Sequence record: MW822008.1 | Reading direction: 5' to 3' (one strand) | Length of the DNA: 64,000 bases | DNA from: Escherichia phage BF17 | Shown: positions 1 through 64,000 of the stretch, piece by piece | Position numbering within the stretch: the first letter of the stretch is position 1 | Layout of the letters: every line of letters begins with the position of its first letter | The notes under the pieces: generated by a model | Database searches by the model: none | Told to the model about the DNA's origin: nothing | What the model saw: the letters and a program-made list of their open reading frames with translations, nothing else | Program-made: the position numbers and the translations under genes

Positions 1-1
1 A

Positions 2-400
2 GAGCTTGATGTTGGTGAAAGGTATCAGGTGTGGAATAATTCATTTTTTAATAAAGAACATTCTTCGACGGCATTTTATATTTTAGCATTTAATCCCACC
101 AATTGTTACCCAGAGAAGCATGAACGTTATCCGAATGACGACATGTGGTTTGAGTACAAAGAAGATTCTTATATGTCGTCAATTGTAGTTCCTGATGATT
201 TTAATGCACAAGATTTAACAGAAGAGTGGTGGTTCCAGCAGAATTTAGTACATGATGATATTGATTTATTTTTCTATATTGCATTTAAAATGCTTTATCA
301 CAACAATATAGTTAAAGAAAGTGTATCGTTTTCATGTCTATATATTGATGATTTGTACAATGAAATTCAAATAAACATGCCCAGAACGCCTGTATCGTAA
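2..400 (+). CDS. hypothetical protein, FQ-motif paralog family (5' partial, continues upstream of window)
   Basis: Open frame from window edge; motif EEWWFQQNLVHDD. Confidence 0.5.
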   Translation, partial: ELDVGERYQVWNNSFFNKEHSSTAFYILAFNPTNCYPEKHERYPNDDMWFEYKEDSYMSSIVVPDDFNAQDLTEEWWFQQNLVHDDIDLFFYIAFKMLYHNNIVKESVSFSCLYIDDLYNEIQINMPRTPVS

Positions 401-416
401 GATATGGGCTTTTTTC
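379..416 (+). terminator. possible intrinsic terminator
   Basis: gccca/tgggc stem with long loop followed by TTTTTT; weak. Confidence 0.25.
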
Positions 417-425
417 GTTTTGGTA

Positions 426-454
426 TTGACATAGAAGACCAAAGCTGTTATCAT
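426..454 (+). promoter_or_regulatory. sigma70-like early promoter
   Basis: TTGACA (426-431), 17 nt spacer, TGtTATCAT extended -10 (449-454). Confidence 0.4.
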
Positions 455-482
455 GTGTAATCATTTTAAAGGAGAACATATA

Positions 483-995
483 GTGAGTTTCATAATCCCA
501 AGTACATACGAAGATGCATCAAGTGCAGTTCATAAGATTCATTATATTTTTAATTTAATTATTAGATCTGCAAAAATTAAAATGTATGCACCTCTTGTGA
601 CAAATAATCGAAATGAAGAAATTTTTATTAGCACAGACAAAATTATTTTTCCATCTTTCCATGAAGATAGATTGTGGTTCATGCATTTAGCTGCATTACA
701 AAAATATAAAATGTCAATTCGTAATAATTTGGATATACCGTTATATCATCCTGATATTGGAGAGGATGAATATTTTCAGTACAGTACAGTACACCGCCAT
801 GAAGATATCTTTGTTGCTATGCTTATTGCTAAATTGAATACCGTTGATTTGGAGCAGCACAAATATAATAATACATCATGTAAGATCATAATCCCTGCAT
901 TCATAGCTCTTTATGATTATGTGGTGCATAACATAAAAGATGATACATATGCTTTCAATGAAGAGTATTTGGATTTTTTTAAGGAGAACATATGA
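483..995 (+). CDS. hypothetical protein, FQ-motif paralog family
   Basis: Track ORF 453..995; GTG at 483 follows AGGAG RBS and lies downstream of the promoter; motif DEYFQYSTVH. Confidence 0.55.
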   Translation: MSFIIPSTYEDASSAVHKIHYIFNLIIRSAKIKMYAPLVTNNRNEEIFISTDKIIFPSFHEDRLWFMHLAALQKYKMSIRNNLDIPLYHPDIGEDEYFQYSTVHRHEDIFVAMLIAKLNTVDLEQHKYNNTSCKIIIPAFIALYDYVVHNIKDDTYAFNEEYLDFFKENI

Positions 996-1522
996 GCAGT
1001 ACAACAGTACAGAAAGCAATGTCATTCAATGAAATTGGTACATTTAAAGATAAGATCATTGATTGCCTTGAATACATGATTTGTAGTAATATCGAAAGTA
1101 TCGAGATATTTAACAAGACAAATCGCTCTTACCATATGATGTACATTGCAAACAATAATGGTATCATTCCATTTATTTCGGATAGTACAATATGGTACGC
1201 ATGTGATACGAAAAAAACCACAATAGGTTTACATTTATTTGAGACACATTATGATCTAATTATTCCTGAACATTGTATGCAAGAAGAAGAATATTTTCAA
1301 ATGCAATGTATACATTCACCATTAGTGTTGTTTAGTTTATATATTATACCTTATATCACCAAATGTGTTCATGAGAATAAAGCTCCGTGGAATCATGAAT
1401 TTGTATCGTTGAAGTTATTGTATAATGTATTAGTAGAATATTATGATTACAGGCACAATGGTACAATCAGTGATGTATGGGATTTTGAATCGCTAAGGGT
1501 GAAAACATACACAGGTGAATGA
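992..1522 (+). CDS. hypothetical protein, FQ-motif paralog family
   Basis: ATGA overlap with upstream gene; motif EEYFQMQCIH. Confidence 0.6.
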   Translation: MSSTTVQKAMSFNEIGTFKDKIIDCLEYMICSNIESIEIFNKTNRSYHMMYIANNNGIIPFISDSTIWYACDTKKTTIGLHLFETHYDLIIPEHCMQEEEYFQMQCIHSPLVLFSLYIIPYITKCVHENKAPWNHEFVSLKLLYNVLVEYYDYRHNGTISDVWDFESLRVKTYTGE

Positions 1523-2138
1523 TATGACCAGAATTAAAATGTATGATTTGATGCAGTACAGTAAAATTGCCATTCCAGTGCTTAATAAAGTGCTGGATGC
1601 ATTCATTGCCAAATACCCTGAGAATTCAGTGTTATGTATTCCATTTAGCGTTCCAGATAAAGATGATATATTCCAAGTGAATGTCAGTACACGTGGTATT
1701 ACATTACAGCAGAAATACATGGATACGGAATATTATGGAATAAAGTTGGATTCAGTACAGGGTTCAAAATCAGCCTATGATTTTTTTGTTCCTAATAATA
1801 TAGAGTCATGGGAAACAAACATTTCAAAGAAAGATGAAAATGATGTTCCTATTAGTGGTGTGTTCAACAATAAAGTTTTTTATTATTACGAAACCGACAA
1901 ATTCCCTGAAGAGTTATATTACAATTCAGAAATGAATGAAGATGTAGATGCATTCATGTTTCAATTATCTTTAGTACATGATATCATTGATGTTCAAGAG
2001 TTAAGAGCAGAAATCAATTTAGCTAAAGAGTTATCGGACATGCTGCCACCGTTTAGTATGCTTTTTTGTGAAGGTGGTTATTTTTCAAAAGAAGTGTTTG
2101 AACATTTCGTAGATGTTGTAAAAGGGTTGGATATATAG
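1515..2138 (+). CDS. hypothetical protein, FQ-motif paralog family
   Basis: Track ORF; motif AFMFQLSLVHD. Confidence 0.6.
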   Translation: MNDMTRIKMYDLMQYSKIAIPVLNKVLDAFIAKYPENSVLCIPFSVPDKDDIFQVNVSTRGITLQQKYMDTEYYGIKLDSVQGSKSAYDFFVPNNIESWETNISKKDENDVPISGVFNNKVFYYYETDKFPEELYYNSEMNEDVDAFMFQLSLVHDIIDVQELRAEINLAKELSDMLPPFSMLFCEGGYFSKEVFEHFVDVVKGLDI

Positions 2139-2139
2139 T

Positions 2140-2334
2140 ATGCTTACAGTTGATGTTAAACAAAAATACCGTAAGTTTGATTGGTTCACCGATAGTTTCC
2201 AGCTTGAATTATTACATATGAATATCAGTGAAACATTATGTGCAGAAACACAAGATGAATTTGATGATAGAGTGATGAACATAGTAATGCTTTCTTGCTT
2301 TAAACATTTTGGTTATTTTTTCGGACAGAATTGA
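2140..2334 (+). CDS. hypothetical small protein
   Basis: 64 aa ORF abutting neighbours. Confidence 0.4.
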   Translation: MLTVDVKQKYRKFDWFTDSFQLELLHMNISETLCAETQDEFDDRVMNIVMLSCFKHFGYFFGQN

Positions 2335-2342
2335 GGTAAAAA

Positions 2343-2858
2343 ATGCATCAACACAAGCATCATTCATATGATTTTGCAATTAACATTATGAAGTTCATTC
2401 GAGCGTTGGAGGATGGGAAGCTTAGTCATAAGTACAGGAAAGAGGGTAACAATTGGTTCAGAAATGATTCCGAGTTCAGTTGTCATAAAATCGTGTATAG
2501 TAATCAGTACAGTGCCAATTACCTACAAGATGTAGTGATGTGTTTTGAATACGTGTTGCAGTTCAGGGGTTCAATCCAAGATGAGTTGATGGAGAACATG
2601 TACATCCGATACCTTCCAATGCTCAAAGATGAAAATGTATTATTAAATTCAATATACCAACGAGTTCGTGAAATTGAGTGCAGGGATATATTAGATACAG
2701 AAGAATCGTATTTCCAGCAATCCCTGATTTATTCACCTGATTTATTACAGGTACATAATTTGTTTAATACATTACGTCAGAACATCAGTACAGACATATT
2801 TTTGTCATTATCGGATTATGATACATTTGTCAAAGATTTAGAGGAAATAGGATTATGA
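2343..2858 (+). CDS. hypothetical protein, FQ-motif paralog family
   Basis: Motif ESYFQQSLIY. Confidence 0.6.
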   Translation: MHQHKHHSYDFAINIMKFIRALEDGKLSHKYRKEGNNWFRNDSEFSCHKIVYSNQYSANYLQDVVMCFEYVLQFRGSIQDELMENMYIRYLPMLKDENVLLNSIYQRVREIECRDILDTEESYFQQSLIYSPDLLQVHNLFNTLRQNISTDIFLSLSDYDTFVKDLEEIGL

Positions 2859-3196
2859 GTAGATTTTCGGTTTGTGTGGTAAACATAAAAAGTGATGGTA
2901 GTTTAATTGAATTAGATGTATATGATGATGATAATGCATATGGTATTAAAGTACAGGACAATGATGTGCAGTTCAGTTCAAGAACAAATTTTGAAAATCC
3001 AGTCCAAGTTCCTAATTTCATAGAAGATGAAGCAGCACGTTTCCAATACGAAACGGCATATGACAATGTACATATGCATATTATTATGCAACAAAGTTTA
3101 GTTCAATTAGTTCCTTTGTTCAGACAAAATATATATGTACATGAATTGTCGATCAATGACGTTCGCAGTTCCGTATTGTTCGATACAAATATGTAA
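2855..3196 (+). CDS. hypothetical protein, FQ-motif paralog family (divergent)
   Basis: ATGA overlap; motif ARFQYETAYD. Confidence 0.5.
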   Translation: MSRFSVCVVNIKSDGSLIELDVYDDDNAYGIKVQDNDVQFSSRTNFENPVQVPNFIEDEAARFQYETAYDNVHMHIIMQQSLVQLVPLFRQNIYVHELSINDVRSSVLFDTNM

Positions 3197-3206
3197 GGAA
3201 AGTACA

Positions 3207-3749
3207 ATGAGTTTATTAGATACATTAGAAAAAGACAGAAGTGCAATTAAGCGTTTAAAAGAGCAAGTACAAAAGATTGTATACAACGTTGATAAGTTTG
3301 AGGTTCCCGGAAGATTTGGTGATATTTCCCATACGGAGATCAAATCCCTTAAGTCAGATTTGTTGATTAAAAATAAAAATGGGTTGATTTTAGTTTTGAG
3401 TTCAGATATGATGGGGGCAACACATAGTTATAATGCAGTATCGGTGCGTTCAGAGTGTGAAGGTATATATCTATCACAGGGTTTCAATAGCGAGACACAG
3501 GTTTGTTTTTGTGATGCAGTACATGACCCTATGAAGTTCACGAGAAGTGAAGCCCAAGCGTTATTAGAGCTATCAGACGAGAGTTTGTTTCAGTACAGTA
3601 CAATGTATGACAATGATAAGCTTCGTTGTATGTACGCTGTAAAGCATTATACACAGGAGTTCTCTGGATTTGCATACCTTTTAGTTAGAACCAATACCAG
3701 ATATATTGATATGTTAGAAGATTACATCGATAAAGTTGTTAATGTATGA
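3207..3749 (+). CDS. hypothetical protein, FQ-motif paralog family
   Basis: Track ORF 3135..3749; in-frame ATG 3207 after AAGGA; motif ESLFQYSTMYD. Confidence 0.55.
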   Translation: MSLLDTLEKDRSAIKRLKEQVQKIVYNVDKFEVPGRFGDISHTEIKSLKSDLLIKNKNGLILVLSSDMMGATHSYNAVSVRSECEGIYLSQGFNSETQVCFCDAVHDPMKFTRSEAQALLELSDESLFQYSTMYDNDKLRCMYAVKHYTQEFSGFAYLLVRTNTRYIDMLEDYIDKVVNV

Positions 3750-3770
3750 TTTTGTGATGGGATGATGCTA

Positions 3771-3941
3771 ATGAAAGAGTTATTTGAAGATCAGTTCAAT
3801 ACATATGTGGATAATATTCTTTATTCCAGTCGTGCCAGTCAACGAGGAAATCGTGCTTACAATATTGATTACCTATTGGTGGTGCTGAGTTCACAGTACA
3901 CCAATGCGGTACAAAGGGTTTATTATGAAAAGTGCAAGTAA
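3771..3941 (+). CDS. hypothetical small protein (56 aa)
   Basis: Untracked small ORF; overlaps next ORF in another frame. Confidence 0.25.
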   Translation: MKELFEDQFNTYVDNILYSSRASQRGNRAYNIDYLLVVLSSQYTNAVQRVYYEKCK

Positions 3942-4134
3942 TAGTGATATTGCAAAGGAGAAGTTTAAGTGCAGTTTAGATTACGGTTTAAATGATTTTC
4001 TTACATGCACAATGTACAGGGATGATGATTATGAACAATCCGTAATTTCGTTGCACAGATATTTAGAAATAATTTACGCAAGATATCTTAGAAGGTTAGA
4101 GGGAATAGGGGATTGGTATAATGATTACGTTTGA
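3925..4134 (+). CDS. hypothetical protein
   Basis: Track ORF 3904..4134; internal ATG 3925. Confidence 0.35.
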   Translation: MKSASNSDIAKEKFKCSLDYGLNDFLTCTMYRDDDYEQSVISLHRYLEIIYARYLRRLEGIGDWYNDYV

Positions 4135-4357
4135 AGAACCAGAAACAATGAGTCCATATACGATGAAAGGTTTTGAATTCATGATGGATTCGATTTTGAA
4201 GAGTTCGTGTTTAGTACACAATCCTGAGCGTGCAACAGTGAGGGAATATCAGGACAATGCATTACAGCGTGTAATGAATATGTACAGGAATACGAGTCGC
4301 AAGCTTTGTGCGTTGAAAAGGATTGAAGAAATCAAGGTTTCTAGGCTGAATAAATAG
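4121..4357 (+). CDS. hypothetical protein
   Basis: 78 aa track ORF. Confidence 0.45.
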   Translation: MITFEEPETMSPYTMKGFEFMMDSILKSSCLVHNPERATVREYQDNALQRVMNMYRNTSRKLCALKRIEEIKVSRLNK

Positions 4358-4556
4358 AGACGTTTCATTTTGACAGGCCGCTGGAGGGGGTCAAAAAAAT
4401 TTCCGCTGAAAAACATGCTAAGGTATATGTTTAATATAAAGTTTTATATTGTGTTTTTTCAGAGTACAGTTCATGTTTCTTGAAACAAAAAATACCCCGC
4501 CGCCGAACGTTCTCCTTATATTGGAGTTTACCTTATTAATTATAGTAGAGATTAAG

Positions 4557-4934
4557 ATGGAAATAAAATATAATGAATTTTGTGCAAGGACATGGATGTA
4601 CACTGGTGAGTTAGTTACGCACTCTAACTTATACAAGGGTGATTTAAACTACGCTAGGGACAAGATTTTAAAGTACTGGAATGCTGACTTTTATTTGATG
4701 GATTTTAGTACTGGGTTTAGGGGTAAAGCAACCGAGATGTTGGACTATACAGTACTTGATGATTCTGCACTGTTTCAGGCGGCATTAGTATTTGATAAGA
4801 AGTACATCTGTACATTAGAAGAGATGATTGAATTACAGCGTAGAATTAAATGTATTCACAGGGAATGTATAGATATCTGGTGCAGTACTGGTGAAGATGA
4901 TTTTTGTAATCATTTCAATCTAGGGGAAGTGTGA
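4557..4934 (+). CDS. hypothetical protein, FQ-motif paralog family
   Basis: Track ORF 4449..4934; in-frame ATG 4557 after GC-rich leader; motif ALFQAALVFDKKY. Confidence 0.5.
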   Translation: MEIKYNEFCARTWMYTGELVTHSNLYKGDLNYARDKILKYWNADFYLMDFSTGFRGKATEMLDYTVLDDSALFQAALVFDKKYICTLEEMIELQRRIKCIHRECIDIWCSTGEDDFCNHFNLGEV

Positions 4935-5095
4935 TGGAATTTGATTTTTTAATATCAGTACATTCTTTTAAGCACAGTTATCAGTACTTTTGTAATTTAA
5001 ACAAAGGTGATTTGATTATGGATACAGATACAGAGGCTGTATACAGTTCTAATATTCTGTACAAATTCAGTACTAATCTGAAGGAGATTTTATGA
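4934..5095 (+). CDS. truncated paralog (N-terminal duplicate of the 5463 gene), 53 aa
   Basis: Untracked ORF; first ~27 aa near-identical to start of 5463..5819; stop overlaps next ATG. Confidence 0.4.
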   Translation: MEFDFLISVHSFKHSYQYFCNLNKGDLIMDTDTEAVYSSNILYKFSTNLKEIL

Positions 5096-5463
5096 AAAAA
5101 GAAATTAGAATTCAATTCGGTATGAGGAAAAGAGAGGTCATCTGTACACTGAATCATGCGGTCGTGGAAAGCCTTGGTGGTGCATTACAAAAATTCTCCC
5201 ATTTTGTTCTTGTACTATATGAAAATGGGTCTTTTAAAATCTTCACATATGATGATTCAAAAAATTACCGTAATGATTTTGTAAATCTGACAGTACTGTC
5301 AGAAGAGGAATTCTTTCAGGAAAGTACTGTCTGGAATTTACCAGGAGCACCAATTGAATACGTCCGTGCTACACAGGCAGAAATGATCAAAGTAATGCAG
5401 AACTATCCAGAAGATTATATGACTAAGTTTCCTGAATCTATTTATGTAGAGGTTGAGTACTGA
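5092..5463 (+). CDS. hypothetical protein, FQ-motif paralog family
   Basis: Motif EEFFQESTVWN. Confidence 0.6.
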   Translation: MKKEIRIQFGMRKREVICTLNHAVVESLGGALQKFSHFVLVLYENGSFKIFTYDDSKNYRNDFVNLTVLSEEEFFQESTVWNLPGAPIEYVRATQAEMIKVMQNYPEDYMTKFPESIYVEVEY

Positions 5464-5819
5464 TGGAATTTGATTTTTTAATATCAGTACATACTTTCAA
5501 GCACAGTTATCAGTACTTTTGTAATTTAAACAAAGGTGATTTAATGCACAGTGCAAATGAGTATATTCATTACACTCAGGGTAAATTTACATTCATTGAT
5601 TACAGTTCATTACAGTATCCACACCAAGATATGCCGGACTATACATTAATGGATACCGCAGAACTATTCCAAGAATCATTAGTATTTGATAAGAAGTACT
5701 TGTGTACATTTGAAGAAGTTATTGCAATACAAAATGAAATGAAAGAGTATGCTGCTTTGCATAAACCCAATGCAAGTATTAATCAAGAATACAAATTCAA
5801 TTTAGGAATTCAAGAATGA
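5463..5819 (+). CDS. hypothetical protein, FQ-motif paralog family
   Basis: Motif ELFQESLVFDKKY. Confidence 0.65.
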   Translation: MEFDFLISVHTFKHSYQYFCNLNKGDLMHSANEYIHYTQGKFTFIDYSSLQYPHQDMPDYTLMDTAELFQESLVFDKKYLCTFEEVIAIQNEMKEYAALHKPNASINQEYKFNLGIQE

Positions 5820-6175
5820 CATATGATTATTCTATGTACTATTATAAGTTACCTAAAGGATGGGACTTGTGCTGTAATCTTATTAAGGGCGACTCGGAAC
5901 ATGAGTTGAGTTTATATATGCATTACAAAGATTCTTGTTTTAAATTTATTCATGTATCACATGACGACTATGACTATGAATCTGAGAGTCTTATAGATTA
6001 TACAGTACTGGACGATGGTGAACTATTTCAGGCTGCATTAGTGTTTGATAAGAATAAGTACTCCTGTACATTTGAAGAAATGGTTTCTTTGCAAAATGAA
6101 ATGAAGAGATTTGAAAAAGAAAACGTATTTAATCCATCCCCATCAAGAACGAATAATTATTATTTCAATATATGA
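5816..6175 (+). CDS. hypothetical protein, FQ-motif paralog family
   Basis: Motif ELFQAALVFDKNKY. Confidence 0.65.
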   Translation: MTYDYSMYYYKLPKGWDLCCNLIKGDSEHELSLYMHYKDSCFKFIHVSHDDYDYESESLIDYTVLDDGELFQAALVFDKNKYSCTFEEMVSLQNEMKRFEKENVFNPSPSRTNNYYFNI

Positions 6176-6184
6176 GATTATAAA

Positions 6185-6676
6185 ATGACATTACAGAGTT
6201 CATTGGAAAAAGCAAAGAAGATTCATGAGTACATGAATATGGCAAAAGAAGGTTCAGTTTACGGTGTTTTCAAAGACACAAGTACTCAATATTATGTACC
6301 GGATAACCTCCTTTATAATGACTGCTCAGATACAGAAACGTGCGTACTGGATACAGAAACGTGCATACTAGATACCGACCCTAATGATTATGAATGCTTC
6401 ATTAATATGCATAATGAGTACATGGTCTATATTAATGATACAGATACCATCAACAGTACTGACAGCGATTCCAATGACATTATAATTCCGAGTGAAGTAC
6501 TGGAAGGTCCGTGGGATAGTGAAGAGTATTACTTCCAACAAAGTACTGTATATGATAATGAAGTACTTGATGTTATTATAATTATGTGGTACTTTAAAAG
6601 TATTGGTTCTGGGAACTTCTATTTCGATTACAAATACGTAAAGAAAACTGTAGATAACGGTATTAACAGGGGTTGA
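6185..6676 (+). CDS. hypothetical protein, FQ-motif paralog family
   Basis: Motif EEYYFQQSTVYDNEVLDVIIIMWYF. Confidence 0.7.
   Translation: MTLQSSLEKAKKIHEYMNMAKEGSVYGVFKDTSTQYYVPDNLLYNDCSDTETCVLDTETCILDTDPNDYECFINMHNEYMVYINDTDTINSTDSDSNDIIIPSEVLEGPWDSEEYYFQQSTVYDNEVLDVIIIMWYFKSIGSGNFYFDYKYVKKTVDNGINRG
6329..6379 (+). repeat. 21-bp tandem repeat inside CDS
   Basis: gatacagaaacgtgcgtactg x2.4, encodes DTETCVLDTETCILDTD. Confidence 0.6.
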
Positions 6677-6677
6677 A

Positions 6678-7148
6678 ATGAGTTTAGAAAGAGCATTAGA
6701 GATTGCGAAGTTAATTGATTTATGCAGCAAAGAAATTGTAGCAAATTGTCTTAATGGATATCTATTCAAGGAAGGTAAATCATATTGTCGAATGAGATAC
6801 GATGACAGTAGTGAGTACATTCACATGTATGAAGAAAACTTAGATTCTTCTGAAACAACACTCAATGGGTGTGATGTTAATTTGGAAGATAATTACATGT
6901 ACTTCTGTCGTGATGCTGATATTTTAATACAAGATTCTGACATTATATCTGGTGCAGCAGAGAAACATCTTCCGTATTCAGTACTGGATAATGACTGGGG
7001 AAGTGAAGAGTACTACTTCCAGCAGAATACTATCTACGAGGAAGATGTACTTGACAAGCTTGTCATTCTGTGGTACTTTAATAATACAGATTGTCCTAGC
7101 TTCTATTTGGACTTGGATCTACTACGAGTTATTAAAGAGGATATATGA
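6678..7148 (+). CDS. hypothetical protein, FQ-motif paralog family
   Basis: Motif EEYYFQQNTIYEEDVL. Confidence 0.7.
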   Translation: MSLERALEIAKLIDLCSKEIVANCLNGYLFKEGKSYCRMRYDDSSEYIHMYEENLDSSETTLNGCDVNLEDNYMYFCRDADILIQDSDIISGAAEKHLPYSVLDNDWGSEEYYFQQNTIYEEDVLDKLVILWYFNNTDCPSFYLDLDLLRVIKEDI

Positions 7149-7588
7149 GTTTAGCAAGTGCACTTGAACTAGCACACAGAATACATCACTTCCACGATAA
7201 CATAAAAAGTGGGTTCTATGGTGATAAAGTAAGTGCATTTGGTGATGAGTATTATCTATCAGGTATAAAGACATACTCTGATGATATTTTACTTATGGGA
7301 CAGGATAAAGACAATACTATACAGTACTCTTCATGTAGTCAATATACTAATTTTTTTGTATATATTCCAGGTACTAAGATTACTTTTGACACAACAAATA
7401 CACCTGTTGACTTCGGGGTACTTGATGGCCAGTGGGGTACTGAAGAGTATTACTTCCAACAGAGTCTCATTTTTAACCAAGAAATTCTTGATTCCTTGGT
7501 TGTGTTGTGGTACTTTAAGGAATTGAATTTTGAACCATTCTTTCTTGACTGGGGAGCATGTGAATATTTAAGTACAGGGGATTTGTAA
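7145..7588 (+). CDS. hypothetical protein, FQ-motif paralog family
   Basis: Motif EEYYFQQSLIFNQEIL. Confidence 0.7.
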   Translation: MSLASALELAHRIHHFHDNIKSGFYGDKVSAFGDEYYLSGIKTYSDDILLMGQDKDNTIQYSSCSQYTNFFVYIPGTKITFDTTNTPVDFGVLDGQWGTEEYYFQQSLIFNQEILDSLVVLWYFKELNFEPFFLDWGACEYLSTGDL

Positions 7589-8076
7589 TGTCATTACAAA
7601 GTGCATTGAAAGAAGCAAAGAAGATTCATGAGTACATGATTATGGTACAGGAAGGTTCAGTACCAGGTGTATATAAAACATCTGATACTGAATTTTTTGT
7701 AAAAGACCGTGACGATTATGACGAGTCCGAGATATGTGCAGAAACATTAGTACTGCACACTGATACTGGTGACAGTGATAACTGTGAATATCATATGTAC
7801 AATCAGTACATTAGTTATTGTCGTAATGAAGATATTACCATCTACAACACAGATAGTGATGCTGATGACACTATCATTCCTTATTCAGTACTGGAAGGAC
7901 CGTGGGATAGTGAAGAATATTACTTCCAGAATAGTACGTTGTACAATGAAGAAGAATTAGATGTTATTGTAATTATGTGGTATTTCAAAAGTATTGACTC
8001 CAGTAGTTTCTATTTTGATTATGAATATGTAGAGAATACTGTAGGAGAAGGTAATGTCATTACAAAGTGCTCTTGA
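7588..8076 (+). CDS. hypothetical protein, FQ-motif paralog family
   Basis: Motif EEYYFQNSTLYNEEEL. Confidence 0.7.
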   Translation: MSLQSALKEAKKIHEYMIMVQEGSVPGVYKTSDTEFFVKDRDDYDESEICAETLVLHTDTGDSDNCEYHMYNQYISYCRNEDITIYNTDSDADDTIIPYSVLEGPWDSEEYYFQNSTLYNEEELDVIVIMWYFKSIDSSSFYFDYEYVENTVGEGNVITKCS

Positions 8077-8506
8077 AAAAGCAAAAGAACTACATGGATA
8101 CTTTGACGATATAAAGGCAGGAAAGTTCAAAGAAGTGTACAAAGCCGAGAACGGCAACTACTACAAGGATGAAATGTATAATAACTCCGTTGGTGTAAGG
8201 GTTATTCTTGGGTTGAATTCCAATAGTCCTATATCGTTTTCTGAATACAATAGAGATGCAGAATTTATTAGTTATGTTGAAAATGGTAGCATTCGTTTTA
8301 TTAATCGCAAAAAACCATTAATTTTGAATTATGAAGTACTGGAAGGTCCGTGGGATAGTGAAGAGTATTACTTCCAAAACAGTACTGTTTACGATGATGA
8401 AGTACTTGAAGCATTAGTTATTATGTGGTACTTAAAGAGTGTTAACTGTCCTCGATTTTATTTGGATTTCGAAGAACTTCGTAAAGATCCAGAAGGTATA
8501 GAATGA
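8054..8506 (+). CDS. hypothetical protein, FQ-motif paralog family
   Basis: GGAG RBS; motif EEYYFQNSTVYDDEVL. Confidence 0.7.
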   Translation: MSLQSALEKAKELHGYFDDIKAGKFKEVYKAENGNYYKDEMYNNSVGVRVILGLNSNSPISFSEYNRDAEFISYVENGSIRFINRKKPLILNYEVLEGPWDSEEYYFQNSTVYDDEVLEALVIMWYLKSVNCPRFYLDFEELRKDPEGIE

Positions 8507-8817
8507 AAAACTTATTCAGTGTTCAGTACGTCCCTGGTGAAATTAGTTTATTGTATCTGTTTGATCATGATAATTCATTATTACTAGTAGTAAAGAAATG
8601 CCAAGCTAGTTCATTTGTTGAATACATTCACGATAGTGAATATATACCTGATTTTTTAGAGTGTGATTATTACGATGAACATGAATCATTTATTTTCCAG
8701 GAATCGCTCGTGTGGGATAAATCGATCAACTTCTTTACGTTAATTGAATTACAAAAGCAGGTGAAGTATCATTGGAATTACTTAATCACACAGGATTACA
8801 TTGAGATAGAAATATAA
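8503..8817 (+). CDS. hypothetical protein, FQ-motif paralog family
   Basis: Motif ESFIFQESLVWDKS. Confidence 0.6.
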   Translation: MKNLFSVQYVPGEISLLYLFDHDNSLLLVVKKCQASSFVEYIHDSEYIPDFLECDYYDEHESFIFQESLVWDKSINFFTLIELQKQVKYHWNYLITQDYIEIEI

Positions 8818-9125
8818 TGACTAAAAATGAATTTGATTCACTTTGTACGGTTTATAATTCATTAACAGAAATACCTGACTTTATTAATTACATTTCAGCT
8901 TTAAATCAAATTATGCATAGTTTTGAACAATCGTTTGAAGAGAAATATGCTGGTAGAAAAGTTCTATGTCATATGTCAATGTACTTAGGAGATGGTGAGC
9001 CTTACACTACAAGTACTACATGTGAAATAAAAAAATATAATATATTATTGGGGACAATAGAATTCACAGTATCCAATGGTGGTAGTTATATGTACTTTAG
9101 AGATGGAGTGGTTGAATTATTATGA
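8817..9125 (+). CDS. hypothetical protein
   Basis: 102 aa track ORF, no family motif. Confidence 0.5.
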   Translation: MTKNEFDSLCTVYNSLTEIPDFINYISALNQIMHSFEQSFEEKYAGRKVLCHMSMYLGDGEPYTTSTTCEIKKYNILLGTIEFTVSNGGSYMYFRDGVVELL

Positions 9126-9571
9126 GTTACGAAAGTGCAATCAAGAAAGCAAATGATATTCTACGCGTCGTTAAATTCTTCAAAGAAAATCCTGAATACT
9201 TAGCTGATGAAAACCATGATCACGATGAGAGATTGAGACGAAAAATTGTCGCTTTATTTGACACTAATGCGGATAATTATAGTCTAATTGAGTTAGCATA
9301 CGATTATATTTCATTGAACCGAAACGGCAATATAGTTAATATAGAAAGACATGCAACTGAAGAATCTTTTAAAATTTCAGATATTTTATCCCTGAGTACT
9401 GAAGAAGGGTACTTCCAGGGTAGTACTGTTTATGAACAAGGGACACTTGACAATCTATGCACATTCAGTGTAATATATCAGAAATCTGTACTAGATGTAT
9501 TTTATCTTGACACTGCTGAACTGGATACACTAACCAATTTTGTTACTACTGAAGAGGCTACATTCGAGTGA
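9122..9571 (+). CDS. hypothetical protein, FQ-motif paralog family
   Basis: Motif EEGYFQGSTVYEQGTL. Confidence 0.65.
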   Translation: MSYESAIKKANDILRVVKFFKENPEYLADENHDHDERLRRKIVALFDTNADNYSLIELAYDYISLNRNGNIVNIERHATEESFKISDILSLSTEEGYFQGSTVYEQGTLDNLCTFSVIYQKSVLDVFYLDTAELDTLTNFVTTEEATFE

Positions 9572-10104
9572 TGAAAGTTAACATCAATGACTTTGATGCA
9601 TTACAAGATTTATCAAAAAAGATTCGCACCATTGTACCAGTACTCAAAAAATGCAGTACTGGTTTAATCGATCCTAGTACTGTTGTTAATGAGAAGTACA
9701 ATTTTCATTATGTATTACAGGGTACTGGGGCATTCCAGAAGTGTGAGGTGCGTGAGACACACGTAATTGATACATCATTGTTTTCTATTGGTGCACCTGT
9801 GTCGAATAATACTATTTTCCTAGACAACGCTGGAAATATTCAACAATTAACATTTAAGAAAAGGAAAAAGAACAATAACATTGGTGTGTATGCGATGAAG
9901 TGGGGGCAACCTGATTTGAAGCGTGAAATTCACATCCCTAAGTACAATTACAATGCATTTGACGAACAGTGTTTTCAACTATCGTGTACTGACCCTGACT
10001 ATGCTATCATTCAGTTCTATATGGAATTGCAGATTGCATTTAACAGTAATTTGTATATTAACTTATTGGCGATGAACATCGATGAAGTATTCAAAAACAT
10101 TTAA
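9568..10104 (+). CDS. hypothetical protein, FQ-motif paralog family (divergent)
   Basis: Motif EQCFQLSCTDPDY. Confidence 0.5.
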   Translation: MMKVNINDFDALQDLSKKIRTIVPVLKKCSTGLIDPSTVVNEKYNFHYVLQGTGAFQKCEVRETHVIDTSLFSIGAPVSNNTIFLDNAGNIQQLTFKKRKKNNNIGVYAMKWGQPDLKREIHIPKYNYNAFDEQCFQLSCTDPDYAIIQFYMELQIAFNSNLYINLLAMNIDEVFKNI

Positions 10105-10300
10105 TCGAATTGAATACATGAGAACTGTGAGTGCAGTGTGGGACATATGGTTCACTACTAAACCAAAAATGGATTACCATGACTTTAAGCTCTTGTTCTT
10201 CGTTGGCTCTAACAAACAGGATGTTGCAATGAAGGGTTATATTCAGCACTTACAGGAACTAATCCAGAAGAGAATATATGAAAATAATAGACCAAAATGA
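10082..10300 (+). CDS. hypothetical protein
   Basis: 72 aa track ORF. Confidence 0.4.
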   Translation: MKYSKTFNRIEYMRTVSAVWDIWFTTKPKMDYHDFKLLFFVGSNKQDVAMKGYIQHLQELIQKRIYENNRPK

Positions 10301-10469
10301 CATTGCTAAACTATTCAATATATATTCTACTAGAATGATGCAAACAGACTCATATAGTACTGAATTCAAAGAGTTGAAAGTACTGATGTACTTAGGAACC
10401 CAATACCAAGAACAAGTTATTTTAGAATATATTAATTCGTTGAAGAAGGATATCCGTTATGTACGATGA
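10278..10469 (+). CDS. hypothetical protein
   Basis: 63 aa track ORF. Confidence 0.4.
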   Translation: MKIIDQNDIAKLFNIYSTRMMQTDSYSTEFKELKVLMYLGTQYQEQVILEYINSLKKDIRYVR

Positions 10470-11019
10470 TTTAGATCTTGCGTTTGAACGTATGGTAATT
10501 TTAATGCAATGTGCAGAAATGCATGAAACAATCCGTCGCACCAAAGGGATTGAATATACAAGTAAACTATTCTCATACGAAAGTCGTCGAGGGATGGATC
10601 ATTTTTACTGCACTGATTGTTCAAAGTTTTCAGTACTGAAATATTATCATCCTACTGTTTCCAATAATAGTTTAATATCCACATATGACGGTGTTCTGTT
10701 TAGTGTAATGTATGACACATTACATCCATCAATTTCAATCTATAAAGATTGCGATAGTAGTTTATCGTATATAATTGAAGATTACTTATCTCCTAATACT
10801 GAAGAGAATATTTTTCAGAACAGTGTGTTGCATGATGAATTAAGCATAAAATGCATCTATATGTTCAATAAGTTAAAAGAGTACGCCGATAATAATTACT
10901 TAATTGATAAGTTAGCAGTATTGTCTGTTTCCGTTTTTAATACAAATGACATTGATATGAAATACTATAATGAGATTTGTAAAGTACATCATATGTATAA
11001 GGAACTATTATGTCAATAA
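10459..11019 (+). CDS. hypothetical protein, FQ-motif paralog family
   Basis: Motif EENIFQNSVLHDE. Confidence 0.6.
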   Translation: MYDDLDLAFERMVILMQCAEMHETIRRTKGIEYTSKLFSYESRRGMDHFYCTDCSKFSVLKYYHPTVSNNSLISTYDGVLFSVMYDTLHPSISIYKDCDSSLSYIIEDYLSPNTEENIFQNSVLHDELSIKCIYMFNKLKEYADNNYLIDKLAVLSVSVFNTNDIDMKYYNEICKVHHMYKELLCQ

Positions 11020-11612
11020 ATGCAAATAAATGTTGTAGTGCAGATGTGCATTTGTTTTTTAAGAAATTAGCAAATGATATTATATATATGCAGGAAATGA
11101 TTTATCACAAACGAGCGGATTTAGAAAAAGCATTAGTACAGTTCTCATTTATGCTTGATGGTGATATATTTCTAGAGAGTGATGCATTGCGAATAGTATT
11201 AGACAAAAATGCTAAAAGATTTTTATTTCATATAGATAATAAATTATGTTCCTCCGTATGTCGTACTTTTTATAATCGTGATTCGGACTTATATCAATTC
11301 CTTTATTCTAAAGGTGCAGTAGAAGCATCATATGGTGATGGTTATGCCCTAGGAAAGAGTATTCCATTTATGAAATCATTTAAAATAGAACACATCAGTA
11401 CTGATGAAGATGCAATGTTCACAAATGATATAACTATGGGACGTGAAGATGCAATGCGATATATTACAAATTCTATGCATACATTCTTTCAACGAACAGA
11501 ATTTGATAATGTATATATATCAAATGTAAATATTTTCAATGACCTGTGTCAGTACTTGAGAAGTGTTTGTGATTTTGATGAAAGCTATTGTAAGCTTTAT
11601 ACTGAGGTATAA
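11010..11612 (+). CDS. hypothetical protein
   Basis: 200 aa track ORF; family motif not clear. Confidence 0.5.
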   Translation: MSINANKCCSADVHLFFKKLANDIIYMQEMIYHKRADLEKALVQFSFMLDGDIFLESDALRIVLDKNAKRFLFHIDNKLCSSVCRTFYNRDSDLYQFLYSKGAVEASYGDGYALGKSIPFMKSFKIEHISTDEDAMFTNDITMGREDAMRYITNSMHTFFQRTEFDNVYISNVNIFNDLCQYLRSVCDFDESYCKLYTEV

Positions 11613-11617
11613 AACAA

Positions 11618-11980
11618 ATGAACACATTAAGTATTACATACTATACAACTAAAAAATTAGTTACTTGTTTAATATCATTGAAGACAAATCATGATGATAT
11701 GTTTGATATGGCTGCATATGAATTAGAATTATCAGAAGATGGCTTCAAGAGCTATGAAGTATATAGCTATGTTCGTGAAGATGTAATTGACACTACACTA
11801 ATGCAAGAGGATGAGTTATTCCAAGAAAGTTTAGTATGGGATAATAAGTACGATTGTAACTTTGATTTCTTATGTTTAATCCAGAAAGAAATGAAAAGAA
11901 TCTTTGATAATTATCCAGTGAAGAGATTGAGTACTGGACCGGAGCAGTACAGGAGAATTTTATTCCGTTATGAAGACTGA
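11618..11980 (+). CDS. hypothetical protein, FQ-motif paralog family
   Basis: Motif DELFQESLVWDNKY. Confidence 0.6.
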   Translation: MNTLSITYYTTKKLVTCLISLKTNHDDMFDMAAYELELSEDGFKSYEVYSYVREDVIDTTLMQEDELFQESLVWDNKYDCNFDFLCLIQKEMKRIFDNYPVKRLSTGPEQYRRILFRYED

Positions 11981-12305
11981 ATTAGTGAAAGTAATGTACG
12001 CTACTCATATTAAACTACTACTTGTGAAATTTGATTATAATAAAAAACATAATGATTTCTATACTTTAATTCGTGATGAAAATACATTCTCCTTGCGATG
12101 CAACAATATACCGTTGAAGATAAATGATTTTACTTCACTTGACGAGGGTGAATTATTTCAAGAATCATTAGTTTTTAATAGTAATATAAAAATTGATATA
12201 GAAGTTATTAAAAAATACCAGATTTTATTGAACAAAATTATGAATTGTTATCCATGTGAAATAGGTGGTCATATGCAGTTCAAATCAAAAATGTATGAAT
12301 TATGA
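11970..12305 (+). CDS. hypothetical protein, FQ-motif paralog family
   Basis: Motif GELFQESLVFNSN. Confidence 0.6.
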   Translation: MKTELVKVMYATHIKLLLVKFDYNKKHNDFYTLIRDENTFSLRCNNIPLKINDFTSLDEGELFQESLVFNSNIKIDIEVIKKYQILLNKIMNCYPCEIGGHMQFKSKMYEL

Positions 12306-12312
12306 GGTTTAT

Positions 12313-12849
12313 ATGTTAGATGAAAAAATGAACAATGGAACACAATATAATCATCTTAAGTTAGATACATTCGAATCAGCTATCAGTACTGCACAAGATA
12401 TAATTGATATTATCAAGTTCATTAAAGAAAATAAGTTCAAATGTTTGAAAATACTAAATCGTTCAATGTACCGTGATAACAATATTCATGTATCAGTACG
12501 TAGACCGAAAGATAAAGAAAGTGGGAGAGATTTCTATAACAACAGTGAGCAGTTCGAATGTGAATATGATCCAGAATTCAGAGGCGGTTTCATGTGTTAC
12601 TGTATAAAGGATACCTCACACATTGAGATACGTTCATCGAAAGGTGGCATACGTACATTAGAGTTCATTGATATAGTTTTAAATCAGGAATACTACTTTC
12701 AACTATCATTGTTGTTTCCTGCATACGATTTAGGAGTTCTATTCATGTATAAGTACTTTTATGAGCACTGGAATGAAGACTTCTATCTGGACTTAGAAGA
12801 TTACCAATTAGTTTGGAAAGAAATGGTAGAACTTCGCAACCCATCTTGA
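12313..12849 (+). CDS. hypothetical protein, FQ-motif paralog family
   Basis: Track ORF 12265..12849; in-frame ATG 12313 after GAGG; motif QEYYFQLSLLFPAYD. Confidence 0.55.
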   Translation: MLDEKMNNGTQYNHLKLDTFESAISTAQDIIDIIKFIKENKFKCLKILNRSMYRDNNIHVSVRRPKDKESGRDFYNNSEQFECEYDPEFRGGFMCYCIKDTSHIEIRSSKGGIRTLEFIDIVLNQEYYFQLSLLFPAYDLGVLFMYKYFYEHWNEDFYLDLEDYQLVWKEMVELRNPS

Positions 12850-12875
12850 CACCCTCCGATTCTTTGTGATATAAT
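12846..12875 (+). promoter_or_regulatory. sigma70-like early promoter
   Basis: TTGACA (12846-12851), 18 nt spacer, TGaTATAAT (-10 at 12870-12875). Confidence 0.55.
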
Positions 12876-12908
12876 CTCTTTATATTAATTGTAAAGGGTT
12901 ATATCACA

Positions 12909-13385
12909 ATGTCCAAAGACCTATCATTTAGCAATGCACAAAAAATAGCAAAAGACATTATCAGGGTTTATAAATTCCTTGCGAATGTTACTGAAGATTT
13001 TTTCGTGGGGGAACATAAAGTTATTAAACGAAATGGATACCTTTCCTTTATGGATGGGTTACTCTATAGTTCAGATGAATCAACTTGTAGCATTAGAGTA
13101 CTTGATGAAGTACCAAGTGGTGATTTTATTTCATACCATTTTCCAAGTTCAGATAATTTCAAATACTACAATCATCTTCTTATAAATGAAGCATTTGATA
13201 CGATTGTAATTAACACTGAAGAAGAGTTCTTCCAGTACAGTACTGTGTATCCAGAGAGGATTGTTTTCAGTTCAGTGATTTACACTGCCCTTAAAAATGA
13301 ACTAAATTCCGATAGTGATCATTACTACTTGGACCTGAACAATGTCGATTGTATTATTGAGTACATGGAGAAAAATGGTTTATGA
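12909..13385 (+). CDS. hypothetical protein, FQ-motif paralog family
   Basis: Motif EEEFFQYSTVYPERI. Confidence 0.65.
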   Translation: MSKDLSFSNAQKIAKDIIRVYKFLANVTEDFFVGEHKVIKRNGYLSFMDGLLYSSDESTCSIRVLDEVPSGDFISYHFPSSDNFKYYNHLLINEAFDTIVINTEEEFFQYSTVYPERIVFSSVIYTALKNELNSDSDHYYLDLNNVDCIIEYMEKNGL

Positions 13386-13876
13386 TTACTACAGAATATG
13401 ATTACTATGGTGTTTTAGAATTTACAGAAAATATCTATCGCATTGCAAAGGAGTTCAGAAGTCCTAAGCCTTTTGGTGGTATGTTTCAATACGATGAGTT
13501 CAGTTCATCTAAAGGAAGACTAGCATTTACTAATGTTAGAGGTAATCAAATCTACGCGGAGTACTTTGATGATAATGACTTTCATTACAAAGCCGAATAC
13601 ATTTCATATTGCCCTGGGTCTGATTTGAAGATTAATATTGATACCTTTAGAGATTCAGTGCTTGTCCCTTATAGTGAGTTAGTTTTCATGACAGAAGAAA
13701 TGTACTTTCAAGAGTCTTGTATTCATGATGTAAAAGTACTTAATGCTATGTTATTTTATGGTGCACTACTTCATCATTACAAATACAAACAACGATTCTT
13801 TTTAGATTTAGTAGTATACTATAAATGCGTGGATTATTTGAATGCAAAATACGACAACAATTCAGTACATGACTGA
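13382..13876 (+). CDS. hypothetical protein, FQ-motif paralog family
   Basis: Motif EEMYFQESCIHDVKVL. Confidence 0.65.
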   Translation: MITTEYDYYGVLEFTENIYRIAKEFRSPKPFGGMFQYDEFSSSKGRLAFTNVRGNQIYAEYFDDNDFHYKAEYISYCPGSDLKINIDTFRDSVLVPYSELVFMTEEMYFQESCIHDVKVLNAMLFYGALLHHYKYKQRFFLDLVVYYKCVDYLNAKYDNNSVHD

Positions 13877-14204
13877 TGGTACTGAATACTTTGTTTCAAG
13901 ATATGTAATCAACCACAACCATTATGTAACCTATATTCCAGAGTACAATCAATTTTATATCCAGATTTATCAAAATAATGGAAAGATAAATGATATATAT
14001 TCAGAAATAAAAATCCCTGATTATAGTACTTTATCAGAAGAGGAATTATTTCAGGAGAGCACTATCAGTACTGAAGATGTGTACGAAATAATGGAATACC
14101 AGAAGGTACTTAAACATTTTCATGAAGCAAATGATATACAAATCGATATTGTTAAACCGTGGTGTTACAATACATATGAGGTAAATTATGTTAGAAATGA
14201 TTAA
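13842..14204 (+). CDS. hypothetical protein, FQ-motif paralog family
   Basis: Motif EELFQESTISTEDV; alternative ATG at 13869. Confidence 0.55.
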   Translation: MQNTTTIQYMTDGTEYFVSRYVINHNHYVTYIPEYNQFYIQIYQNNGKINDIYSEIKIPDYSTLSEEELFQESTISTEDVYEIMEYQKVLKHFHEANDIQIDIVKPWCYNTYEVNYVRND

Positions 14205-14601
14205 AATTATGCAACGCTGTCTTGTTGATCAACACGGGGTATATGGATATCGTTTAAGTGCTCCTATTGACAAAAATAAAACAACCTATGTAAGCTATAA
14301 TGCTGTACAAGGATTTGATATATTCATTAGTACTAATTATCAAATCAAACAAGCGAAAGATGTGTCTATAATGACCCCTGATGAGTTATTTCAGTACAGC
14401 TTAGTCTTTCCTACATGTATCGATTTACAACGTCTAGGAGCGATACAGAAGGTTTTACGCGAACATAAAGTACAACCCAATAAAGTCACACACATTCCAG
14501 AAACAATCTTCAAAACCATAGAAGTAGAAACTCCTGATTATATGTTAAGTGATGATGAGTACTACGAGAAACACTTCCCTGGTAAAGTTTGGAGAGACTA
14601 A
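14188..14601 (+). CDS. hypothetical protein, FQ-motif paralog family
   Basis: Motif DELFQYSLVFPTC. Confidence 0.6.
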   Translation: MLEMIKIMQRCLVDQHGVYGYRLSAPIDKNKTTYVSYNAVQGFDIFISTNYQIKQAKDVSIMTPDELFQYSLVFPTCIDLQRLGAIQKVLREHKVQPNKVTHIPETIFKTIEVETPDYMLSDDEYYEKHFPGKVWRD

Positions 14602-15083
14602 TGAACCGAAAGTACAGAGAAACTATGAAGTTCGCTAAGGAGTGTTTAGAGACAGTTGATTTCATTTTCGATAACAAAGACTCACTGGGTCATCACTTCG
14701 TAATTACAAAGAAAGAAGATAAGAGATACAAGTGTGAAAGATTAGGATACAGTATTGAGTTCTCCTTAATGATTGATGGAATGATAAACTCCTTATATGA
14801 ATGTGGTAAGACTGATTACCTTTCATTTAGATCATGGAGTGAAGGTATCATGTTCTTGAGAACAAATGGAGTTTTATATCCGTTTCTTGATGATTTATCA
14901 GAAGAAAGTTACTTTCAAAATAGTTTAATTTACACAGAAAAAGAACTCAAAATGCTATTCATTATGTCGTACTTTAAAAAGTACTGCAAATTTAATACAT
15001 TATCTTTTGAGATTTCTGCAATGAAAGTATTCATTAAAAATGTAAAAGAATTAAAGAGGGCTTTTAATGTACATAGAAAATGA
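14589..15083 (+). CDS. hypothetical protein, FQ-motif paralog family
   Basis: Motif EESYFQNSLIYTEKEL. Confidence 0.65.
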   Translation: MERLMNRKYRETMKFAKECLETVDFIFDNKDSLGHHFVITKKEDKRYKCERLGYSIEFSLMIDGMINSLYECGKTDYLSFRSWSEGIMFLRTNGVLYPFLDDLSEESYFQNSLIYTEKELKMLFIMSYFKKYCKFNTLSFEISAMKVFIKNVKELKRAFNVHRK

Positions 15084-15609
15084 GAATGTAAAATGCATTA
15101 CTGACATTTGTATAAAATTAATGAAAATTTTCATTAACCCAAAATACAAGACTCGTTCTTTACGTCATAATATTGATGAGCATTGTACCATTAATATACT
15201 AGGTAGTATTCTTGATGTAAAATATGATGGTAAAATGTTATTCGGTATAAGAGAAGAGAAGATAGATGATGCATTCTTTTCTTCTAAAGATAAATTTGAA
15301 CCTTCTGATTATAAAGTGATTATTCGTGATGATAGCATCTATATTAGTAGTGATTATTCAAATTACTTCGATAAAATATACACTGAAAACGTTGACTACC
15401 ATTATGAAATGATAGATTTACCAGTAACAGACATTGATATGGAGAGAATCAAATTTTCATTATCAGATAATGAGTACTTAGGTATACAAACATATTATTC
15501 ACTACAAGGAAAGATTCCACCTGCTATGTATATAAGGATTGAGATTGGTAATGTATTCAATGATAAGGTTATATCAATTGCTGATAAAATATTGGGGGTT
15601 GAATTATGA
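15067..15609 (+). CDS. hypothetical protein
   Basis: 180 aa track ORF within array; motif not clear. Confidence 0.5.
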   Translation: MYIENENVKCITDICIKLMKIFINPKYKTRSLRHNIDEHCTINILGSILDVKYDGKMLFGIREEKIDDAFFSSKDKFEPSDYKVIIRDDSIYISSDYSNYFDKIYTENVDYHYEMIDLPVTDIDMERIKFSLSDNEYLGIQTYYSLQGKIPPAMYIRIEIGNVFNDKVISIADKILGVEL

Positions 15610-16169
15610 ATATCAATGATTACCAATTTCATAGGCTTGAATTTCGTCATTGTGTTGCATTTGCAAAAACATTGATGTGCATCATTGACACTCTTTCATC
15701 CAAACAATTTCGTAAGGATAATGATTTATTTCTGAAAAAAGGTCGTGTAACATCAACCGATATCGGTATTGAACTATTTGTTGATATCAGTGTTGATACC
15801 GGAGACAGTACAAGGGTTGGTTGTATAGGTCATATTGGTACACATTGCTTCACATGGAATCCAAATACAAGTCAAGTACGAATTGATTATAGAAATTCAC
15901 GTTGGGTTGATCTTAGTACTGAATCAGATTTAGAATCAGCTATGTTCCAGCTAAGTTTAATTCACAATCCTAATGAACTTCTTTACATTATTACTTTCAG
16001 TTATCTGTTACAAAACTACAATAAACCATCAGGTTTTTTTATAGAATCAGATATAGATGAAATTATGGAAGAGATTCCCAGTTTAAAGGATATTCTGGAA
16101 GAAAAAGATTTCTATGAAGACTTAAGAGATTTATACGACATGCACTTGGAGTTATTTAAGAATGGATAA
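15606..16169 (+). CDS. hypothetical protein, FQ-motif paralog family
   Basis: Motif ESAMFQLSLIHNPNEL. Confidence 0.6.
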   Translation: MNINDYQFHRLEFRHCVAFAKTLMCIIDTLSSKQFRKDNDLFLKKGRVTSTDIGIELFVDISVDTGDSTRVGCIGHIGTHCFTWNPNTSQVRIDYRNSRWVDLSTESDLESAMFQLSLIHNPNELLYIITFSYLLQNYNKPSGFFIESDIDEIMEEIPSLKDILEEKDFYEDLRDLYDMHLELFKNG

Positions 16170-16680
16170 AGATGATATTCTAATTAGACTAATTAATAGT
16201 TTAATAAAGTTCTCAAATAATGATGTCGATACATACAAAGTAGGGGATATTGAATACAAATCATTTGGTATGTACGGTGAGGATAAAACATATTATGCGT
16301 CAATGAAATTTCAAGATTTTCACGAGATGTTAATATCGTTATCATATGAAGATGTTGATCCAAGATGGAGTTCCAGTATTTCACTATCGAGAATGGTAAT
16401 TCGTAGTAAGCATCGTTATATTTCGTCAAAGAATACTCCTAACTTGATTAATATTGTGTTGAATGAAAATACAAATCCCCTATCTAAACATGATATCGTA
16501 CCGTTAACCGATGAAGTTCTTTTTCAATTGAGTACCATTTGTGATGAAGATGTGATATCATGTATGAAAATTTATGAGAAGGTTGGGAGTGATATTCCTA
16601 TGAACTATTACCTAACTATAGATGGAACGTACCTTCGAGATGATGTTTTAGCGTACATTGACAGTGTTTTACCAAAATAA
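16162..16680 (+). CDS. hypothetical protein, FQ-motif paralog family
   Basis: Motif DEVLFQLSTICDEDV. Confidence 0.6.
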   Translation: MDKDDILIRLINSLIKFSNNDVDTYKVGDIEYKSFGMYGEDKTYYASMKFQDFHEMLISLSYEDVDPRWSSSISLSRMVIRSKHRYISSKNTPNLINIVLNENTNPLSKHDIVPLTDEVLFQLSTICDEDVISCMKIYEKVGSDIPMNYYLTIDGTYLRDDVLAYIDSVLPK

Positions 16681-16702
16681 AGACCCGTATGGGTCTTTTT
16701 GT
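16681..16702 (+). terminator. intrinsic terminator
   Basis: agaccc-gtat-gggtct hairpin followed by TTTTT. Confidence 0.6.
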
Positions 16703-16711
16703 GTTTATGGC

Positions 16712-16740
16712 TTTACAAGAGCATTCAGGTGTGTTATACT
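16712..16740 (+). promoter_or_regulatory. sigma70-like early promoter
   Basis: TTTACA (16712-16717), 17 nt spacer, TATACT (16735-16740). Confidence 0.5.
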
Positions 16741-16767
16741 TGATTTTAACTAGAGTTGGAGGAATCT

Positions 16768-17334
16768 ATGAGTACTGAATTAATTAAAGAAGTCACATTA
16801 CTTCTGAAGCATTGTTTTAAGTTCATTCCTGATACTGGCTCACGCCAGTACATTAAAGTTAATGAGAAATATAACATCAATATCCTTGTATCTGAAACTG
16901 CGAGCAGTTATGCAAACATTGAGTTGGATTCTGAAGAAAAATATACAGTATTACAAATCATAGCAGATGTACAACGTAAACAAGATTATCGTTCTTCATT
17001 TTACAACGATCATCTGTGTGTTTGCTCAAACTTCAGTGAGAATAAAATTGTGTATAAGAATTTATACACACATGAAGTGATTGATACATATAATTATAAA
17101 ATTTCATCTGATGAATACAATGTTCTAATGTTCAACGCAAACCTTTTGTATGATGCCAGTACTGTACGCTGTTTAGAGTTAGCATATAAAATTCCAAAGA
17201 TCATGGAAAGAAAAGATTTGATTCACTTTAAAACTATTTTAAAATACAGTACAAAAGAATTAGAGGATTTAGTACAGGCTCTTAAGAATTTCATTAATGA
17301 ACATGTACCTGTTAAATTCGAGGATGCACAATGA
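16768..17334 (+). CDS. hypothetical protein, FQ-motif paralog family (degenerate motif)
   Basis: Track ORF 16756..17334; ATG 16768 after GGAGG. Confidence 0.5.
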   Translation: MSTELIKEVTLLLKHCFKFIPDTGSRQYIKVNEKYNINILVSETASSYANIELDSEEKYTVLQIIADVQRKQDYRSSFYNDHLCVCSNFSENKIVYKNLYTHEVIDTYNYKISSDEYNVLMFNANLLYDASTVRCLELAYKIPKIMERKDLIHFKTILKYSTKELEDLVQALKNFINEHVPVKFEDAQ

Positions 17335-17915
17335 ACCATATCAGAACTAAAATTTTGAGACTCATGCATGACATTGCAGAACTTTCAGAGATTCATGACA
17401 TTACAGAAATTGTTGAATTTGATAATTATCGACTGAAAATTGAAAACAAATCCAAACATCGTTTTGGTTCAGTTCAGTTGGATGTATATAAAACTTATGA
17501 ATTTTCTAAAAAAATTAAAAGTTCATGGGATACGATTACTATGTACATTCGCACATCCAGAAATCGTGAACGTATTGGTTCTATTTCTTCTAATATGGTA
17601 TTTGCGAATGCATTACATGAAAAAATGAATAAAATTGTAGAATCTGATTTCAGTGAAGATGATGGTTTTATTGGGTTGGATGTTCCACCAGAATTAGACC
17701 AAAGTGAAGATATTCGAGATGCATTCATTTTCCAGAAATCATTGTTGGACAATTACAAAGAATTCGAGTACTTAATGCTTTGTTACGATACTGCAAAAGT
17801 TCTTGATTGTGGTGAACTAGTTATGTACAATGATTTTATCAATTACAAGACTGATGTTCTGAATACACTACTTCAAAATATAGAATCGGTTAAGGAAAAA
17901 TATGAACGCTTATAG
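17331..17915 (+). CDS. hypothetical protein, FQ-motif paralog family
   Basis: Motif DAFIFQKSLLDNY. Confidence 0.6.
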   Translation: MNHIRTKILRLMHDIAELSEIHDITEIVEFDNYRLKIENKSKHRFGSVQLDVYKTYEFSKKIKSSWDTITMYIRTSRNRERIGSISSNMVFANALHEKMNKIVESDFSEDDGFIGLDVPPELDQSEDIRDAFIFQKSLLDNYKEFEYLMLCYDTAKVLDCGELVMYNDFINYKTDVLNTLLQNIESVKEKYERL

Positions 17916-18483
17916 TTATATGACAGAACGCCATCAGTTATTATATGATATCAGTAAAAAAATGCTATCAATTGTTGGTAGTGCGAAAGAAATTGAAAAA
18001 CAATATCTCATCCGTGATGTATCAATTTCATCCAAATGTTGGTCAAATGAATATTACGACCACGGTATTCTTACTATTTCTGGGGCCAGAAATATTTGTA
18101 TTGTAAAAAATAAAAGTAAAAGTAATGAAGAGTGTGAGATTAGAACCGATATACAAATTAAGGATGATGGAAGTTTTTCACATCACCCATTCCATATTAG
18201 TACTATTGGTGTTTTATATAATATTAAAGTACTATTCGGTGATGAAGAGTATGTGTTAAAAGCTATCAATCCAGATTCAAGTACAGTTGAAGAAGAACTG
18301 TTCCAGATGAGCACTGTTATACCTGAAGAGGTTCTTAGTACTGTTGTTTTTTGTAGTTTAATTTATCATACATACAAAAAGAACCAATTCGATTTCCACA
18401 TTTTAGGAACGTACATCTTCAATACTTTGAATGTTGATCGTTTAAAAGCATTAAATGCAGCAATGGATAAGGTGCTACAATGA
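17902..18483 (+). CDS. hypothetical protein, FQ-motif paralog family
   Basis: Motif EEELFQMSTVIPEEVL. Confidence 0.6.
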   Translation: MNAYSYMTERHQLLYDISKKMLSIVGSAKEIEKQYLIRDVSISSKCWSNEYYDHGILTISGARNICIVKNKSKSNEECEIRTDIQIKDDGSFSHHPFHISTIGVLYNIKVLFGDEEYVLKAINPDSSTVEEELFQMSTVIPEEVLSTVVFCSLIYHTYKKNQFDFHILGTYIFNTLNVDRLKALNAAMDKVLQ

Positions 18484-18908
18484 CAAGAGATGATTGTTTG
18501 TACATATGGGATATAATTGAAACTACACTTTCAAATCCAGAAAATTATAAAACAAAAAAAAGACAACGACACAAAATATGGATAGATTTGTTCGTTGAGG
18601 GCATACACGCAGTGACTATTTGGGATTCACCGAGGGCATCAGCATCTACTCTATTGGACAATGAATGCATTGATTGCATTAATTCCACTTTTCATCTCTA
18701 CGGTACTACATTTTTCGGTACATTTCTGGATATTGAAAGTAAAGATGATATTGATTCACTTGCGTTACAATACCAAGTACTGTATAATACTAAATTAATT
18801 TACGATTTAGTACTAGCTTCTTATGTGTATAAATTAATGATGAAATATAATCATATTTCTGTTTCAGTTTATACTAAGGATATTCTTTCATTAAGAGACA
18901 AAACATGA
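18480..18908 (+). CDS. hypothetical protein, FQ-motif paralog family (degenerate)
   Basis: Track ORF; weak motif LQYQVLYNTK. Confidence 0.45.
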   Translation: MTRDDCLYIWDIIETTLSNPENYKTKKRQRHKIWIDLFVEGIHAVTIWDSPRASASTLLDNECIDCINSTFHLYGTTFFGTFLDIESKDDIDSLALQYQVLYNTKLIYDLVLASYVYKLMMKYNHISVSVYTKDILSLRDKT

Positions 18909-19414
18909 GTTTATTAAATGCACGCGAATTAGTTGAGATGTATGAGATTTTGTCTTCATATAAAAATTCTCATGGAGATGTGATTCTCGACAAAAAGTTC
19001 CATGTCAGTGTTGAACATATATCAAATATAGATATGATTTCTTTGGTGGAAAGTGATAAGTCAGGTCTTGAACGCGATATCATGCGTTTGATTTATATTC
19101 CCAAACCATCATATACTAATGATAGTTCAATTAGTAATGAGACATTCATGTATAGTCCTGGTACGGATTCTACTATAGTATCGCTGTCCAATAAATCAAT
19201 GGGTACTTTCCAATTCATCTATACCAGTACTGATAACATTGAAGAAATTGAATTTCAAAACAATACATTAAGTCCATGTAGTAGTGTTATAACCTTTATG
19301 TCATATCTATGGTCAACTAAAACAAGTGCTGTTGTATATAGTTCAAATTATACACAAGATAGTATTGTTGAATCATATAAAGTTCTAAAGGAATACTATG
19401 AAAATAACAAATGA
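18905..19414 (+). CDS. hypothetical protein, FQ-motif paralog family
   Basis: Motif EEIEFQNNTLS. Confidence 0.55.
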   Translation: MSLLNARELVEMYEILSSYKNSHGDVILDKKFHVSVEHISNIDMISLVESDKSGLERDIMRLIYIPKPSYTNDSSISNETFMYSPGTDSTIVSLSNKSMGTFQFIYTSTDNIEEIEFQNNTLSPCSSVITFMSYLWSTKTSAVVYSSNYTQDSIVESYKVLKEYYENNK

Positions 19415-19979
19415 TTTTATTAAAAGTGTAGTACACCCTATGCTTAGTATTATGAAAAAAATACAGAATCTACCGGAAGATAACGATTACAAGTTTAATC
19501 GTTTTGATTCAGATGTGTTTTGTATTGAAATTGAAATTAATAACAATCGCAATTTACATTTAAAATTCAAAGAATCGTCAAGTCCGTACTACAACTTTGA
19601 TATGAATTTTAAAATAGATACTGACATTGAAGAAAACGTAATATCAAATCATACTAGCAAAAATGGTTTTATGCATAGAACTACTATGTACAATAATAAA
19701 AATAGTATTATATCTAAATGGAATCATCAATTCACTAAAATTTGTGAAATTGAATATAGTGATTTTGGTGAAGAGAATTACTTTCAGTTAAGTACAATTC
19801 ATGAACTTCCACCGTATGATTATGTTAAAACATGGTTTGATATTCATAATATAATTGATGATGCAATCAAACTTCCATTTGGTGTGTCAATATCATATAC
19901 TGCTCCTAAAACATTTGTTTTTACTGAAGATATGATTATGAAAAAGATATGGGCAATTATCCCACTTATGATGGATTAA
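19398..19979 (+). CDS. hypothetical protein, FQ-motif paralog family
   Basis: Motif EENYFQLSTIHEL. Confidence 0.6.
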   Translation: MKITNDFIKSVVHPMLSIMKKIQNLPEDNDYKFNRFDSDVFCIEIEINNNRNLHLKFKESSSPYYNFDMNFKIDTDIEENVISNHTSKNGFMHRTTMYNNKNSIISKWNHQFTKICEIEYSDFGEENYFQLSTIHELPPYDYVKTWFDIHNIIDDAIKLPFGVSISYTAPKTFVFTEDMIMKKIWAIIPLMMD

Positions 19980-19993
19980 ATTCGTACCAGGGG

Positions 19994-20022
19994 TTGACTC
20001 TGGTATTTTTGTATGATACATT
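19994..20022 (+). promoter_or_regulatory. sigma70-like early promoter
   Basis: TTGACT (19994-19999), 17 nt spacer, TGaTACATT; AAAGGAG RBS follows. Confidence 0.45.
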
Positions 20023-20040
20023 GTCCTAAAGGAGAATTTT

Positions 20041-20592
20041 ATGAACTACAATCATGATCTTTTTACATTATGTGCATCCAAATGTGTTGATGGATGGACA
20101 GATAAAATCAATACCATAATTCATCGATATCTGGTCTTTAGTTCTCGTGCACGAAGTGAGGGGGCTATGGATTTCAAATATACACTATCTATTGATGGTG
20201 TAACTATCCATGCAGACGAAGAACGTCTGAGCATTAATTTGTATGATTCCTGTGTATTTGCTATTCACCAAAAGATGGGGAAAGGATGGGGTTGTAATAA
20301 CATTAACTCAAAAGCTATCTTTTGGGTTGGTCACCACCAGACAGTACTTGATCCTTCAATCAAATCTAATCTTTTATCCGATAATATGGTTTATGATTTA
20401 TTGTACTCCGAAGAACAACATTTTCAGTTAAGTACATTACATGATCTGGCACAGTACGAGGATTGTTACAAAACATTAGAACTATGCCATTCCCTTGAAC
20501 TTAAAGATAAATTGATACAAGTTTACCCTTCATTCTTTCATGAAGAAGTACAAAGTACACTAGATCATATTTTATATGGATACGATAAATGA
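20041..20592 (+). CDS. hypothetical protein, FQ-motif paralog family
   Basis: Motif EEQHFQLSTLHDL. Confidence 0.6.
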   Translation: MNYNHDLFTLCASKCVDGWTDKINTIIHRYLVFSSRARSEGAMDFKYTLSIDGVTIHADEERLSINLYDSCVFAIHQKMGKGWGCNNINSKAIFWVGHHQTVLDPSIKSNLLSDNMVYDLLYSEEQHFQLSTLHDLAQYEDCYKTLELCHSLELKDKLIQVYPSFFHEEVQSTLDHILYGYDK

Positions 20593-21191
20593 GAAAAAGT
20601 TATCAAGAAGCTATTGACTTAATTCGTGAAGTTATCAAGGTGGCTCCTGCTGCTATTGAGTTCAAGAAGTCCATATACAAGAAGTATGGTTCAATGTCGA
20701 GTATGTGCTTTCAAAAGAAACGTAGAGCATTCACTACCCAGTACTGGAATGATTCTATCATCCTGAGCAATGAGACTCAGCGTATTTTAACACTAGAATC
20801 TGAACCTAATGAGTACGGGGAAGGGAACATTTGTGTACCTGATTATGATGAAATTAACTTCAACTGCGGTGATTTTGAAACAACATTATTACTTCATGAG
20901 GGTTATCCAGAAGGTGATGTATTAGCTGAGTACAATCCAAAAACTAAAATTCTCAAAAGAGGAATCCAGTTCACTATTAATAACAAAGATGATGTTCAAG
21001 CAGCACTGATGCAACTGAGTACAAGTGAACCTATCACTATTAGTGTAGAAGAGTTATGGGGAATTATTTCAGTACTCAATGAGTGCTACAAAGTAAAATC
21101 ATTGCGTAAACACAGCATTATATTACATACCAATATGGCAAATATAAAATGTAAGCACATTCAAGAAATGGTGGTTCCAGATGGACTTTAA
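20589..21191 (+). CDS. hypothetical protein, FQ-motif paralog family (degenerate)
   Basis: Motif QAALMQLSTSEP. Confidence 0.5.
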   Translation: MRKSYQEAIDLIREVIKVAPAAIEFKKSIYKKYGSMSSMCFQKKRRAFTTQYWNDSIILSNETQRILTLESEPNEYGEGNICVPDYDEINFNCGDFETTLLLHEGYPEGDVLAEYNPKTKILKRGIQFTINNKDDVQAALMQLSTSEPITISVEELWGIISVLNECYKVKSLRKHSIILHTNMANIKCKHIQEMVVPDGL

Positions 21192-21765
21192 AGAAATTGA
21201 AAGTAAATTAAAGTACTTCAAAGATATCAAACTTCTTTGGAAAAAGTATAAAGTTGATTACAATTTCAGTGATGATGAGACAATAAAATACATTGAGATT
21301 AATATCAAAATCAAGTTCAAGAATAATAATTATGGTGAAGTAACCTTAAATCATACTGGTATATCACTCAAGGACTATGATGGTACAACACTCGCATATT
21401 TTGACTTCACACCAGAACCAGGTGAAACACTACTTAGTGAGATAAATTCCTATGACATGGAAGTGTTCGGCGGGAATCCGTTACTGTTCCGACTTTCTGA
21501 AGAGTGGAGTGAAGAGTACTACACTTACAAAGATGGTGTAGTACTTGATATTCATGGAGAAGTTGTGAATGACTTGGAAGAACGTTTGTTCCAAGAATTG
21601 TGTGTTTCAAATACTTCATATGCATACAATCATATCCTTGACATGTTTGATTTATATAGTAAAATAGATGCTGAAATGAAGGCACATGGTATTCATTACC
21701 TTACAATTAACGACTATGCTCAACTCGAAACCGCTGTGAAAGCATTGACTAAAGTACTGAAATAG
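21181..21765 (+). CDS. hypothetical protein, FQ-motif paralog family
   Basis: Motif EERLFQELCVSN. Confidence 0.55.
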   Translation: MDFKEIESKLKYFKDIKLLWKKYKVDYNFSDDETIKYIEINIKIKFKNNNYGEVTLNHTGISLKDYDGTTLAYFDFTPEPGETLLSEINSYDMEVFGGNPLLFRLSEEWSEEYYTYKDGVVLDIHGEVVNDLEERLFQELCVSNTSYAYNHILDMFDLYSKIDAEMKAHGIHYLTINDYAQLETAVKALTKVLK

Positions 21766-21774
21766 GAATGAAAT

Positions 21775-22188
21775 ATGAAACTGTATCATGCGAGTACTGT
21801 AAAAATTGATAACTTTTATATCCCGTATGGTGGTCTTCATATGGGAGGTAAACACAGTGCTTTGGAAGCTGCATTACGCAAGCTGAGAAGCCCACTGAAC
21901 GTAGTAGACGCATGTACAGTATACTTGCATACCTTAGAAGTTGATGTTGATAACGTGCTTCTGTGTGAAGATTTAGGCAGTGATGATGAGTGGCGTTCAC
22001 TTATTGAGAATTGCACTGCTCAAGGTTATGATGCTGTTCAGTACAAAAATGATTACGAGCCAGACAATGTTCCTAGCTTTATGATTTGGGATGCATCTAA
22101 AGTTCGCATCATTGAAGTTGATGCTATGCATATGGATGAAGCTGAAATGATTATCGAAGATTTTCTTGATGAATATGAAGGTGTATAA
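21775..22188 (+). CDS. hypothetical protein (non-family, GC-richer insert in array)
   Basis: 137 aa ORF, locally higher GC than neighbours, no FQ motif. Confidence 0.5.
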   Translation: MKLYHASTVKIDNFYIPYGGLHMGGKHSALEAALRKLRSPLNVVDACTVYLHTLEVDVDNVLLCEDLGSDDEWRSLIENCTAQGYDAVQYKNDYEPDNVPSFMIWDASKVRIIEVDAMHMDEAEMIIEDFLDEYEGV

Positions 22189-22724
22189 TGTCTGAACCGA
22201 TGGTAGCACTGGCACGTACAAAATTACTATTAAAGATTGGTGAGATTTTTACGGTTCTTCTGTCCAATAATATTGATATCACTGAGCTAGATATTAAGCA
22301 ACCGTGGGAAGTGACTATGTTCTCGGCGTTCCACCGATTGTCATATAAAGGTGAAAGTGTTCTTGATTTTAACCCTAAAGCAAAATTCATAGATTATGCT
22401 GCGTTGTACAGAGAGTTGCACAGAAATATTTATTCCGGTTGTATAACCAATAACTTCAAAGAAATTAAAGTTCAAACTGCATCACATGAGTTCAATGATT
22501 TACTTTATCCAGAATTTAATCTAACGGAAGAATTACTCTTTCAGTACTCGTTAATTCTCACAAATCTCGAAACACTAGAGTTCTACAAAGAGTTAGTAGA
22601 TATTTTTATGAATACACGACTTTCAAAAGATATTGTGATATTCTGGTATACAGAGCATGTTACGGAGGAATTGCTTACTGAATTTCTTCTAAATATGACA
22701 GCTATAAAGGAGAAGTTATGTTAG
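22188..22724 (+). CDS. hypothetical protein, FQ-motif paralog family
   Basis: Motif EELLFQYSLILTN. Confidence 0.6.
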   Translation: MSEPMVALARTKLLLKIGEIFTVLLSNNIDITELDIKQPWEVTMFSAFHRLSYKGESVLDFNPKAKFIDYAALYRELHRNIYSGCITNNFKEIKVQTASHEFNDLLYPEFNLTEELLFQYSLILTNLETLEFYKELVDIFMNTRLSKDIVIFWYTEHVTEELLTEFLLNMTAIKEKLC

Positions 22725-23191
22725 ATATTTTAGGAAACATCGATACTGCAAATTATTTTATCCAGGACGCACTGTTCAATACAGTTCAACAAGGATTAGA
22801 AGTTCGTCATAACGTTTACCAAGGTGATGGTTATTTCGTTGATATTGTTGAGGCACGAAAGAATACGTTTAATGTTAACATTACAACACTGGGTAGACAG
22901 AACATTGCACGAATTTTAGTAAGTAAAGATGAAATTGTATTGAGATACAGTGCTAAGTTTATGTTGACTTATAAGAAAAAAACTGATATGTTCAGTACTA
23001 ATTTATTTGATGAGCCATTTGACCTTGAAGATATTGAAGCTACTTTCTTTACTCAAAGTACTATGGTAAAATACACTGATGTTCAATTTTCTGCTGATGT
23101 AATGTCAGAAACATTACAAATGATCAAGGTATTATTTTATGCATTTGAGCAATTTAGAGAAGAAAGAAACAAGGTTAACAACCACAGATGA
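22718..23191 (+). CDS. hypothetical protein, FQ-motif paralog family (divergent)
   Basis: Motif EATFFTQSTMVKY. Confidence 0.55.
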   Translation: MLDILGNIDTANYFIQDALFNTVQQGLEVRHNVYQGDGYFVDIVEARKNTFNVNITTLGRQNIARILVSKDEIVLRYSAKFMLTYKKKTDMFSTNLFDEPFDLEDIEATFFTQSTMVKYTDVQFSADVMSETLQMIKVLFYAFEQFREERNKVNNHR

Positions 23192-23204
23192 ACTAATAGA
23201 GGCG

Positions 23205-23552
23205 ATGACTAAGGAGTCAAAATACCACAAAGGGATTCGTCTATATTTTATAGATATTGGTTCAATGGAAGGCATATACATTTATGGTTCACAATCTTTA
23301 TCTTATGATGTAATGCCAAAAAAACATGTAAAAATCTTTTTAGGTTCAAATAAAAAAACTTTCTTGACAATTAATGATAAAAACGTTATTATGAATTCGT
23401 TGGGTCATGATAAGGTGGAAATTGATCTAAACACACTGGAGGATATTGATTTTTTTCAATACGAGTGTTTAGGTGTTGACTTACATGGCATTAGTAGCGA
23501 TATGATAAAATCATTAATCAAATATTTCGAAGGTGTTCATAAATGTATCTAA
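23205..23552 (+). CDS. hypothetical protein, FQ-motif paralog family (divergent)
   Basis: Track ORF 23139..23552; in-frame ATG 23205 after previous stop; motif IDFFQYECLGVD. Confidence 0.5.
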   Translation: MTKESKYHKGIRLYFIDIGSMEGIYIYGSQSLSYDVMPKKHVKIFLGSNKKTFLTINDKNVIMNSLGHDKVEIDLNTLEDIDFFQYECLGVDLHGISSDMIKSLIKYFEGVHKCI

Positions 23553-24040
23553 CTAAATCAATGAAAAATTCATTTGATAAAATCAAGAGTTGTCTTGATG
23601 GGGAAAATATTACAAGTGTTACACAAACTGCTGACCAAATTCAAAGCAGTTCAAGTGATTGTACTGTTATTTTAGGTTTACATAGTCTACGTTTATCAAT
23701 AGTAAATAATATTGACAACACTGCTATTGTAATCACACCATGCCATATTCAAAATGAGAATGGTGTATATCTTCATCACATGGGAACAGTATTTCATATT
23801 TTCAATACAAACGAAAACATTGTTAAGGAATACAATACTCTTAATATTGATTCAGGTGAATTATTTCAAATGAGTACTTTGTACTCATGTAATTTTACAG
23901 ATACTTCATGTATTTTGCCATTTTTCTTGGAAATTATTAAGAAAATGGAAAATTTAAAACGTGAATACAATAAAGAAATGGTTCCTGAAGCTATATTAAA
24001 TATTACTAATGCTATAGAGAAGTATAATGCAGTGACTTAA
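23543..24040 (+). CDS. hypothetical protein, FQ-motif paralog family
   Basis: Motif GELFQMSTLYSCNF. Confidence 0.6.
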   Translation: MYLTKSMKNSFDKIKSCLDGENITSVTQTADQIQSSSSDCTVILGLHSLRLSIVNNIDNTAIVITPCHIQNENGVYLHHMGTVFHIFNTNENIVKEYNTLNIDSGELFQMSTLYSCNFTDTSCILPFFLEIIKKMENLKREYNKEMVPEAILNITNAIEKYNAVT

Positions 24041-24082
24041 TAAAAACGCACATGGAGTGCATTAGAAGATCAAGGATAGATC

Positions 24083-24556
24083 ATGGAGATTAAAACTGTT
24101 GAAAATGGGAAAATTGATGACATTTTAGAGTTGGACGCATTCAAAGTTCATGATATAATGTTTAATGTGAAGGACATTATTCAATGTCTATTTTTGTGTA
24201 GCAAGACAATGCATGATTTTTTTCACAACCCAAATACTAACGTTTTTATACTAACAATCAGTACTGAAAACTCGTTTATCATGGGTATGCCTATGAGTAC
24301 AAATGAACAATATATTGATTGTGTTATTCGTAATAACGATAGTATTACGCCACAATCTGAAGTACGTAAAAAGAAAAACACCTACACAATCAAAGATGAT
24401 AAAATTATGATGTGCTGTAGTAAAGGGTTTATATTAGATAATTTTATCGTAAAAGACAGTTATCACGACTTTAAAGTATCTGAAAATCAATCCAATGTAG
24501 TTCTTTATGCGAGTGACATAGAAAGTCTAACAGTTAAAGATCCTAGTTTGGAGTAA
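24083..24556 (+). CDS. hypothetical protein
   Basis: 157 aa track ORF. Confidence 0.5.
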   Translation: MEIKTVENGKIDDILELDAFKVHDIMFNVKDIIQCLFLCSKTMHDFFHNPNTNVFILTISTENSFIMGMPMSTNEQYIDCVIRNNDSITPQSEVRKKKNTYTIKDDKIMMCCSKGFILDNFIVKDSYHDFKVSENQSNVVLYASDIESLTVKDPSLE

Positions 24557-24558
24557 TT

Positions 24559-24690
24559 ATGTCGAAGAAAGTTAACAATTTCGTACAGAAACACATGAAT
24601 GAGTTTAATAAACCTCAGACACATGTGGATCGTAAAAAAGAAATGAAAAATGGTAAAGTAAAACACAAGTCGAGATTTATTCTCGACTAA
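24559..24690 (+). CDS. small basic protein (43 aa)
   Basis: Untracked ORF; GGAG RBS 6 nt upstream; Lys-rich; terminator overlaps its end. Confidence 0.4.
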   Translation: MSKKVNNFVQKHMNEFNKPQTHVDRKKEMKNGKVKHKSRFILD

Positions 24691-24697
24691 TTTTTTG
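24669..24697 (+). terminator. intrinsic terminator
   Basis: gtcgag-atttatt-ctcgac hairpin followed by TTTTTT. Confidence 0.55.
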
Positions 24698-24713
24698 TCT
24701 AAATTTATGAGGA

Positions 24714-25568
24714 TTGTATATGTTAGACATTTCAGATTTTCTTAATTTTAAAAAGTATTCAGTACTTGAACATATCAACGAATTTCTGAATTCTACTACA
24801 CCATTTGGTATCAGTACATCAGATGCATACGATGGATATACAATCTTCCCATACAATGACTTTCAAATTTCCGTCAAAAAAGGTATTACAAAAGAAGTTG
24901 CAATTCGTGATGTAGTAATGTATAGCGATTCTTCTATTTCTTACTGTCATGATGTGAACAAGTTTGAATCTCTTGCAACACCTAATTGTTCATACTACAA
25001 ATCCCATGACACGATGATGTATAAAGAACAACATATCAATGGTGTTTCGTTCTATAAAACTAGCAGTGATAAATCATATACATCTAGAGATGATTTTGGA
25101 AAATACACATGTACTATGCACACGGATAATGAAAAAACAAATTACACTCATTCATTCGAGTCCAAATTCCAAGAGAGTGAAGTTTCAAATATCACTATAC
25201 AAGAACAGGTTTCAGAAGGCATTGTATATCGTAGCACTGCATTCTTTCGCATGAAAGATATTGCCACAGGCAGACCAATGATGTACAATATTGATATATA
25301 CATGAAAGGTGATATATCCGAAGTAGTGATTAGTACTGGTTATCGTGAAAAATATACAGTTACAATGGAATCACCAGATGCATCATTAGTTCACCTCTTT
25401 AACAATTTATATACATTCCAATTCGAACTTAGTTTCGATCCAAATGAATATCAAATATTTGATATATTAAAAAGTAATATTATTAATAAGTTAGAATATT
25501 ACTACAAGTTAGGTGGTAAGATGTGCATAGTTAATACTATGTTACATAACATAAAAGAAACATTATAA
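24714..25568 (+). CDS. hypothetical protein
   Basis: 284 aa track ORF. Confidence 0.55.
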   Translation: MYMLDISDFLNFKKYSVLEHINEFLNSTTPFGISTSDAYDGYTIFPYNDFQISVKKGITKEVAIRDVVMYSDSSISYCHDVNKFESLATPNCSYYKSHDTMMYKEQHINGVSFYKTSSDKSYTSRDDFGKYTCTMHTDNEKTNYTHSFESKFQESEVSNITIQEQVSEGIVYRSTAFFRMKDIATGRPMMYNIDIYMKGDISEVVISTGYREKYTVTMESPDASLVHLFNNLYTFQFELSFDPNEYQIFDILKSNIINKLEYYYKLGGKMCIVNTMLHNIKETL

Positions 25569-25584
25569 ATCTGGAGGATTTGGT

Positions 25585-25878
25585 ATGGATACTAAATTCA
25601 AAATTATTTTTAAAACTAAGCCGTATATTCCACATACAGCAGAACGTTTTATACCACATGGTGCTGAGGAAATTATTCACCAAGATGGTACTAAGTTATA
25701 CCTTGTTCCTTGTTCTTATGAACGTGCAGTAGAAATGTTACTAATGAATGCTAGACTATGCAAAAACAAGTACATTAGTTACCTATACAATGAACATATT
25801 TTAGATTTCAATGATGAAAATATGTTCATTCTAGCAATCGAGGATTTTGATAACTGGTACAATATTATTAAAATCTAA
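25585..25878 (+). CDS. hypothetical protein
   Basis: 97 aa track ORF with GGAGG RBS. Confidence 0.5.
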   Translation: MDTKFKIIFKTKPYIPHTAERFIPHGAEEIIHQDGTKLYLVPCSYERAVEMLLMNARLCKNKYISYLYNEHILDFNDENMFILAIEDFDNWYNIIKI

Positions 25879-25886
25879 TGAAAATA

Positions 25887-25925
25887 ATGTGAACATATTA
25901 GATTCTTGTGATATAATGTTCACAT
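25887..25925 (+). promoter_or_regulatory. early promoter -10 embedded in 10-bp inverted repeat
   Basis: atgtgaacat (25887-25896) and atgttcacat (25916-25925) flank TGaTATAAT (-10 at 25912-25917). Confidence 0.45.
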
Positions 25926-25949
25926 CTTTTTTTGATAACGGAGATATAG

Positions 25950-26336
25950 ATGAATACAAGTTCAATCCTAAAAGCAATTGGTGGTGTTTTACTCATTGAA
26001 GTAAAAGGTGAGCCAAAGCTATGCTGTTTAGAAGATATGAAGAATACAAAACACTTCAGTACTGGTCAGATTTTCAATGCCATTCGTATTCTAAATGACA
26101 AATCCATTGCTGATTATGGAAAAGTTTGGCCTGTATATCAAAATGCTGATGGTGATATCAGTACTGATTGGAAAACAATTGAGGCGGTACGACAAAGTTG
26201 TGAGAGTGATTGGGACTTCATTGTTGAAGTTTGTGATCAACTACAAGAAGATGTTCCAGAAATTGTCGAACGAAAAGAAGTCCTAGCACGACTTGAAAAA
26301 TTCCGTCACGGAACACTACAGTATAACACAATCTAA
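25950..26336 (+). CDS. hypothetical protein
   Basis: 128 aa track ORF; GGAG RBS. Confidence 0.5.
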   Translation: MNTSSILKAIGGVLLIEVKGEPKLCCLEDMKNTKHFSTGQIFNAIRILNDKSIADYGKVWPVYQNADGDISTDWKTIEAVRQSCESDWDFIVEVCDQLQEDVPEIVERKEVLARLEKFRHGTLQYNTI

Positions 26337-26385
26337 TCTGCTTATTAAAAATATCTAATTAACATTATATAAAAGGAATTTAAAA

Positions 26386-26691
26386 ATGGAAGACAATGGA
26401 ATGAAATTTGATATGTTTGAAGGTGTACCAGAGTTCGATTTCAACAAACTTGAAGAAGGTGAGGAATCAGAACTAGTCAGTGTTACACTTAAAGCAGATT
26501 CTAAGAAGAAATATTCATCAGCAGTACGTTCACGTTCACAAGAAGAATACGAAACATTTATTGAAAGTATTCATTATGAAACATTCCATCATGCAGATGG
26601 AACTCCATATGAAGTACGTGTAACAGTACTGAAGCCTGAAGTAAATCCAATGGAAAATCTACGTCCTGTTTACTGCTGGGCAAGTCACTAA
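26386..26691 (+). CDS. hypothetical protein
   Basis: 101 aa track ORF; AAGGA RBS. Confidence 0.5.
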   Translation: MEDNGMKFDMFEGVPEFDFNKLEEGEESELVSVTLKADSKKKYSSAVRSRSQEEYETFIESIHYETFHHADGTPYEVRVTVLKPEVNPMENLRPVYCWASH

Positions 26692-26698
26692 TAAACCA

Positions 26699-26731
26699 AA
26701 GGACGGGATTTGTTATCTCGTCCTTTTTTTG
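26699..26731 (+). terminator. intrinsic terminator
   Basis: aggacg...cgtcct hairpin followed by TTTTTTT. Confidence 0.55.
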
Positions 26732-26742
26732 TCTGGAGATGT

Positions 26743-27597
26743 ATGAAACTTTATCTAATCGTTGACTACAATAAGGATTATGCTGGTAACTTCACCGAAG
26801 ATTCGGATGGATATTGCACATCGACTAATGTCAATGTACGTAGCAGTAGTGCTCATGAACATGAATCTTGTAAAAATCTAAAAGATTTTATCGCATACCG
26901 AGCATTTGAAAAGAACTTCTGCCGCAGTAGATATTCGAAGTTTGAGTACCCGTTAATTGATGTTCCTGATGATTTAATGTTCCAGTTAATGCTAACTGGA
27001 GTTCAAGATTATGATTACATAGCATATAATCATATTACTAAGAAAATTTATATTGGTACATCATCACATGACACTTCTATGTATGCATCATGCCCAGATG
27101 ATCGAATGAATGATAGAAAATCATACTATAGTGGATCAGTTGGTTTAAATGATTCATTAAATGAAAATTTATTCTTTGAGTATGTTTATGATTACCATCA
27201 TGAGAAAAAAGAACGTGAAGATTACTGTATAGCAATTGATAGTACTAATGGGTATGAAGACGTGAAAGAAGCACTTATGCCGTACATTATTGAAAAGTAC
27301 TACAAAGATTTTCAGTACTGTAGTAATTTTCTAATCAGAAATTCTATTATAATCGGTCGCCAATCTAGTGCATACTCTCAGTACTATAATGATTCACCAG
27401 TAGCATCGGCAAATGAAATGTGTGATATTTTACAAATTCCACGTGAAGATATGGCATTCATTTTTACATCTTTTATTGAAGATGATGAGTTGTATATTAA
27501 AAATAAACACCGTTTCATGCCAAGCAAGATTGAGGTTATTCGAAGTTTTAGTGTTGATATACTAACAAATTTCACAGAAAAAACCGAATATAACTGA
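26743..27597 (+). CDS. hypothetical protein, FQ-motif paralog family
   Basis: Track ORF 26710..27597; ATG 26743 after GGAG and downstream of terminator; motif DDLMFQLMLTGV. Confidence 0.55.
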   Translation: MKLYLIVDYNKDYAGNFTEDSDGYCTSTNVNVRSSSAHEHESCKNLKDFIAYRAFEKNFCRSRYSKFEYPLIDVPDDLMFQLMLTGVQDYDYIAYNHITKKIYIGTSSHDTSMYASCPDDRMNDRKSYYSGSVGLNDSLNENLFFEYVYDYHHEKKEREDYCIAIDSTNGYEDVKEALMPYIIEKYYKDFQYCSNFLIRNSIIIGRQSSAYSQYYNDSPVASANEMCDILQIPREDMAFIFTSFIEDDELYIKNKHRFMPSKIEVIRSFSVDILTNFTEKTEYN

Positions 27598-27625
27598 GAC
27601 AAATGATAAGTTAATGATATAATAT

Positions 27626-27660
27626 AAGGTGACAACATAATATGTTAGTCACCTTTTTTT
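27626..27660 (+). terminator. intrinsic terminator
   Basis: ggtgacaacat / atgttagtcacc stem (one bulge) followed by TTTTTTT; TGATATAAT sits just upstream. Confidence 0.6.
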
Positions 27661-28200
27661 AATCCTGAAAGGTTCCCATAAGGAAATGATTAAAAGCCTA
27701 ATCCACTCGAAAATGTAGAGGGTAGATGAGTAGTCCTTTCAGTACGAACAGCAGATGAAACCCGTTAGATGATGGCATAGTTTGAACCACTCACGGCAAT
27801 GCGGCTGTATAAAGAACTCCAATAGGATAAAGAGAGTTCCTCGATAGACATATAAGGATCGCACCTTACCAATTATCTAAGGGAGATTTCATAAGAAATA
27901 TGCGGTCGGAATTATACAATATAGTTGCGTCCAAATTTTGTGAAATCAAATACAAGTACTGGTCATATGGTATTTGTATTATGTGTCGGGATGTTTAAGA
28001 CCGACGACCGTTGCTACAAGAACCGCGATAGAGAGAAACAGAGCAACCCGCTTTCGTCTCGTAAGAGAATTCGTGATATGAACTATGTGAAGGCCACCAG
28101 CGTCAAACTTTTTTGTTCTTTCCCCTGCGGGGGGGATGAAATATGCTCAAGCAAACCCCGTCAATATTAATTAAAAGAAAATAGTACTTGTAGAATTAGA
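27661..28200. other. ORF-poor, GC-richer region; candidate structured non-coding RNA or decayed insert
   Basis: No ORF of 60 aa or more except one implausible Cys/Arg-rich TTG-start frame; local GC well above flanks; several short stems; no tRNA T-loop or group I P7 found. Confidence 0.25.
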
Positions 28201-28201
28201 C

Positions 28202-28822
28202 ATGCGTAGCATGGTAATTCTACTGATGTTGATGAAATCAACGTCACGTATATTCATTGATGTTTCCATAGGAATAATGATGGCATTTATTAGAAAAGAA
28301 AAAACTGTTACTTATAAAACTTTGAATTTTGATGATTGCATTAATCAATCACAAGACGAAGATATCTTTACTGGATATGTGGTTATTAAAGAAAAAGGAT
28401 GCATTTCTTATATAAAGGAATTGCAAAATGGAATTGAAGTGACTTCAGTTAAATTACTTCCTACTCAAAAACCAACAATATCAAAAGCCCAGTATGGTAA
28501 TTATTTTGAAGAAAGATATAGTAATAATTCAATAAGTGTTAAGGCTCATATTATTAAAGGAGAACTAGAAGGAGAATATAGAAAATACAACCCACAAGGA
28601 AAATGTGTTTGGGTTAAATACTTCAATTCAGGATATGATGTAACATCTGAAATTATAGAGTTCTTAGGTTTAAAATGTACCCCTGAGACTATTCACGATT
28701 ATAAGTTCAATACTGAAGAAGAGTTTAATCTGATGATGCGTTACGGTTCACATTTTAAATTTTTATATGAATATAACATTGACAGTAGTACTTTTGATAA
28801 GATAGTACACAACTGTCTCTAA
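28202..28822 (+). CDS. hypothetical protein with MORN/YwqK-like repeat
   Basis: Track ORF; segment GEYRKYNPQGKCVWVKYFNSG resembles MORN-type repeat; no clear RBS, start uncertain. Confidence 0.45.
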   Translation: MRSMVILLMLMKSTSRIFIDVSIGIMMAFIRKEKTVTYKTLNFDDCINQSQDEDIFTGYVVIKEKGCISYIKELQNGIEVTSVKLLPTQKPTISKAQYGNYFEERYSNNSISVKAHIIKGELEGEYRKYNPQGKCVWVKYFNSGYDVTSEIIEFLGLKCTPETIHDYKFNTEEEFNLMMRYGSHFKFLYEYNIDSSTFDKIVHNCL

Positions 28823-28838
28823 CAAAAGGAATTATATA

Positions 28839-29360
28839 ATGTCGAAGAAGGATGCTTCGAAAAAACATTCAGTACATTTTAGTACTGGAAAAGATAACTG
28901 GACAACTCCAAAGGATTTCTTTGAAGATTTGGATGAACTCTGGGAATTTACACTAGATGCAGCATGTGTCAAAGAAACTGCATTGTGTGATAATTTTTTC
29001 ACTCCAGAAGATGATTCACTGTCACAGGATTGGGGAAATAATATAGTTTGGTTGAATCCACCATATAGTGACTTGAAAACTTGGTTATCTAAAGCAGTAG
29101 ATGCATATAATAACGGGGCAACTGTAGTTATTCTTGTACCCTCAAGAACCGATACAATTGCTTTTCAGGATTATGCTGCTAAAATATGTGATTGTATTTG
29201 TTTTATTAAGGGAAGATTGAGATTTGGTATACCAGAAGAACCCGATAAGAAAACAGATTCAGCACCATTTCCTTCGTGTCTGATAGTACTGGATAAGTAC
29301 TTAACCACTGCTAAAATCAATTATCTTAAATCTCTTGGGTTGGTGATGAAGAATTTATGA
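28839..29360 (+). CDS. DNA N6-adenine methyltransferase (phage Dam family)
   Basis: NPPY catalytic motif (WLNPPYSD); size and layout typical of phage N6A MTases. Confidence 0.8.
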   Translation: MSKKDASKKHSVHFSTGKDNWTTPKDFFEDLDELWEFTLDAACVKETALCDNFFTPEDDSLSQDWGNNIVWLNPPYSDLKTWLSKAVDAYNNGATVVILVPSRTDTIAFQDYAAKICDCICFIKGRLRFGIPEEPDKKTDSAPFPSCLIVLDKYLTTAKINYLKSLGLVMKNL

Positions 29361-29890
29361 AAGAAACATGCGTATTAACTTTTGGACGTGTTAATCCCGT
29401 ACATCGTGGACATGGTTTAGTTTTTGAAAAGGCCAAAACATTACAAGAACAGTACAATGCTGATTTAAAAATATATCTAAGCACCAGTACTGACAATATA
29501 AAAAACCCACTCCCACCTGAACTAAAAATGTATTATACAGAGGGATTCTATCCTTCAGTGCAAGAGAACATCTACACAGAAGACAATCTATTTGATATAA
29601 TGAGAGAACTGGATGGAAAGTACTTAGATGTTCTTTTCATATGTGGTTCTGACCGTATTGATTCTTTTCAAAAAACTCTTGACATGTACAATGGTAAGTT
29701 GTATAATTTTTGTAGTATAAAAGCAATTCAAGCAGGTATTGACCGTAATGTAAGTCAATATAGCTCAACACAAATGCGTAACTTCGCAAAAAATGAAGAT
29801 TTTGATAGTTTTCGTGAGTTTTTACCTGGAAATGACGAGGACTTAAAAATACAATTATTTGAAGACGTTATAAAATACATGAGGAAATAA
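29357..29890 (+). CDS. nucleotidyltransferase, NMN/NaMN adenylyltransferase-like
   Basis: GxFxPxHxGH motif (FGRVNPVHRGHG) and SSTxxR motif; ATGA-coupled to the MTase gene. Confidence 0.65.
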   Translation: MKETCVLTFGRVNPVHRGHGLVFEKAKTLQEQYNADLKIYLSTSTDNIKNPLPPELKMYYTEGFYPSVQENIYTEDNLFDIMRELDGKYLDVLFICGSDRIDSFQKTLDMYNGKLYNFCSIKAIQAGIDRNVSQYSSTQMRNFAKNEDFDSFREFLPGNDEDLKIQLFEDVIKYMRK

Positions 29891-29892
29891 TT

Positions 29893-30186
29893 ATGTCAGT
29901 ACTGTTCAAAACCAATCCAGTACTTTGGGATCAAAATGAGCAATCAGGATTTCGTTCCATCCATGTTGAATACAAAGGTAATACTGTAGTTGCAATTATT
30001 GCTAACAAAACTCTAGGAAACTGGACTGCACAGGTTGTTCCTATGGGATATTCTTACACATCTGATGAGGTTCAATTCCTGGCTGAACTATATCGTCAAG
30101 TGCCGTTTATCATTAATGTACTAGAAGGTAATGATACATTATCACATGCAGATGTGATTAATTTTCTTGGAAACTTGCATGTGTGA
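29893..30186 (+). CDS. hypothetical protein
   Basis: 97 aa track ORF. Confidence 0.5.
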   Translation: MSVLFKTNPVLWDQNEQSGFRSIHVEYKGNTVVAIIANKTLGNWTAQVVPMGYSYTSDEVQFLAELYRQVPFIINVLEGNDTLSHADVINFLGNLHV

Positions 30187-30466
30187 TGAAATAAATCTTA
30201 CAGGATATTTTTTACAAGAATCAATGATTAAATTTAGTGATAAATTTTCAGTACTGGATGGTATCGAAATGTGGCATGTCAAACCACTGTTCCACACTTT
30301 CAGTAAAGAGCACAAAATGTTATTGACTGAAGCCAGTAAATCAAATAACATATGTGAAATCAAAATTGGTGTAAATGTCTATAAAGGGATGGTTATCTTT
30401 TTTGACAATAACAGCAACTACTTTTATATTGTTAAGGAGCATTACGTTGACAAATACAAATACTAA
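30179..30466 (+). CDS. hypothetical protein
   Basis: Track ORF 30167..30466; ATG 30179. Confidence 0.45.
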   Translation: MCDEINLTGYFLQESMIKFSDKFSVLDGIEMWHVKPLFHTFSKEHKMLLTEASKSNNICEIKIGVNVYKGMVIFFDNNSNYFYIVKEHYVDKYKY

Positions 30467-31067
30467 TACATATTTCCGTTATCTTCGATTAGGTCTTTCC
30501 CTACGTCCGATCCGTGGAAAGTGCGATTCACTCGCTGACCTTGACTATGCATATGCATTACATCATGAAGGTGTACAGTATGTATTGGGTGATTATGGTG
30601 AATTTGAAGAAACAAATGACAGTACTGGAATTAATGCTGGTGTAGAAAATCTTAACAACATTGCTAACAGTTCTCGCCATGACATTGTGTTACAGATTCA
30701 AAACTTTATTGAGCAACACACAGGCAAACGTGTTTGGTGCTATGTCGGTACTGATGCACAAATGTCAATTTCATTCGGTAACGATGAAGGATATGTTGCA
30801 CAGCTTATTATGGATTTTGAATCTGAAGAGAAGTTTTTAGAATTCAAAGAAAAGATTATTCAGTCACTTGTTGATATGGGTATCCCCGAAGATAAAATGC
30901 CAGAAGTTCAAAACATTGATGAATTTGTTTTGATTCCATCTGATGAGAAATATGATGCAATGTTTACTGCTCTTAATATTCCAGGAGTTATTGTGGAGTA
31001 CTTTGATGATGGTGATGATAGTATCTATATCGATCTAGATGACGATGACGATGACGACGATGAATAA
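30447..31067 (+). CDS. acidic protein with poly-Asp C-terminal tail
   Basis: Track ORF 30375..31067; TTG 30447 seven nt after AAGGAG; ends DLDDDDDDDDE. Confidence 0.5.
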   Translation: MTNTNTNTYFRYLRLGLSLRPIRGKCDSLADLDYAYALHHEGVQYVLGDYGEFEETNDSTGINAGVENLNNIANSSRHDIVLQIQNFIEQHTGKRVWCYVGTDAQMSISFGNDEGYVAQLIMDFESEEKFLEFKEKIIQSLVDMGIPEDKMPEVQNIDEFVLIPSDEKYDAMFTALNIPGVIVEYFDDGDDSIYIDLDDDDDDDDE

Positions 31068-31074
31068 TGTACAT

Positions 31075-31102
31075 AGCCCGACATAAGTTCGGGCTATTTT
31101 TG
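31075..31102 (+). terminator. intrinsic terminator
   Basis: agcccg-acataagt-tcgggct hairpin followed by ATTTTTG. Confidence 0.6.
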
Positions 31103-31113
31103 TAAGGGGATAT

Positions 31114-31389
31114 ATGAATTATAAAGTTCTACAATATACATACAGTGTTTTGTTTGATTTACATCACAATGGAAGATATCTCAATACAATACGAGAAAAC
31201 ACATTCACTCATACTATCTGGATTAATCACTTAATAATGATACGTGAATATTTTGTTAATAGTGAGATAATCATTCGTGGTAAAAAACAGAAGATAGAAC
31301 AAGTTAATAGTTTTGGTGGTAAATTAGTACTATCATTTATAGATAGTAATACTAATGAAAGATATAGTATAGATTTGGTGGACATATGA
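31114..31389 (+). CDS. hypothetical small protein, family B
   Basis: 91 aa; N-terminal YxYxxLFDL pattern shared with following ORFs. Confidence 0.55.
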   Translation: MNYKVLQYTYSVLFDLHHNGRYLNTIRENTFTHTIWINHLIMIREYFVNSEIIIRGKKQKIEQVNSFGGKLVLSFIDSNTNERYSIDLVDI

Positions 31390-31652
31390 ATTATAAAGAT
31401 TTCCTACTAACATACAAGATTATTCGAGATTTAGCACACGACAATGATAGCCCTAGTCTAGAAGACACATGCACTGAAATGATTCATACGATTCGTGGTA
31501 AGATTAAAAAAAAATTCAGTACTGTTATTATTGGTGATGACCATGCAGAATTTTCTGATATAATCATTAGACGTGATGGTAAAGTTGAGGTTCAGTACTA
31601 CACTGATTTTGGATTTACCAGTATTCCGTTGGAGATATTCCCTTGGGATTAA
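31386..31652 (+). CDS. hypothetical small protein, family B
   Basis: ATGA overlap; paralog of neighbours. Confidence 0.55.
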   Translation: MNYKDFLLTYKIIRDLAHDNDSPSLEDTCTEMIHTIRGKIKKKFSTVIIGDDHAEFSDIIIRRDGKVEVQYYTDFGFTSIPLEIFPWD

Positions 31653-31954
31653 ATTTAAATGATATACAATTCACTTATAAGATCCTATATGATTTGTATG
31701 ATGTATACCTTGTTAGTAACAACATAGGTTCACATAACCGATCCAAAGAACAACCATTTATTGATTTATATATTGAGTACTTAGATTCAGTAGGTGAATA
31801 TATAAAAAAGAATTACAGTACTTTTATCGATGGAAATGATAAATTCGATTTCTATGGTGTACAATCATATAATGGTATAATCCATGTTCAATTTCAGGAA
31901 ATAACCGATAGGGGATTTATCGAGATTAAAGTTGTGAAGTTGGTGAATTTATAA
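31643..31954 (+). CDS. hypothetical small protein, family B
   Basis: No in-frame ATG; TTG start 8 nt after GGAG; LNDIQFTYKILYDLY. Confidence 0.5.
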   Translation: MGLNLNDIQFTYKILYDLYDVYLVSNNIGSHNRSKEQPFIDLYIEYLDSVGEYIKKNYSTFIDGNDKFDFYGVQSYNGIIHVQFQEITDRGFIEIKVVKLVNL

Positions 31955-31964
31955 GAGGTTACAT

Positions 31965-32276
31965 ATGTTATTAAATGATATACAATTCACATACAAATTT
32001 TTGTATATCCAATACGCTACGGTTGATGCTGGAGAATATCTCTACAGTGAAATCTATCGTTCGGTATGGATAAAGTTTTTGGATGAATTACATGAATATT
32101 ACCATGATTTGTGCATAGTTCGTGATAATAAAATATACAAATTCCGCGATATTGTTAGTCATAGCGGTAAGCTACGATTGGAATTAAGTACTGATAGTGA
32201 TGTTGATTGGATTGGTGTAAATTTACTGGAGTTGGAGAATGAAAAACAACTTAAAGGAAATACAAGTATTTTATAA
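31965..32276 (+). CDS. hypothetical small protein, family B
   Basis: LLNDIQFTYKFLY near-identical N-terminus to previous. Confidence 0.55.
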   Translation: MLLNDIQFTYKFLYIQYATVDAGEYLYSEIYRSVWIKFLDELHEYYHDLCIVRDNKIYKFRDIVSHSGKLRLELSTDSDVDWIGVNLLELENEKQLKGNTSIL

Positions 32277-32523
32277 ATTCTTATACTTGTCATATGTAAA
32301 AGATGAGTACTATGAAAGTGTGTATTATTTTTTATGGCAACATTACCGTACTATAGTAAGAGATTTATATATAGGAAAATCTATCATATCCAATGGTGAA
32401 AAATGTATATGTACGGATGTAGTTAGTTTTAATGGTTCTTTAACACTGTGTTTCAGATGCGATAATAATAGTGGGTCATTTTCATTAAACGTATATCAGT
32501 TAGAAGGAATAAATTTTGAATAA
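32239..32523 (+). CDS. hypothetical small protein, family B
   Basis: KEIQVFYKFLYLSY; GGAG RBS. Confidence 0.55.
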   Translation: MKNNLKEIQVFYKFLYLSYVKDEYYESVYYFLWQHYRTIVRDLYIGKSIISNGEKCICTDVVSFNGSLTLCFRCDNNSGSFSLNVYQLEGINFE

Positions 32524-32716
32524 ATGTCCATATTGTAACAGTACTCAATTAGCTCGTTTCCGTTTAGATTCAGACTGGGCGACTGGTGCTGGTGATTTCT
32601 TCCCTATTAATGATGATGCGGAATACACCGAAGAACAGCACAAAGATTTTGATAAATCATGGCGACCTGACATTGAGTGCATTTATTGCCTTAATTGTGA
32701 GCGTGTTCATGACTAA
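32516..32716 (+). CDS. zinc-ribbon small protein
   Basis: CPYC ... CIYCLNC four-Cys arrangement. Confidence 0.5.
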   Translation: MNKCPYCNSTQLARFRLDSDWATGAGDFFPINDDAEYTEEQHKDFDKSWRPDIECIYCLNCERVHD

Positions 32717-32972
32717 AGCTGAACTAATAGTTCATACATATAAAATGATATCAAGTACTGAGTTATCATATAGTGCAGATAATCCAGTACTGGATTATTT
32801 TGTTGAATTATTGAAAGAGCATTATATTGGTAAATCACTGATTCTTAATAATATTAATTTCACGGTAAAGGATGTAGCACCTGGAAAAAACGTACTAATA
32901 GTATGTGTTACTTCATCTGATAACCCAGTATACCCAATATCAATAATTTTTGAGATATTAGGAGATTTATGA
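32709..32972 (+). CDS. hypothetical small protein, family B
   Basis: Track ORF 32586..32972; ATG 32709 overlaps previous stop. Confidence 0.5.
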   Translation: MTKAELIVHTYKMISSTELSYSADNPVLDYFVELLKEHYIGKSLILNNINFTVKDVAPGKNVLIVCVTSSDNPVYPISIIFEILGDL

Positions 32973-33259
32973 ATATCATTTTAATGCAGAAAACATATGC
33001 TATATTGGTGAAAGATTATTCCATTACTTTCGATTCACAAGAAAGTGCTCTACATAACCTATACAAAAACGTAACACAAGAATACAGAAATATGTTTTCT
33101 GACTTAGTAGTAGGAAGGTATTTCAGTACTAGAAAATACCCAAAACTTCAAATAGTTGATGTTTCTTTTTATTTCAATGGTCATATTACTATTCATAGTT
33201 TAGACCAAGATTCAACAACGTACTTAAACTTTTCATTTGATGAGGTAACATTTTTATGA
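32969..33259 (+). CDS. hypothetical small protein, family B
   Basis: 96 aa; ATGA overlap. Confidence 0.5.
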   Translation: MNIILMQKTYAILVKDYSITFDSQESALHNLYKNVTQEYRNMFSDLVVGRYFSTRKYPKLQIVDVSFYFNGHITIHSLDQDSTTYLNFSFDEVTFL

Positions 33260-33432
33260 GAACAGTATTTTTTATCTGGAGTCTTTTTTCATTGGCAGTA
33301 CTGACAGTATGTGGGATTTGTTTCCTTTCATCAATTAATACTTGGTATATCAATTTACTATTTCCATTTGTCGGTGTTGGTTTAGGGTTTACTTTGCATA
33401 GTGTATGTAAGGATTACAATGAGAACAAATGA
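33256..33432 (+). CDS. small hydrophobic membrane protein (58 aa)
   Basis: Untracked ORF; ATGA overlap with upstream stop; two hydrophobic segments. Confidence 0.4.
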   Translation: MRTVFFIWSLFSLAVLTVCGICFLSSINTWYINLLFPFVGVGLGFTLHSVCKDYNENK

Positions 33433-33697
33433 AGTACTTATTGCTGAAACAATGAAGATGATTTACAATATCACGTCAGCACAGAATATGCCCTATCCAA
33501 CTAAGTCTTTATTGAGGACTGTGTATCTGGGGATAGTACAGGAGTACTACAAATCCAAGCACCGAAGCATTATTAGTGTTTATCGTGATTATGAAAGGAT
33601 TCGTATTTTATTCTGGAACAAGAATCGAGTACGTTCTGAATGTGACCTAGTGGACTTTAAATTAGAGAATCTTTATTGCTATAAACAGGGACAATAG
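33419..33697 (+). CDS. hypothetical protein
   Basis: Track ORF 33401..33697; ATG 33419 after AAGGA. Confidence 0.45.
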   Translation: MRTNEVLIAETMKMIYNITSAQNMPYPTKSLLRTVYLGIVQEYYKSKHRSIISVYRDYERIRILFWNKNRVRSECDLVDFKLENLYCYKQGQ

Positions 33698-33715
33698 TTT
33701 AATTCATGATATAAT
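33688..33715 (+). promoter_or_regulatory. sigma70-like early promoter
   Basis: GGGACA -35-like, 16 nt spacer, TGaTATAAT (-10 at 33710-33715). Confidence 0.4.
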
Positions 33716-33755
33716 AATGGGTAAGGAACAATAATTAACACAAGGAGTGTGTGAA

Positions 33756-34484
33756 ATGCTTGACCGTATCCGTTTCGCTACAGAGATGGCGAATGAATTA
33801 AACATGGCAAATTTCCAAATGTTAACATCAGTAATGGCTGAACATGCATGTGCTTATTCTGTAAGTGGTGTGCAGTGTGGTCAGGAGAATATGTTAGCAG
33901 ATGTTTATAGTGAAGTGCAAAGTAAGCAATATAGTGTGAAGACATATAAGGATAAGTTTGTTAGTCTTTATATGAACGAAGATATTGCCGAAGACCGCAA
34001 ATTCACTGATTTTATTATTGAACGCCGAGTATCAGGTGTATCTAATCCTAATGCATCAAGCGAGGAAGTTTTTGCAGAAGTACTGAAAGATATATACGAA
34101 AATGAATTAAAAAGTAAGAATCATTACAATGTACGTGAAACTAACACAGTGCTCTTGGGATATGATGAAGACGAAGAATACTATTATTTTCGTATGACTG
34201 AAGTTCCTTTTGAATACAAATCTCCATATACAACTACAGTGAAAGAATTTACTGAAAAAAGTAAAAACTTCATGAAGCATGAAGGAAATCGTTGTAGTAT
34301 AAATGGTTATGACGAAAATGGCATTCACATTTATGAGTGGGTTCACCCAAATTGTCAGACATACACTCGTTGCTTGAAAAAACGTTATAATTTAGAAGAG
34401 CATGAATCATTCTATTTTAAAGTTAAGAAGCAAGGTTATACTCGCCCCGCTGATTCTGAATTGTTGGGTATGATATATTTCTAA
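33756..34484 (+). CDS. hypothetical protein
   Basis: Track ORF 33747..34484; ATG 33756 seven nt after AAGGAG. Confidence 0.55.
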   Translation: MLDRIRFATEMANELNMANFQMLTSVMAEHACAYSVSGVQCGQENMLADVYSEVQSKQYSVKTYKDKFVSLYMNEDIAEDRKFTDFIIERRVSGVSNPNASSEEVFAEVLKDIYENELKSKNHYNVRETNTVLLGYDEDEEYYYFRMTEVPFEYKSPYTTTVKEFTEKSKNFMKHEGNRCSINGYDENGIHIYEWVHPNCQTYTRCLKKRYNLEEHESFYFKVKKQGYTRPADSELLGMIYF

Positions 34485-34494
34485 GGAAACGGCT

Positions 34495-34776
34495 ATGGAT
34501 TTTTATCTACACACATGGACATACGAACAATATATTACATTATATCTTGAAATTATTAACACAGAACCTAGGTGTGGTTGTTGGTTCGCAGATATCATAA
34601 AAGAGTATGCTGACGAGTTCGAGTTTGTGTATCTTGGGTCTGATATATTTGTAAAAAGTGTAGGTAAAACCGGACGAATCACTGATATAGATTACGACAC
34701 TGTTAGTGTTAATTTCTATGTTGATTTTCCTGATACTGGCGTTGATGGTGTATATTGTCTTTATGAAATAATTTAA
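34495..34776 (+). CDS. hypothetical protein
   Basis: 93 aa track ORF. Confidence 0.5.
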   Translation: MDFYLHTWTYEQYITLYLEIINTEPRCGCWFADIIKEYADEFEFVYLGSDIFVKSVGKTGRITDIDYDTVSVNFYVDFPDTGVDGVYCLYEII

Positions 34777-34783
34777 ATTCTTA

Positions 34784-34808
34784 GGCCAGCGTTTGCTGGT
34801 CTTTTTTC
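34784..34808 (+). terminator. intrinsic terminator
   Basis: gccagc-gttt-gctggt hairpin followed by CTTTTTT. Confidence 0.55.
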
Positions 34809-34820
34809 GCAGGTACAAAG

Positions 34821-35123
34821 ATGTTCAGTATAGATTTAATTAACAGTACTATCAAAATGTTGGCTGATTTGGTGAGACAATCCAATGGAACTTTATATCC
34901 ATCAATGTATAAAATGTTTGACCGATACATCAAGGATTGTAACATATCATTATATGGACTTACTGTTGATATAGACGATTACTATGGAATTAATACTTCA
35001 TATAAAACAGGAATTTTAATTGGTATTAATATAAAGATGGGGTATTTCCCTTATTACTGTATAGGATTACCAGATAATACTTTGGTAGAATATCCAGCCA
35101 GTACTATTAAATTAAGAGGATAA
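34821..35123 (+). CDS. hypothetical protein
   Basis: 100 aa track ORF. Confidence 0.5.
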   Translation: MFSIDLINSTIKMLADLVRQSNGTLYPSMYKMFDRYIKDCNISLYGLTVDIDDYYGINTSYKTGILIGINIKMGYFPYYCIGLPDNTLVEYPASTIKLRG

Positions 35124-35130
35124 AACTAAA

Positions 35131-35709
35131 ATGAATGTATTAGAATTAAGTACTAAGCTGATTAGTATGCGTAATGAGTGGTACGATTGGTTTTATAATG
35201 GTACTGATATGAATTTTTCAAAATATCCATTTATGGAATCAGGATGTGATTCAAGATACCGCTGGTTGAGCAAAAGTGATTCTGGTTTACATATTAGAAT
35301 CGATGATAGTGGTCGAGGAATTATACACGATTTACTTCAAGTTGATCAATTCGTCCATGACAATTGGTGTGATAACGATCCATACCTTGGAAATATGATT
35401 TATATAAGTGAAGATGATTGCGTATTCGTTATCCAGCGACATGGTAATTCTATGTTTTATGTAGCAGACAGCAGTACACCAGAAGGTGCAGCAGCCGATG
35501 GACTTATGCCTAAGATTGATATATTGGAATTTGGATTACCTGAGCACTTCCAGATTAGTACTTTATACGATATTCCACCACTTGAGTTCTTTGAAGAATT
35601 TAAATTGTACTTCAATGATCTTCAAAAATTGAGTACTGATAGACGCATTGAAATAACTGTTAAGTACATGGACGGAACGAAATTAACCGATACGGGGATA
35701 GAATTTTGA
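35131..35709 (+). CDS. hypothetical protein, FQ-motif paralog family
   Basis: Motif PEHFQISTLYDIPPLEF. Confidence 0.6.
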   Translation: MNVLELSTKLISMRNEWYDWFYNGTDMNFSKYPFMESGCDSRYRWLSKSDSGLHIRIDDSGRGIIHDLLQVDQFVHDNWCDNDPYLGNMIYISEDDCVFVIQRHGNSMFYVADSSTPEGAAADGLMPKIDILEFGLPEHFQISTLYDIPPLEFFEEFKLYFNDLQKLSTDRRIEITVKYMDGTKLTDTGIEF

Positions 35710-36395
35710 TTAAAGATTTAGATAGAATTTTATATGTACTAAGGGGTGTAATTACATTACATCCACAAATCAATCGAATTGAAAGTACATTTCAGTTGGA
35801 GTCAAGAGAAACTCCATATTCACATATATCAAATGTAGTTGGTTCACTCAGTACTGAAGACTCGTCTTACGATATTTGTGTATGTGAAGTACAACCAAGT
35901 TCGGATCTTGGATTTGCTATTTTTGATAAAAATCAAAATCTCATTAGTATGTTTCAGTGCAATAATCCTTTTTGGAAAACATGCCTGTATCCAGAGTGGG
36001 CTATGCTTGATCCAACCAAGAGTACCATTAAAGTTTATGACTCTAAAAATGATGAAGTCGTTATTGATTTAGATGAGTCAATGTCAGAGGAAGAACACTT
36101 TCAGCTAATGATGATGCGTGCTATGCCTGAATACAATGCAATGATTAACACAGTGCAATACATTAAGGATACCATGCCAGCGTTGCGTACACATGAGTTT
36201 TGTCATCCGGTATTGTATGAACATCTAGATTTAGACTTCAGTACTATTAAATTTAAAGATAGTGTTAAAAAATATATTCAAGAGAATGTTAAATTTGATT
36301 TTATTAGTACTATGAACAATAATCCAAAAACTAATTTTAGGCATCAGTACAATGAATCTTTGTCTAATGGACGTGATACCAGTTGGTGGAAATAA
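35706..36395 (+). CDS. hypothetical protein, FQ-motif paralog family (divergent)
   Basis: Motif EEEHFQLMMMRAMPEY. Confidence 0.55.
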   Translation: MIKDLDRILYVLRGVITLHPQINRIESTFQLESRETPYSHISNVVGSLSTEDSSYDICVCEVQPSSDLGFAIFDKNQNLISMFQCNNPFWKTCLYPEWAMLDPTKSTIKVYDSKNDEVVIDLDESMSEEEHFQLMMMRAMPEYNAMINTVQYIKDTMPALRTHEFCHPVLYEHLDLDFSTIKFKDSVKKYIQENVKFDFISTMNNNPKTNFRHQYNESLSNGRDTSWWK

Positions 36396-36396
36396 T

Positions 36397-36660
36397 ATGA
36401 ATATTCAAGATAGATTACAATTACTGTACACACTTGAACAGGCTGCTTATGATCTTGTTCGAAAAATCTCAGATGAACTACCTAAAGGAACTAAAGTTCG
36501 TGTACGTGAGATGAATTATTTTTCTGGAGTAATTGAAGAACAAGTACTAACAGTGAATAAAGTAACATACTATGAATCTGAGTTGTCTATTCAGTGTGAA
36601 TCTGATGATGGATTAATATCATATTATGGAACTGATGTAGATATAGAGGTAATAAAATGA
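36397..36660 (+). CDS. hypothetical small protein, family C
   Basis: Track ORF 36352..36660; ATG 36397; LPKGTKVRVREM core. Confidence 0.5.
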   Translation: MNIQDRLQLLYTLEQAAYDLVRKISDELPKGTKVRVREMNYFSGVIEEQVLTVNKVTYYESELSIQCESDDGLISYYGTDVDIEVIK

Positions 36661-37799
36661 CCCTTTTGCAAATATATGAAGATTTAATGCACTTATGTAA
36701 TACAAACGATGCATTCTTTTATGTGGATCATAAAAGTCCTGCTGGTGGCACGTATCGTGTATTCAGTTATCGTCTAGCATCATACACTGATTTCATGCAA
36801 CCAAATGCGTTGGAAACCCGTGGCTCTATGTGGGAAATTGATGAAGAAGGTGACATGATACGTTGTGCAGCACGTACAATGAAAAAGTTCTTCAATGCTT
36901 ACGAGAATCCTGCTACAATGTTCCCTGCTAACACCACATGCGATGACATTGCGGTAGTGATGCCTAAGTTGGATGGCTCGATCATCAGTACTTATCGTGA
37001 TAATGATGGTGAGATTCGTTGTAAATCACATACTGCATTGTATTCTGACCATGCGATTAACAGCACTCGACTTATTAACGAGAACCAGAATTTGTATCAG
37101 TACATCGACGAAGCGGAACGTTTAGGTTACACAGTTAATATGGAGTATACAAGCCCAGAGTACCGAATTGTATTACCATATCAGGTAGAACAACTGTTTG
37201 TACTGAACGTTCGTCATCGTGTGAGTGGTGAGTTGCTTTGTGGTAAAGCACTACGTGATAAGTTTCCATGTCTTGCACAGTACAGTACTAATATGACTGG
37301 AAAAGATATTCATCACACTTTTCCGGTACGAAATACCTTCCGTGAAAGCGTGGAGGAAGTTCATAAAATGCTTGATATTGAGGGTTTTGTGTGCATCCTA
37401 AATAATGGGACAATGTGTAAAATAAAGACTGACTGGTACAGTTCATTACATCTTACAAAAGATAGTATTATTATTGATTCTCATTTATATGAAGCAGTAT
37501 TAAATGGTTCAAGTGATGATTTAAAACAATTGTTCAGTACTGATGAATATGCTATGCAAAAGATATTAAGAATGGAACAATTGGTATTTTCGTGCTATAA
37601 TGCATTACAAGATGAAGTAGAAAGCTTCGTCAAGGAACACAAGCACTTGGAGCGAAAGGAATTCGCAATGAAGGTTCAGGAGTGTTTAACTAATGAACTG
37701 AATCGTCAGGGCTTGGCCTTTGCAATGTATAACAATAAGAAAGTTGATTACAAAGAGACTCTTATAAAATACATGAAAATTGTACTAAAGGATTTTTAG
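36657..37799 (+). CDS. rnlA: RNA ligase 1
   Basis: N-terminus aligns with T4 RnlA (FFYVDHKSPAGGTYRVFSYRLASYTDF vs [27 protein letters not shown]); KxDG adenylation motif VMPKLDGS. Confidence 0.92.
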   Translation: MTLLQIYEDLMHLCNTNDAFFYVDHKSPAGGTYRVFSYRLASYTDFMQPNALETRGSMWEIDEEGDMIRCAARTMKKFFNAYENPATMFPANTTCDDIAVVMPKLDGSIISTYRDNDGEIRCKSHTALYSDHAINSTRLINENQNLYQYIDEAERLGYTVNMEYTSPEYRIVLPYQVEQLFVLNVRHRVSGELLCGKALRDKFPCLAQYSTNMTGKDIHHTFPVRNTFRESVEEVHKMLDIEGFVCILNNGTMCKIKTDWYSSLHLTKDSIIIDSHLYEAVLNGSSDDLKQLFSTDEYAMQKILRMEQLVFSCYNALQDEVESFVKEHKHLERKEFAMKVQECLTNELNRQGLAFAMYNNKKVDYKETLIKYMKIVLKDF

Positions 37800-37829
37800 T
37801 ACTATCTAGCCTAAGCACAAGGAGAAGTG

Positions 37830-38084
37830 ATGGCTAAACCTAAGTATAAAAATGACGGTTCCCTTTCTCCGACTGAGTTCAGGAAAATACAAGAAGAAAT
37901 CGATGAATTACAGCACAAACGCTCAATGAAAGGTGTGAAGATAAGTAAGAAACGAATCGAGAATACCTTCGGATGTAGTAGTACTGAATACAAGAAGAAA
38001 AGGAAACCAAAAGGTGTTAAGCCGAGAATACATGATGTAACTCGCTATACATCGAAACGTGAAAATAAATTTGATCCACTATAA
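37830..38084 (+). CDS. small basic protein
   Basis: Track ORF 37827..38084; ATG 37830 five nt after AAGGAG; Lys/Arg-rich. Confidence 0.5.
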   Translation: MAKPKYKNDGSLSPTEFRKIQEEIDELQHKRSMKGVKISKKRIENTFGCSSTEYKKKRKPKGVKPRIHDVTRYTSKRENKFDPL

Positions 38085-38093
38085 GGAGTTCAT

Positions 38094-38330
38094 ATGAAAG
38101 TTGAAGTTCAGCATAGTATTGTTCAGGATATGTCAGTAGTTAAATTTCTTTCTCTGAAAGATTACTTCAGATGTATCAAGTTCCTAGAAGAATCTCAATT
38201 ACAGTGGACCCCATTAAAGTACAGTTCATCCAATGATACTGCTAGTATTCGTTGTGATGAATCTGTACTTGTGAAAATCTCCAAGCGATTTGGAGTTGGG
38301 AAATATAATGATAAACAATGCACAAAGTAA
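38094..38330 (+). CDS. hypothetical protein
   Basis: 78 aa track ORF. Confidence 0.45.
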   Translation: MKVEVQHSIVQDMSVVKFLSLKDYFRCIKFLEESQLQWTPLKYSSSNDTASIRCDESVLVKISKRFGVGKYNDKQCTK

Positions 38331-38619
38331 TTTACTATATATAAAGTCAGTAGAAGCTGAAATTAAAAATTCAGTACAAACTATCGTCGATGAAATGATT
38401 GACAAATACAAGAGCAATCTTATTGGGAAGAAAGTCAGATGTTGGGATTACACATTCAAACACTGGTACGATTCCGAGATTGTGAAAGTTGATGTGAATA
38501 CTGATAGTAATGGTCTAATTAATGGTATTGCGTATATTGGTGTTTTAATACGCAAGGGAACACCACAGGAATGGCTAACTTATCATAATATAGAGCATGT
38601 TAAATTTTTAGAGGATTAA
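38308..38619 (+). CDS. hypothetical small protein, family C
   Basis: Track ORF 38290..38619; ATG 38308; KYKSNLIGKKVRCWDY core. Confidence 0.5.
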   Translation: MINNAQSNLLYIKSVEAEIKNSVQTIVDEMIDKYKSNLIGKKVRCWDYTFKHWYDSEIVKVDVNTDSNGLINGIAYIGVLIRKGTPQEWLTYHNIEHVKFLED

Positions 38620-38622
38620 AGG

Positions 38623-39555
38623 ATGCCAACTATCACACTAACAGTTGGATTGCCTGGGTGTGGTAAAACTACATGGGCAGTGCAAGAGATTAAAAACGCC
38701 AAATCCAAGACTATCAACATCAACCGTGATGATATTCGTGAATCTATGGCTGGGTCACATGATGCTTACAAATTCAACGATGCTAATGAGCAGTACGTAA
38801 CTAATTTACAGTTCAGTGCAGCAAATTCAGCAGCAGAGAATGGTTGGAACATCATCATATCCGATACAAACCTTAAACAACATTTCCGTAATCTCTGGAA
38901 AGTATGGGCTAAAGATAATGGTTATGATTACAAAGAAAAGAACTTCTATGATGATTTTGTACCTAATGAAGACCGTGGTGCAGATGTTCATGAATTCTTT
39001 AAGATTAAAGAGTTCGTAAAACTTTGTAAGAAATATAACCTCCAGCGTGAGCGTTCAGTACAAGATGATATCATTGACACAATGGCAGATACGTACTATT
39101 ATAGTAAGGCATTACACATTGGTTACTATGGTAATTCACGCGAAGCTGCTATCATCGTTGATATCGATGGAACTCTTGCTCATAAATGGGGTCGTAATCC
39201 TTACGATGAAAGTACTGTTCTTCAGGATACACCTGATGAAGAAGTTATTTTGTCTATTATCGCTGAAGCAGTTTTTCATAAACGCAAGATTATCGTCATG
39301 AGTGGGCGTACTGAAGGGTGTCGTGCTGATACCGAACAGTGGCTTAAGAATTGGGGTGTTCCTTACGATGCATTGTTTATGCGAGATATCGATGATAAAC
39401 GTCCTGATGATGTTGTAAAATTCGACCTGTACATGAAAAATGTGGTTGATCATTACGATGTTAAAAAGGTATATGATGACCGCGATCAAGTTGTATTCAT
39501 GTGGCGTAAGCTACTTGGGTTGAAAGTTTTCCAAGTGGCTGAAGGAAATTTCTAA
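38623..39555 (+). CDS. pseT: polynucleotide 5'-kinase / 3'-phosphatase
   Basis: Walker A GLPGCGKTT; NINRDD; phosphatase DxDGT (IVDIDGTLA); aligns along its length with T4 Pnk. Confidence 0.93.
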   Translation: MPTITLTVGLPGCGKTTWAVQEIKNAKSKTININRDDIRESMAGSHDAYKFNDANEQYVTNLQFSAANSAAENGWNIIISDTNLKQHFRNLWKVWAKDNGYDYKEKNFYDDFVPNEDRGADVHEFFKIKEFVKLCKKYNLQRERSVQDDIIDTMADTYYYSKALHIGYYGNSREAAIIVDIDGTLAHKWGRNPYDESTVLQDTPDEEVILSIIAEAVFHKRKIIVMSGRTEGCRADTEQWLKNWGVPYDALFMRDIDDKRPDDVVKFDLYMKNVVDHYDVKKVYDDRDQVVFMWRKLLGLKVFQVAEGNF

Positions 39556-39560
39556 TACAA

Positions 39561-39591
39561 AAGGGATCATATATTGGTCCCTTTTTCTTTT
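39561..39591 (+). terminator. intrinsic terminator
   Basis: aagggatca...tggtccctt hairpin followed by TTTTTCTTTT. Confidence 0.6.
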
Positions 39592-39622
39592 AAGGTACAT
39601 TATAGTGAATGTAACAACACAG

Positions 39623-39781
39623 ATGTTATTACAAAAAGACTACTTAGAAAATATAGAACGATACTATAGATTGTCTTTGTATGAAAATAAGCATAAAAAT
39701 TATAGTTTTGATAAACTACTAAATTCCAGTACTGATGATTATCTATTTTCATCAATGTTTTATGTGAGAGGTTTATTATAA
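39623..39781 (+). CDS. hypothetical small protein (52 aa)
   Basis: Untracked ORF; stop overlaps next ATG; no clear RBS. Confidence 0.25.
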   Translation: MLLQKDYLENIERYYRLSLYENKHKNYSFDKLLNSSTDDYLFSSMFYVRGLL

Positions 39782-40041
39782 TGGATAAATTTCACACAGA
39801 TATAACACAGATAGGTAATCTTATCAATAGTCTAATTACTGATTTAGAAGAAAAGTACTTAGGTCGAAATGTATACGTAGAAATGTATGAAACATATGGT
39901 GTTATTGATATGATTTATTACAGTGCATTGAAGTGTGAAATACGTTTAACAGTATGTTTGTTTGAAAAAAATACATTCAACAGAAGTACTGCAATTCGCC
40001 AAGTTGGAGTTGATGATATAGAATTATACGAGGAACAATGA
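39781..40041 (+). CDS. hypothetical small protein, family C
   Basis: DLEEKYLGRNVYVEMY core. Confidence 0.5.
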   Translation: MDKFHTDITQIGNLINSLITDLEEKYLGRNVYVEMYETYGVIDMIYYSALKCEIRLTVCLFEKNTFNRSTAIRQVGVDDIELYEEQ

Positions 40042-40292
40042 TGTTTGAGCAGGACTTAGAGATATTCAAAAGTCATATTGATTACTTGACTATATTAGAA
40101 AATGATTTAACTACAAAGTACAAAGGCATTCGTGTTCTGTGCTGGTATGATGATTGGGATTATAAACGTGAACTCACGATTGATCGAATTTATTTCAGTG
40201 ACGGTGTACTAAATGTACATGGTGTAAATGATTTTGGTCATTCATATACATATTCTAATAATGCTAAATTTAAAAGGATCTACAATGAATGA
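40038..40292 (+). CDS. hypothetical small protein, family C
   Basis: DLTTKYKGIRVLCWYDDW core; ATGA overlap. Confidence 0.5.
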   Translation: MMFEQDLEIFKSHIDYLTILENDLTTKYKGIRVLCWYDDWDYKRELTIDRIYFSDGVLNVHGVNDFGHSYTYSNNAKFKRIYNE

Positions 40293-40587
40293 ATATTATC
40301 ATAATTTATTCGATTACATAAAACTAATAGATGATCTTTCTTTTGAATTTCTCAGTACTGAAAAAGTTCTTGAACCTCTCTATTATGATTGTATTAGTTC
40401 ACTATGTTTAGATGAAAAAGAGATATTAGCAAACAACTTACCATCCACGGTCTGTACAATCAATGGTTCCAAGGCATTAGTGTGCGAGGTTAATTTTCAT
40501 AAATCACTTAATACAATTGTTTACAAGTTCGATAACACTTGGGTAAATCATGTAACCAGTAATATTAAATCTGTGAGATTTTTATGA
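40285..40587 (+). CDS. hypothetical protein
   Basis: Track ORF 40228..40587; ATG 40285 six nt after AAGGA. Confidence 0.5.
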   Translation: MNEYYHNLFDYIKLIDDLSFEFLSTEKVLEPLYYDCISSLCLDEKEILANNLPSTVCTINGSKALVCEVNFHKSLNTIVYKFDNTWVNHVTSNIKSVRFL

Positions 40588-40880
40588 ATATAAAAAAATT
40601 ATTTGAACAAGTAAATTTATTGTACTGGTGTTCAGACGGTTCAGATAAGGAATATAGTGAAGTTTATTTAGAACTGTTTAGAACTGAAATTCATCAAATT
40701 CGAAGATACCTAATTGATAACAAAACTAAAGTACAAGTAAGATACCATAACGGTACTTTAAAGAATGGTGTAATTATTGGATTGATAGTTACACGAATGT
40801 CTAATAATATTAAAGTTGCAGTTAGATTAATGACTGATGATGGTGTCTACACAATAGAAGCTAGTGAGATTATATATTAA
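40584..40880 (+). CDS. hypothetical small protein, family C
   Basis: 98 aa; ATGA overlap. Confidence 0.5.
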   Translation: MNIKKLFEQVNLLYWCSDGSDKEYSEVYLELFRTEIHQIRRYLIDNKTKVQVRYHNGTLKNGVIIGLIVTRMSNNIKVAVRLMTDDGVYTIEASEIIY

Positions 40881-41186
40881 ATGGATATACAAACATTCAA
40901 TAAACTTAAGTACTATGATGATGGTTTTGCATTAATAATTAACGAACTTGATGGAATACCATACGAATATCATAATCAAGTAATGAAGATAATAAAATGT
41001 ATATGTGAAGAATTAAAAAGTATATTTAAAAATGAATATGTTTATGATTTAGGTAATAATAGCAAAAAACTATACATAAAGAAATTCTGGGGAACGCATT
41101 GCGGTTTGATGGTCGATTTAGGTTTAAGTTTAGACGATAATTCTGAATCATGTTCATTATATATAGATGAAATGCGAATATCATGA
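40881..41186 (+). CDS. hypothetical protein
   Basis: 101 aa track ORF. Confidence 0.5.
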   Translation: MDIQTFNKLKYYDDGFALIINELDGIPYEYHNQVMKIIKCICEELKSIFKNEYVYDLGNNSKKLYIKKFWGTHCGLMVDLGLSLDDNSESCSLYIDEMRIS

Positions 41187-41226
41187 GACGTATCAGAATT
41201 CGGTGATATAATTTGATTACATCACC
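41184..41226 (+). promoter_or_regulatory. early promoter -10 embedded in inverted repeat
   Basis: TGaTATAAT (-10 at 41207-41212) between ggtgat (41202-41207) and atcacc (41221-41226). Confidence 0.4.
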
Positions 41227-41243
41227 AATAGGGAGAAGTTGAA

Positions 41244-41570
41244 GTGAATGGTTCGTTTTTAACAATATTAGAAAAGACAACCGAGATGCTTTCTAGCTCG
41301 TTAATGCAGATTTTCAGTACTAATAATTTATACAATACCCAGGTGTTAGATTCAATTAATAATAACTATGTGGTAAGTATATCTGATGAAATATGTCCAT
41401 TTAATGCGTATTCAATTTATAGTGTAGAAGAGTTTCATATATCCGAGATTCGATGTGGTTTTGGTGCTTGGTTAGTTCTAAATGAACGTTCAGGGTTGTC
41501 TTTATACATCGAAGAAGTTAGTAAATTTATATACAAAGGAGTAGAATATGTTAACCCCAATTATTCTTAG
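41244..41570 (+). CDS. hypothetical protein
   Basis: GTG start 8 nt after GGGAG. Confidence 0.45.
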   Translation: MNGSFLTILEKTTEMLSSSLMQIFSTNNLYNTQVLDSINNNYVVSISDEICPFNAYSIYSVEEFHISEIRCGFGAWLVLNERSGLSLYIEEVSKFIYKGVEYVNPNYS

Positions 41571-42201
41571 CAGTGCATATGTAATCGGTATTATTATTTC
41601 TGGTATGCTTGCATATAACTATAACCGAAGTGTTCTAGGTTATGTAGTACTTGGTACAGTACTAAGTCCAGTGATTGCCATTGGTCTTCTTGTTATGCTA
41701 GGTGAGAAAAATACAAGCTTCTTTATTACTAAAGAACTTGATAAAATCACTCCAGCACCAGAAACAGTTATTCCAGAAGTTAAAGAAGAAGTTAAAGAAG
41801 AAGTTAAAGAAGAAGTTAAAGAAGTTGAAGTTCAAATGCAAGTTAAAGTGTATAATACACTTGAAGAAACTGATCCTAAAGTTGTAGTGAATGTAGTTCC
41901 AGTCGTTGAAGATGTGAAACCAAAAGCTCCTAAAGTACAGAAAAATACTAAAACTGCAAAGAAAGCTCGTTACACTAAAGGTAAGAACAAAGGTAAATCT
42001 AAGGATGAACCACAACTAGGTGTTCATGACCATACTGCACAAATTGCAACGGCAGCGACCGCAGCAGCAATCGTAACATCACCAATCTACAACAATGATG
42101 ATTACAGTGATTATAGCCGTCACAGCAGTTCTTCCTCTGATTCTTGTTCCTATGATAGCTCTAGTTCTGATTCAAGTTCATCGTCTGGAAGTTGTGATTA
42201 A
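41548..42201 (+). CDS. membrane protein with (EVKE)x4 repeat and Ser-rich C-terminus
   Basis: Two N-terminal hydrophobic helices; EVKE repeats; C-terminal SSSSSDSCSYDSSSSDSSSSSGSCD. Confidence 0.55.
   Translation: MLTPIILSSAYVIGIIISGMLAYNYNRSVLGYVVLGTVLSPVIAIGLLVMLGEKNTSFFITKELDKITPAPETVIPEVKEEVKEEVKEEVKEVEVQMQVKVYNTLEETDPKVVVNVVPVVEDVKPKAPKVQKNTKTAKKARYTKGKNKGKSKDEPQLGVHDHTAQIATAATAAAIVTSPIYNNDDYSDYSRHSSSSSDSCSYDSSSSDSSSSSGSCD
41776..41823 (+). repeat. 12-bp tandem repeat x4 inside CDS
   Basis: gaagttaaagaa x4 in frame, encodes (EVKE)4. Confidence 0.8.
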
Positions 42202-42530
42202 TGTCAATGAAACCACTAATTCAACATAATATTTTTTATAGGTCATTATTCAAAATTCAAGATGATTTTTATCAGACGTTGAGTAATGATCTTATAGGTA
42301 AAACTGTACGATATTCGGAACAATACATCAAACGTATGACAAGTGAGTATATTGACCCTGAATACGAATACGACATTGAACACATTAATCCCAATACTAG
42401 AATGAAAATCATTGAGATATTTAAGAATGGGAGAACTATAGGTGCTGAAATTGAGTACTTGAATTGTGATTGTTACATAGATACCGAGTTAAGTTTGGAT
42501 TATCTTGTTTTAGTGGATGATGAGGAATAA
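42201..42530 (+). CDS. hypothetical small protein, family C
   Basis: LSNDLIGKTVRYSEQY core. Confidence 0.5.
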   Translation: MSMKPLIQHNIFYRSLFKIQDDFYQTLSNDLIGKTVRYSEQYIKRMTSEYIDPEYEYDIEHINPNTRMKIIEIFKNGRTIGAEIEYLNCDCYIDTELSLDYLVLVDDEE

Positions 42531-42532
42531 TT

Positions 42533-42748
42533 ATGATAACATTTTTTGCAATATATGGTTTTGTAGCATTTGTTACATTTATAACCAACTTTCTAGTACT
42601 TAATTGGGGTTGTTTTAAAGATGAAATCATGATTATCATGAATCTCCAAACAGCAGCACTGATGGCTATTATTTGGCCTGTAACATTAGTATATATTTTT
42701 ATTTCACTTACCCAAGATATTATTAACAAATATAAGAGAAAGAAATAA
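42533..42748 (+). CDS. small membrane protein
   Basis: 71 aa, two hydrophobic helices, KRKK tail. Confidence 0.5.
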   Translation: MITFFAIYGFVAFVTFITNFLVLNWGCFKDEIMIIMNLQTAALMAIIWPVTLVYIFISLTQDIINKYKRKK

Positions 42749-42999
42749 TGTTCAACACTGACTTATCACATTTGCGATATCTTATGTCTTTGGCTGATGA
42801 TTTTATAAATGATCTGAAGCCAAAATATATTGGTCAAGAAGTACGATTAATAAACTCCAGAGGGTATGGAAAGTATATTATTACTGATATGTATATTAGT
42901 GGTGGTGAATGGCGTTTTAAAATTAATACTTATCTTAAAGATGGTTCTTTTGCTGGAACACAAGTTACTAAACACACTAATATTATATGGTTGGAGTAA
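42748..42999 (+). CDS. hypothetical small protein, family C
   Basis: DLKPKYIGQEVRLINS core. Confidence 0.5.
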   Translation: MFNTDLSHLRYLMSLADDFINDLKPKYIGQEVRLINSRGYGKYIITDMYISGGEWRFKINTYLKDGSFAGTQVTKHTNIIWLE

Positions 43000-43001
43000 T
43001 A

Positions 43002-43745
43002 ATGAAACACTTCTTAGAAGTAACTGTACCTGATGATAAAGATTTATACATTGTAGGTGATTTGCATGGTAATGGTAAACTATGGGATGCTACAGTGAAA
43101 GAATTTGGTATTACACACAATGATTATGTTTTCAGTGTAGGTGATATTATCGACCGTGGAGAACAAAATTCAAAGCTCCTTTTTGAATTTTTGTTCGGAG
43201 AAAATCGTTACATGATTGCGGGTAATCATGAGATGATGTGCGTTGATTCGGAAACACTTCGAGATTGGTATCATTGTTGGATAAGTAATGGTGGTGATAA
43301 ATTCCTTGATGAAGTTGGAGGAACAGGCATTCAATTCTTTCGTCAGTACTTAAAGGATCTCCCTATGATTATCCAAATCAATCACCGAGGATTGAAGATT
43401 GGGTTAGTTCATGCTGGAGTTCCGTTGGAATATACAACATGGGAACGATTTGTTAATGGGACAAAATCACTTAGTGCTGATATAATTGATAAGTGCTTGT
43501 GGGATAGAAAAACATTCGATTATTGTAGAACTAATAATACATATTATGCACCTAAGTTAGATGGAGTGCATTGTGTCTTTAGTGGACATACAGCAGTTAC
43601 AGACCCACTCATTTACGGTAATCGCATTTGGATTGATAGTCAGTTCTTGACGGGTGACTTAACTCTCGCTACTCCACAAAGTGGTGGGATGAGATACTTA
43701 CGTAAAGAAAAAGATGAGTACTCATTCAATCGTTTCAAAAGGTAA
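43002..43745 (+). CDS. Ser/Thr protein phosphatase (PPP-family metallophosphatase)
   Basis: Track ORF 42987..43745; ATG 43002 after GGAG; motifs GDLHG, GDIIDRG, GNHE. Confidence 0.85.
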   Translation: MKHFLEVTVPDDKDLYIVGDLHGNGKLWDATVKEFGITHNDYVFSVGDIIDRGEQNSKLLFEFLFGENRYMIAGNHEMMCVDSETLRDWYHCWISNGGDKFLDEVGGTGIQFFRQYLKDLPMIIQINHRGLKIGLVHAGVPLEYTTWERFVNGTKSLSADIIDKCLWDRKTFDYCRTNNTYYAPKLDGVHCVFSGHTAVTDPLIYGNRIWIDSQFLTGDLTLATPQSGGMRYLRKEKDEYSFNRFKR

Positions 43746-43750
43746 TAATT

Positions 43751-44020
43751 ATGCATGATGTAGTTAAAAAATATTTGAATGATAGATATATTATGAAAAA
43801 ATCTATTAATTCTATCCTAAAAGACCATGCAAATCAAATACGTGAGATTCTATCAAATAAACTTATTGGTTGTTCAGTTGAGTTCAACTACAAAAAGAAT
43901 GTCGTGAAGGTTGGAGTTATTAAACGTGTAGTTGCTGTTTATGACCAAGATGTATATGTTGAAATAGAATATGATGGTAAATTATCACAATTAAGTACTG
44001 AAGATTTAACATTTTTATAA
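43751..44020 (+). CDS. hypothetical small protein, family C
   Basis: LSNKLIGCSVEFNY core. Confidence 0.5.
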   Translation: MHDVVKKYLNDRYIMKKSINSILKDHANQIREILSNKLIGCSVEFNYKKNVVKVGVIKRVVAVYDQDVYVEIEYDGKLSQLSTEDLTFL

Positions 44021-44030
44021 GGAAATAGAA

Positions 44031-44258
44031 ATGAAAGTAATTCAAGTTATGGTAGAAAAATACCAAACTGAAGATGGTCGTATTTTTGATTCAGCTAAAC
44101 AAGCTGAACACCATGAACGTATTATTTCTGGTGCACGTAAAGTATGTCCTACATGTAATGGAACACAACAAGTACCGTCAGAAGATTACCGCAGCTTTTA
44201 TGCTTGTCCACACTGTGATGGGAAAGGCTACGTAGAAAAACAAGAGGTATGGAAATGA
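44031..44258 (+). CDS. zinc-ribbon small protein
   Basis: CPTCNG ... CPHCDG. Confidence 0.5.
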   Translation: MKVIQVMVEKYQTEDGRIFDSAKQAEHHERIISGARKVCPTCNGTQQVPSEDYRSFYACPHCDGKGYVEKQEVWK

Positions 44259-44668
44259 AATTGTATTGCTTAACTAATATGTACTGCCAAGGTGTCCAAG
44301 CTGGTATTCAAGCATTCCATGCTGGTGTTAAACTAATTAAAGAATATGAAGGTACTGCTTTCAGTACTATTATTGATGAATGGTACTATGAACACGAAAC
44401 TATTGTAGTACTAAATGCTGGTGGACATGATAAGTTAAATTCTTATTATAACAACCTTAGCAAACAGGGAAAAGTTCCGTTTGCCAAATTCAATGAAGCT
44501 GGATTGAATGATGCTATTACCTGTGTAGCAGTACTGTGTACGTCTGAAATGATTGAAGACATGGCTGTTATGCGTATGAATCTTCCTGCTGGTGATCAAC
44601 TAATGCAAGTAAAATATGGTGCATTGTTTGACACATTAAAAGCAATCAGCACAATGAGGACAATTTGA
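44249..44668 (+). CDS. hypothetical protein
   Basis: 139 aa track ORF. Confidence 0.5.
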   Translation: MEMKLYCLTNMYCQGVQAGIQAFHAGVKLIKEYEGTAFSTIIDEWYYEHETIVVLNAGGHDKLNSYYNNLSKQGKVPFAKFNEAGLNDAITCVAVLCTSEMIEDMAVMRMNLPAGDQLMQVKYGALFDTLKAISTMRTI

Positions 44669-45867
44669 TGGATTTTCCAGAGAAGTTATTTGTTGCACGT
44701 TCCTATGTAAACCACAACCAAGTTGATGGTTTTATTATCGATGCAACAAAATCACATACAAAAGCGTTTGAAACAAAGAAAGAGAGAGCAGAGTACTGGG
44801 CAAAGAAGAACAATCTTCCATCGTTATATATTGACAACGTTCCAACTACGGGATTTTGTGTAGTTGATAAATTAACAACTCATGCACGAGAAACATATTT
44901 CACGATCCGTCACCCAGAAGGATTTGAATTTATGATTAGTGCAAAAAACATGAATGATTTAATTATCAATAACGATATAATCAAAGGTGTTTTTGTAGAC
45001 CCAATGTTTTTCAACAATAACTTAGAATTAATTAATGGTAAAACAAAAACGTTTGCTAAGTTAGTTGAAAAAGAAAATAAAAAAGAACAACAAAAAGAAA
45101 CTGTAGCAGGTCTTAAAGTTGGTGATGGTTTCACTTATCTTAAAGAAGATTACTATTACTGCGGTAAAGTACATGCAATTTGTATAAAGAAAACTAAAGA
45201 ATTTGCATATCCCGACAAAAGTTCAGTTTATCATTTACTTTTTAACAGTACTCGTGGAACTTATGCATTGAATCAACGTTTGGATAATTACAATCTTGAA
45301 CCTCGTGCACTCTTGAATAAGAAGACTACGGCAGATGAAGAAATTAAACTTGCTAATGAATTTTGGCAAAGCTATAGAACAAACAGACATAACCCATTAG
45401 GTGAATCTAACATTCCAGTACTGGTACACAATAAATCATTTAAAGCAAAAGACCTTAAAATTAAATACGAAGAAATAAATGTTGATGATCTTATGAATAA
45501 TGGACGTTTCAACGAGAACGTACCATTTATGACTAAAGATAATGAACAAACATATCGCGTATTTTTTGGTGTAAGTAATAATACAACGCGTAGTTATTAT
45601 GGGCGTAGTGGAGATTATAATATCCATTATAATGATAAATTTGAACGCTTTAGTGCATATCCAGTTCAAATTGATGATAATGGGATTATGGTAATGGATG
45701 TTGATATTAATGAACACTCATCATTTAGTACATGGAATGGCTATCGTTCCCCATTCTTCCCACCAAATGAACGCAAAACATCAAGCACTCGTTACTACCA
45801 AGACAAACCATGTCACGTTCAACTATCAATTAGTAATCCACTTTATATTGGAAAGTATTATCTATAA
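44665..45867 (+). CDS. hypothetical protein (400 aa)
   Basis: Long ORF directly upstream of DNA ligase; no motif recognised. Confidence 0.6.
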   Translation: MMDFPEKLFVARSYVNHNQVDGFIIDATKSHTKAFETKKERAEYWAKKNNLPSLYIDNVPTTGFCVVDKLTTHARETYFTIRHPEGFEFMISAKNMNDLIINNDIIKGVFVDPMFFNNNLELINGKTKTFAKLVEKENKKEQQKETVAGLKVGDGFTYLKEDYYYCGKVHAICIKKTKEFAYPDKSSVYHLLFNSTRGTYALNQRLDNYNLEPRALLNKKTTADEEIKLANEFWQSYRTNRHNPLGESNIPVLVHNKSFKAKDLKIKYEEINVDDLMNNGRFNENVPFMTKDNEQTYRVFFGVSNNTTRSYYGRSGDYNIHYNDKFERFSAYPVQIDDNGIMVMDVDINEHSSFSTWNGYRSPFFPPNERKTSSTRYYQDKPCHVQLSISNPLYIGKYYL

Positions 45868-45878
45868 AGGAATATACA

Positions 45879-47297
45879 ATGAGCATTTTAGCAATTCTTG
45901 AAAGCATTAAAAATACTAGCAGTACTCTGGGCAAAAAGGCTATTCTTGAACAAAATAAAGATAATGTAACTTTACAAAAAGTACTGAAATATACTCTAGA
46001 CCCTTCTATCGTTAGTGGCTATAAGAAGCTCCCTGCCGCTGATGACGTATATCAACATATGACGTTAGATGAAGCAATTGATAAGCTAGAATGCATTTAC
46101 AAGCGTGATGTGACAGGAAATGCGGGGCGTGATTTCATTGCTTCAGTACTGGGTTCTGTATCTGAAGATGATCAGGAAGTTCTACGTAGAATGCTCACTA
46201 AGAACCTTGATTGTGGTATTCAGGAGAAGAACTGCAATGATGTGTTTGGTAAAGGATTCATCAAAGACGAACCATATATGCGTTGTTCTTTGATTGACAA
46301 AAAGACTGCAAAGAACATCAACTTCAAAGATTATGGTTACGCTATATCAGAAGTGAAAATGGATGGTCAGTACTTAAACCACGTTGTCATTAATGGTTCA
46401 TTAACTTCTACATCCCGTAATGGTAAACTATACGACTTCCTGGGTTGTCGTGATGGTGAGATGGCAGGTCTTGCTCACATCATCCAAAGTAAAGATGAAC
46501 GTTTTAGTAGTGGTGTAGTCTTTATGGGGGAAGGTGTAGTACTGGACAATGATGGAGAAACCATTCTCCCACGCACTACTGGCAACGGTATAATTCAGAA
46601 AGCTGGTAAAGATAGCATCAGTCAGAATGAAGCAATGCGTACTGTATTCGTTCTATGGGATGTTGTTCCATATGATGCATTTTGTGAAGGTGTATGGGAT
46701 GTAAAACGTAAAGAACGTCGCGAGATCTTAGTAGATGCAATTAACGAACTCAATAGTGATTTTGTTCGTATGGTTGGATTCCGTAAAGTTCTAAACATCA
46801 AAGAAGCATTTGAGTACAATAGTGAACTAATGAACGAAGGTGAAGAGGGTTCAGTACTGAAATGTGAAGATGGTATCTGGAAATCTCATACTTCACCTAA
46901 GCAGTTGAAAATGAAATTGAAAATGCAACTGGACTTACGTATTGTTGGTTTCAATGAAGGTGAAGGTAAACGTAAAGGAAGCCTAGGTTCTTTACAACTG
47001 GAAAGTGCTTGTGGTTCATTGAAAGTTAATGTGGGTACTGGTATCAAAGAGAAAGATGCTGAATGGACATTTAAAACCATTTGGGAAAGAATGCAAGAAC
47101 TTATTGGTAAAGTGGTTACAGTTGAGTGTAATGACATTGTATTCGACAAGCGTACTGGTGAGCCATCACTGTTCTTACCAGTGTTTATTGAATTTAGATT
47201 TGACAAAAACACTTGTGATGATTATACTCGTATCTTAGAAATTCGTGAGAGTGCTGTTGAAGTGTTCTCAAACAGTATTATTGACGCATTAGGTTAA
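45879..47297 (+). CDS. ATP-dependent DNA ligase (T4 gp30-like)
   Basis: Aligns with T4 DNA ligase: KKAILEQNKDN N-terminus, adenylation Lys in KMDG, C-terminal LFLPVFIEFRFDK. Confidence 0.95.
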   Translation: MSILAILESIKNTSSTLGKKAILEQNKDNVTLQKVLKYTLDPSIVSGYKKLPAADDVYQHMTLDEAIDKLECIYKRDVTGNAGRDFIASVLGSVSEDDQEVLRRMLTKNLDCGIQEKNCNDVFGKGFIKDEPYMRCSLIDKKTAKNINFKDYGYAISEVKMDGQYLNHVVINGSLTSTSRNGKLYDFLGCRDGEMAGLAHIIQSKDERFSSGVVFMGEGVVLDNDGETILPRTTGNGIIQKAGKDSISQNEAMRTVFVLWDVVPYDAFCEGVWDVKRKERREILVDAINELNSDFVRMVGFRKVLNIKEAFEYNSELMNEGEEGSVLKCEDGIWKSHTSPKQLKMKLKMQLDLRIVGFNEGEGKRKGSLGSLQLESACGSLKVNVGTGIKEKDAEWTFKTIWERMQELIGKVVTVECNDIVFDKRTGEPSLFLPVFIEFRFDKNTCDDYTRILEIRESAVEVFSNSIIDALG

Positions 47298-47316
47298 CCA
47301 TTTATTGGAGGTGATT

Positions 47317-48108
47317 ATGAAATTTGTTGTAACATCTGATGTACACGGTGGGACTGATTACCTCCATAGTGGTGATTACAGTGATACAGTACTGATTATT
47401 GCTGGGGACTTCGATGAAGTTAAACGCAGTCGTTACCGTACTGGTATAGAATCACTATGTAAGCAGTTTAAGAATGTAGTACTGGTTCCAGGCAATCATG
47501 AATATTATGGTTCCAATATCCACAAAACGCATAAAGTACTGTCCGATATGCAAGATGAGATTCCAAATTTCATCTTTTTGCAAAACAAATTTGTATGGCT
47601 GGACGGAGTACTGCTTGTTGGTAGTACTCTGTGGACAGACTTCGATAAAGGTAATTCTTTGACGAAGTTTGATGCTCGTCTGAAGATGAACGATTACAAA
47701 CATATCCGTCATGGAACAACATCAGAGCCTTGGCGTAAGAAACTGACACCAGATGATACTGAGTTTATGCATCACAAAGATAAACAATTTATCAAAAATT
47801 CTATTGACACAGTTCGCTTTATGCATGATAATGATTTCAAGGTCATCGTGGTTACCCATCACGCACCAAGTTATCAAAGTGTTTCACCAAAATATAAAAA
47901 TGATTCACTGAATGGTTGTTACTGTTCCGATATGGATCAGTACATTGAAGATTTGGGTGCTGATGTTTGGATTCATGGTCATGTTCATAGTAGTTTTGAC
48001 TACCACATTGGTAAGACACGTATCATTTGTAATCCACGAGGCTATGAATCATACAGTGGAGCTTGTGAGAATTTTGATTACAATCCTAAATTTGTATTTG
48101 AAATTTAA
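47317..48108 (+). CDS. calcineurin-like metallophosphoesterase
   Basis: Track ORF 47305..48108; ATG 47317 after GGAGG; motifs DVHGG, GDFDE, GNHEY, GHVH. Confidence 0.8.
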   Translation: MKFVVTSDVHGGTDYLHSGDYSDTVLIIAGDFDEVKRSRYRTGIESLCKQFKNVVLVPGNHEYYGSNIHKTHKVLSDMQDEIPNFIFLQNKFVWLDGVLLVGSTLWTDFDKGNSLTKFDARLKMNDYKHIRHGTTSEPWRKKLTPDDTEFMHHKDKQFIKNSIDTVRFMHDNDFKVIVVTHHAPSYQSVSPKYKNDSLNGCYCSDMDQYIEDLGADVWIHGHVHSSFDYHIGKTRIICNPRGYESYSGACENFDYNPKFVFEI

Positions 48109-48120
48109 TGAGAGGATATT

Positions 48121-48504
48121 GTGTCATTAATTTATTTTGAACTGCCAGAATATACCAATTATCCAAGCCGAGTTATTTGCTCAGTTTATAGTAATGCATA
48201 TCATCACTTGTTAGTGAATAGTAATAAAGCTGTGCATTATTATCGAAATAAAGAACCACGTACATTAAAGAATCGTTATGGGTTTGACCCAACTAACACT
48301 GAAGTTGAACTCTGTGATCTGTTCGGGGAAGTAATGGTGGTATTGAAACGAGATATTCATCTTTTCCATACATACAAACTTAATCAGTACTTTATGGAAA
48401 CACTGTCTATACGTTCCCATGCTCCGATGATTAAAGTTGATTTGAATTATGTTGATGATAAATTGAAATATGATTTCATTAATTCACTTGTTTATTTGGA
48501 GTAA
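48121..48504 (+). CDS. hypothetical protein
   Basis: GTG start after GAGAGGA. Confidence 0.5.
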   Translation: MSLIYFELPEYTNYPSRVICSVYSNAYHHLLVNSNKAVHYYRNKEPRTLKNRYGFDPTNTEVELCDLFGEVMVVLKRDIHLFHTYKLNQYFMETLSIRSHAPMIKVDLNYVDDKLKYDFINSLVYLE

Positions 48505-48505
48505 T

Positions 48506-48910
48506 ATGAATATACGTTCAGTACGAATATTTTCATTTGTTGATATGAATAAAAAACACTCTTATGTGTTTGAAAATGTCAATAAGTTAAATCCTCATAC
48601 GGCAAAAATGATTGAAACCATGAAGAACTTGAGTTTACATATAGAAGTTTACTATCTTCATGACGATTCTGTTTATGTATATGATGATGGATGGTATGAC
48701 GGTGTGTTTTATGATGACATTAGCACTACTGCTGATTACTACTTTCTAGTGAGTAATCCACTATTCAGTACTAAAACTTTGTTTGACATTACCGATACAA
48801 GCGTGTATGATACAAGTCATGTTGAGTTACTTAAGTTTGATCCAGTATTATTCAACAAAGAGACGGCGTATTGGATGACTGATTTCTTTTCAAATATTCC
48901 AGTAAAATAG
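48506..48910 (+). CDS. hypothetical protein
   Basis: Track ORF 48470..48910; ATG 48506 after TGGAG. Confidence 0.5.
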   Translation: MNIRSVRIFSFVDMNKKHSYVFENVNKLNPHTAKMIETMKNLSLHIEVYYLHDDSVYVYDDGWYDGVFYDDISTTADYYFLVSNPLFSTKTLFDITDTSVYDTSHVELLKFDPVLFNKETAYWMTDFFSNIPVK

Positions 48911-48911
48911 T

Positions 48912-48940
48912 TTGGACATTTTAAATCTTAGTGATATAAT
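48912..48940 (+). promoter_or_regulatory. sigma70-like early promoter upstream of clpP
   Basis: TTGGAC (48912-48917), 17 nt spacer, TGaTATAAT (-10 at 48935-48940). Confidence 0.5.
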
Positions 48941-48974
48941 ACTCACAACAACGAAATAATAGAGGAAATTAATA

Positions 48975-49670
48975 ATGGTTGAACAATTCATGTTTGGTGG
49001 TTATGCTAATGGCGAAGTACGTAACATTTCTATTCCTTACGTAGTTGAGAAAGTTAATGGTTCAGAACGTACATATGATCTAGCATCTCGTATGATGCAA
49101 GACCGTATCATTTTCCTTGATACTGATTTCAATGATCAAATGGCACATATCATCAAACAACAATTGGTATGGTTAGACTCACAAGGTGATTCCCCTATTA
49201 CATTCTACATTAGTTCACCGGGTGGTTCAGTACACGCAGGTTTGGGTATTGCAGATGTTGCTAAGTCTTGTATTTCGCCAATTCGCACTGTAGTAATGGG
49301 CTATGCAGCATCAATGGGTTGCTATACACAATCTGTTATTGGGACTAAAGGTTTCCGTTTAGGTGGTAAACGCTCATACTTCATGTGTCACCAAGTAAGT
49401 TCTGGTACACAAGGTCTAATTACAGACCAGAAGATTTCCCTACAACATTCTGATGCACTGAATACATTGTTGACCAAAGAAATTGCAGAAGCTGTAGGTG
49501 TATCACATGAACAATTACTAAAAGATGCTGACCGCGATTTGTGGTTAAATGCAGAAGAAGCACTTGAATATGGTGAACATGGTTTCATTGATGGTATTAT
49601 TCTTGGTCCACGTAACGAAGAAGGCAAGTACTTAGTTAAGCGTCGCGGTGGTGTAGAAGAGTGGGTGTAA
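48975..49670 (+). CDS. clpP: ATP-dependent Clp protease proteolytic subunit homolog
   Basis: Aligns with bacterial ClpP: SPGG, Ser in AASMG, His in CHQ, Asp in DADRD. Confidence 0.9.
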   Translation: MVEQFMFGGYANGEVRNISIPYVVEKVNGSERTYDLASRMMQDRIIFLDTDFNDQMAHIIKQQLVWLDSQGDSPITFYISSPGGSVHAGLGIADVAKSCISPIRTVVMGYAASMGCYTQSVIGTKGFRLGGKRSYFMCHQVSSGTQGLITDQKISLQHSDALNTLLTKEIAEAVGVSHEQLLKDADRDLWLNAEEALEYGEHGFIDGIILGPRNEEGKYLVKRRGGVEEWV

Positions 49671-49718
49671 GATAGATTTTGATGCCTCAATATGGGGCAT
49701 CATCTTTGTGGAGATTAT

Positions 49719-50009
49719 ATGAAAGTACTAGTACGTAATAATACGGAAGTAGCAAATGTATTAGAAGATTCCGATTTTATTAATGTTGCGTTCGATCAAA
49801 TTAGTGCAGTAGCACTTGAATTAAAAAATGTAGATGAATCTGAGCGTGTGCTGAATGGTTTTGCAATTGTACTTGAATTAATGAATGAAGTACTAATTAA
49901 AAAGAACATTAATCCAGTTGATGCGGTTCAACATGCAGAAGCTGTGCGTAAAGAACACGGTACATTCTCTGACAAAAAATACATTCAAACTGATGAGGTA
50001 AAAGAATAA
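49719..50009 (+). CDS. hypothetical protein
   Basis: Track ORF 49692..50009; ATG 49719 five nt after GGAG. Confidence 0.5.
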   Translation: MKVLVRNNTEVANVLEDSDFINVAFDQISAVALELKNVDESERVLNGFAIVLELMNEVLIKKNINPVDAVQHAEAVRKEHGTFSDKKYIQTDEVKE

Positions 50010-50010
50010 T

Positions 50011-50457
50011 ATGTCCAATGCACAATATAAAGATGGTTATGACGCATACAAAGCAAAAGTAGTTCTAAGTGCTGAACAGCTAAAAATGCAGCATCCATTA
50101 TATCGTCAGGGCTATCGTGCAGCACAAGCAGAAGCAATGAAGAAAAATAATGTAACTTTCCCTACTACACTATATGATATTCCAAAACGTCCACACATTT
50201 TTAAAGCTGAATGGACTGATATTATGGCAGCGACAAAGCGTCCACGCTTTGCTAAATTACACACCGATGAAGGTCGCTGGTTGCTAATGGGGATTATGAA
50301 AGCAGTTGAGAATCAATCTCATAAGATTGTTCGTTATAAAGATGTTGTTGCTATGGTTGATAAAGCATTTGACCTTGTACTTCAATATGGTTATGATGAA
50401 GGTGTTCTAACTGTTTCTGATTGTGAAAAATATCAGTACACCCCATATCAAAAATAA
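50011..50457 (+). CDS. hypothetical protein
   Basis: 148 aa track ORF. Confidence 0.55.
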   Translation: MSNAQYKDGYDAYKAKVVLSAEQLKMQHPLYRQGYRAAQAEAMKKNNVTFPTTLYDIPKRPHIFKAEWTDIMAATKRPRFAKLHTDEGRWLLMGIMKAVENQSHKIVRYKDVVAMVDKAFDLVLQYGYDEGVLTVSDCEKYQYTPYQK

Positions 50458-50465
50458 TATTGTGA

Positions 50466-50499
50466 AAAGGAATCCTATCATGGGATTCCTATTTTTATT
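50466..50499 (+). terminator. intrinsic terminator
   Basis: aggaatcc-tatcatg-ggattcct hairpin followed by ATTTTTATT. Confidence 0.6.
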
Positions 50500-50583
50500 G
50501 CTGTATATCAATTTTCCATTGATCATATTTTGATCTATATGAGCTAAATACCCAAGGAATCATTGTTACTAGGGTAGGTGAAT

Positions 50584-51132
50584 ATGCAGCAATATAATTT
50601 AACTGAAGAACAAAGTGATATTTTTTACCATCATATGTTTTTAATTGATGAATTTGCTTTAAAAATTAATTCTGAAGCAATTGATATATTGAAGAAATGG
50701 TATAGTTGTTATAATAAAAACAAAAAGTGGTATTGGTTTAATAGAAATATAAAATCATTTCTAAAAACAATCACATACACTGATAGTATTGAGTTAATAC
50801 ATAGTTCTATTGGATATAGTTACTTAACTAAACACAACAGTACTATGATGTTATCAGGGTTTAAAGTTGAAAGAATTTCCAAGTTAACAGGTTTGTCATT
50901 AGAAACAATTCTATATGATATTGAGAAAATTTGGAAAACTATAGAATTAATGCATAAAAATATGTCATTCATATATAGAAATTATGATATATTCACTGAT
51001 GTACGACAATATCATAATAAACCGTATGTATTGGATGAAAAGTACTATAATCATATGGAAGTTTGTTCTAAACTCGTTGATGATTGGAATCTAGAGGGAC
51101 ATAATGAAATACACACACCTAAGTATAGATGA
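50584..51132 (+). CDS. hypothetical protein
   Basis: Track ORF 50578..51132; ATG 50584. Confidence 0.5.
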   Translation: MQQYNLTEEQSDIFYHHMFLIDEFALKINSEAIDILKKWYSCYNKNKKWYWFNRNIKSFLKTITYTDSIELIHSSIGYSYLTKHNSTMMLSGFKVERISKLTGLSLETILYDIEKIWKTIELMHKNMSFIYRNYDIFTDVRQYHNKPYVLDEKYYNHMEVCSKLVDDWNLEGHNEIHTPKYR

Positions 51133-51628
51133 TACTAATATCTGGTTAGATAACATAATCAAGACATTAGAATTAATTAAACTTACATTACAAAAAACTA
51201 CTGATATTGAAATTAATATTAAACAAGAAATATTAAACTATTATCATAGAAACAAATATAGCACGTTTATCTCTAAATTAATTTATGGATTATATGATAT
51301 TGAAGATATTTGCATCGGTTACAGTACTGGTATTTGCTTCACAGTTAATGGTTTAAAAAATGATTTAAATTTCAGACTTTCCGATGAAGAGCAAGATTTT
51401 CGTAGATTTTGTGATAATATTATGGATACAGATAAAATTACATTTGTTATTGAATTAAATCAAACGTGGTCTACATATGCAGATAAACCATTTGAAATTA
51501 ATGAAACAGATGTGTTAAACTATATTCGAGTTATGAAAATTCATGATTTGTGTAAAAACGCATTGTTAAGTATTGGAGCTTATAATGAAACATACGACTT
51601 GGTTGAAGATAGCAGAAGTAGTTGCTGA
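51104..51628 (+). CDS. hypothetical protein
   Basis: 174 aa track ORF; overlaps cd start by ~44 nt, 3' end uncertain. Confidence 0.45.
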   Translation: MKYTHLSIDDTNIWLDNIIKTLELIKLTLQKTTDIEINIKQEILNYYHRNKYSTFISKLIYGLYDIEDICIGYSTGICFTVNGLKNDLNFRLSDEEQDFRRFCDNIMDTDKITFVIELNQTWSTYADKPFEINETDVLNYIRVMKIHDLCKNALLSIGAYNETYDLVEDSRSSC

Positions 51629-52064
51629 GGAAAGTAAATGTATTTCACAAAAAGTTGGTTGTGTTATTGTTAAAAATAACCGAGTATTGAGTACTGGATA
51701 CAATGGTACTCCATCAAAACAACCAAATTGTTGTGATGTGAATCAACACTTAGTCAATGATGGACGTTTTCAAGACTGGGTTAGTGATGAAGCAAAGCAT
51801 GAACATCATGAGTGGAGTAATATTCATGAAATCCATGCTGAAATGAACGCTTTACTCTATAGTTCTCCTACTGAACGTCAAGGTGCTACTCTTTACACAA
51901 CACTACAACCATGTTATACTTGTTCTAAGTTGATCGCAGGTAGTGGAATTTCACGTGTAATTTATCTCAAAAATTATCCTCGTACACCACCAGAAGCTAT
52001 TAAAGTACTGGAAGATGCTGGAATTATTGTTAATTGCATTTATGATAAGGGTCTTGATAAATGA
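51585..52064 (+). CDS. cd: dCMP deaminase
   Basis: Track ORF 51573..52064; ATG 51585 after GGAG; zinc motifs HAEMNA and PCYTC; N-terminus aligns with T4 Cd. Confidence 0.9.
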   Translation: MKHTTWLKIAEVVAEESKCISQKVGCVIVKNNRVLSTGYNGTPSKQPNCCDVNQHLVNDGRFQDWVSDEAKHEHHEWSNIHEIHAEMNALLYSSPTERQGATLYTTLQPCYTCSKLIAGSGISRVIYLKNYPRTPPEAIKVLEDAGIIVNCIYDKGLDK

Positions 52065-52318
52065 CAGTAATAATTATTATTGCTTTTCTAATAACAGTGT
52101 TTTTCATTTTTATGTTATATATAGTTGCTATGGATGAACCTAATACTTCTTTTCGAAATTATGAAGTTCGTTTTTCTGCACAAAATAATAAGTACTATAT
52201 TGTAAACTGTATACACCGTAGTGAGAAAAGGGTAACAAGTAGATTTGGATTTACCATTTATTATAAAGACCGAGTAGAAGCTGATATGATTTGTCAGAAG
52301 CTTAATACTGTAGAATAA
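52061..52318 (+). CDS. small membrane protein
   Basis: 85 aa, N-terminal hydrophobic helix; ATGA overlap with cd. Confidence 0.5.
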   Translation: MTVIIIIAFLITVFFIFMLYIVAMDEPNTSFRNYEVRFSAQNNKYYIVNCIHRSEKRVTSRFGFTIYYKDRVEADMICQKLNTVE

Positions 52319-52347
52319 AAAAAAGGAGCCGTATGGCTCCTTTTTTT
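52317..52347. terminator. bidirectional intrinsic terminator
   Basis: A-run, ggagcc-gtat-ggctcc hairpin, T-run; lies between convergent genes. Confidence 0.65.
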
Positions 52348-52348
52348 G

Positions 52349-52726
52349 TTAACCAGGGAGGTTACAATAATACAAATCCCAAGGGTGATATTTCATCGCA
52401 CCAGTACTCAATTTAATTTTATGAAACTGGAATGATTCGGCAAATGCACTATCGTCAATCTTAATACAAAAAGTGTTTTTGGCTAGAGTTGGTGCAATTT
52501 CCAATGCTGTTTTAGATGCATCTAATCTAATTTTATCTTTATCATAACTAGTGATAGTTACAAAACGATAAACATTAAAATCAGTATCAATGAGATCGTA
52601 AACACAACTAGAACGTTGATTAAAGATGTTCAAGTTATATTTCAATTCACCGTTTATATTAGCTGCGGTTACACAAAACCCGCCGATATTGAATGGTAGT
52701 TTACCTTGTGCTGCGATAGCTTTCAT
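52349..52726 (-). CDS. hypothetical protein (only convincing minus-strand gene)
   Basis: 125 aa; AAGGA RBS upstream of start on minus strand; intergenic space both sides. Confidence 0.55.
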   Translation of the reverse strand: MKAIAAQGKLPFNIGGFCVTAANINGELKYNLNIFNQRSSCVYDLIDTDFNVYRFVTITSYDKDKIRLDASKTALEIAPTLAKNTFCIKIDDSAFAESFQFHKIKLSTGAMKYHPWDLYYCNLPG

Positions 52727-52795
52727 ATTTTATTTCCTTTTTAAATATAAGTATGAAATATATTTGTTTTTTACATCAGATGCACCATGAACTAG

Positions 52796-52824
52796 TTGAC
52801 AAAACATCAGTGGTATGATATGAT
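52796..52824 (+). promoter_or_regulatory. sigma70-like early promoter
   Basis: TTGACA (52796-52801), 17 nt spacer, TATGAT (52819-52824). Confidence 0.5.
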
Positions 52825-52886
52825 CTGTTATAAACTGTACACCTTAAGTTTTATTTTTAAAAATTTGAGTTAAGTACAGAAAAAGT

Positions 52887-52915
52887 TTGACTTAAGTGTT
52901 TAAGTACTATATTAT
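52887..52915 (+). promoter_or_regulatory. sigma70-like promoter
   Basis: TTGACT (52887-52892), 17 nt spacer, TATTAT (52910-52915). Confidence 0.4.
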
Positions 52916-52950
52916 TTATATCTTCCTAAACAAAATTGAGGACTTGTTAT

Positions 52951-53559
52951 ATGAAAAGACTATGGCTTGAAGTGATACAAGCAGCAATGTTTCTATTGTT
53001 AATAAATTTTCCAGCCAGTGCTGGTATTGAAAGTAAAAATGTGATAAAGTATAATCCTGAAACCCGAAATGTATATTTCATATCAGATATTACAGATGGG
53101 TCACTCAAGAGAATGATAGAGTTGTATGATAAAGAACACTATGATACCATCACAATTACATCTCCTGGTGGTGATTTTGATGCAGGTATTCGAATGGCAA
53201 ACTTTGTTAGAGACAATGGGATAAATTTAATTGTTTCTAGGTATTGCAATTCAGCATGTACTGTGGTATTCTTTAGTGTATCTCCCGAAAAGCGATATAT
53301 GACAAATCGCTCAGTACTGGGTCTTCATAACATTTCGATTAAAAGTAATGTTACTGATGGTGATAATTCATTTGTGTCTGTAAGACAGTTATCAACTTTT
53401 ACCGAAGAAATGGCAACAAAGGTAGGTTTCCTTTTTTCACTATATGCAGCAAATGGAATCCCACCAGAAGTTCTATTTAGAGTTAGTCGTTCTCGTGGTG
53501 AAGATGTTGTAATATTAACAAAACCAGAACTGGTTTTTTACGGTTCAGTCAAACAATAA
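52951..53559 (+). CDS. secreted ClpP-fold serine peptidase-like protein
   Basis: Track ORF 52936..53559; ATG 52951; signal peptide MKRLWLEVIQAAMFLLLINFPASA; SPGGDFDAG motif, candidate Ser (CNSAC) and His (GLHN). Confidence 0.55.
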   Translation: MKRLWLEVIQAAMFLLLINFPASAGIESKNVIKYNPETRNVYFISDITDGSLKRMIELYDKEHYDTITITSPGGDFDAGIRMANFVRDNGINLIVSRYCNSACTVVFFSVSPEKRYMTNRSVLGLHNISIKSNVTDGDNSFVSVRQLSTFTEEMATKVGFLFSLYAANGIPPEVLFRVSRSRGEDVVILTKPELVFYGSVKQ

Positions 53560-53629
53560 AAATAATTAAAATAACAGGATGATTATGATGTACTTCCTTT
53601 GTTATTAATTATATTGAGATTATATAACT

Positions 53630-53890
53630 ATGACAAACATCCAAAACTTGACATCTATTATTTTTTATGCTACTGTAGTAATGTATGCTACAGTTATTTT
53701 TCTAACAGTTTTCATTTACAAAGATTATCGTAATGGCTTTATTGATTCAACTACAATGAAGTTCAATTCAAAATTCGAAGCAATAATTTATTATGTACTA
53801 TCAACTTCATACTTGGTGTGCCTAATGTTGTTAGGAGCACTAATTTATATCTTATACACAACATTATTTGCAATTGGAGCTATTTTATGA
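53630..53890 (+). CDS. small membrane protein
   Basis: 86 aa, two hydrophobic helices. Confidence 0.5.
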   Translation: MTNIQNLTSIIFYATVVMYATVIFLTVFIYKDYRNGFIDSTTMKFNSKFEAIIYYVLSTSYLVCLMLLGALIYILYTTLFAIGAIL

Positions 53891-54480
53891 CCTGTATTAT
53901 TGCACACACTAACGGAGTAAGTTCTTTTATTGCTGGGGATAAGTTAGGAAGCAATGGATTTACAAAAACTGTTCAAACTGAACCAAAGGTATTCGAGAAA
54001 GAATTTATCAAGTTACATGATGATGGACTAACTAGAACTAAAGAAGTAATGGCATTGGGTTATACTACATCATTTCGTATGGGTCAGTTGTTAAATTATA
54101 ACCTTAATTTACCTGAACAAGATGCTAGTCAAACATTTTCACAATATTTGGTTCTTAAAGTTATTCCAATTATTCGTCAAATGTTTAAAGAAGAATGGGG
54201 TGCACGAGATGCATCACAAGATGTAGGTGGTGGACAATTTATCATTCTCCACAATCATACAATCTATGAAGTTCAAGAAGACTTTTCAGTACTACAACCT
54301 AAAACAAGAATTACCGCAGTAGGTAGTGGGACATATCATGCAATTGCAGCAATGCAAGCATATATTGAAGTTGAGAACGAATCTAAAAAACCACTACACG
54401 AACGTATCAAATCAATTTTTAAAATTGTTAGTGATAATGTAACAAGCGTAAGCGAAGAGTTTGATGTTTTAAAATATTAA
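53887..54480 (+). CDS. HslV/proteasome beta-like Ntn-hydrolase peptidase
   Basis: Track ORF 53818..54480; ATG 53887 overlaps upstream stop; Thr2 after Met; IAGD and AVGSGTYHAIAAMQAY align with HslV. Confidence 0.6.
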   Translation: MTCIIAHTNGVSSFIAGDKLGSNGFTKTVQTEPKVFEKEFIKLHDDGLTRTKEVMALGYTTSFRMGQLLNYNLNLPEQDASQTFSQYLVLKVIPIIRQMFKEEWGARDASQDVGGGQFIILHNHTIYEVQEDFSVLQPKTRITAVGSGTYHAIAAMQAYIEVENESKKPLHERIKSIFKIVSDNVTSVSEEFDVLKY

Positions 54481-54507
54481 AAGTACTAATATTATAAGAG
54501 AGAATAG

Positions 54508-54702
54508 ATGATGGCATACACAATTTATGAATGGGTTTTGAGTTTTTTTATAGTTTTTTCTATTGTTGTAATTTATAACAATACTAAATGCTTATATAGG
54601 GACTTGAAATCCAATGGTTATCACAAAGATAATAATTTTATGTATGCCTATCATATTGGAATCATTCTGTTATTATCAATATATTTAATTGGTTTTTTAT
54701 AA
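54508..54702 (+). CDS. small membrane protein
   Basis: 64 aa, two hydrophobic helices. Confidence 0.45.
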   Translation: MMAYTIYEWVLSFFIVFSIVVIYNNTKCLYRDLKSNGYHKDNNFMYAYHIGIILLLSIYLIGFL

Positions 54703-54711
54703 GGATTGAAT

Positions 54712-55464
54712 ATGATATCAGAAAAATTTATAAGCAATGAAGGTAAAAAGCGATTACTGATTATATCAGGTGCAGGACTTTCTGTTGAAAGTGGTATGGA
54801 ACCTTTTCGATTTGATGATGGTTTGTGGGATACATTTAAAATTAATGATGTATGTAACATTGCTAGTTTAACTACAAAATATCATGTTGTTCATTCTTTC
54901 TATAATACATTACGTGTAAAATTGGGACAATGCGAACCGAATGCAATGCATTATTTTATAAAATCGTTAGAAGATCAATATGGTGATTGCTTCCTTCATA
55001 TGACTTCTAACATGGACGATCTTTATACTCGTATTGGTGGTCATGAGCTTAAACTTCATGGAAACTTGTGCGAAGTTATTGAAAATTATAGTATCAATTC
55101 CGATGATTATAATGTTATTAACTGCGGATACGAACCATACATACCAAAACATGATGTTTTTGCTAAACCAAATGTAGTAATGATTGGAGAATATCATCGT
55201 TATGTTGATGGTATTCGCTTACCAATTTACGAAGAACGAAATAATGTGTTGAAATCTCTTAATGAAAATGATACAGTTATTGTAATTGGTAGTAGCGATA
55301 CAGTACTGGTATGGTCGAGATTAGCAGCAGCATTACCATGTTATAGTGTTAATGTTAACATTCGTAAAAATGATAATGATTTTTTGTTTAATGAAAAAGT
55401 TATCAAGCCAGCAACCAAAGCAATACCGCATCTAGAGACTATAATTAAGGAACGTATGAAATGA
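54712..55464 (+). CDS. Sir2/CobB-family sirtuin-like protein
   Basis: Track ORF 54706..55464; ATG 54712 after AAGGA; GAGLSVESGMEPFR, catalytic His LHGN, VIVIGSS; aligns with CobB. Confidence 0.8.
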   Translation: MISEKFISNEGKKRLLIISGAGLSVESGMEPFRFDDGLWDTFKINDVCNIASLTTKYHVVHSFYNTLRVKLGQCEPNAMHYFIKSLEDQYGDCFLHMTSNMDDLYTRIGGHELKLHGNLCEVIENYSINSDDYNVINCGYEPYIPKHDVFAKPNVVMIGEYHRYVDGIRLPIYEERNNVLKSLNENDTVIVIGSSDTVLVWSRLAAALPCYSVNVNIRKNDNDFLFNEKVIKPATKAIPHLETIIKERMK

Positions 55465-56012
55465 GTGTTAAAGAAGTTCCCTTTGGTGAATATGGCACAC
55501 GTGCAAATTTTGTATTTTGTTATTTCTTTGCAAGAAAATGCAACCCTTACAAAAACTATGAGTTGAATGATATACCAGAAGTAAATTTAGTATTACTGCA
55601 ATTACGATGGGATGGTCTTCTTGGTGGATGTGGTGGAACCGTAGAAAGTACTGATATCTCACTAGAAGATGCGTTGCGTCGTGAAGTTCAAGAAGAAATG
55701 GATTACAATATTTTTGTTTCCCATCTTCGACCACTCAAAACTTTTGAAATTTACCCAGGTGCAAACAGTCACAGTTTTAGCTATGAAGTAACCTATGACG
55801 AGTTGAAACACATTAGAGATGGATACACTAATGCTAAACATGCAAGTGCAGAAGTTGCTGGTGTAAATTTATGTCATATTTCTCGTTATTCTAAGGGACA
55901 AAATCGAGAAGCGGGATATAATAATCTTATGACACAGAACTTCATCGGTACAGCAAAACAAGAATTGGAGTATCTGGTTCAAAAAGAAAACTTACTAATT
56001 AGTTATCTATAG
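55461..56012 (+). CDS. Nudix hydrolase
   Basis: ATGA-coupled to the sirtuin gene; Nudix box GGTVESTDISLEDALRREVQEE. Confidence 0.7.
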   Translation: MSVKEVPFGEYGTRANFVFCYFFARKCNPYKNYELNDIPEVNLVLLQLRWDGLLGGCGGTVESTDISLEDALRREVQEEMDYNIFVSHLRPLKTFEIYPGANSHSFSYEVTYDELKHIRDGYTNAKHASAEVAGVNLCHISRYSKGQNREAGYNNLMTQNFIGTAKQELEYLVQKENLLISYL

Positions 56013-56021
56013 GAGTTTAAC

Positions 56022-56342
56022 ATGTCTTACTCAATGTTTTTGGATGATATTCGTGATGCAAATCTATATTATCCAAACCAAGATATGGTGGTATGTCGTG
56101 ACTTTAAAAGTGCATGTGAATATGTTATTGAAAATGGAATTCCAGCATTTGTATCATTCGACCATGACTTGGGTGATGTGAGCGAAGACGAAAAGACTGG
56201 ATATTCTTTTGCTAAGTTTCTTATTGATTATATGTTTGATAATAATATTAAAGAACCGTTTGAGTACTTTGTTCACAGTAGTAATCCTGTTGGTAAAATT
56301 AATATTGAAACATACTTAAACAATGGATTTAACGCATTATGA
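56022..56342 (+). CDS. hypothetical protein
   Basis: 106 aa track ORF. Confidence 0.5.
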   Translation: MSYSMFLDDIRDANLYYPNQDMVVCRDFKSACEYVIENGIPAFVSFDHDLGDVSEDEKTGYSFAKFLIDYMFDNNIKEPFEYFVHSSNPVGKINIETYLNNGFNAL

Positions 56343-56641
56343 TTCAAACACACATCAAAAGTCTTATTTGTACTGTTCTGTTAGGTGCAGGAGTTCTTTG
56401 GTTCGGACAGTATCACGAGAACACTAAGCGTACCAACATTCACTACAATACCGCAGAAGTTGTTAGTTTAGGACAATGTAGCGAGTCCAAATGTTCATTT
56501 ATGTATAAAACCCAAAGTGGTGAAGTACGTAATGGACTATCAAGAGAACCAGTTTCAATTGGTCAACTTGTTTACCAGGAGTGCTGGGAAGAAAAGGTTC
56601 GAGGTTCACGTTGCTATGTTGAATACGAACCAAATATGTAA
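56339..56641 (+). CDS. membrane-anchored Cys-containing protein
   Basis: N-terminal hydrophobic segment; four Cys. Confidence 0.5.
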   Translation: MIQTHIKSLICTVLLGAGVLWFGQYHENTKRTNIHYNTAEVVSLGQCSESKCSFMYKTQSGEVRNGLSREPVSIGQLVYQECWEEKVRGSRCYVEYEPNM

Positions 56642-56701
56642 TAATCCGAGTCAATAACATTAGTCGAGTACAAGGATGTACTCATAACTCAAGGATGTTT
56701 T

Positions 56702-58141
56702 ATGAAAAAATATACAATTGACACAAACGTACTACTATCTGACCCGAATGCATCTATTGCTTTTGATGGTGCTGCAATCATTCTACCATTTACAGTACTG
56801 GAAGAATTGGATTCAATTAAGAGTCGTAATGTAGATGTTTCACGCGATGCTCGTGTTGCTATTCGTAACATTGAAGCAATTATTGCAGATGCATCACATG
56901 ATGAGATTAGTAGTACTGGTGTTAATATTGCTGATGTTCATACCAATATGAATCCTGATAGCAAATTGTTTGTTATTACAAACGAAGAAGCTGAAGCACT
57001 AATTCGTACTAAAGGTTCAGAAGAGAAAGTTCAAACCCTTCTCAAAAGCACAGTACCTGATGATAAAATCATTCTGGTAGCTTTAGCAACAGAATCAGTA
57101 CTGGTAACTCGTGATATCAACATGCGTATCAAAGCACTAAGTTATGGTGTCGAGGTACAAGATTATCGCCATGATATTGTTATTGGTGATAGTGATTTGA
57201 TTCACATTGGTCAACACCATTTGGAAATTAATTTTTGGGAAGTATATAGCAACTTATCCAATACTAATATTCAATCCGAACAAGTTGGTCGTCGTTTGTA
57301 TCATTACATTTCTAAAAGCTTGATTGAACATTTGCTTCCACAAAATCTATGCATCGGTGATTATCTATATGATGATGCAGACGTATTATTTGTGTACGAA
57401 GGTCAATCAGCAATTGAGGAAGATGATGGAACACTAACACCAGAAGATATTTTGGTATTCCAAGATATTGGACAATCAGTAGCTTTACGTGCTAAAGTAT
57501 GGGATATTAAAGCAAAGAATATCCAACAAGCACTCGCCATCAACAGTATTCTCGATCCTGATGTACATCTAACAGTACTGCTAGGTTCTGCTGGTACTGG
57601 TAAAACACTAATTACGATTGCTACTGCATTAGAATTAGTACTGGAAAAACGTAAATACGACCGAATCATCTTCTCTAAAACTCAAGACTCACAGTTTGAA
57701 GATATTGGTTTCTTGCCAGGTTCAGAAGCAGAAAAAGTGATTCCATTCTGTGGAGCCGCAATTGACGCGTTAGAGTTTCTTCATAAAGATGATGCTAACC
57801 CACAAGGTAGTATTGAAGAGATTATGAAACGTAATGTTATTCAATTTAAAGCACTAAACTTTGTACGTGGACGTTCATTCACCAACACTATTCTAGTAGT
57901 TGATGAATTCCAAAACATTACACCTGCACAAGCCAAAACAATCTTGACACGAGCAGGATTAAACTGTAAAGTAGTAATTATGGGTAACTTGAGTCAGATT
58001 GACAGTAAGTTTATTAGTCCTGTTAACAGTGGTTTGACATATGTAACTGAGAAGTTTAAAGATTGGGCAGGTTGTCGTGTCATCGAACTTGAAGGTGTTG
58101 TTCGCTCACCACTAGCTGAATTTGCTGAAGAAAATATGTAA
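56702..58141 (+). CDS. phoH: PIN-domain PhoH-like ATPase (PhoH2 type)
   Basis: N-terminal PIN-like region (DTNVLL, LEELD); Walker A GSAGTGKT; Walker B VVDEFQN. Confidence 0.88.
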   Translation: MKKYTIDTNVLLSDPNASIAFDGAAIILPFTVLEELDSIKSRNVDVSRDARVAIRNIEAIIADASHDEISSTGVNIADVHTNMNPDSKLFVITNEEAEALIRTKGSEEKVQTLLKSTVPDDKIILVALATESVLVTRDINMRIKALSYGVEVQDYRHDIVIGDSDLIHIGQHHLEINFWEVYSNLSNTNIQSEQVGRRLYHYISKSLIEHLLPQNLCIGDYLYDDADVLFVYEGQSAIEEDDGTLTPEDILVFQDIGQSVALRAKVWDIKAKNIQQALAINSILDPDVHLTVLLGSAGTGKTLITIATALELVLEKRKYDRIIFSKTQDSQFEDIGFLPGSEAEKVIPFCGAAIDALEFLHKDDANPQGSIEEIMKRNVIQFKALNFVRGRSFTNTILVVDEFQNITPAQAKTILTRAGLNCKVVIMGNLSQIDSKFISPVNSGLTYVTEKFKDWAGCRVIELEGVVRSPLAEFAEENM

Positions 58142-58144
58142 TAT

Positions 58145-58178
58145 TGTATGGGACATTATGTCCCATACATGATATAAT
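58145..58178 (+). promoter_or_regulatory. 25-bp perfect palindrome abutting TGaTATAAT -10
   Basis: 11-bp stem tgtatgggaca / tgtcccataca with 3-nt loop (58145-58169), then TGATATAAT (-10 at 58173-58178). Confidence 0.45.
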
Positions 58179-58209
58179 GTTGTTATCATACTACAGAAGG
58201 AGATATAAA

Positions 58210-58398
58210 ATGGCTAAACAACCTAAGAAAAAAGAACCAGTAGCAAAAGTTAAGAAAGAGAAAGTTATTCAATCTAAAGAACAACGTATGTACGAACAAC
58301 GTAAGAGTGAAACCCTATCCGGTCTACAAGCTCTACGCAAACAAGGTGTACTAACTCGTGCACAGTACCGTGAACTAGTAGCTCAGAAAGGTTTTTGA
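58210..58398 (+). CDS. small basic protein
   Basis: Track ORF 58144..58398; ATG 58210 seven nt after AAGGAG; Lys-rich N-terminus. Confidence 0.5.
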   Translation: MAKQPKKKEPVAKVKKEKVIQSKEQRMYEQRKSETLSGLQALRKQGVLTRAQYRELVAQKGF

Positions 58399-58502
58399 TT
58401 CATTTGAAGACATATTGTGGAGTTCTTAATAAATACTTTTATAAGAATAATAATACTTTTTATTAAATTAAAAAGAACTCCATGTGTTATTTCAGTTTTT
58501 CG

Positions 58503-58529
58503 TCCCTGTCTTTTGGCAGGGATTTTTTA
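58503..58529 (+). terminator. intrinsic terminator
   Basis: ccctg...caggg hairpin followed by ATTTTTT. Confidence 0.5.
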
Positions 58530-58624
58530 TATCTATATCTTGACAAAAGGAACAAATCATGAGAACATGTATTAAAGGAAGAATGACTTTCCATTAGGTT
58601 ATTTTAACTTAAAGGAGATTTCAT

Positions 58625-59182
58625 ATGTTTTTTGACCAAACATTTACGTTGTATCACGATTCTGGTAAAGTTGAGATTATTGATAATCTGTTAGAGTACA
58701 TTGCGGAACATGACGGTATAGACCGTTTCCACAGTAAGATGAAATTCGATTTAGCTGAATTCAACAAAAAGAATCGTGAAACATTTTGGAAGAACCGTTT
58801 CTATTACGAAATGTATCCAGAAAAGTTCGTAGGTTATTATCTTTGTACTGAAAAAGGATTACTTGTATCTCCTGATTTACTTATGGGTGAATACATGATA
58901 CTCTATAATGAGTACTGGGAACATAAACGTAAAGCTCGTGATAAGGAATGGCGACATAAGCGTTCGTATATGTACAAACATAACCACTCCCGATACAAGC
59001 GTCCTAAGACTCAGCAAGAGCGTCGTATGGCTTGTGCAGTACTGAAGGATGAGGGGGAACCTGAAATACGTGGAAGACGTAAGATGCGTTCATTACCATC
59101 GTATTGGGACGATATCAGAACAAGACACAGTACTGGCTGGAAATACAGTACTAAACGTAAACATCAATACAAAGGGAGCTAA
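58625..59182 (+). CDS. basic protein, Lys/Arg-rich C-terminal half
   Basis: AAAGGAG RBS; 185 aa. Confidence 0.55.
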   Translation: MFFDQTFTLYHDSGKVEIIDNLLEYIAEHDGIDRFHSKMKFDLAEFNKKNRETFWKNRFYYEMYPEKFVGYYLCTEKGLLVSPDLLMGEYMILYNEYWEHKRKARDKEWRHKRSYMYKHNHSRYKRPKTQQERRMACAVLKDEGEPEIRGRRKMRSLPSYWDDIRTRHSTGWKYSTKRKHQYKGS

Positions 59183-59209
59183 TGCTCCCTAATTTTATAG
59201 GTGAACTTT

Positions 59210-59539
59210 ATGAACAAAATTGACGTTACTGTAGTGATTGGTTATATTGAAATTGAACCGTGTGGCATTGATACCTTTATTGACACTCTTAATAAGTATC
59301 GTGCTGAATATAACGGTCCCATTAGTCTTTCACCCGACGGTGGTTACGGCGGTTTTCATGGATACAATGTAATTTGGACCAGAGAAGAAACTGACGAAGA
59401 ATATAATACACGAATTGAAGCTGAATCTAAAAAATGTGAAGAAATTGAACGTCAAGAAATGAAACACTTAATGAACAAGAAATCATTAAGTACCGAAGAG
59501 AAATCTAAACTGCTAAAATATATCAAGGATTACATGTAA
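59210..59539 (+). CDS. hypothetical protein
   Basis: Track ORF 59201..59539; ATG 59210. Confidence 0.5.
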   Translation: MNKIDVTVVIGYIEIEPCGIDTFIDTLNKYRAEYNGPISLSPDGGYGGFHGYNVIWTREETDEEYNTRIEAESKKCEEIERQEMKHLMNKKSLSTEEKSKLLKYIKDYM

Positions 59540-60189
59540 TGAAAAATGTAACTCAAGAAAAGATTCTGTACCTTGCAAAGTACAATGGTGGTTTCAATAT
59601 CATTAGCCGTGAGTACAGTGGTAATTTGGCTAAGTTGATTGACAGTTTGTTAGAATTTGATTTCATTAAATGGGAAACTAATGAACTTTGGTACGAATAT
59701 GCTGGTCAGAAATGGGAAAGTGATTATGATAATGCAATACATTCATACACTATCACCAAAGCAGGTGAAGTTCGATTAGCCATTATGCGTTGTGCATATA
59801 CTTACAAAAATCATAAAGGTGAAGAAAAACATATTCGCAGAAATGAAGAGCTATTACTTCTCATGGAAGCAGCAAAAGTTACAATGCATGATTTGTTCCA
59901 CCACCCACGTTGGTATGAAAATCTAACAAAAGCAGAGTACAAAGCTTTACGTTACATTGATGAACAAAACAACACCCCAGTTGAAGTTGATGATGTTAGT
60001 GATGATGAACTAAGCCTCAAAAATGTATTTGAAAGTACCAGTACTGAAAGTATTACAGACATTTCTGTACAGATGGCCCTAAAAGCAATGGAACTTTTCA
60101 AGACACAATATGAAGGACACAGTGCTGAAGAAGTAGAGCGTGAGTTCATCACACGCGTACAGATTGCATTGTTCCAATCGAAAAAGTAG
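59539..60189 (+). CDS. hypothetical protein
   Basis: 216 aa; ATGA overlap. Confidence 0.55.
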   Translation: MKNVTQEKILYLAKYNGGFNIISREYSGNLAKLIDSLLEFDFIKWETNELWYEYAGQKWESDYDNAIHSYTITKAGEVRLAIMRCAYTYKNHKGEEKHIRRNEELLLLMEAAKVTMHDLFHHPRWYENLTKAEYKALRYIDEQNNTPVEVDDVSDDELSLKNVFESTSTESITDISVQMALKAMELFKTQYEGHSAEEVEREFITRVQIALFQSKK

Positions 60190-60287
60190 GATGATATGAA
60201 ATATGAACATCCGTGATGGGTTATCATATAAAGAAGCAGGTAAAGATGGTGTCAAAGGTGAAGCTGTAGATCTTTGCATTTGTGCAC

Positions 60288-60316
60288 TTGACATGTTCGC
60301 TTTGTAATGCGATAAT
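60288..60316 (+). promoter_or_regulatory. sigma70-like promoter
   Basis: TTGACA (60288-60293), 17 nt spacer, GATAAT (60311-60316). Confidence 0.45.
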
Positions 60317-60397
60317 ATGAGTTCAGAAGAGATGGAACGTGAGTTCCTTACTTACATGAATGTTAAACTAGCCAAATGGCGTAAATCAATTCAATAG
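60317..60397 (+). pseudogene. remnant duplicate of the 3' end of the 59539..60189 gene
   Basis: 26-codon frame SSEEMEREFLTYMNVKLAKWRKSIQ parallels upstream C-terminus SAEEVEREFITRVQIALFQSKK; starts at promoter -10 so unlikely translated. Confidence 0.35.
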
Positions 60398-60406
60398 GTA
60401 TTTTAA

Positions 60407-61378
60407 ATGAAAACTAAAATTATTTCTGAACAAAAAATTGGCAATACTACAGTACTGAATCTTGAAGTTCAAGGTCTTAGTAATGTTCGTTCTCTTACGG
60501 TTTGTACTCAGAGAGATGATTTGACTGATTTCTATAGCTCAGAATACATGTCAGAAGAACCTTGGGATATGGGATGGTTGGACGGTAGTAGTTATATCAG
60601 TTCACGTTATAGTTTTGGTTCTCATGAAAATATTGAACAATTAAAAAATGAGTATATTAAACTCAGTGATACTATTGAAATGAAAGAAGAAGATTGTGTA
60701 GAACTTTTCATTTTTGAATTCGATGCCGGAAATGGTAATTCATTACTAGTAAGTAATATTGAAGAACATTTAATGTATCATGAAATTGAAGATGTAGATT
60801 TTGAAAGTATTAAAAATGTTGTTCATATGGTTGGTGGTAGTATTACTGATGATTCAGATATCGGTCATAATATTTCACTGTGCTTAATTTCTCATCCAAA
60901 AACTCGTGGTTTTAAAGTTCCACAAGATGAAACTTACGTGTCTGAAACTGCTGATGAAGGAATTTATCCTTGGAATGATTATGTAGAATACTATGGTCAT
61001 TTCTGTTCTGATACAAAAGAACTGAAAAAAGGCGAACAATATTTTGATATGTTCCGTGCTGCACAGCGTTTAGTACTGAATAATACTGAACTATTTCCTG
61101 ATCGCGGCGAAGAAAATATGATTGATATTATCTTCAAGAACTATGATTATGTACAGAACATTCCTGATAATGTACATTTGGAATATGTTCACAGTTCTTC
61201 AAACAAATTCTATAATATTGAATTGAATGCTCCAGTGTGTGAAGTAATTATTGAGTACGGTGCTATTGGTAAAACCAGTACTACTGATGGTGAAGAATTC
61301 GAAACTATTGAAGAAGCACGTAAGTTCTTCGAGAAGAAAGTAATTTCCAAAATTAAAAGTGGTTATAGCCCAAAATGA
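60407..61378 (+). CDS. hypothetical protein (323 aa)
   Basis: Track ORF. Confidence 0.6.
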   Translation: MKTKIISEQKIGNTTVLNLEVQGLSNVRSLTVCTQRDDLTDFYSSEYMSEEPWDMGWLDGSSYISSRYSFGSHENIEQLKNEYIKLSDTIEMKEEDCVELFIFEFDAGNGNSLLVSNIEEHLMYHEIEDVDFESIKNVVHMVGGSITDDSDIGHNISLCLISHPKTRGFKVPQDETYVSETADEGIYPWNDYVEYYGHFCSDTKELKKGEQYFDMFRAAQRLVLNNTELFPDRGEENMIDIIFKNYDYVQNIPDNVHLEYVHSSSNKFYNIELNAPVCEVIIEYGAIGKTSTTDGEEFETIEEARKFFEKKVISKIKSGYSPK

Positions 61379-61755
61379 AAATCACACGCTTTGGTAAAAC
61401 CTTTGAACTAAACATTGTTTCTGTTTATAAAAAAGGAAAATCAGGAAAGTTAAGCACTGATAATATTAGATTTGTTATTAGTGATTATTATGATATGTTT
61501 AATCAGGCATTTGAAGAAAATAAATTTGGTTTGATTTTATGTAAACCACAAAAACCGGAATTAGGTATTTTGGATTTAAGAACTGATAAGTCTGATTTTA
61601 TTGGTAATCTTGATATTATTGAATTTAAAGTTGATATATCAAAAGAACATTTTAGAGTTAAAAACTATAATTATTACAAAGTTGATATTAATTCTATCGA
61701 AGTACAAAACGTACTTGATGAACTTATCAGTAATAATTCGTGTTTTACTAAATGA
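61375..61755 (+). CDS. hypothetical protein
   Basis: 126 aa; ATGA overlap. Confidence 0.55.
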   Translation: MKITRFGKTFELNIVSVYKKGKSGKLSTDNIRFVISDYYDMFNQAFEENKFGLILCKPQKPELGILDLRTDKSDFIGNLDIIEFKVDISKEHFRVKNYNYYKVDINSIEVQNVLDELISNNSCFTK

Positions 61756-61767
61756 GAAAAAAATATC

Positions 61768-62001
61768 ATGAAAAATATATTCATTACATTAACAATATTT
61801 GTATCCATTATTCTCTGTGGTTGTGCTCCTAAAGTTGATGAGATGGATGCTGAAATCATCCGTCAAGGTTTAACAAAACTAAATCACCAAGGAACACTAT
61901 ACGCATGTCATACTATGCGTCATGGGCAAGATCTTAATCTCATGTGCAGGAAGATTGTGAATCGCAAACGTCTTAATACTGTTCCGAAGGATGCACAATG
62001 A
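61768..62001 (+). CDS. small putative lipoprotein
   Basis: Signal peptide MKNIFITLTIFVSIILCGC with lipobox-like LCGC. Confidence 0.5.
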   Translation: MKNIFITLTIFVSIILCGCAPKVDEMDAEIIRQGLTKLNHQGTLYACHTMRHGQDLNLMCRKIVNRKRLNTVPKDAQ

Positions 62002-62168
62002 AAGAAGTAATTGACTACAAATGTAAAAATTGTGGCAAAGATAAGGGTAAGCATTCAGTACAAGGGATGGCTTGCCCGAATCCAGGTCGTGGTAATTTCA
62101 GCGGGTTCAGTACTGAAAAGTCTTACGAACCGGATCATACCAAACCTGTAATGGGTTATAAATTATGA
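61998..62168 (+). CDS. small Cys-containing protein (56 aa)
   Basis: Untracked ORF; ATGA overlaps at both ends; CKNCGK motif. Confidence 0.4.
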   Translation: MKEVIDYKCKNCGKDKGKHSVQGMACPNPGRGNFSGFSTEKSYEPDHTKPVMGYKL

Positions 62169-62524
62169 GTGATTATGTAGCATTTCTTCATCGCTTTGGA
62201 GAAGCTAAAGAAAAACATATTATCCGTATGCCATTATATGGTGAAAAAGACTGGTACAAAAGTACTATAAGTGTAGGTGCATTTCGTGACCGTGAAGCTG
62301 GATTCTTTCTGGGTAAGCAACATGAACGAGAGGTACTTTGCTCACTGTGGCGTTTGGATGAATGGGATAGTGAGAACGTAAGAACTGCTGAATCAATGCT
62401 GGCTATTGTTGGTATTGCGAACTATCAGCACCCATATGACCTATTACCTACATTTGAACATGCTTCTTTGTTTGATTTTTACAAAGCAGTAGGGTATGAT
62501 TATAAAAAGAAACGTTACATTTAA
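62165..62524 (+). CDS. hypothetical protein
   Basis: 119 aa track ORF. Confidence 0.5.
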   Translation: MSDYVAFLHRFGEAKEKHIIRMPLYGEKDWYKSTISVGAFRDREAGFFLGKQHEREVLCSLWRLDEWDSENVRTAESMLAIVGIANYQHPYDLLPTFEHASLFDFYKAVGYDYKKKRYI

Positions 62525-62526
62525 TA

Positions 62527-62557
62527 TCAGTACTACCACAGTGGGCAGTACTTTTTA
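62527..62557 (+). terminator. possible intrinsic terminator
   Basis: Two AGTACT hexamers around accacagtgggc, then CTTTTT; weak. Confidence 0.25.
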
Positions 62558-62570
62558 ATTGGAGATTACT

Positions 62571-63185
62571 ATGACTACATCTGAAAAGTACTGGTGGATT
62601 TTGGCTCATCCTAAATTCATAAACAAAGATATGGTTCCAGCTAGGATTGATATAGAACCTCATGATGTGTGTCCAATGACAAATCGAATTGAAGATTTCA
62701 AAGCATTGAATACAAAGACTCAATTTTGGGTAGAATTTCTTTCACCAATGTATATTGAGCAAGACGACGAATGGGTACAAGCACATGATTATCAATTGGA
62801 TTGTGGTGGTGATACGTATGAAGAGGCGATTGATAAATTATACAAAAATGTGCTAAACACATATGGTGATTACACCCAACAAGAAGCAGATAACACATTT
62901 AATAAGATCCATGCATTCAAATCTACTCCATCAATTTTTAATCCTACTAAAACTGTTTGGGAGGAACGACACAGTTGGAGTTCATGTGTAATCGATGAAG
63001 AAACCAAAGAAAAAATCATCGATGATATAAAAAATTTAAAAAATACGATAGAAGCCTTGCGTGAATTCATAATGTCTTGTACAATAGAACAACAGAAAGA
63101 GGCAAAGATACATTTGGAGAGTGAAGAATGTAAACTTTGGGTTCTAGAGAAATCTATTGAAAAGGGTATAGACTTAGACTTATGA
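62571..63185 (+). CDS. hypothetical protein
   Basis: Track ORF 62559..63185; ATG 62571 six nt after GGAG. Confidence 0.55.
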   Translation: MTTSEKYWWILAHPKFINKDMVPARIDIEPHDVCPMTNRIEDFKALNTKTQFWVEFLSPMYIEQDDEWVQAHDYQLDCGGDTYEEAIDKLYKNVLNTYGDYTQQEADNTFNKIHAFKSTPSIFNPTKTVWEERHSWSSCVIDEETKEKIIDDIKNLKNTIEALREFIMSCTIEQQKEAKIHLESEECKLWVLEKSIEKGIDLDL

Positions 63186-63550
63186 ATAGTAAATTGGAGA
63201 AACTAATCGAAGAATTACGCCAGATGCCACCTATTGAACAAGTAGGAAATTACAAACGGTATCGTGTTATTGCTCGTGCACTTGATAAAAAAGGTAGAGT
63301 ACTGGCAACTCGCACAAATTCTTATACACAGACTCACCCAGTACAGAAGGGTTTCGCCATTCGTGCTGGGCGACCGCAAGGTGAGTTTCTTCATGCTGAA
63401 ATTTCATGTTTACTGGCTGCTCGTGCTGATGTTCATACTTTACTGATTGCACGGATAAGTAAAGATGGAATTCCTGTTCCGGCTAAACCATGTGAAATTT
63501 GCTCATTAGCAATAAAAGAATATGGGGTGAAAGAGATTATCCACACATGA
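63182..63550 (+). CDS. cytidine/deoxycytidylate deaminase-fold protein (small)
   Basis: Zinc motifs HAE (FLHAEISCL) and PCxxC (PCEICS); 122 aa. Confidence 0.65.
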   Translation: MNSKLEKLIEELRQMPPIEQVGNYKRYRVIARALDKKGRVLATRTNSYTQTHPVQKGFAIRAGRPQGEFLHAEISCLLAARADVHTLLIARISKDGIPVPAKPCEICSLAIKEYGVKEIIHT

Positions 63551-63768
63551 AAATTGAAAGATATGCTAAGCATACTGTTGGGTGTGTAAATGATATATTC
63601 TATTATTATATTTTTGCACCTGAACTACGTTTTCAAATCACAACATACAATGATGGCAGATTTAAAGATACAAACTTCCTCATAACCGACTTAGCAAAGT
63701 ATGCGAATACAGAACATTTTAATCATTTAGTATTTGTGTACTGTATACCAAACCCAAATAAAAAGTAG
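63547..63768 (+). CDS. hypothetical protein
   Basis: Track ORF 63499..63768; ATG 63547 overlaps upstream stop. Confidence 0.45.
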   Translation: MKIERYAKHTVGCVNDIFYYYIFAPELRFQITTYNDGRFKDTNFLITDLAKYANTEHFNHLVFVYCIPNPNKK

Positions 63769-63778
63769 GAGATTAAAA

Positions 63779-64000
63779 ATGGCTAAAACAATTTCTTTAA
63801 AAAATGAAAATGTAGGACAACGCAAAGATGGTTTCTTTGGTTTTTCTTGGACAACATTATTCTTTGGACCGTTCCCTGCATTGTTTCGTGGTGACTTTAT
63901 TACGTTCATCGGTGCATTCGTAATTTACTTCATCCTCAACGCAGTGTCATTTTGGATTGTGGGTACAATTGCAATGGTTGTATGGGCATTTCTTTATAAT
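63779..64000 (+). CDS. membrane protein (3' partial, runs off window)
   Basis: Untracked open frame to window end; AGGAG RBS 7 nt upstream; hydrophobic FITFIGAFVIYFILNAVSFWIVGTIAMVVWAFL. Confidence 0.5.
   Translation, partial: MAKTISLKNENVGQRKDGFFGFSWTTLFFGPFPALFRGDFITFIGAFVIYFILNAVSFWIVGTIAMVVWAFLYN

Follow-up and report, generated by a model that had tools for sequence, protein, structure and literature searches.

The open reading frame at 41548-42201 of the window (the whole 64-kb stretch of phage DNA that was analysed) is a genuine gene under purifying selection, and its product is best explained as an early, apparently non-virion membrane tether, built from an anchor, a flexible spacer and interaction motifs; we hold this explanation with about as much doubt as confidence. 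A hairpin of two helices would anchor the protein in the host inner membrane, and the remaining ~165 residues are predicted to be intrinsically disordered and are arranged in charge blocks, namely an acidic spacer, the motif KKARYTKGKNKGK, an Ala/Thr helix and a Ser/Asp/Cys tail. The spacer would act as a flexible connector in which changes of length are tolerated, and the working ends would be the basic motif and the acidic tail. A polyanion, either nucleic acid or anionic lipid, might be the ligand of the basic block; the tail might either bind a partner or fold back onto that block. The features discussed below are as follows:

41183-41212, plus strand: sigma-70-type promoter-like site, with -35 ATGAGA, an 18-nt spacer and a TG-extended -10 TATAAT at 41207-41212, located in the short gap that precedes the gp450-gp451 pair
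41244-41570, plus strand: preceding gene, orthologous to 121Q gp450 (PHROG 31862, unknown function) and sharing its final 23 nt with the beginning of 41548-42201
41535-41541, plus strand: Shine-Dalgarno sequence AAAGGAG, read from the sequence, 6 nt upstream of ATG 41548
41548-42201, plus strand: coding sequence from ATG 41548 to TAA 42199-42201, 217 aa, 23.5 kDa, pI 5.5; orthologue of 121Q gp451, phAPEC6 gp366c and PBECO4 AGC34797, PHROG 29057
41554-41700, plus strand: two-helix transmembrane (TM) hairpin; TM1 aa 3-25, loop NYNRS, TM2 aa 30-51 with a conserved mid-helix S-P
41698-42015, minus strand: antisense 105-aa ORF, a non-coding by-product of sense-strand codon composition; product Phe/Asn-rich
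41746-41952, plus strand: spacer, aa 67-135, 71% Pro/Glu/Val/Lys, predicted disordered, pLDDT ~40
41776-41823, plus strand: in-frame length-polymorphic minisatellite, four exact copies of GAAGTTAAAGAA encoding EVKE x4, aa 77-92
41899-41997, plus strand: basic block of net charge +10, aa 118-150, with the invariant motif KKARYTKGKNKGK at its end
41959-41997, plus strand: motif KKARYTKGKNKGK, aa 138-150, columns K138 to K150 invariant
42031-42072, plus strand: Ala/Thr-rich, weakly hydrophobic helix IATAATAAAIVT, aa 162-175, a low-confidence AlphaFold2 helix
42082-42198, plus strand: acidic tail rich in Ser/Asp/Cys, with 19 Ser in aa 179-217, a net charge of -6 and GSCD as its last residues

A conserved gene of the Asteriusvirus phages

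Judged by its sequence, the window phage is an Asteriusvirus (a PBECO4/121Q-like jumbo coliphage), and about 20 Asteriusvirus genomes match the region at 96-99% identity. The PHROG 29057 profile matches over the full length of the protein (E = 2.9e-138, 459 bits), in two stretches that break at the repeat, the best of them pairing aa 85-217 with profile positions 77-209 of 209. Members of this family (121Q gp451, PBECO4 AGC34797 and phAPEC6 gp366c, each a 'hypothetical protein') agree with the window in start codon, neighbours and architecture, and apart from the repeat they are 92-99% identical to the window protein; those examined have one to three EVKE units, against four here. The case for a real gene rests on whole-gene dN/dS values of 0.12 (against 121Q), 0.19 (UE-S1), 0.27 (fEgEco12) and 0.19 (JNE01), on a strong Shine-Dalgarno sequence, and on the identical start codon annotated in about 20 records of orthologues.

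The preliminary description had set aside the antisense 105-aa ORF as an artefact of the repeat. An artefact it is, but the repeat is only part of the cause, since it supplies just 16 of the 105 codons. The ORF is the codon-aligned antisense frame: sense codons 52-156 include no TTA, CTA or TCA, and its bounds are the nearest sense codons of these kinds, 51 and 157. Because it is open by codon composition, its ends shift between orthologues and purifying selection acts in the sense frame, it is rejected as a gene.

None of the matching PHROGs has an annotated function (all are labelled 'unknown function'), and the window protein has no significant family match in Pfam, NCBIfam, PADLOC or PDB sequence profiles. 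Sub-threshold matches to mS39 PPR, GAGA_bind, Coilin_N, Mgp-operon protein 3 and CARF 4TM were rejected as composition-driven. The GenBank name 'ribosome biogenesis protein Nop10' given to the fEgEco12 orthologue is unsupported by the Pfam, NCBIfam, PADLOC and PDB scans, and most likely stems from the Lys-rich low-complexity region. The diverged orthologues P0008-P0010 match Pfam DUF7206 (PF23836) weakly, in the part from the basic block through the tail (19.2 bits, E = 0.002). The gathering score of this family, 25.6 bits, is not reached (P0008 is best at 19.2, and A4 scores 11.3), the window protein gives no match at E<=1, and the match may be purely compositional. A literature search found no mention of DUF7206 and no transcriptome or functional data on the gp451-type gene. 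The exact 217-aa sequence is absent from a collection of ~15 billion proteins; the rest of the 64-kb window contains no paralogue of the gene, of its hairpin or of its Ser-rich tail, and no copy of the gene was found in complete E. coli genomes.

Expression and genomic neighbourhood

The gene is probably early and transcribed by host RNA polymerase, and its product is apparently non-virion. This argument is based on the conserved promoter-like site with its TG-extended -10 upstream, and on the 62-protein virion proteome of phAPEC6, which does not include the orthologue gp366 (PMC7247149), absence from one virion proteome being weak evidence for a small membrane protein. The putative promoter scores 10/12 plus the TG extension, and promoter-like sites across the region are at chance level (47 found vs 44.2 +/- 6.8 expected). 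Phages 121Q, UE-S1 and fEgEco12 (the last ~73% identical) share its core, GGTGATATAAT, unchanged, and JNE01 has TTGACA-N17-TATAAT at the equivalent position. The 23-nt overlap between the gp450 and gp451 genes suggests that the two may be translationally coupled.

As in PHROG 29057 genomes, the gene order is PNKP, small ORFs, the gp451-type gene, a NinI-like phosphatase and DNA ligase, with the PNKP gene 2 kb upstream of 41548-42201. Three small ORFs lie between the gp451-type gene and the Metallophos/NinI-like phosphatase gene in Asteriusvirus, the latter at 42987-43745 here; the two are adjacent in Klebsiella phage RCIP0023, and the same order is found in a metagenomic relative. Both PNKP upstream and the NinI-like phosphatase downstream are kept in the Klebsiella jumbo phage.

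The membrane hairpin and its orientation

The proposal of a membrane protein with two N-terminal hydrophobic helices is borne out by hydropathy and by structure prediction. The Kyte-Doolittle 19-residue mean peaks at 2.03 (aa 5-23) and 2.57 (aa 33-51), and AlphaFold2 places helices at residues 3-25 and 29-54 with pLDDT 62-75. The AlphaFold2 model was built from just 10 sequences and offers no usable fold (overall pLDDT 48.5), with values below 50, and hence predicted disorder, for nearly all of residues 68-217. Profiles of two PHROGs match both helices together with the NR(S/N) loop and the S-P motif (PHROG 9201, E = 1.1e-7, aa 6-55; PHROG 25625, E = 2.5e-6, aa 10-55). The hairpin is a recurrent 2-TM module: an exhaustive profile search over 1.84 billion representatives detected it in at least 24 further proteins, whose C-termini are unrelated and include zinc ribbons and a SHOCT-like segment, but gave no protein with the C-terminal module alone in common. 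Cardiolipin synthase has an N-terminal TM pair that bears some resemblance to the hairpin relatives, too weak to be accepted (19.5 bits vs cut-offs of 290 and 787).

We tentatively favour a cytoplasmic location of the working ends, because the Asteriusvirus gp451 family has three K/R in the 15 residues after TM2 (with one in the loop and none at the N-terminus), and because zinc ribbons directly follow TM2 in the relatives. The opposite arrangement, with a periplasmic tail (N-out, loop-in and C-out, like leader peptidase) in an early envelope-spanning or envelope-modifying protein, seems to us rather unlikely. One example of such a protein would be a superinfection-exclusion factor, in which the spacer would cross the periplasm like the (Glu-Pro)n(Lys-Pro)n rod of TonB and the two Cys, C199 and C216, would be disulfide-bonded. 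Exclusion is a frequent role of small inner-membrane proteins that phages make early (T4 Imm, P22 SieA), and several features of the sequences would suit this arrangement. The charges of the hairpin-only relatives fit it, with two to four K/R in a 7-residue loop and N-termini that lack positive charge and are acidic or uncharged; the spacer passes from acidic Pro/Glu to basic Lys/Pro, a trend that the JNE01 lineage shows best (EPEPEVVE...EPVKPVPPVFPE...KKHK); and the number of Cys is exactly two in most lineages, both of them within SCD, as would be expected for a disulfide in an exported protein. The gp451 family itself, however, has three K/R in the flank after TM2 and one in the loop, the block of net charge +10 would need to be exported, and zinc ribbons immediately after TM2, as in the relatives, are usual for cytoplasmic domains. 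In addition, the Cys are absent from P0007 and reduced to one in P0006, and no match was found to Pfam Imm_superinfect, to TonB_C or to an annotated exclusion PHROG. For superinfection immunity of the T4 Imm type (PF14373), there was no Pfam match with the whole protein at E<=1 or with aa 1-66 at E<=10, and no annotated PHROG.

The EVKE repeat and the spacer

The repeat had been described as four exact 12-bp units encoding EVKE at 41776-41823, a reading confirmed by Tandem Repeats Finder (41775-41824, period 12, 4.2 copies, 100% matches, score 100). It is the sole exact tandem repeat (unit 7-30 bp, at least three copies) in the 64-kb window, and none of this kind appeared in 100 first-order Markov shuffles. 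The accompanying prediction, that the array is slippage-prone and may differ in copy number between isolates, also proved correct: 1, 2, 3 or 4 copies occur among 20 near-identical genomes, with one, two (the usual number) or three in the 19 close isolates and four in the window alone. Copy number varies even among genomes with identical 1.4-kb flanks. Phages G17, Sharanji, ECO103 and E9.1 have an identical 40-site SNP haplotype and carry 3, 3, 2 and 2 copies, respectively, and the window is one SNP away from this haplotype and yet has four. One-copy alleles are found on two SNP backgrounds, as are three-copy alleles, and the CRJP21 allele contains an additional 9-bp unit; at least six independent copy-number changes are required among the ~20 genomes. 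All 20 alleles are full length and in frame (units of 12 bp, with the single 9-bp variant). Scans of IMG/VR and metagenomes added just two further 2-copy alleles, and diverged orthologues have two imperfect units, or none that is recognisable, with everything else kept. The locus is a coding VNTR (minisatellite) polymorphism, in which an exact array differs in copy number between otherwise near-identical genomes. Replication slippage would add or remove EVKE units, with four residues (~1.4 nm of contour length) gained or lost from the spacer at each step.

The repeat is located in the least constrained segment of the protein, that of highest dN/dS. The spacer is acidic to about aa 117, beyond which it overlaps the start of the basic block, and the acidic part (aa 56-117) evolves fastest, with dN/dS of 0.42-0.44 vs 0.05-0.13 in the basic block. 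Independent 3-aa indels (EVx/EEV) have arisen in the spacer in the JNE01 and A4 lineages. The range of one to four repeat copies, the 9-bp unit of CRJP21, these indels and the high dN/dS argue that the spacer tolerates changes in length.

One might suppose that the repeat is an adaptive contingency locus, with copy number tuning the reach or affinity of the protein and selection maintaining rapid switching between alleles. The repeated changes of copy number among genomes that barely differ elsewhere, the exactness of the array at the DNA level and a four-copy allele unrecorded among ~15 billion proteins would be in keeping with this idea, which we nevertheless consider improbable. A phase-variable contingency locus works by a frame shift or a change in promoter spacing that turns expression on or off, and a 12-bp unit within the coding sequence, being always in frame, can do neither. 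Moreover, the range is just one to four copies with two strongly predominant, diverged orthologues dispense with a recognisable array and keep all else, the array sits where dN/dS is highest, and twelve residues amount to ~7% of the ~165-residue disordered tail. The gene cannot be switched off by the repeat, and the copy-number variation is therefore probably near-neutral. It provides a clean natural case of a coding minisatellite outpacing its flanks in a lytic jumbo phage, and EVKE copy number is a possible strain-typing marker for PBECO4-like therapeutic phages; otherwise the product of 41548-42201 is one of several hundred hypothetical proteins in Asteriusvirus-type genomes, and the gene alone opens no long-standing question.

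The basic block and the Ser/Asp tail

The Lys-rich block after the repeat has 12 K/R (aa 118-150), and the Ser-rich C-terminus contains the string SSSSSDSCSYDSSSSDSSSSSGSCD exactly as first quoted. Constraint on the protein is strongest in the basic KKARYTKGKNKGK motif and in the Ser/Asp tail with its terminal SCD: dN/dS is 0.05 for the basic block vs fEgEco12, and 0.02 for the tail vs UE-S1 (8 synonymous vs 1 non-synonymous change), with the tail Ser encoded by a mix of six codons. The helix at aa 162-175 is kept as TAATTAAI in most lineages, and the tail end SYDSSS...S(G/S)SCD is kept in A4 and in the metagenomic and Klebsiella phage relatives. Although identity is low, A4, the metagenomic relative and Klebsiella phage RCIP0023 all keep the charge-block architecture as a whole. 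A point against disorder throughout is a region with a beta-strand-like alternating pattern (VEVQMQVKVY...KVVVNVVPVV), which may fold on oligomerisation. The separation of a dispensable spacer from the strongly constrained hairpin, KKARYTKGKNKGK and Ser/Asp/Cys tail defines targets for mutagenesis. The preliminary description, which proposed no function, had been silent on the repeat segment as the least constrained part and on the Ser/Asp tail as the most constrained.

The Ser/Asp tail could also be a phospho-acceptor or metal-binding module functionally coupled to the downstream NinI-like Ser/Thr phosphatase in a phage-encoded membrane switch. This idea is compatible with the tether model, and we give it little credence. 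Acidic S-x-x-D/S clusters are typical acidophilic kinase sites, the tail is very strongly constrained and keeps its Ser although their codons are mixed, and the order of the gp451-type and phosphatase genes is kept in Asteriusvirus, the metagenomic relative and RCIP0023. Gene order in jumbo phages is conserved over tens of kilobases, however, so that adjacency is little informative. No kinase has been identified, and the phosphatase gene lies within a nucleic-acid repair and translation-related cluster (RNA ligase, PNKP, PTH2-like, DNA ligase), so its product may act on quite different substrates. More doubtful still is the notion of a new kind of membrane-anchored regulatory module, encoded by the phage and composed of the basic motif together with the Ser/Asp/Cys tail. 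It might, for example, be an electrostatic switch that depends on phosphoserine or metal and is reset by the NinI-like phosphatase; such a switch could hold nucleic acid or a host factor reversibly at the inner membrane early in infection, with EVKE copy number tuning its reach.

A lysis protein, either a class II-like holin or an inner-membrane spanin, is very unlikely indeed: two N-terminal TM helices before a charged hydrophilic C-terminus would suit it, as would the PNKP gene upstream (the T4 spanin genes pseT.2 and pseT.3 adjoin the polynucleotide kinase gene), but there is no holin or spanin match in Pfam or PHROG; holins, at about 70-150 aa, are much smaller than this protein, whose 217 aa include a disordered tail of 165; the inner-membrane subunit of a spanin has a single TM and, in the periplasm, a coiled-coil domain, whereas AlphaFold2 predicts two TM and no coiled coil here; neither the downstream genes nor the two embedded ORFs (41702-41887, 42095-42229) encode the Cys-containing lipobox (lipoprotein signal) of a spanin partner; the 10 flanking ORFs tested (40584-44668) include no endolysin that would mark a lysis cassette; and the conserved host-type promoter suggests early expression.

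Comparison with known systems

If the protein is a membrane tether, its parts can be compared with several known systems. The anchor has its closest counterparts in the small 2-TM proteins of PHROG 9201 and 25625 (e.g. RB49p211 of Krischvirus RB49) and in bacterial and metagenomic relatives, with 43% identity over aa 11-52 and the common motif A-x-x-(K/N)-R-(S/N)-x-x-G-(Y/W)...L-S-x-x-x-S-P-(L/V)-I...L-L-x-L-G. These relatives differ in their C-termini, which are short, helical, zinc-ribbon or SHOCT-like and in no case a charge-block disordered tail.

The spacer can be likened to the proline-rich spacer of TonB and the PEVK segment of titin, which serve as working analogues: it is likewise of low complexity, dominated by Pro/Glu/Val/Lys, acidic and then basic, predicted to be extended or disordered, and tolerant of length changes, and membrane anchoring is a further point in common with TonB. 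There is no sequence homology to either system, however, and the window protein has neither a TonB C-terminal domain (no TonB_C match) nor the single SHLS-type signal-anchor TM, having instead the two-TM hairpin. The likeness to TonB is thus limited to the composition and order of the spacer, and a mechanical role would be hypothetical.

For the working ends, the working analogues come from DNA-binding proteins, to none of which was homology detected. The p16.7 protein of phage phi29 differs in its single TM, its coiled coil and the folded domain with which it binds DNA; the putative likeness is that such membrane DNA tethers combine an N-terminal anchor with a basic segment that could bind nucleic acid, as the window protein may do. 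In the C-terminus of T4 gp32 and in HMGB1, an acidic Ser-rich tail opposes a basic DNA-binding region, and the Ser/Asp tail of the window protein could similarly be an intramolecular competitor or a site for a partner.

A longer allele of a catalogued jumbo-phage protein

The ORF runs on the (+) strand from an ATG at 41548 to a TAA at 42199-42201, encodes 217 aa, and is preceded by a Shine-Dalgarno sequence (AAAGGAG, 6 nt before the ATG). Over 1.4 kb, the locus shares 96-99% identity with about 20 genomes of Asteriusvirus, coliphages and Salmonella phages with jumbo genomes of 310-373 kb (e.g. PBECO4, 121Q, phAPEC6, G17, Sharanji and SP27), and about 73% with a second phage group (fEgEco12, CMSTMSU and others). 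The protein, with orthologues in 121Q (gp451) and phAPEC6 (gp366c), belongs to PHROG 29057 (function unknown; E=2.9e-138). Orthologues are labelled "hypothetical protein" in every record, with the exception of fEgEco12 g194 (1849-2445 of the fEgEco12 record, L020), which GenBank labels "ribosome biogenesis protein Nop10". That label is unsupported by any family scan and seems to be a mis-annotation, for which the low-complexity, Lys-rich region is probably responsible.

Twelve relatives came out of a word-indexed search of 5.8 billion proteins. When 1.84 billion cluster representatives were searched exhaustively by profile, only five full-length relatives were found, together with 24 proteins that match the N-terminal hairpin alone. 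The remotest full-length members are in phage A4, one metagenomic contig and Klebsiella phage RCIP0023 (350 kb). A 209-aa protein with two EVKE copies is found on dozens of contigs; the 217-aa sequence, with four, was not found in a collection of 15 billion proteins. This jumbo-phage protein was already catalogued, though uncharacterised; the window ORF is a new allele of it and exceeds all others seen in length.

Protein architecture

The two N-terminal hydrophobic helices of the preliminary description are evident as Kyte-Doolittle peaks of 2.03 and 2.57, and the Lys-rich block (aa 118-150, net charge +10) and Ser-rich C-terminal tail, SSSSSDSCSYDSSSSDSSSSSGSCD, are as described there. An AlphaFold2 model built on a shallow alignment of 10 sequences has helices at 3-25 and 29-54 (pLDDT 62-75), a weak helix at 162-175, and pLDDT below 50 over nearly all residues 68-217. 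Krischvirus RB49p211 (114 aa) has the same hairpin motif (LAYNYNRSxxGY...LSPVI...LLxLGE), and so do small proteins that end in zinc ribbons, short helices or a SHOCT-like segment; the module is common to PHROG 9201 and PHROG 25625. C-terminal to the hairpin, the following block order is kept in all lineages:

Block 1: acidic spacer; aa 67-135, which extend into the basic block, are 71% Pro/Glu/Val/Lys
Block 2: basic block, whose C-terminal end, KKARYTKGKNKGK, is invariant in 10 aligned members
Block 3: Ala/Thr-rich helix (TAATTAAI), missing in one lineage
Block 4: Ser/Asp tail with terminal (G/S)SCD, mostly with two Cys

Phage A4, the Klebsiella phage and one further relative (P0014) have another Lys/Arg-rich block in place of KKARYTKGKNKGK. 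The protein as a whole is a membrane hairpin plus a tail that is predicted to be disordered and whose charge blocks are conserved.

Copy number of the EVKE repeat

41776-41823, (+): four in-frame copies of GAAGTTAAAGAA, encoding EVKE x4 (aa 77-92)

Tandem Repeats Finder reports this array at 41775-41824 (period 12, 4.2 copies, 100% matches), in agreement with the four exact 12-bp repeats originally noted. It is the sole exact tandem repeat (unit 7-30 bp, at least three copies) within the 64-kb window, and 100 Markov shuffles produced none.

Copy number had been predicted to vary among isolates, and it ranges from one to four over 19 close genomes and the window. One copy is present in SD-6_S16 and phAPEC6 (2/19), two in 13 of the 19 (including PBECO4, 121Q and SP27), three in G17, slurp01 and Sharanji (3/19), and four in the window only. 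CRJP21 has two copies and an additional 9-bp unit, GAAGTTAAA, encoding one EVK, and two more two-copy alleles are on an IMG/VR contig and a metagenome contig. G17, Sharanji, ECO103 and E9.1 do not differ at any of 40 SNP columns in the 1.4-kb alignment, yet have 3, 3, 2 and 2 copies, respectively; the window is one SNP site away from this haplotype. A common haplotype also unites phAPEC6 (one copy) and SHEFM2K (two copies), and slurp01 and SD-6_S16 are on other backgrounds. With copy numbers distributed over haplotypes in this way, at least six independent length changes are required, and the array therefore has a much higher mutation rate than the flanking sequence. Diverged orthologues carry two imperfect units (EVEEEVKE, EEQEELK, EVQEEPRE), and so two copies are likely the ancestral state.

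The reading frame is kept in all alleles. The variation is length polymorphism, not phase variation, and the array did not qualify as a phase-variable locus; it is a neat case of a coding minisatellite inside a disordered spacer. Downstream, the gp452 orthologue of SP27 (1278-1613 of the SP27 record, L008; 336 bp) is 6 bp longer than that of the window (42201-42530; 330 bp); this is a second length polymorphism in the gene cluster, also small and in frame.

Selective constraint and overlapping frames

Whole-gene dN/dS (Nei-Gojobori) is 0.12 vs 121Q, 0.19 vs UE-S1, 0.27 vs fEgEco12 and 0.19 vs JNE01, and this is a real gene under purifying selection. The acidic spacer (aa 56-117; dN/dS 0.42-0.44), where the hypervariable in-frame repeat is located, is the least constrained block. 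In the JNE01 and A4 lineages, 3-residue indels (EVx, EEV) separate spacers of 97-99%-identical sequences; the spacer is a general indel hotspot in which length changes are tolerated. The basic block is strongly constrained (0.05 vs fEgEco12), and the Ser/Asp/Cys tail is unusually so, being the most constrained segment (0.02 vs UE-S1; 8 synonymous changes, 1 non-synonymous). Six codons are used for the 18 Ser of the last 30 residues; unlike the EVKE array, then, the Ser run is not a DNA repeat but is preserved at the level of the protein.

Overlapping open frames in this gene include:

41698-42015, (-): 105-aa ORF in the codon-aligned antisense frame
42095-42229, (+): alternative-frame ORF of 44 aa, very hydrophobic, overlapping the Ser-rich tail and stop codon

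The antisense ORF was rejected as a gene. It is open because TTA, CTA and TCA are all missing from sense codons 52-156, and its Phe/Asn-rich product has ends that move among orthologues. It is an artefact, as had been proposed, but one of sense-strand codon composition; the repeat supplies only 16 of the 105 codons. This cause aside, the original observation and interpretation were correct and the key prediction, on copy number, is verified. The alternative-frame ORF most likely arises incidentally from the Ser codons.

Gene neighborhood and expression

This gene belongs to a densely packed array on one strand, in which overlaps are frequent; it overlaps gp450 upstream by 23 nt and gp452 downstream at TAATG.

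38623-39555: polynucleotide kinase-phosphatase (PNKP) gene, upstream border of the array
41183-41212, (+): TG-extended -10 promoter-like site, GGTGATATAAT (-10 at 41207-41212), in the only intergenic gap (57 bp) just upstream of the gp450/gp451 pair
42987-43745: NinI-like Ser/Thr phosphatase gene, downstream border of the array

The promoter-like site is identical in 121Q, UE-S1 and fEgEco12, although some of these are only about 73% identical overall, and in JNE01 the equivalent position is occupied by a consensus TTGACA-N17-TATAAT. This conservation points to early transcription by host polymerase, which we infer rather than observe because promoter-like sites across the region are no more frequent than chance. 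In phAPEC6, gp366 is not among the 62 proteins of the virion proteome (PMC7247149).

A metagenomic relative keeps the order of gp451-type gene and then phosphatase, as does Klebsiella phage RCIP0023, which has them side by side. Beyond the phosphatase (44031-44668, (+)) are a 75-aa DnaJ-CXXCXGXG/Anti-TRAP-like zinc-finger protein and, with a 10-nt overlap, a 139-aa PTH2-like peptidyl-tRNA hydrolase (Pfam 25.2 bits vs a cut-off of 23). With PNKP and the phosphatase (plus RNA ligase and DNA ligase in 121Q, the latter also downstream), these look like an RNA-repair or translation-rescue module. A terminator-like hairpin (39559-39585, (+); 11-bp stem, then T-run) lies directly 3' of the PNKP stop codon. 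Two genes downstream of the 217-aa ORF, a 71-aa ORF (42533-42748, (+)) encodes two hydrophobic helices, ends in KYKRKK and has no PHROG match at 1e-5; its fEgEco12 orthologue is annotated "membrane protein", and it is a second small membrane protein of the same transcription unit.

Elsewhere in the window, 4473-8506 and 11618-12305 (+) hold tandem arrays of paralogous genes: five of about 150 aa at 6185-8506 (28-56% identical, E down to 5e-56), and a family of about 120 aa at 4473-6175 and 11618-12305, to which ORFs at 13382-15083 are more weakly linked.

Possible role and comparison with known systems

The protein may be an early, non-virion membrane tether with cytoplasmic working ends, an overall picture to which we give roughly even odds, with less confidence in each specific step. 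The hairpin would be the membrane anchor, the spacer a flexible, length-tolerant connector, and the basic motif and Ser/Asp/Cys tail the working parts. With the tail in the cytoplasm, as favored, the basic block could bind a polyanion, and the acidic tail could bind a partner or fold back onto the basic block.

Topology is the main uncertainty. A periplasmic tail, as in an exclusion or envelope protein, would fit the paired Cys, the TonB-like order in the spacer, and the hairpin relatives with strongly positive loops and acidic N-termini. However, K/R counts in the gp451 family (3 after the second helix, 1 in the loop) favor N-in/C-in, and the zinc-ribbon fusions of the hairpin relatives agree. 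We consider a periplasmic exclusion or envelope protein unlikely. An adaptive contingency locus, with the EVKE repeat as its basis, is improbable, and much the same can be said of a phospho- or metal-switch coupled to the adjoining phosphatase, which would be compatible with a tether. A lysis protein is very improbable; the protein did not qualify as a holin or spanin, nor as a T4 Imm or TonB protein, and the match to DUF7206, given by diverged orthologues, is sub-threshold.

Some resemblances are matters of functional analogy, not homology: the spacer resembles the TonB and titin PEVK spacers, and the protein as a whole may be likened to anchored tethers of DNA, phi29 p16.7 among them.

Follow-up and report, generated by a model that had tools for sequence, protein, structure and literature searches.

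A Jumbo-Phage Block of Sirtuin, NUDT16-like Nudix, cREC and PIN-PhoH Genes as a Candidate NAD+-Using RNA-End Repair Unit

Related Systems and the Locus in Phage BF17

The closest described relative of the locus examined here is a phage neighborhood of sirtuin, 2H, Nudix, cREC and PIN genes reported by Iyer, Burroughs, Anantharaman and Aravind (Viruses 2022, 14:1977; PMC9503650). These authors predicted that the sirtuin neighborhood carries out NAD-dependent RNA repair of the Tpt1/KptA kind (section 3.7.3, PMC9503650). They also argued that in phages the targets of Nudix and cREC domains are for the most part soluble derivatives of ADPr (PMC9503650). The function published for this neighborhood is a prediction only; in the library that we searched, neither sirtuins and NUDT16-like enzymes of phages nor cREC had been the subject of experiments. 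Tpt1/KptA catalyzes NAD+-dependent ADP-ribosyl transfer to a phosphate and passes through a 1'',2''-cyclic product (PMC11417386). The same course is proposed for the phage sirtuin, and the gene contexts resemble each other in that ligases, kinases and cyclic phosphodiesterases appear as partners. However, the Tpt1 fold is unrelated (ART superfamily), and a sirtuin performing the Tpt1 reaction is a proposed functional analogy. No block gene gave a Pfam, NCBIfam or PDB match that would indicate homology to Tpt1.

The window, a 64,000-nucleotide stretch of Escherichia phage BF17 (MW822008.1), matches deposited phage genomes at 99.5–99.9% identity, and in these the sirtuin and the Nudix hydrolase are already labeled. 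Dozens of deposited genomes carry annotations of these genes, and both the neighborhood and the hypothesis are in print, so that the locus is already known and adds little as a scan finding. What the present analysis adds is that zinc-less sirtuins constitute a phage-specific clade, together with the contrast, described below, between their gene neighbors and those of zinc-containing phage sirtuins. The block and its downstream edge comprise the following features.

54712..55464, + strand: zinc-less CobB-like (class III-like) sirtuin, 250 aa (Pfam SIR2, PHROG 2162, AF2/Foldseek)
55461..56012, + strand: predicted NUDT16-like Nudix hydrolase, 183 aa (Pfam Nudt16-like, PHROG 9999; ATGA overlap with the sirtuin stop)
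56022..56342, + strand: cREC (cyclic-phosphate-processing receiver-like) domain protein, 106 aa (Pfam cREC_REC)
56339..56641, + strand: small membrane-anchored protein, 100 aa (PHROG 14661 "membrane protein", 4e-44)
56702..58141, + strand: PIN-PhoH (PhoH2-type) predicted RNase and RNA helicase, 479 aa (Pfam PIN_4 7e-20, PhoH 7e-44)
58502..58523, + strand: terminator-like hairpin, 9-bp stem followed by a T run (consensus scan only)
58625..59182, + strand: conserved 185-aa open reading frame at the downstream edge of the syntenic block (PHROG 12793, function unknown, 2e-91)

In this block we see the form that a conserved jumbo-phage assembly of sirtuin, NUDT16-like Nudix, cREC, small membrane protein and PIN-PhoH takes in the PBECO4/121Q clade. 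It has the sirtuin clade, the Nudix/cREC/PIN(-PhoH) partners and the gene order of the type described by Iyer et al., which is that of Serratia phage BF (locus L009). Unlike that type, the PBECO4/121Q clade has separate Nudix and cREC genes, whereas one fused polypeptide is encoded in L009–L018, and it has neither a 2H gene nor NAMPT and NMNAT-Nudix at its flanks. The original prediction had overlooked the cREC, small membrane protein and PIN-PhoH genes that complete the block, the fusion of Nudix with cREC in relatives, the kinship of the Nudix with NUDT16, the Rnl1/Pnkp pair and the published RNA-repair prediction. We tentatively favor the reading that the block may be an NAD+-using RNA-end repair unit in which the acceptor of the sirtuin would most likely be an RNA 2'-phosphate, as Iyer et al. 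proposed.

The Zinc-less Sirtuin

The sirtuin gene starts with ATG at 54712, with AAGGA 8 nt upstream, and stops with TGA at 55462–55464; the mechanical open reading frame opens at TTG 54706. A SIR2/CobB-like sirtuin had been predicted at this position, and correctly so. The protein passes the Pfam SIR2 threshold (PF02146: E 3.6e-20, 73.1 bits, cutoff 24), matches PHROG 2162 "Sir2" at 2e-77, and contains the NAD loop G20-A-G-L-S-V-E-S-G-M-E-P-F-R33, the stretch T-S-N100-M-D102-D, the catalytic histidine in L-H116-G-N, and G193-S-S. Among 27 sirtuin family members, G20, G22, S27, G28, N100, D102 and H116 are invariant, and S24 is kept in at least 90%; D103, G159 and E160 are invariant as well. 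The NAD-pocket and catalytic residues are all retained, and the sirtuin is to that extent catalytically intact, as originally supposed. The AF2 model (pLDDT 91.7) has E. coli CobB as its top Foldseek match (E 7e-17, TM 0.77–0.86), which indicates a sirtuin fold, and the best matches in both sequence and fold are CobB, Sir2Af and SIRT5. With CobB and SIRT5 the phage protein has in common the Rossmann NAD pocket, the catalytic His, the Asn/Asp and the overall fold, at 28% sequence identity.

In contrast to CobB and SIRT5, the phage sirtuin contains no zinc-binding cysteines. C120 and C138 are the sole cysteines of the region and neither is conserved in the family, which bears out the predicted absence of a zinc ribbon. 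Two further differences are a clade-specific β-hairpin insertion at about residues 161–175 and a Y-x-x-x-R in place of the Y-x-x-R motif. Y64 is invariant and the Arg is shifted by one residue in jumbo members (Y-N-T-L-R68); T5-like members read Y-N-K-R. We infer that the invariant Y64 and R68 may occupy the place of the Y-x-x-R pair with which class III sirtuins hold an anionic group. Both belong to a set of residues whose invariance is specific to the clade (R14, Y57, H61, Y64, R68, E121, Y140, K152, Y173 and W201).

In our census CxxC is absent altogether from 63 of 79 phage-clade sirtuins, and two CxxC motifs are present in 73 of 77 cellular homologues. The 79 phage loci divide into 69 with zinc-less and 10 with zinc-containing sirtuins, although they do not amount to 79 independent observations because they come from only about three lineages. 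Zinc-less clade members occur in Rak2/PBECO4-like jumbo, T5-like and rV5-like phages. A genome scan for close cellular relatives gave only ordinary zinc-containing sirtuins (24–34% identity). In three phage lineages the zinc-less sirtuins neighbor RNA-end-processing or NAD-salvage genes; an RNA-end-processing neighbor was found for none of the 10 zinc-containing sirtuins in the 79-locus census.

Immune SIR2 NADases (ThsA, DSR1/2, SIR2-HerA, SIR2-APAZ) also have no zinc ribbon and keep the catalytic His/Asn. The likeness to these proteins that the original prediction had drawn was not supported: PADLOC defense profiles gave no match to the sirtuin at E ≤ 0.01, the Pfam family is the classical SIR2, and all of the 50 Foldseek matches listed are CobB, Sir2Af, SIRT5 or Sir2Tm, with no defense sirtuin among them. 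Unlike the immune enzymes, the phage sirtuin is a single-domain protein with Nudix, cREC and PIN-PhoH as neighbors and with no SLOG, HerA, Ago/APAZ or large N- or C-terminal domains. With no PADLOC match and no defense sirtuin among the fold matches listed, we rejected a defense-type SIR2 identity.

A sirtuin so close to CobB, with a conserved NAD pocket and an invariant class III Tyr (the Arg being displaced by one position), could be an ordinary deacylase of the CobB type that strips acetyl or succinyl groups from lysines of host or phage proteins and so resets their modification; public records annotate the gene in this sense. The Nudix and cREC proteins would then only clear O-acyl-ADP-ribose or ADP-ribose, and Nudix enzymes that metabolize O-acetyl-ADP-ribose are indeed known in eukaryotes. 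We consider this unlikely. The zinc-binding module, which in canonical sirtuins helps to build the peptide-binding platform, is lost throughout the clade, and the best score with the NCBIfam CobB/Sir2 equivalog models, 93 bits, lies far below every cutoff (243–395 bits for the CobB equivalogs, 221–395 bits over all CobB/Sir2 models listed). Deacylation also leaves the cREC, PIN-PhoH, RNA ligase/kinase and HAD-SAK neighbors unexplained.

The Nudix Hydrolase, Its Partners and NAD-Salvage Genes

The Nudix gene begins with ATG 55461, about 12 nt downstream of AAGGA, and its start shares a 4-nt ATGA overlap with the sirtuin stop. The originally claimed translational coupling stands as far as this overlap; the coupling itself may follow from it. 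The overlap is specific to the PBECO4/121Q clade, the spacing in relatives being a 9-nt gap (L009) or an extra open reading frame of 95–123 aa (L004, L006–L008 and L098). The protein matches Pfam Nudt16-like (PF22327: 8e-19, 68.6 bits, cutoff 27), Pfam NUDIX (5e-7) and PHROG 9999 "nudix hydrolase" (1e-90). Its Nudix box (G-G-T-V-E...R74-E-V-Q-E78-E79) is intact, with E62, R74, E75, E78 and E79 invariant in all jumbo-phage orthologues. The best PDB matches, over residues 37–179, are human NUDT16 and Xenopus X29 (E about 3e-12). Both have full-length similarity and an identical extended Nudix box; the phage protein, NUDT16-like by these matches, is about 30% identical, phage-encoded, and fused to cREC in relatives. 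Human NUDT16 splits the pyrophosphate of protein-bound ADP-ribose and strips ADPr from phosphorylated RNA ends, the product of TRPT1 among them (PMC6582358); it is also a decapping, deNADding and deFADding enzyme (PMC7337524).

The cREC protein matches Pfam cREC_REC (PF20274) at 1.5e-22 and 80.5 bits (cutoff 27) and keeps the motifs LDDxRD, FDHDLG(D/E), GY and VHSxNP, of which DD and FDHDLG are conserved in jumbo and rV5-like members. All four enzymes, sirtuin, Nudix, cREC and PIN-PhoH, retain their catalytic motifs. PhoH2 proteins are RNA helicase/RNases (PMC5499597, PMC7824862), and PIN-PhoH always lies 3' of Nudix-cREC in jumbo loci and likewise in L100/L101. The small membrane protein sits between cREC and PIN-PhoH in every complete Rak2-like jumbo locus (L003–L018, L017 being incomplete) and is absent from the L098 and L100 loci. 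The 185-aa open reading frame was found downstream in 14 jumbo loci. The hairpin that precedes it possibly ends the transcription unit, although the 6 terminator-like sites in the region are not clearly above chance (3.1 ± 1.9 expected). A promoter scan was uninformative (45 sites, 40 ± 6 expected).

The order sirtuin, Nudix, cREC, PIN-PhoH is the same in every complete locus among L003–L018 and in L098, and it holds down to about 41% sirtuin identity. Jumbo phages extend this to a 2H, sirtuin, Nudix, cREC, PIN-PhoH architecture, with a linked 2H phosphoesterase in L004, L006–L018 and L098, and in most jumbo relatives the block directly adjoins NAMPT and NMNAT-Nudix. In the PBECO4/121Q clade an HslV-like peptidase and a 64-aa transmembrane reading frame replace these genes. 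By tblastn no 2H, NAMPT or NMNAT-Nudix gene was found within the window; the PBECO4/121Q group records contained no 2H gene, and none of these records was among the best 60 of 1,842 phage matches to NAMPT, which extended down to about 35% identity. The original prediction had named an NMNAT-like gene further upstream.

29357..29890, + strand: predicted HIGH-superfamily nucleotidyltransferase (PHROG "cytidyltransferase" 1e-57; CTP_transf_like below cutoff)

We examined this gene by Pfam, NCBIfam, PHROGs, PDB, BLASTP against phage NMNAT-Nudix, and AF2 with Foldseek. It contains HIGH and SSTxxR motifs, scores under the cutoffs of Pfam CTP_transf_like (17.1 bits, cutoff 21) and NCBIfam, and has no PDB sequence match. 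Its AF2 model retrieves CoaD/PPAT first, then FAD synthetase and then NadD, all weakly (TM about 0.6). The NMNAT assignment was neither supported nor contradicted by these comparisons, which point only to a generic HIGH-family nucleotidyltransferase.

The NAD-salvage genes raise the alternative that the block is a counter-defense against NAD-based immunity, which would destroy NAD-derived or cyclic-nucleotide signals or recycle NADase-made ADP-ribose into NAD+ resynthesis. The NAMPT and NMNAT-Nudix neighbors of the jumbo relatives correspond to a NARP2-type pathway, which is reported to act in counter-defense (10.1101/2024.02.11.579819, PMC13464706). The 2H protein of most of these relatives passes the Pfam Acb1 (anti-CBASS) threshold, a HIGH nucleotidyltransferase lies directly upstream of the sirtuin in L080/L081, and soluble ADPr derivatives as targets, the view of Iyer et al. 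(PMC9503650), would suit such a role. Yet an NAD+-consuming sirtuin is hard to reconcile with an NAD+-protecting unit, and the PBECO4/121Q clade keeps the block without an Acb1-like gene, a NAMPT orthologue or a recognizable NMNAT having been found. A sirtuin that merely needs NAD+ and releases nicotinamide would be just as likely to lie next to NAD-salvage genes, and we judge counter-defense improbable. NARP3 (PnuC and NadR-like; PMC13464706) was ruled out as a match since the gene families are unrelated.

The least probable alternative is that Nudix-cREC-PIN-PhoH is an RNA-turnover unit, in which the Nudix protein takes NAD caps or pyrophosphate off RNA 5' ends (NUDT16 decaps, deNADs and deFADs; PMC7337524) and PIN-PhoH, as an RNA helicase/RNase (PMC5499597), then unwinds and cuts, the sirtuin being a frequent neighbor with a separate job: L100/L101 keep the trio although no sirtuin lies next to it, and an extra reading frame parts sirtuin from Nudix in several relatives, but the sirtuin is adjacent in 15 of 15 IMG/VR contigs with this Nudix subfamily, cREC lies beside the sirtuin in rV5-like phages, which have no such Nudix, and the stop/start overlap in this phage points to probable co-expression. 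In L100/L101 the place of the sirtuin is taken by a 248-aa protein, which was rejected as a divergent sirtuin (hhalign probability 0.2).

A Putative Role in NAD-Dependent RNA-End Repair

If the block serves NAD+-using RNA-end repair, the sirtuin would be an active NAD+-consuming ADP-ribosyl transferase with an acceptor other than the normal acyl-lysine peptide. An RNA 2'-phosphate would attack C1'' of NAD+ and nicotinamide would leave. The Nudix hydrolase would split the ADP-ribose pyrophosphate, free or RNA-attached, to give AMP and phosphoribose, and PIN-PhoH would unwind and cut the RNA. NAMPT and NMNAT, where they lie alongside in relatives, would turn nicotinamide back into NAD+. Overall, tRNA and mRNA would stay usable after attack by host ribonucleases. 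Extended to the entire zinc-less clade of Rak2/PBECO4-like jumbo, T5-like and rV5-like phages, the idea that these sirtuins are a sirtuin-fold analogue of Tpt1 is rather doubtful.

The functional assignment proceeds by guilt by association throughout, and we agree with the original prediction that sequence cannot decide the exact function; its two options, a deacylase or ADP-ribosyltransferase and a counter-defense system, stay as live rivals. In favor of RNA-end repair we count the conservation of the block, the Nudix-cREC fusion, the clade-wide loss of the zinc module, and the recurrence of RNA-end enzymes as neighbors in three distinct architectures. Besides the jumbo arrangement, these are the rV5-like phages, where RNA ligase, cREC, P-loop kinase and sirtuin occur together, and T5, where one annotated early operon contains the sirtuin and a "Swiss-army-knife" RNA-repair HAD (no RNA ligase is annotated in the first 50 kb or in 52–60 kb of the T5 record). 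The sirtuin reaction proceeds through a 1',2'-cyclic intermediate, and we also count its parallel to the cyclic product of Tpt1. Also on this side are the census contrast between zinc-less and zinc-containing sirtuins, the proposed placement of Y64 and R68, the action of human NUDT16 on ADP-ribosylated RNA ends (PMC6582358) and the agreement with the prediction already in print (PMC9503650). The window itself encodes a PTH2-like protein, an RNA ligase about 17 kb upstream of the block, and a polynucleotide kinase; tRNA and Rfam scans of the window returned nothing.

36657..37799, + strand: T4 Rnl1-type RNA ligase (Pfam RNA_lig_T4_1 9e-16, T4_Rnl1_C 7e-17)
38623..39555, + strand: T4 Pnkp-type polynucleotide kinase/phosphatase (Pfam HAD_PNKP 9e-44, AAA_33 4e-13)

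Against RNA-end repair stands the nearness of the sirtuin, in sequence and fold, to CobB, a bona fide protein deacylase. The T4-type Pnkp/Rnl1 pathway is not known to leave a 2'-phosphate, and the PBECO4/121Q clade is without the 2H gene that would make one; nor are PIN nucleases known to produce cyclic phosphate ends. The E. coli host already has KptA. The single lineage of L100/L101 implies that the sirtuin is not obligatory for Nudix-cREC-PIN-PhoH. Finally, the sirtuins are acidic (pI 4.5–6.1), although charge proved uninformative as a proxy for RNA binding since the Rnl1 and Pnkp proteins of the phage are acidic too.

If the prediction of RNA-end repair is true, sirtuin chemistry would reach from acyl-lysine to RNA phosphate, a second and unrelated fold would perform the reaction of Tpt1, and an activity would be assigned to cREC for the first time. 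The presence of sirtuins in T5-like, rV5-like and jumbo coliphages, all of which serve in phage therapy and as models, would then be accounted for as well. Since T5 is a tractable phage and its gene T5.102 belongs to an early operon that is small and annotated, the question is directly testable.

Composition and prior annotation of the gene block

The original prediction of a sirtuin gene whose stop overlaps the start of a Nudix gene holds as an observation, and its interpretation is supported in part. The first open reading frame (ORF) is SIR2 and the second Nudix according to all three of Pfam, PHROGs and NCBIfam. The genes overlap at their stop and start codons in ATGA, and a Shine–Dalgarno-like AAGGA precedes each. 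Three downstream genes were missing from that prediction. From the sirtuin through the PIN-PhoH fusion all genes lie on the plus strand with spacings of -4 to 60 nt.

Genes of the block (window coordinates, strand)
54712-55464, +, sirtuin, 250 aa
55461-56012, +, Nudix protein, 183 aa, Pfam family Nudt16-like
56022-56342, +, cREC ("cyclic-phosphate-processing receiver") domain protein (Pfam 1.5e-22)
56339-56641, +, membrane-anchored protein, 100 aa
56702-58141, +, PIN-PhoH fusion

Between 54000 and 57000, the window is 99.5-99.9% identical to the deposited ~350 kb jumbo coliphages ECO103 4-12-1, G17, phAPEC6 and PBECO4, and 96% identical to 121Q. In the relatives' records the sirtuin gene bears the label "Sir2-like / NAD-dependent deacylase" and the second gene "nudix hydrolase". 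Iyer et al. (2022) proposed that the sirtuin acts like the RNA 2'-phosphotransferase KptA/Tpt1 in stripping RNA 2'-phosphates, and that 2H, cREC, HAD and Nudix proteins prepare the RNA end or degrade ADPr>P (PMC9503650); cREC was named in a jumbo-phage survey by the same group (PMC7824862). We independently reproduced their gene contexts. The block has thus been annotated and interpreted in print before, as a prediction rather than as established biology. Our literature search found no experimental study of a phage sirtuin, cREC or phage NUDT16-like enzyme; NARP3 (PMC13464706) is unrelated. The additions made here are modest: an explicit zinc-ribbon census, the connection of zinc loss with RNA-end-processing or NAD-salvage neighbors, the placing of the Nudix as NUDT16-like, the finding that the relatives' 2H protein belongs to the Acb1 family and is absent, with no NAMPT orthologue found either, from the PBECO4 clade, and the result that nothing specifically supports an NMNAT in the window.

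A sirtuin without conserved zinc ligands

Alignment of 27 family members shows no variation in the glycines and serines of the NAD loop (except S24, kept in at least 90%), nor at N100, D102/D103, the catalytic H116 or the G159-E160 motif. C120 and C138, the sole cysteines at the expected zinc-ribbon site, are unconserved in this alignment, which confirms the predicted absence of the zinc ribbon. Our census widens this finding: 63 of the 79 phage homologues contain no CxxC pair, whereas 73 of the 77 cellular homologues found in bacterial genomes contain two.

The suggested likeness to SIR2 domains of bacterial immune NADases had to be rejected despite this loss, because a PADLOC profile search with the sirtuin gave no match at E <= 0.01 and the closest sequences and listed fold matches lie elsewhere. 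Among solved proteins, those nearest in sequence are E. coli CobB (E ~1e-22), Sir2Af and SIRT5; with a confident AF2 model (pLDDT 91.7), CobB ranks first among the 50 Foldseek matches listed (E 7e-17, TM 0.77-0.86, 28% identity), followed again by Sir2Af and SIRT5. The phage protein has its fold and its catalytic and NAD-pocket residues in common with CobB, but lacks conserved zinc cysteines. It scores far beneath the NCBIfam CobB equivalog cutoffs. The class III tyrosine (Y64) is invariant; its partner arginine is shifted by one position in the jumbo clade (R68) and canonical in T5-like members.

Gene neighborhoods in related phages and in the window

We examined 80 viral loci with sirtuin relatives and classed their neighbors by iterated profiles and Pfam; since the loci represent roughly three lineages, counts are not independent events. 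Among Rak2/PBECO4-type jumbo phages (loci L003-L018), with sirtuin identities down to ~41%, every complete locus has the order sirtuin, Nudix, cREC, membrane ORF, PIN-PhoH and, further 3', a conserved 185-aa ORF (L017 is incomplete and ends right past the sirtuin). In L009-L018, Nudix and cREC form one ~300-aa protein with both Pfam domains. Most of these relatives, RaK2 (L005) excepted, encode a 148-aa 2H phosphoesterase directly 5' of the sirtuin, which passes the Pfam threshold for the anti-CBASS protein Acb1 (3.6e-15), and likewise 5' NAMPT and an NMNAT-Nudix fusion. The more distant phage contig L098 carries the identical full set. For the 2H proteins (148-151 aa; 7311-7757 in Serratia phage BF, L009; 7537-7983 in L004; 4953-5408 in L098), the records of Pectobacterium phage CBB, Xanthomonas phage XbC2 and some Erwinia phages give the label "structural protein", and RefSeq records the label "RNA ligase"; these proteins may be virion-delivered cyclic-nucleotide or cyclic-phosphate esterases.

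In T5-like phages, the sirtuin T5.102 shares one annotated early operon with the HAD_SAK_2 phosphatase T5.105 and two DUF7415 proteins. RefSeq names T5.105 (NC_005859, 5589-6095) "Sir2 (NAD-dependent deacetylase)"; Pfam identifies it as a HAD_SAK_2 "Swiss-army-knife" RNA-repair HAD (4e-20), and the name looks like an error inherited from a PHROG label, the true sirtuin being T5.102. The rV5-like order is RNA ligase, cREC, P-loop kinase, sirtuin, ATP-dependent ligase. Zinc-less sirtuins are recurrently linked to RNA-end enzymes; for the ten zinc-containing phage sirtuins the neighbor census found such partners in none. One of the latter (locus L049) adjoins NAMPT and NMNAT-Nudix. Two loci (L072, 6656-8723; L075, 6668-8732) show zinc-containing sirtuins in a separate conserved order of nitroreductase, YkuD L,D-transpeptidase domain and sirtuin.

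By tblastn, the window contains no NAMPT, NMNAT-Nudix or 2H. The 2H protein is absent from the PBECO4/121Q group in the phage collection, and the best 60 of 1,842 phage matches to NAMPT, reaching down to ~35% identity, include no orthologue from this group. In the window's clade, the position of the 2H and NAD-salvage genes is held, close 5' of the sirtuin, by an HslV-family peptidase-like ORF (PHROG 1040, 53818-54480) and a ClpP/NfeD-like "protease" ORF (PHROG 26024, 52936-53559), the latter starting with a signal or TM segment at its N-terminus.

The ORF at 29357-29890, previously called NMNAT-like, contains two HIGH nucleotidyltransferase superfamily motifs, HxGH and SSTxxR. It scores under the Pfam and NCBIfam cutoffs, carries the PHROGs label "cytidyltransferase" and has no sequence match in the PDB; for its AF2 model (pLDDT 87), CoaD/PPAT and FAD synthetase rank above NadD (all TM ~0.6). 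Specific support for an NMNAT is thus absent. Because this ORF is weakly matched and the window has neither NAMPT nor NMNAT-Nudix, the proposed "NAD toolkit" applies to the relatives, but not clearly to this phage.

Possible chemistry of the block

The Nudix protein resembles human NUDT16 and Xenopus X29 over nearly its full length (E ~3e-12), extended Nudix box included, and its catalytic Glu and Arg are invariant across all orthologues. NUDT16 cleaves the pyrophosphate in protein-bound ADP-ribose and takes ADP-ribose off the phosphate ends of RNA, among them the TRPT1 product (PMC6582358); it also strips NAD and FAD caps off RNA (PMC7337524). For cREC, sequence searches found no solved relative, and its motifs LDDxRD, FDHDLG and VHSxNP are kept between jumbo and rV5-like phages. 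All four enzymes have intact catalytic motifs. The sirtuin is probably an active enzyme that consumes NAD and whose function is linked to the processing of an ADP-ribose derivative by Nudix and cREC.

More tentatively, and at somewhat below even chances, the block may be Tpt1-like. The sirtuin would use NAD+ to transfer ADP-ribose onto an anionic acceptor other than a peptide, for which an RNA 2'-phosphate is the most plausible candidate. Sirtuin chemistry proceeds by attack at C1', after which the His-activated 2'-OH gives a 1',2'-cyclic intermediate. Cutting the pyrophosphate would fall to the NUDT16-like protein, and dealing with the RNA to PIN-PhoH, which is of an RNA helicase/RNase type (PMC5499597). 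In the relatives, released nicotinamide would be turned back into NAD+ through NAMPT and NMNAT.

Several points count against this specific model. The sirtuin fold is nearest to a true deacylase; that the protein is simply a CobB-like deacylase whose by-product is cleared is a less likely alternative. The window's clade lacks 2H, and PIN nucleases are not known to make cyclic ends. The phage's own Pnkp/Rnl1 route leaves no 2'-phosphate.

RNA repair genes of the window
36657-37799, T4-type Rnl1
38623-39555, T4-type Pnkp

The Acb1-like and NARP2-type neighbors in relatives suggest another alternative, a unit that counters host defense acting through NAD-derived signals or depletion of NAD; it appears about as improbable as the plain deacylase. 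In one distant lineage (L100/L101) Nudix, cREC and PIN-PhoH are kept with no adjacent sirtuin, which also weighs against the Tpt1-like model, and an RNA decapping or turnover trio with the sirtuin as bystander seems less likely still. In IMG/VR, a search from the Nudix side places this subfamily on 15 contigs and no others, all of them jumbo contigs in which the sirtuin is adjacent. At locus L099 (7001-8183), a distant NUDT16-like Nudix (33% identity) adjoins an NT5C 5'-nucleotidase near a CCA-adding enzyme with neither sirtuin nor cREC, so NUDT16-like proteins also occur in other phage or bacterial settings.

The window further encodes two calcineurin-like phosphoesterases. A PTH2-type (archaeal/eukaryotic-type) peptidyl-tRNA hydrolase-like protein (44249-44668; Pfam 2e-5, just over threshold) is encoded in one block with an ATP-dependent DNA ligase and the Rnl1 and Pnkp genes. 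Two dCMP-deaminase-like genes lie within 10 kb (51573-52064 and ~61700-62100), the second inferred from the relative PP886230 (CDS0250) and followed by anaerobic ribonucleotide reductase genes. Small plus-strand ORFs at 4449-18483 form tandem paralogous families, one of eight members (6185-9571, 13382-15083) and one of five (4449-6175, 11618-11980), with smaller families at 31643-32523 and 13842/17902; all are "hypothetical" in related records.

Follow-up and report, generated by a model that had tools for sequence, protein, structure and literature searches.

Among the regulatory elements known from phages, those closest to the locus considered here are the promoter-early stem-loop (PeSL) cassettes of the T4-like phages RB49/phi1, T4/PST, and KVP40/nt-1 (Arbiol et al. 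2010, PMC2839356; Comeau et al. 2014, PMC4122927). A PeSL starts with a stop codon set in AT-rich DNA and combines it with a sigma70 -35/-10 pair, a stem-loop, and a Shine-Dalgarno sequence (SD) with its ATG, and five positional subclasses are distinguished by the place of the stem-loop, e.g., over the -35, between the -35 and -10 elements, or over the -10 (PMC2839356; PMC4122927). The stem-loop of RB49 PeSL211/210 was found to lower lacZ expression roughly as strongly as rrnB T1 does (PMC2839356), and a role as a recombination hotspot that shuffles cassettes and genes has been proposed for these elements in T4-like phages (PMC2839356; PMC4122927). The compact arrangement of terminator and promoter is already known from T4-like phages and is ordinary rather than new. 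For RaK2-like jumbo phages, no earlier description of PeSL-type composite junctions was found in the literature searched.

The window analyzed here comprises 64,000 nt of Escherichia phage BF17 (MW822008.1), an Asteriusvirus, i.e., a jumbo coliphage of PBECO4/121Q/G17 type within the RaK2-like group. JP4 and PBECO4 share 99.5% identity with it over the 4 kb that surround the site. In the 68-nt gap between phoH and a small gene, a perfect 11-bp stem with a 3-nt loop begins 3 nt past the phoH stop and ends 27 nt before the AAGGAG and 40 nt before the ATG of the small gene, while TGATATAAT lies 31 nt upstream of the AAGGAG-ATG (Table 1). From the comparisons described below, the palindrome is probably a terminator-derived, attenuator-type hairpin at the 3' end of phoH, which overlaps a sigma70-type extended -10 promoter of the small gene.

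Table 1. Features of the junction between phoH and the small gene, in window coordinates.
Feature	Position	Strand	Evidence
phoH, PIN-PhoH fusion protein, 479 aa	56702-58141	+	Pfam PhoH E=7e-44, PIN_4 E=7e-20; PhoH-like in related GenBank records
phoH stop TAA	58139-58141	+	
Stem-loop, left (5') arm TGTATGGGACA	58145-58155	+	Sequence; promoter scans
Putative -35 GGGACA, 3' end of left arm	58150-58155	+	Promoter scans
Stem-loop, loop TTA	58156-58158	+	
Stem-loop, right (3') arm TGTCCCATACA, inside putative promoter spacer	58159-58169	+	
Extended -10 TGATATAAT, adjoining the stem	58170-58178	+	
Predicted transcription start region, ~6-9 nt past the -10	58184-58187	+	Standard sigma70 promoter geometry
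Shine-Dalgarno AAGGAG	58197-58202	+	
Small gene, 62 aa, pI 10.4, Lys-rich N-terminus, phrog_24119	58210-58398	+	
Canonical intrinsic terminator GTCCCTGTCTTTTGGCAGGGAT + T-run, closing the small-gene transcription unit	58502-58531	+	Consensus terminator scan (58502-58523)

The initial annotation had described a perfect 25-bp palindrome with a 3-nt loop that directly abuts TGATATAAT after the phoH stop, upstream of an AAGGAG-led gene for a 62-aa basic protein, and had denied that it was a standard intrinsic terminator. Coordinates, letters, and gene are as described, and the last point is correct as well. The tail that follows the stem, TGATATAATGTT, has no T-run; taken as a hairpin tail, TGATATAAT contains 4 T in 9 positions, which falls short of the GC-rich hairpin with a direct U-tract of a canonical intrinsic terminator. 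A consensus terminator scan was silent at 58145-58169 but called the hairpin at 58502-58523, which is also annotated in two related records, that of phage G17 (ARNOLD terminator) and that of UE-S1 (terminator). A terminator acting on the minus strand was ruled out, since the neighbourhood has no minus-strand genes and a T-run is missing. Just upstream of the terminator at 58502, a further structure is found at 58418-58483, where 10-bp arms (TGGAGTTCTT and AAGAACTCCA) enclose a 45-nt AT-rich loop with a late-promoter-like AATAAATA; it is conserved in A4 and Turkey5.

The layout of a PeSL is matched point by point. The upstream stop codon lies in AT-rich DNA (80% A+T over the 25 nt from 58125 to 58149, which run from the end of phoH across the stop codon into the left arm), and AAGGAG at 58197 and ATG at 58210 follow. 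A sigma70-like early promoter is matched at the sequence level by GGGACA, a 17-bp spacer, and TATAAT with a TG extension, and the stable stem-loop by the 11-bp stem (-16.5 kcal/mol as RNA), which lies over the -35 and the spacer. The likeness is greatest with RB49 PeSL211/210, which, as extracted from RB49 intergenic DNA rather than from the construct tested in the original paper, reads TTGACA GGGGATcacgtATCCCC TATACT and shows the same anatomy, a stem without a T-run set against the -10. The differences include a GGGACA instead of TTGACA as -35 and the phage itself, a RaK2-like jumbo phage only distantly related to T4. By analogy, the element would work like a PeSL in its capacity as a composite of attenuator and promoter. 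PeSL likeness does not extend to the promoters of the window in general. Stem-loops in promoter cores were significant at only 2-3 of 13 intergenic promoters of the window (Stouffer Z = -1.56), without general enrichment, and the notion that all of its promoters are PeSL-like was dropped on this result.

The promoter half of the junction can be assessed through its -10. The motif TGATATAAT occurs 12 times in the window against 3.9 expected, a count that none of 100 shuffles reached. Eleven of the 12 copies are on the + strand, which carries 128 of the 130 crude ORF calls, and 6 of these 11 are intergenic (7 of 11 with the annotated start of the small gene), although intergenic DNA makes up 8.8% of the window (P ~1e-4). 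It is thus a real extended -10 motif, strand-biased and enriched between genes. At the intergenic sites, a GGACA/TTGACA-type element is found 16-18 bp upstream of TATAAT, and GGGACA itself recurs as a -35 at the TGATATAAT sites 33707 and 43478. A generic sigma70 scan of 55-61 kb gave 26 matches where 28 were expected, i.e., no enrichment; loose -35/-10 matching is uninformative, and the promoter argument is therefore built on the extended -10 motif. Judged by its letters, 58150-58178 is a typical member of the phage's extended -10 promoter class, in which the 3' end of the left arm would serve as the -35 and the right arm as the spacer. The enrichment of TGATATAAT and the 17-bp spacing of GGGACA thereby lend sequence-level support to the earlier view that the palindrome sits at the -35 of a promoter.

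According to the literature, relatives are transcribed by the host RNA polymerase from TTGAC/TATAATA-type promoters and themselves encode an RpoD-like sigma factor. An N4-type hairpin promoter was dropped from consideration, since the transcription of the group is assigned to these two components. Two promoter flavours can be told apart in the window, one with TTGACA/TTTACA and a variable extended -10 (e.g., 449, 16735, 51915, 52819, 60311), the other with a GGACA-type -35 and an invariant TGATATAAT (e.g., 24151, 33707, 43478, 48932, 58170). Since an RpoD-like sigma is encoded in the phage group, a different sigma factor might serve each flavour. Promoter 16735 also belongs to an ordinary terminator-promoter junction, with the terminator at 16679 in front of it.

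As a structure, the hairpin is stable for its composition (z = -4.55 against 200 shuffles), and it ranks second-longest among the perfect hairpins of the window. The longest, at 52318-52347 (A7GGAGCC gtat GGCTCCT7, 13 bp), looks like a bidirectional terminator. Stems of 11 bp or more that enclose loops of 3-8 nt numbered two, against 0.18 expected per 64 kb, and at least one such stem was present in 17% of the shuffles; by length alone, the stem is only moderately unusual. It is the position and the conservation of the palindrome, not its length, that make it non-random. A stable hairpin between two cistrons could also be a processing site, at which RNase III or a phage endoribonuclease would cut and separate the phoH and small-gene messages. 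RNase III normally needs about two helical turns, for which an 11-bp stem is too short. No Rfam family matched anywhere in the window at the gathering threshold, and the strong promoter predicted directly downstream would make cleavage unnecessary for the expression of the small gene. Such processing is considered highly improbable.

Conservation was counted in an alignment of 9 genomes, with the palindrome scored as two 10-nt arms around a 5-nt centre. Variable positions amount to 36% at the 3' end of phoH and to ~68% (21 of 31) at the other intergenic positions downstream of the -10, distributed as 13 of 18 between the -10 and the SD and 8 of 13 between the SD and the ATG. Within the palindrome, 2 of 10 positions vary in the left arm, all 5 in the centre (58155-58159), and none of 10 in the right arm (58160-58169), which is followed by an equally invariant extended -10 (0 of 9). 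An invariant run of this kind (58160-58178, 19 nt) has a probability of ~5e-10 at the intergenic rate and of 2e-4 at the coding-region rate, and TGATATAAT is unchanged in all cassette-bearing relatives. A promoter spacer makes few base-specific contacts with sigma70. Since the right arm sits in the spacer, pairing with the left arm is the best explanation of why it does not vary, and the substitution pattern indicates that both arms are under selection. One alternative holds that the palindrome is a decaying and now functionless remnant of an ancestral phoH terminator and that only the promoter matters, and both the absent T-tract and the fact that A4 and Turkey5 manage without the palindrome would suit it. 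A right arm that stays invariant among genomes differing at 36% of nearby coding and ~68% of nearby intergenic positions, together with a stem that is perfect or wobble-paired, with two exceptions, in all of the ten other cassette-bearing relatives compared, makes a functionless remnant very unlikely. The exceptions among these relatives are two, namely UE-S1, in which T>A at 58145 opens the terminal pair and nothing more, and CMSTMSU, a low-quality record with a 2-nt deletion in the left arm.

Conserved arms around a free centre would also fit a dyad operator, the function first proposed for the palindrome along with that of an RNA processing hairpin. A dimeric phage or host repressor would bind the duplex palindrome, occlude the -35 and the spacer, and shut the promoter of the small gene, possibly with autoregulation by the 62-aa protein. 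The perfect dyad symmetry across the -35 and spacer speaks for an operator, as does a downstream product that is small and basic, and the perfect inverted repeat over a core promoter is a likeness with the operators of lambda or P22 Cro/cI and of LexA type. The variants found among relatives are less easily reconciled with a dimeric protein. Six alleles of the centre occur (ATTAT, ATAAT, AATAT, GTACT, ATATC, and the 4-nt ATTC), so that the spacing of the half-sites is 5 nt or, in one clade, 4 nt. In WPEC5 and TH47, A>G at 58148 in the left arm gives a G.U wobble on the sense strand, by which the symmetry of the DNA is broken and the pairing of the RNA is kept. The wobble evidence for RNA pairing consists of few events; arm changes that keep pairing at two further cassettes of the window (25912 and 41207) are sense-strand wobbles too. 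A DNA-pattern scan and a protein-anchored scan of IMG/VR returned 121Q only, and a single metagenome scan brought up one contig, which was identical to the window, in both cases without further junction variants.

In the wider group, a stem-loop is present between the phoH stop and the next gene in every relative examined, with -11 to -17 kcal/mol and eight different stem sequences. In the window clade, the stem GTATGGGAC is directly followed by TGATATAAT. Elsewhere, stem and tail take other forms: GGGGCA with a T-rich tail (7 of 9 T) in Munch, GGGGATAC with T-runs in BF, CBB, GAP32, and Yen9-04, GGGGGAGT with a T-containing tail (5 of 9 T) in EJP2, TTTCGGTACTGA followed by AAATTT in RaK2, and GGAGTGCT with a weak TTCT tail and no promoter in JNE01. 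The -10 is enclosed by the stem in Turkey5 (GCGTCCAT) and A4 (GTGTTCAT); these two phages have no hairpin at the phoH stop itself but one around the -10, with the -10 in the hairpin loop, as in RB49 PeSL199/198 and 226/225. The T-runs are clear in Munch, BF, CBB, GAP32, and Yen9-04, whose equivalent hairpins are canonical intrinsic terminators, whereas EJP2 and RaK2 have T-containing tails only.

Compared with the terminator-promoter junctions of RaK2, Munch, BF, CBB, GAP32, and Yen9-04, the window hairpin has the same position (3-10 nt past the phoH stop) and a similar stability; it differs in lacking a U-tract and in a stem that overlies the -35 and spacer rather than preceding the promoter. 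The stem of Salmonella phage Munch is homologous to that of the window. In an in-register comparison of TGGGGCA/TGCCCCA with TGGGACA/TGTCCCA of the window, 6 of 7 pairs are common and one is a compensatory A-T/G-C pair, and TGATATAAT follows 11 nt past the stem, after the T-rich tail. From these letters, the window looks like the Munch arrangement minus the T-tract. An RNAalifold consensus across genera gave 4 pairs, with the distant terminators left out of structural register by MAFFT. In Munch (~1148-1190 of the compared sequence), the retained TGATATAAT overlaps the annotated ATG of CPT_Munch_148; either the annotated start is wrong or the -10 is a relic.

The two modules are separated in JNE01, where phoH and the small gene have a gene of 426 aa (record positions 38375-39655) between them, inserted exactly at the boundary of hairpin and promoter. 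Behind phoH, JNE01 keeps a hairpin of unrelated sequence without a promoter; in front of the small gene, it keeps TGATATAAT and the downstream leader, with TAGACA and AT-rich DNA in place of the palindrome and no GC hairpin. As the inserted gene parts them in this way, the hairpin appears to be a 3'-end element of phoH and the -10 to belong to the small gene, the two merely overlapping in the window. The C-terminal part of the 426-aa product has a just-sub-threshold match to the CapR homology domain. In A4, Turkey5, and JNE01, the interval from the terminator T-run to ATGACTTTCC (58526-58583 of the window) also contains an additional gene of ~245 aa, in place of which the window has a 55-bp remnant with an orphan TTGACA at 58541.

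These relatives also bear on the operator, as JNE01, A4, and Turkey5 drive the same small gene from promoters without the palindrome, and the hairpin remains with phoH where the modules are apart. Moreover, the palindrome is single-copy in each ~350-kb genome (the "2 places" reported per record are a self-match on both strands), by which a REP/MITE-type repeat was ruled out as well. Unlike the classical dyad operators, the site tolerates variable spacing and wobble asymmetry, and no cognate DNA-binding protein can be identified nearby. The 62-aa protein has no detectable HTH or RHH-type domain; searches with it gave a sub-threshold SHOCT-like match at the C-terminus, a PHROG without an assigned function, and no relative in the PDB, and autoregulation was dropped for these reasons. 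An operator is accordingly improbable. The original pair of suggestions is thus retained in part: the conserved pairing and the hairpins linked to phoH argue for an RNA hairpin, one that would derive from an attenuator or terminator instead of being a processing site, and neither processing nor an operator is favoured.

A further possibility, compatible with the phoH 3'-end hairpin and overlapping promoter, is that the palindrome acts in DNA, as a hairpin or cruciform that forms a recombination hotspot and shuffles regulatory cassettes and neighbouring genes. The intergenic cassette is replaced as a whole in A4 and Turkey5, and genes have been inserted beside it in JNE01, A4, and Turkey5. The changes also cluster in the loop: JP4, overall 99.5% identical to the window, differs from it at 5 positions in 344 nt, 3 of which stand side by side in the loop. 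In RB49, crossovers of mini-circles were mapped to the stem-loop's loop (PMC2839356). The PeSLs of RB49, however, are a family dispersed through hyperplastic regions and conserved in sequence over ~100 bp, with long conserved flanks and recombinable G(n)/C(n) stems, whereas the palindrome of the window is unique. The cassettes of the window are not a repeat family either; for 13 of them (64 kb of ~350 kb), the pairwise identity outside the -10 is 0.30 against a random expectation of 0.28. A local blastn-short search of the window for a donor of the A4 and Turkey5 cassettes gave only chance-level matches. With cassettes at random-level identity and those of A4 and Turkey5 unmatched in the window, the window offers no substrate for homologous exchange. 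In addition, the gene insertion of A4 and Turkey5 is found past the downstream terminator, with no such cassettes at its flanks. A hotspot of this kind is given little chance, and recombination and mobility, which also belong to the definition of a PeSL, find no clear support here.

Taken as a phoH 3'-end hairpin that overlaps a promoter, the junction would operate through two modules. The stem-loop, forming in the nascent sense RNA, would mark the 3' end of the phoH message, attenuate or terminate read-through and/or protect the 3' end of the phoH mRNA, and it would descend from the canonical terminator with hairpin and T-run that follows phoH in related jumbo phages. The sigma70-type promoter (GGGACA, 17 bp, TGATATAAT) would then restart transcription for the small basic-protein gene, in a unit predicted to run to the terminator at 58502. 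With the T-tract absent in the window clade, the -10 abuts the stem, and the left arm would double as the -35 and the right arm as the spacer. The anatomy of the junction, the selection on both arms, the homology with terminators, and the separability of the modules, all read from the compared genomes, argue for this arrangement, from which the effect on transcription, the promoter activity, and the start site are inferred. According to the standard E. coli model, intrinsic termination is weak without a U-tract. Since the tail UGAUAUAAU is A/U-rich yet no U-tract, termination at the hairpin should be weak by this model. It is unlikely, if conceivable, that the hairpin is instead an efficient terminator without a U-tract, which uses the -10 as its 3' flank, couples the termination of phoH with re-initiation on the same 35 bp by handing over or recycling the polymerase, and also forms in DNA in vivo, with the loop as a hotspot for multi-nucleotide replacement and cassette exchange.

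Other sites of the window combine hairpins and promoters in different ways. Both of the further inverted repeats that had been cited alongside the palindrome (25887-25925 and 41202-41226) are real. The first consists of 10-bp arms (ATGTGAACAT, 25887-25896, and ATGTTCACAT, 25916-25925) that reach from the -35 to just past the -10; the 5' arm contains the -35 and the loop the -10, and CTTTTTTT, a T7 run, follows the 3' arm up to 25932. By its layout, this cassette (25912) may be read as an interleaved terminator and promoter. UE-S1 and Ecwhy_1 retain its arms, with a G.U wobble on the sense strand; in A4 they are weaker. The second repeat, GGTGATATAAT ttg ATTAcATCACC, forms the stem-loop of cassette 41207 and is less conserved among relatives than the first. 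At 27615-27662, the hairpin AAGGTGACAACATAATATGTTAGTCACCTT with a T7 run comes 5 nt past a TGATATAAT promoter. This promoter-to-terminator unit of ~35-40 nt, with the next ORF ~350 nt off, may specify a tiny RNA or serve as an insulator. At 12867-12908, a long hairpin has a -10 (TGATATAA) in its 5' arm, and its 3' arm (GGTTATATCACA) covers the SD region directly ahead of the ATG at 12909. Such a hairpin would mask the ribosome-binding site in read-through transcripts only and not in those started at its promoter. The T4 lysozyme/soc arrangement has a similar layout.

The significance of the junction depends in part on how its hairpin acts. If the hairpin terminates without a U-tract, as has been reported for the equivalent element of RB49, it would be a useful natural case for studying how a hairpin and an A/U-rich -10 stop the E. 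coli RNA polymerase; otherwise, it is an ordinary junction. Should the coupled terminator and DNA-hairpin hotspot prove true, PeSL-type mobile regulatory cassettes would extend from T4-like to RaK2-like jumbo phages, in a non-repetitive form. For those who annotate or engineer therapeutic jumbo phages of the PBECO4/121Q type, the site would represent a transcription-unit boundary that standard terminator finders overlook because it has no T-run. More generally, the early regions of these genomes may use compact, overlapping stem-loop/promoter junctions in the style of T4-like phages.
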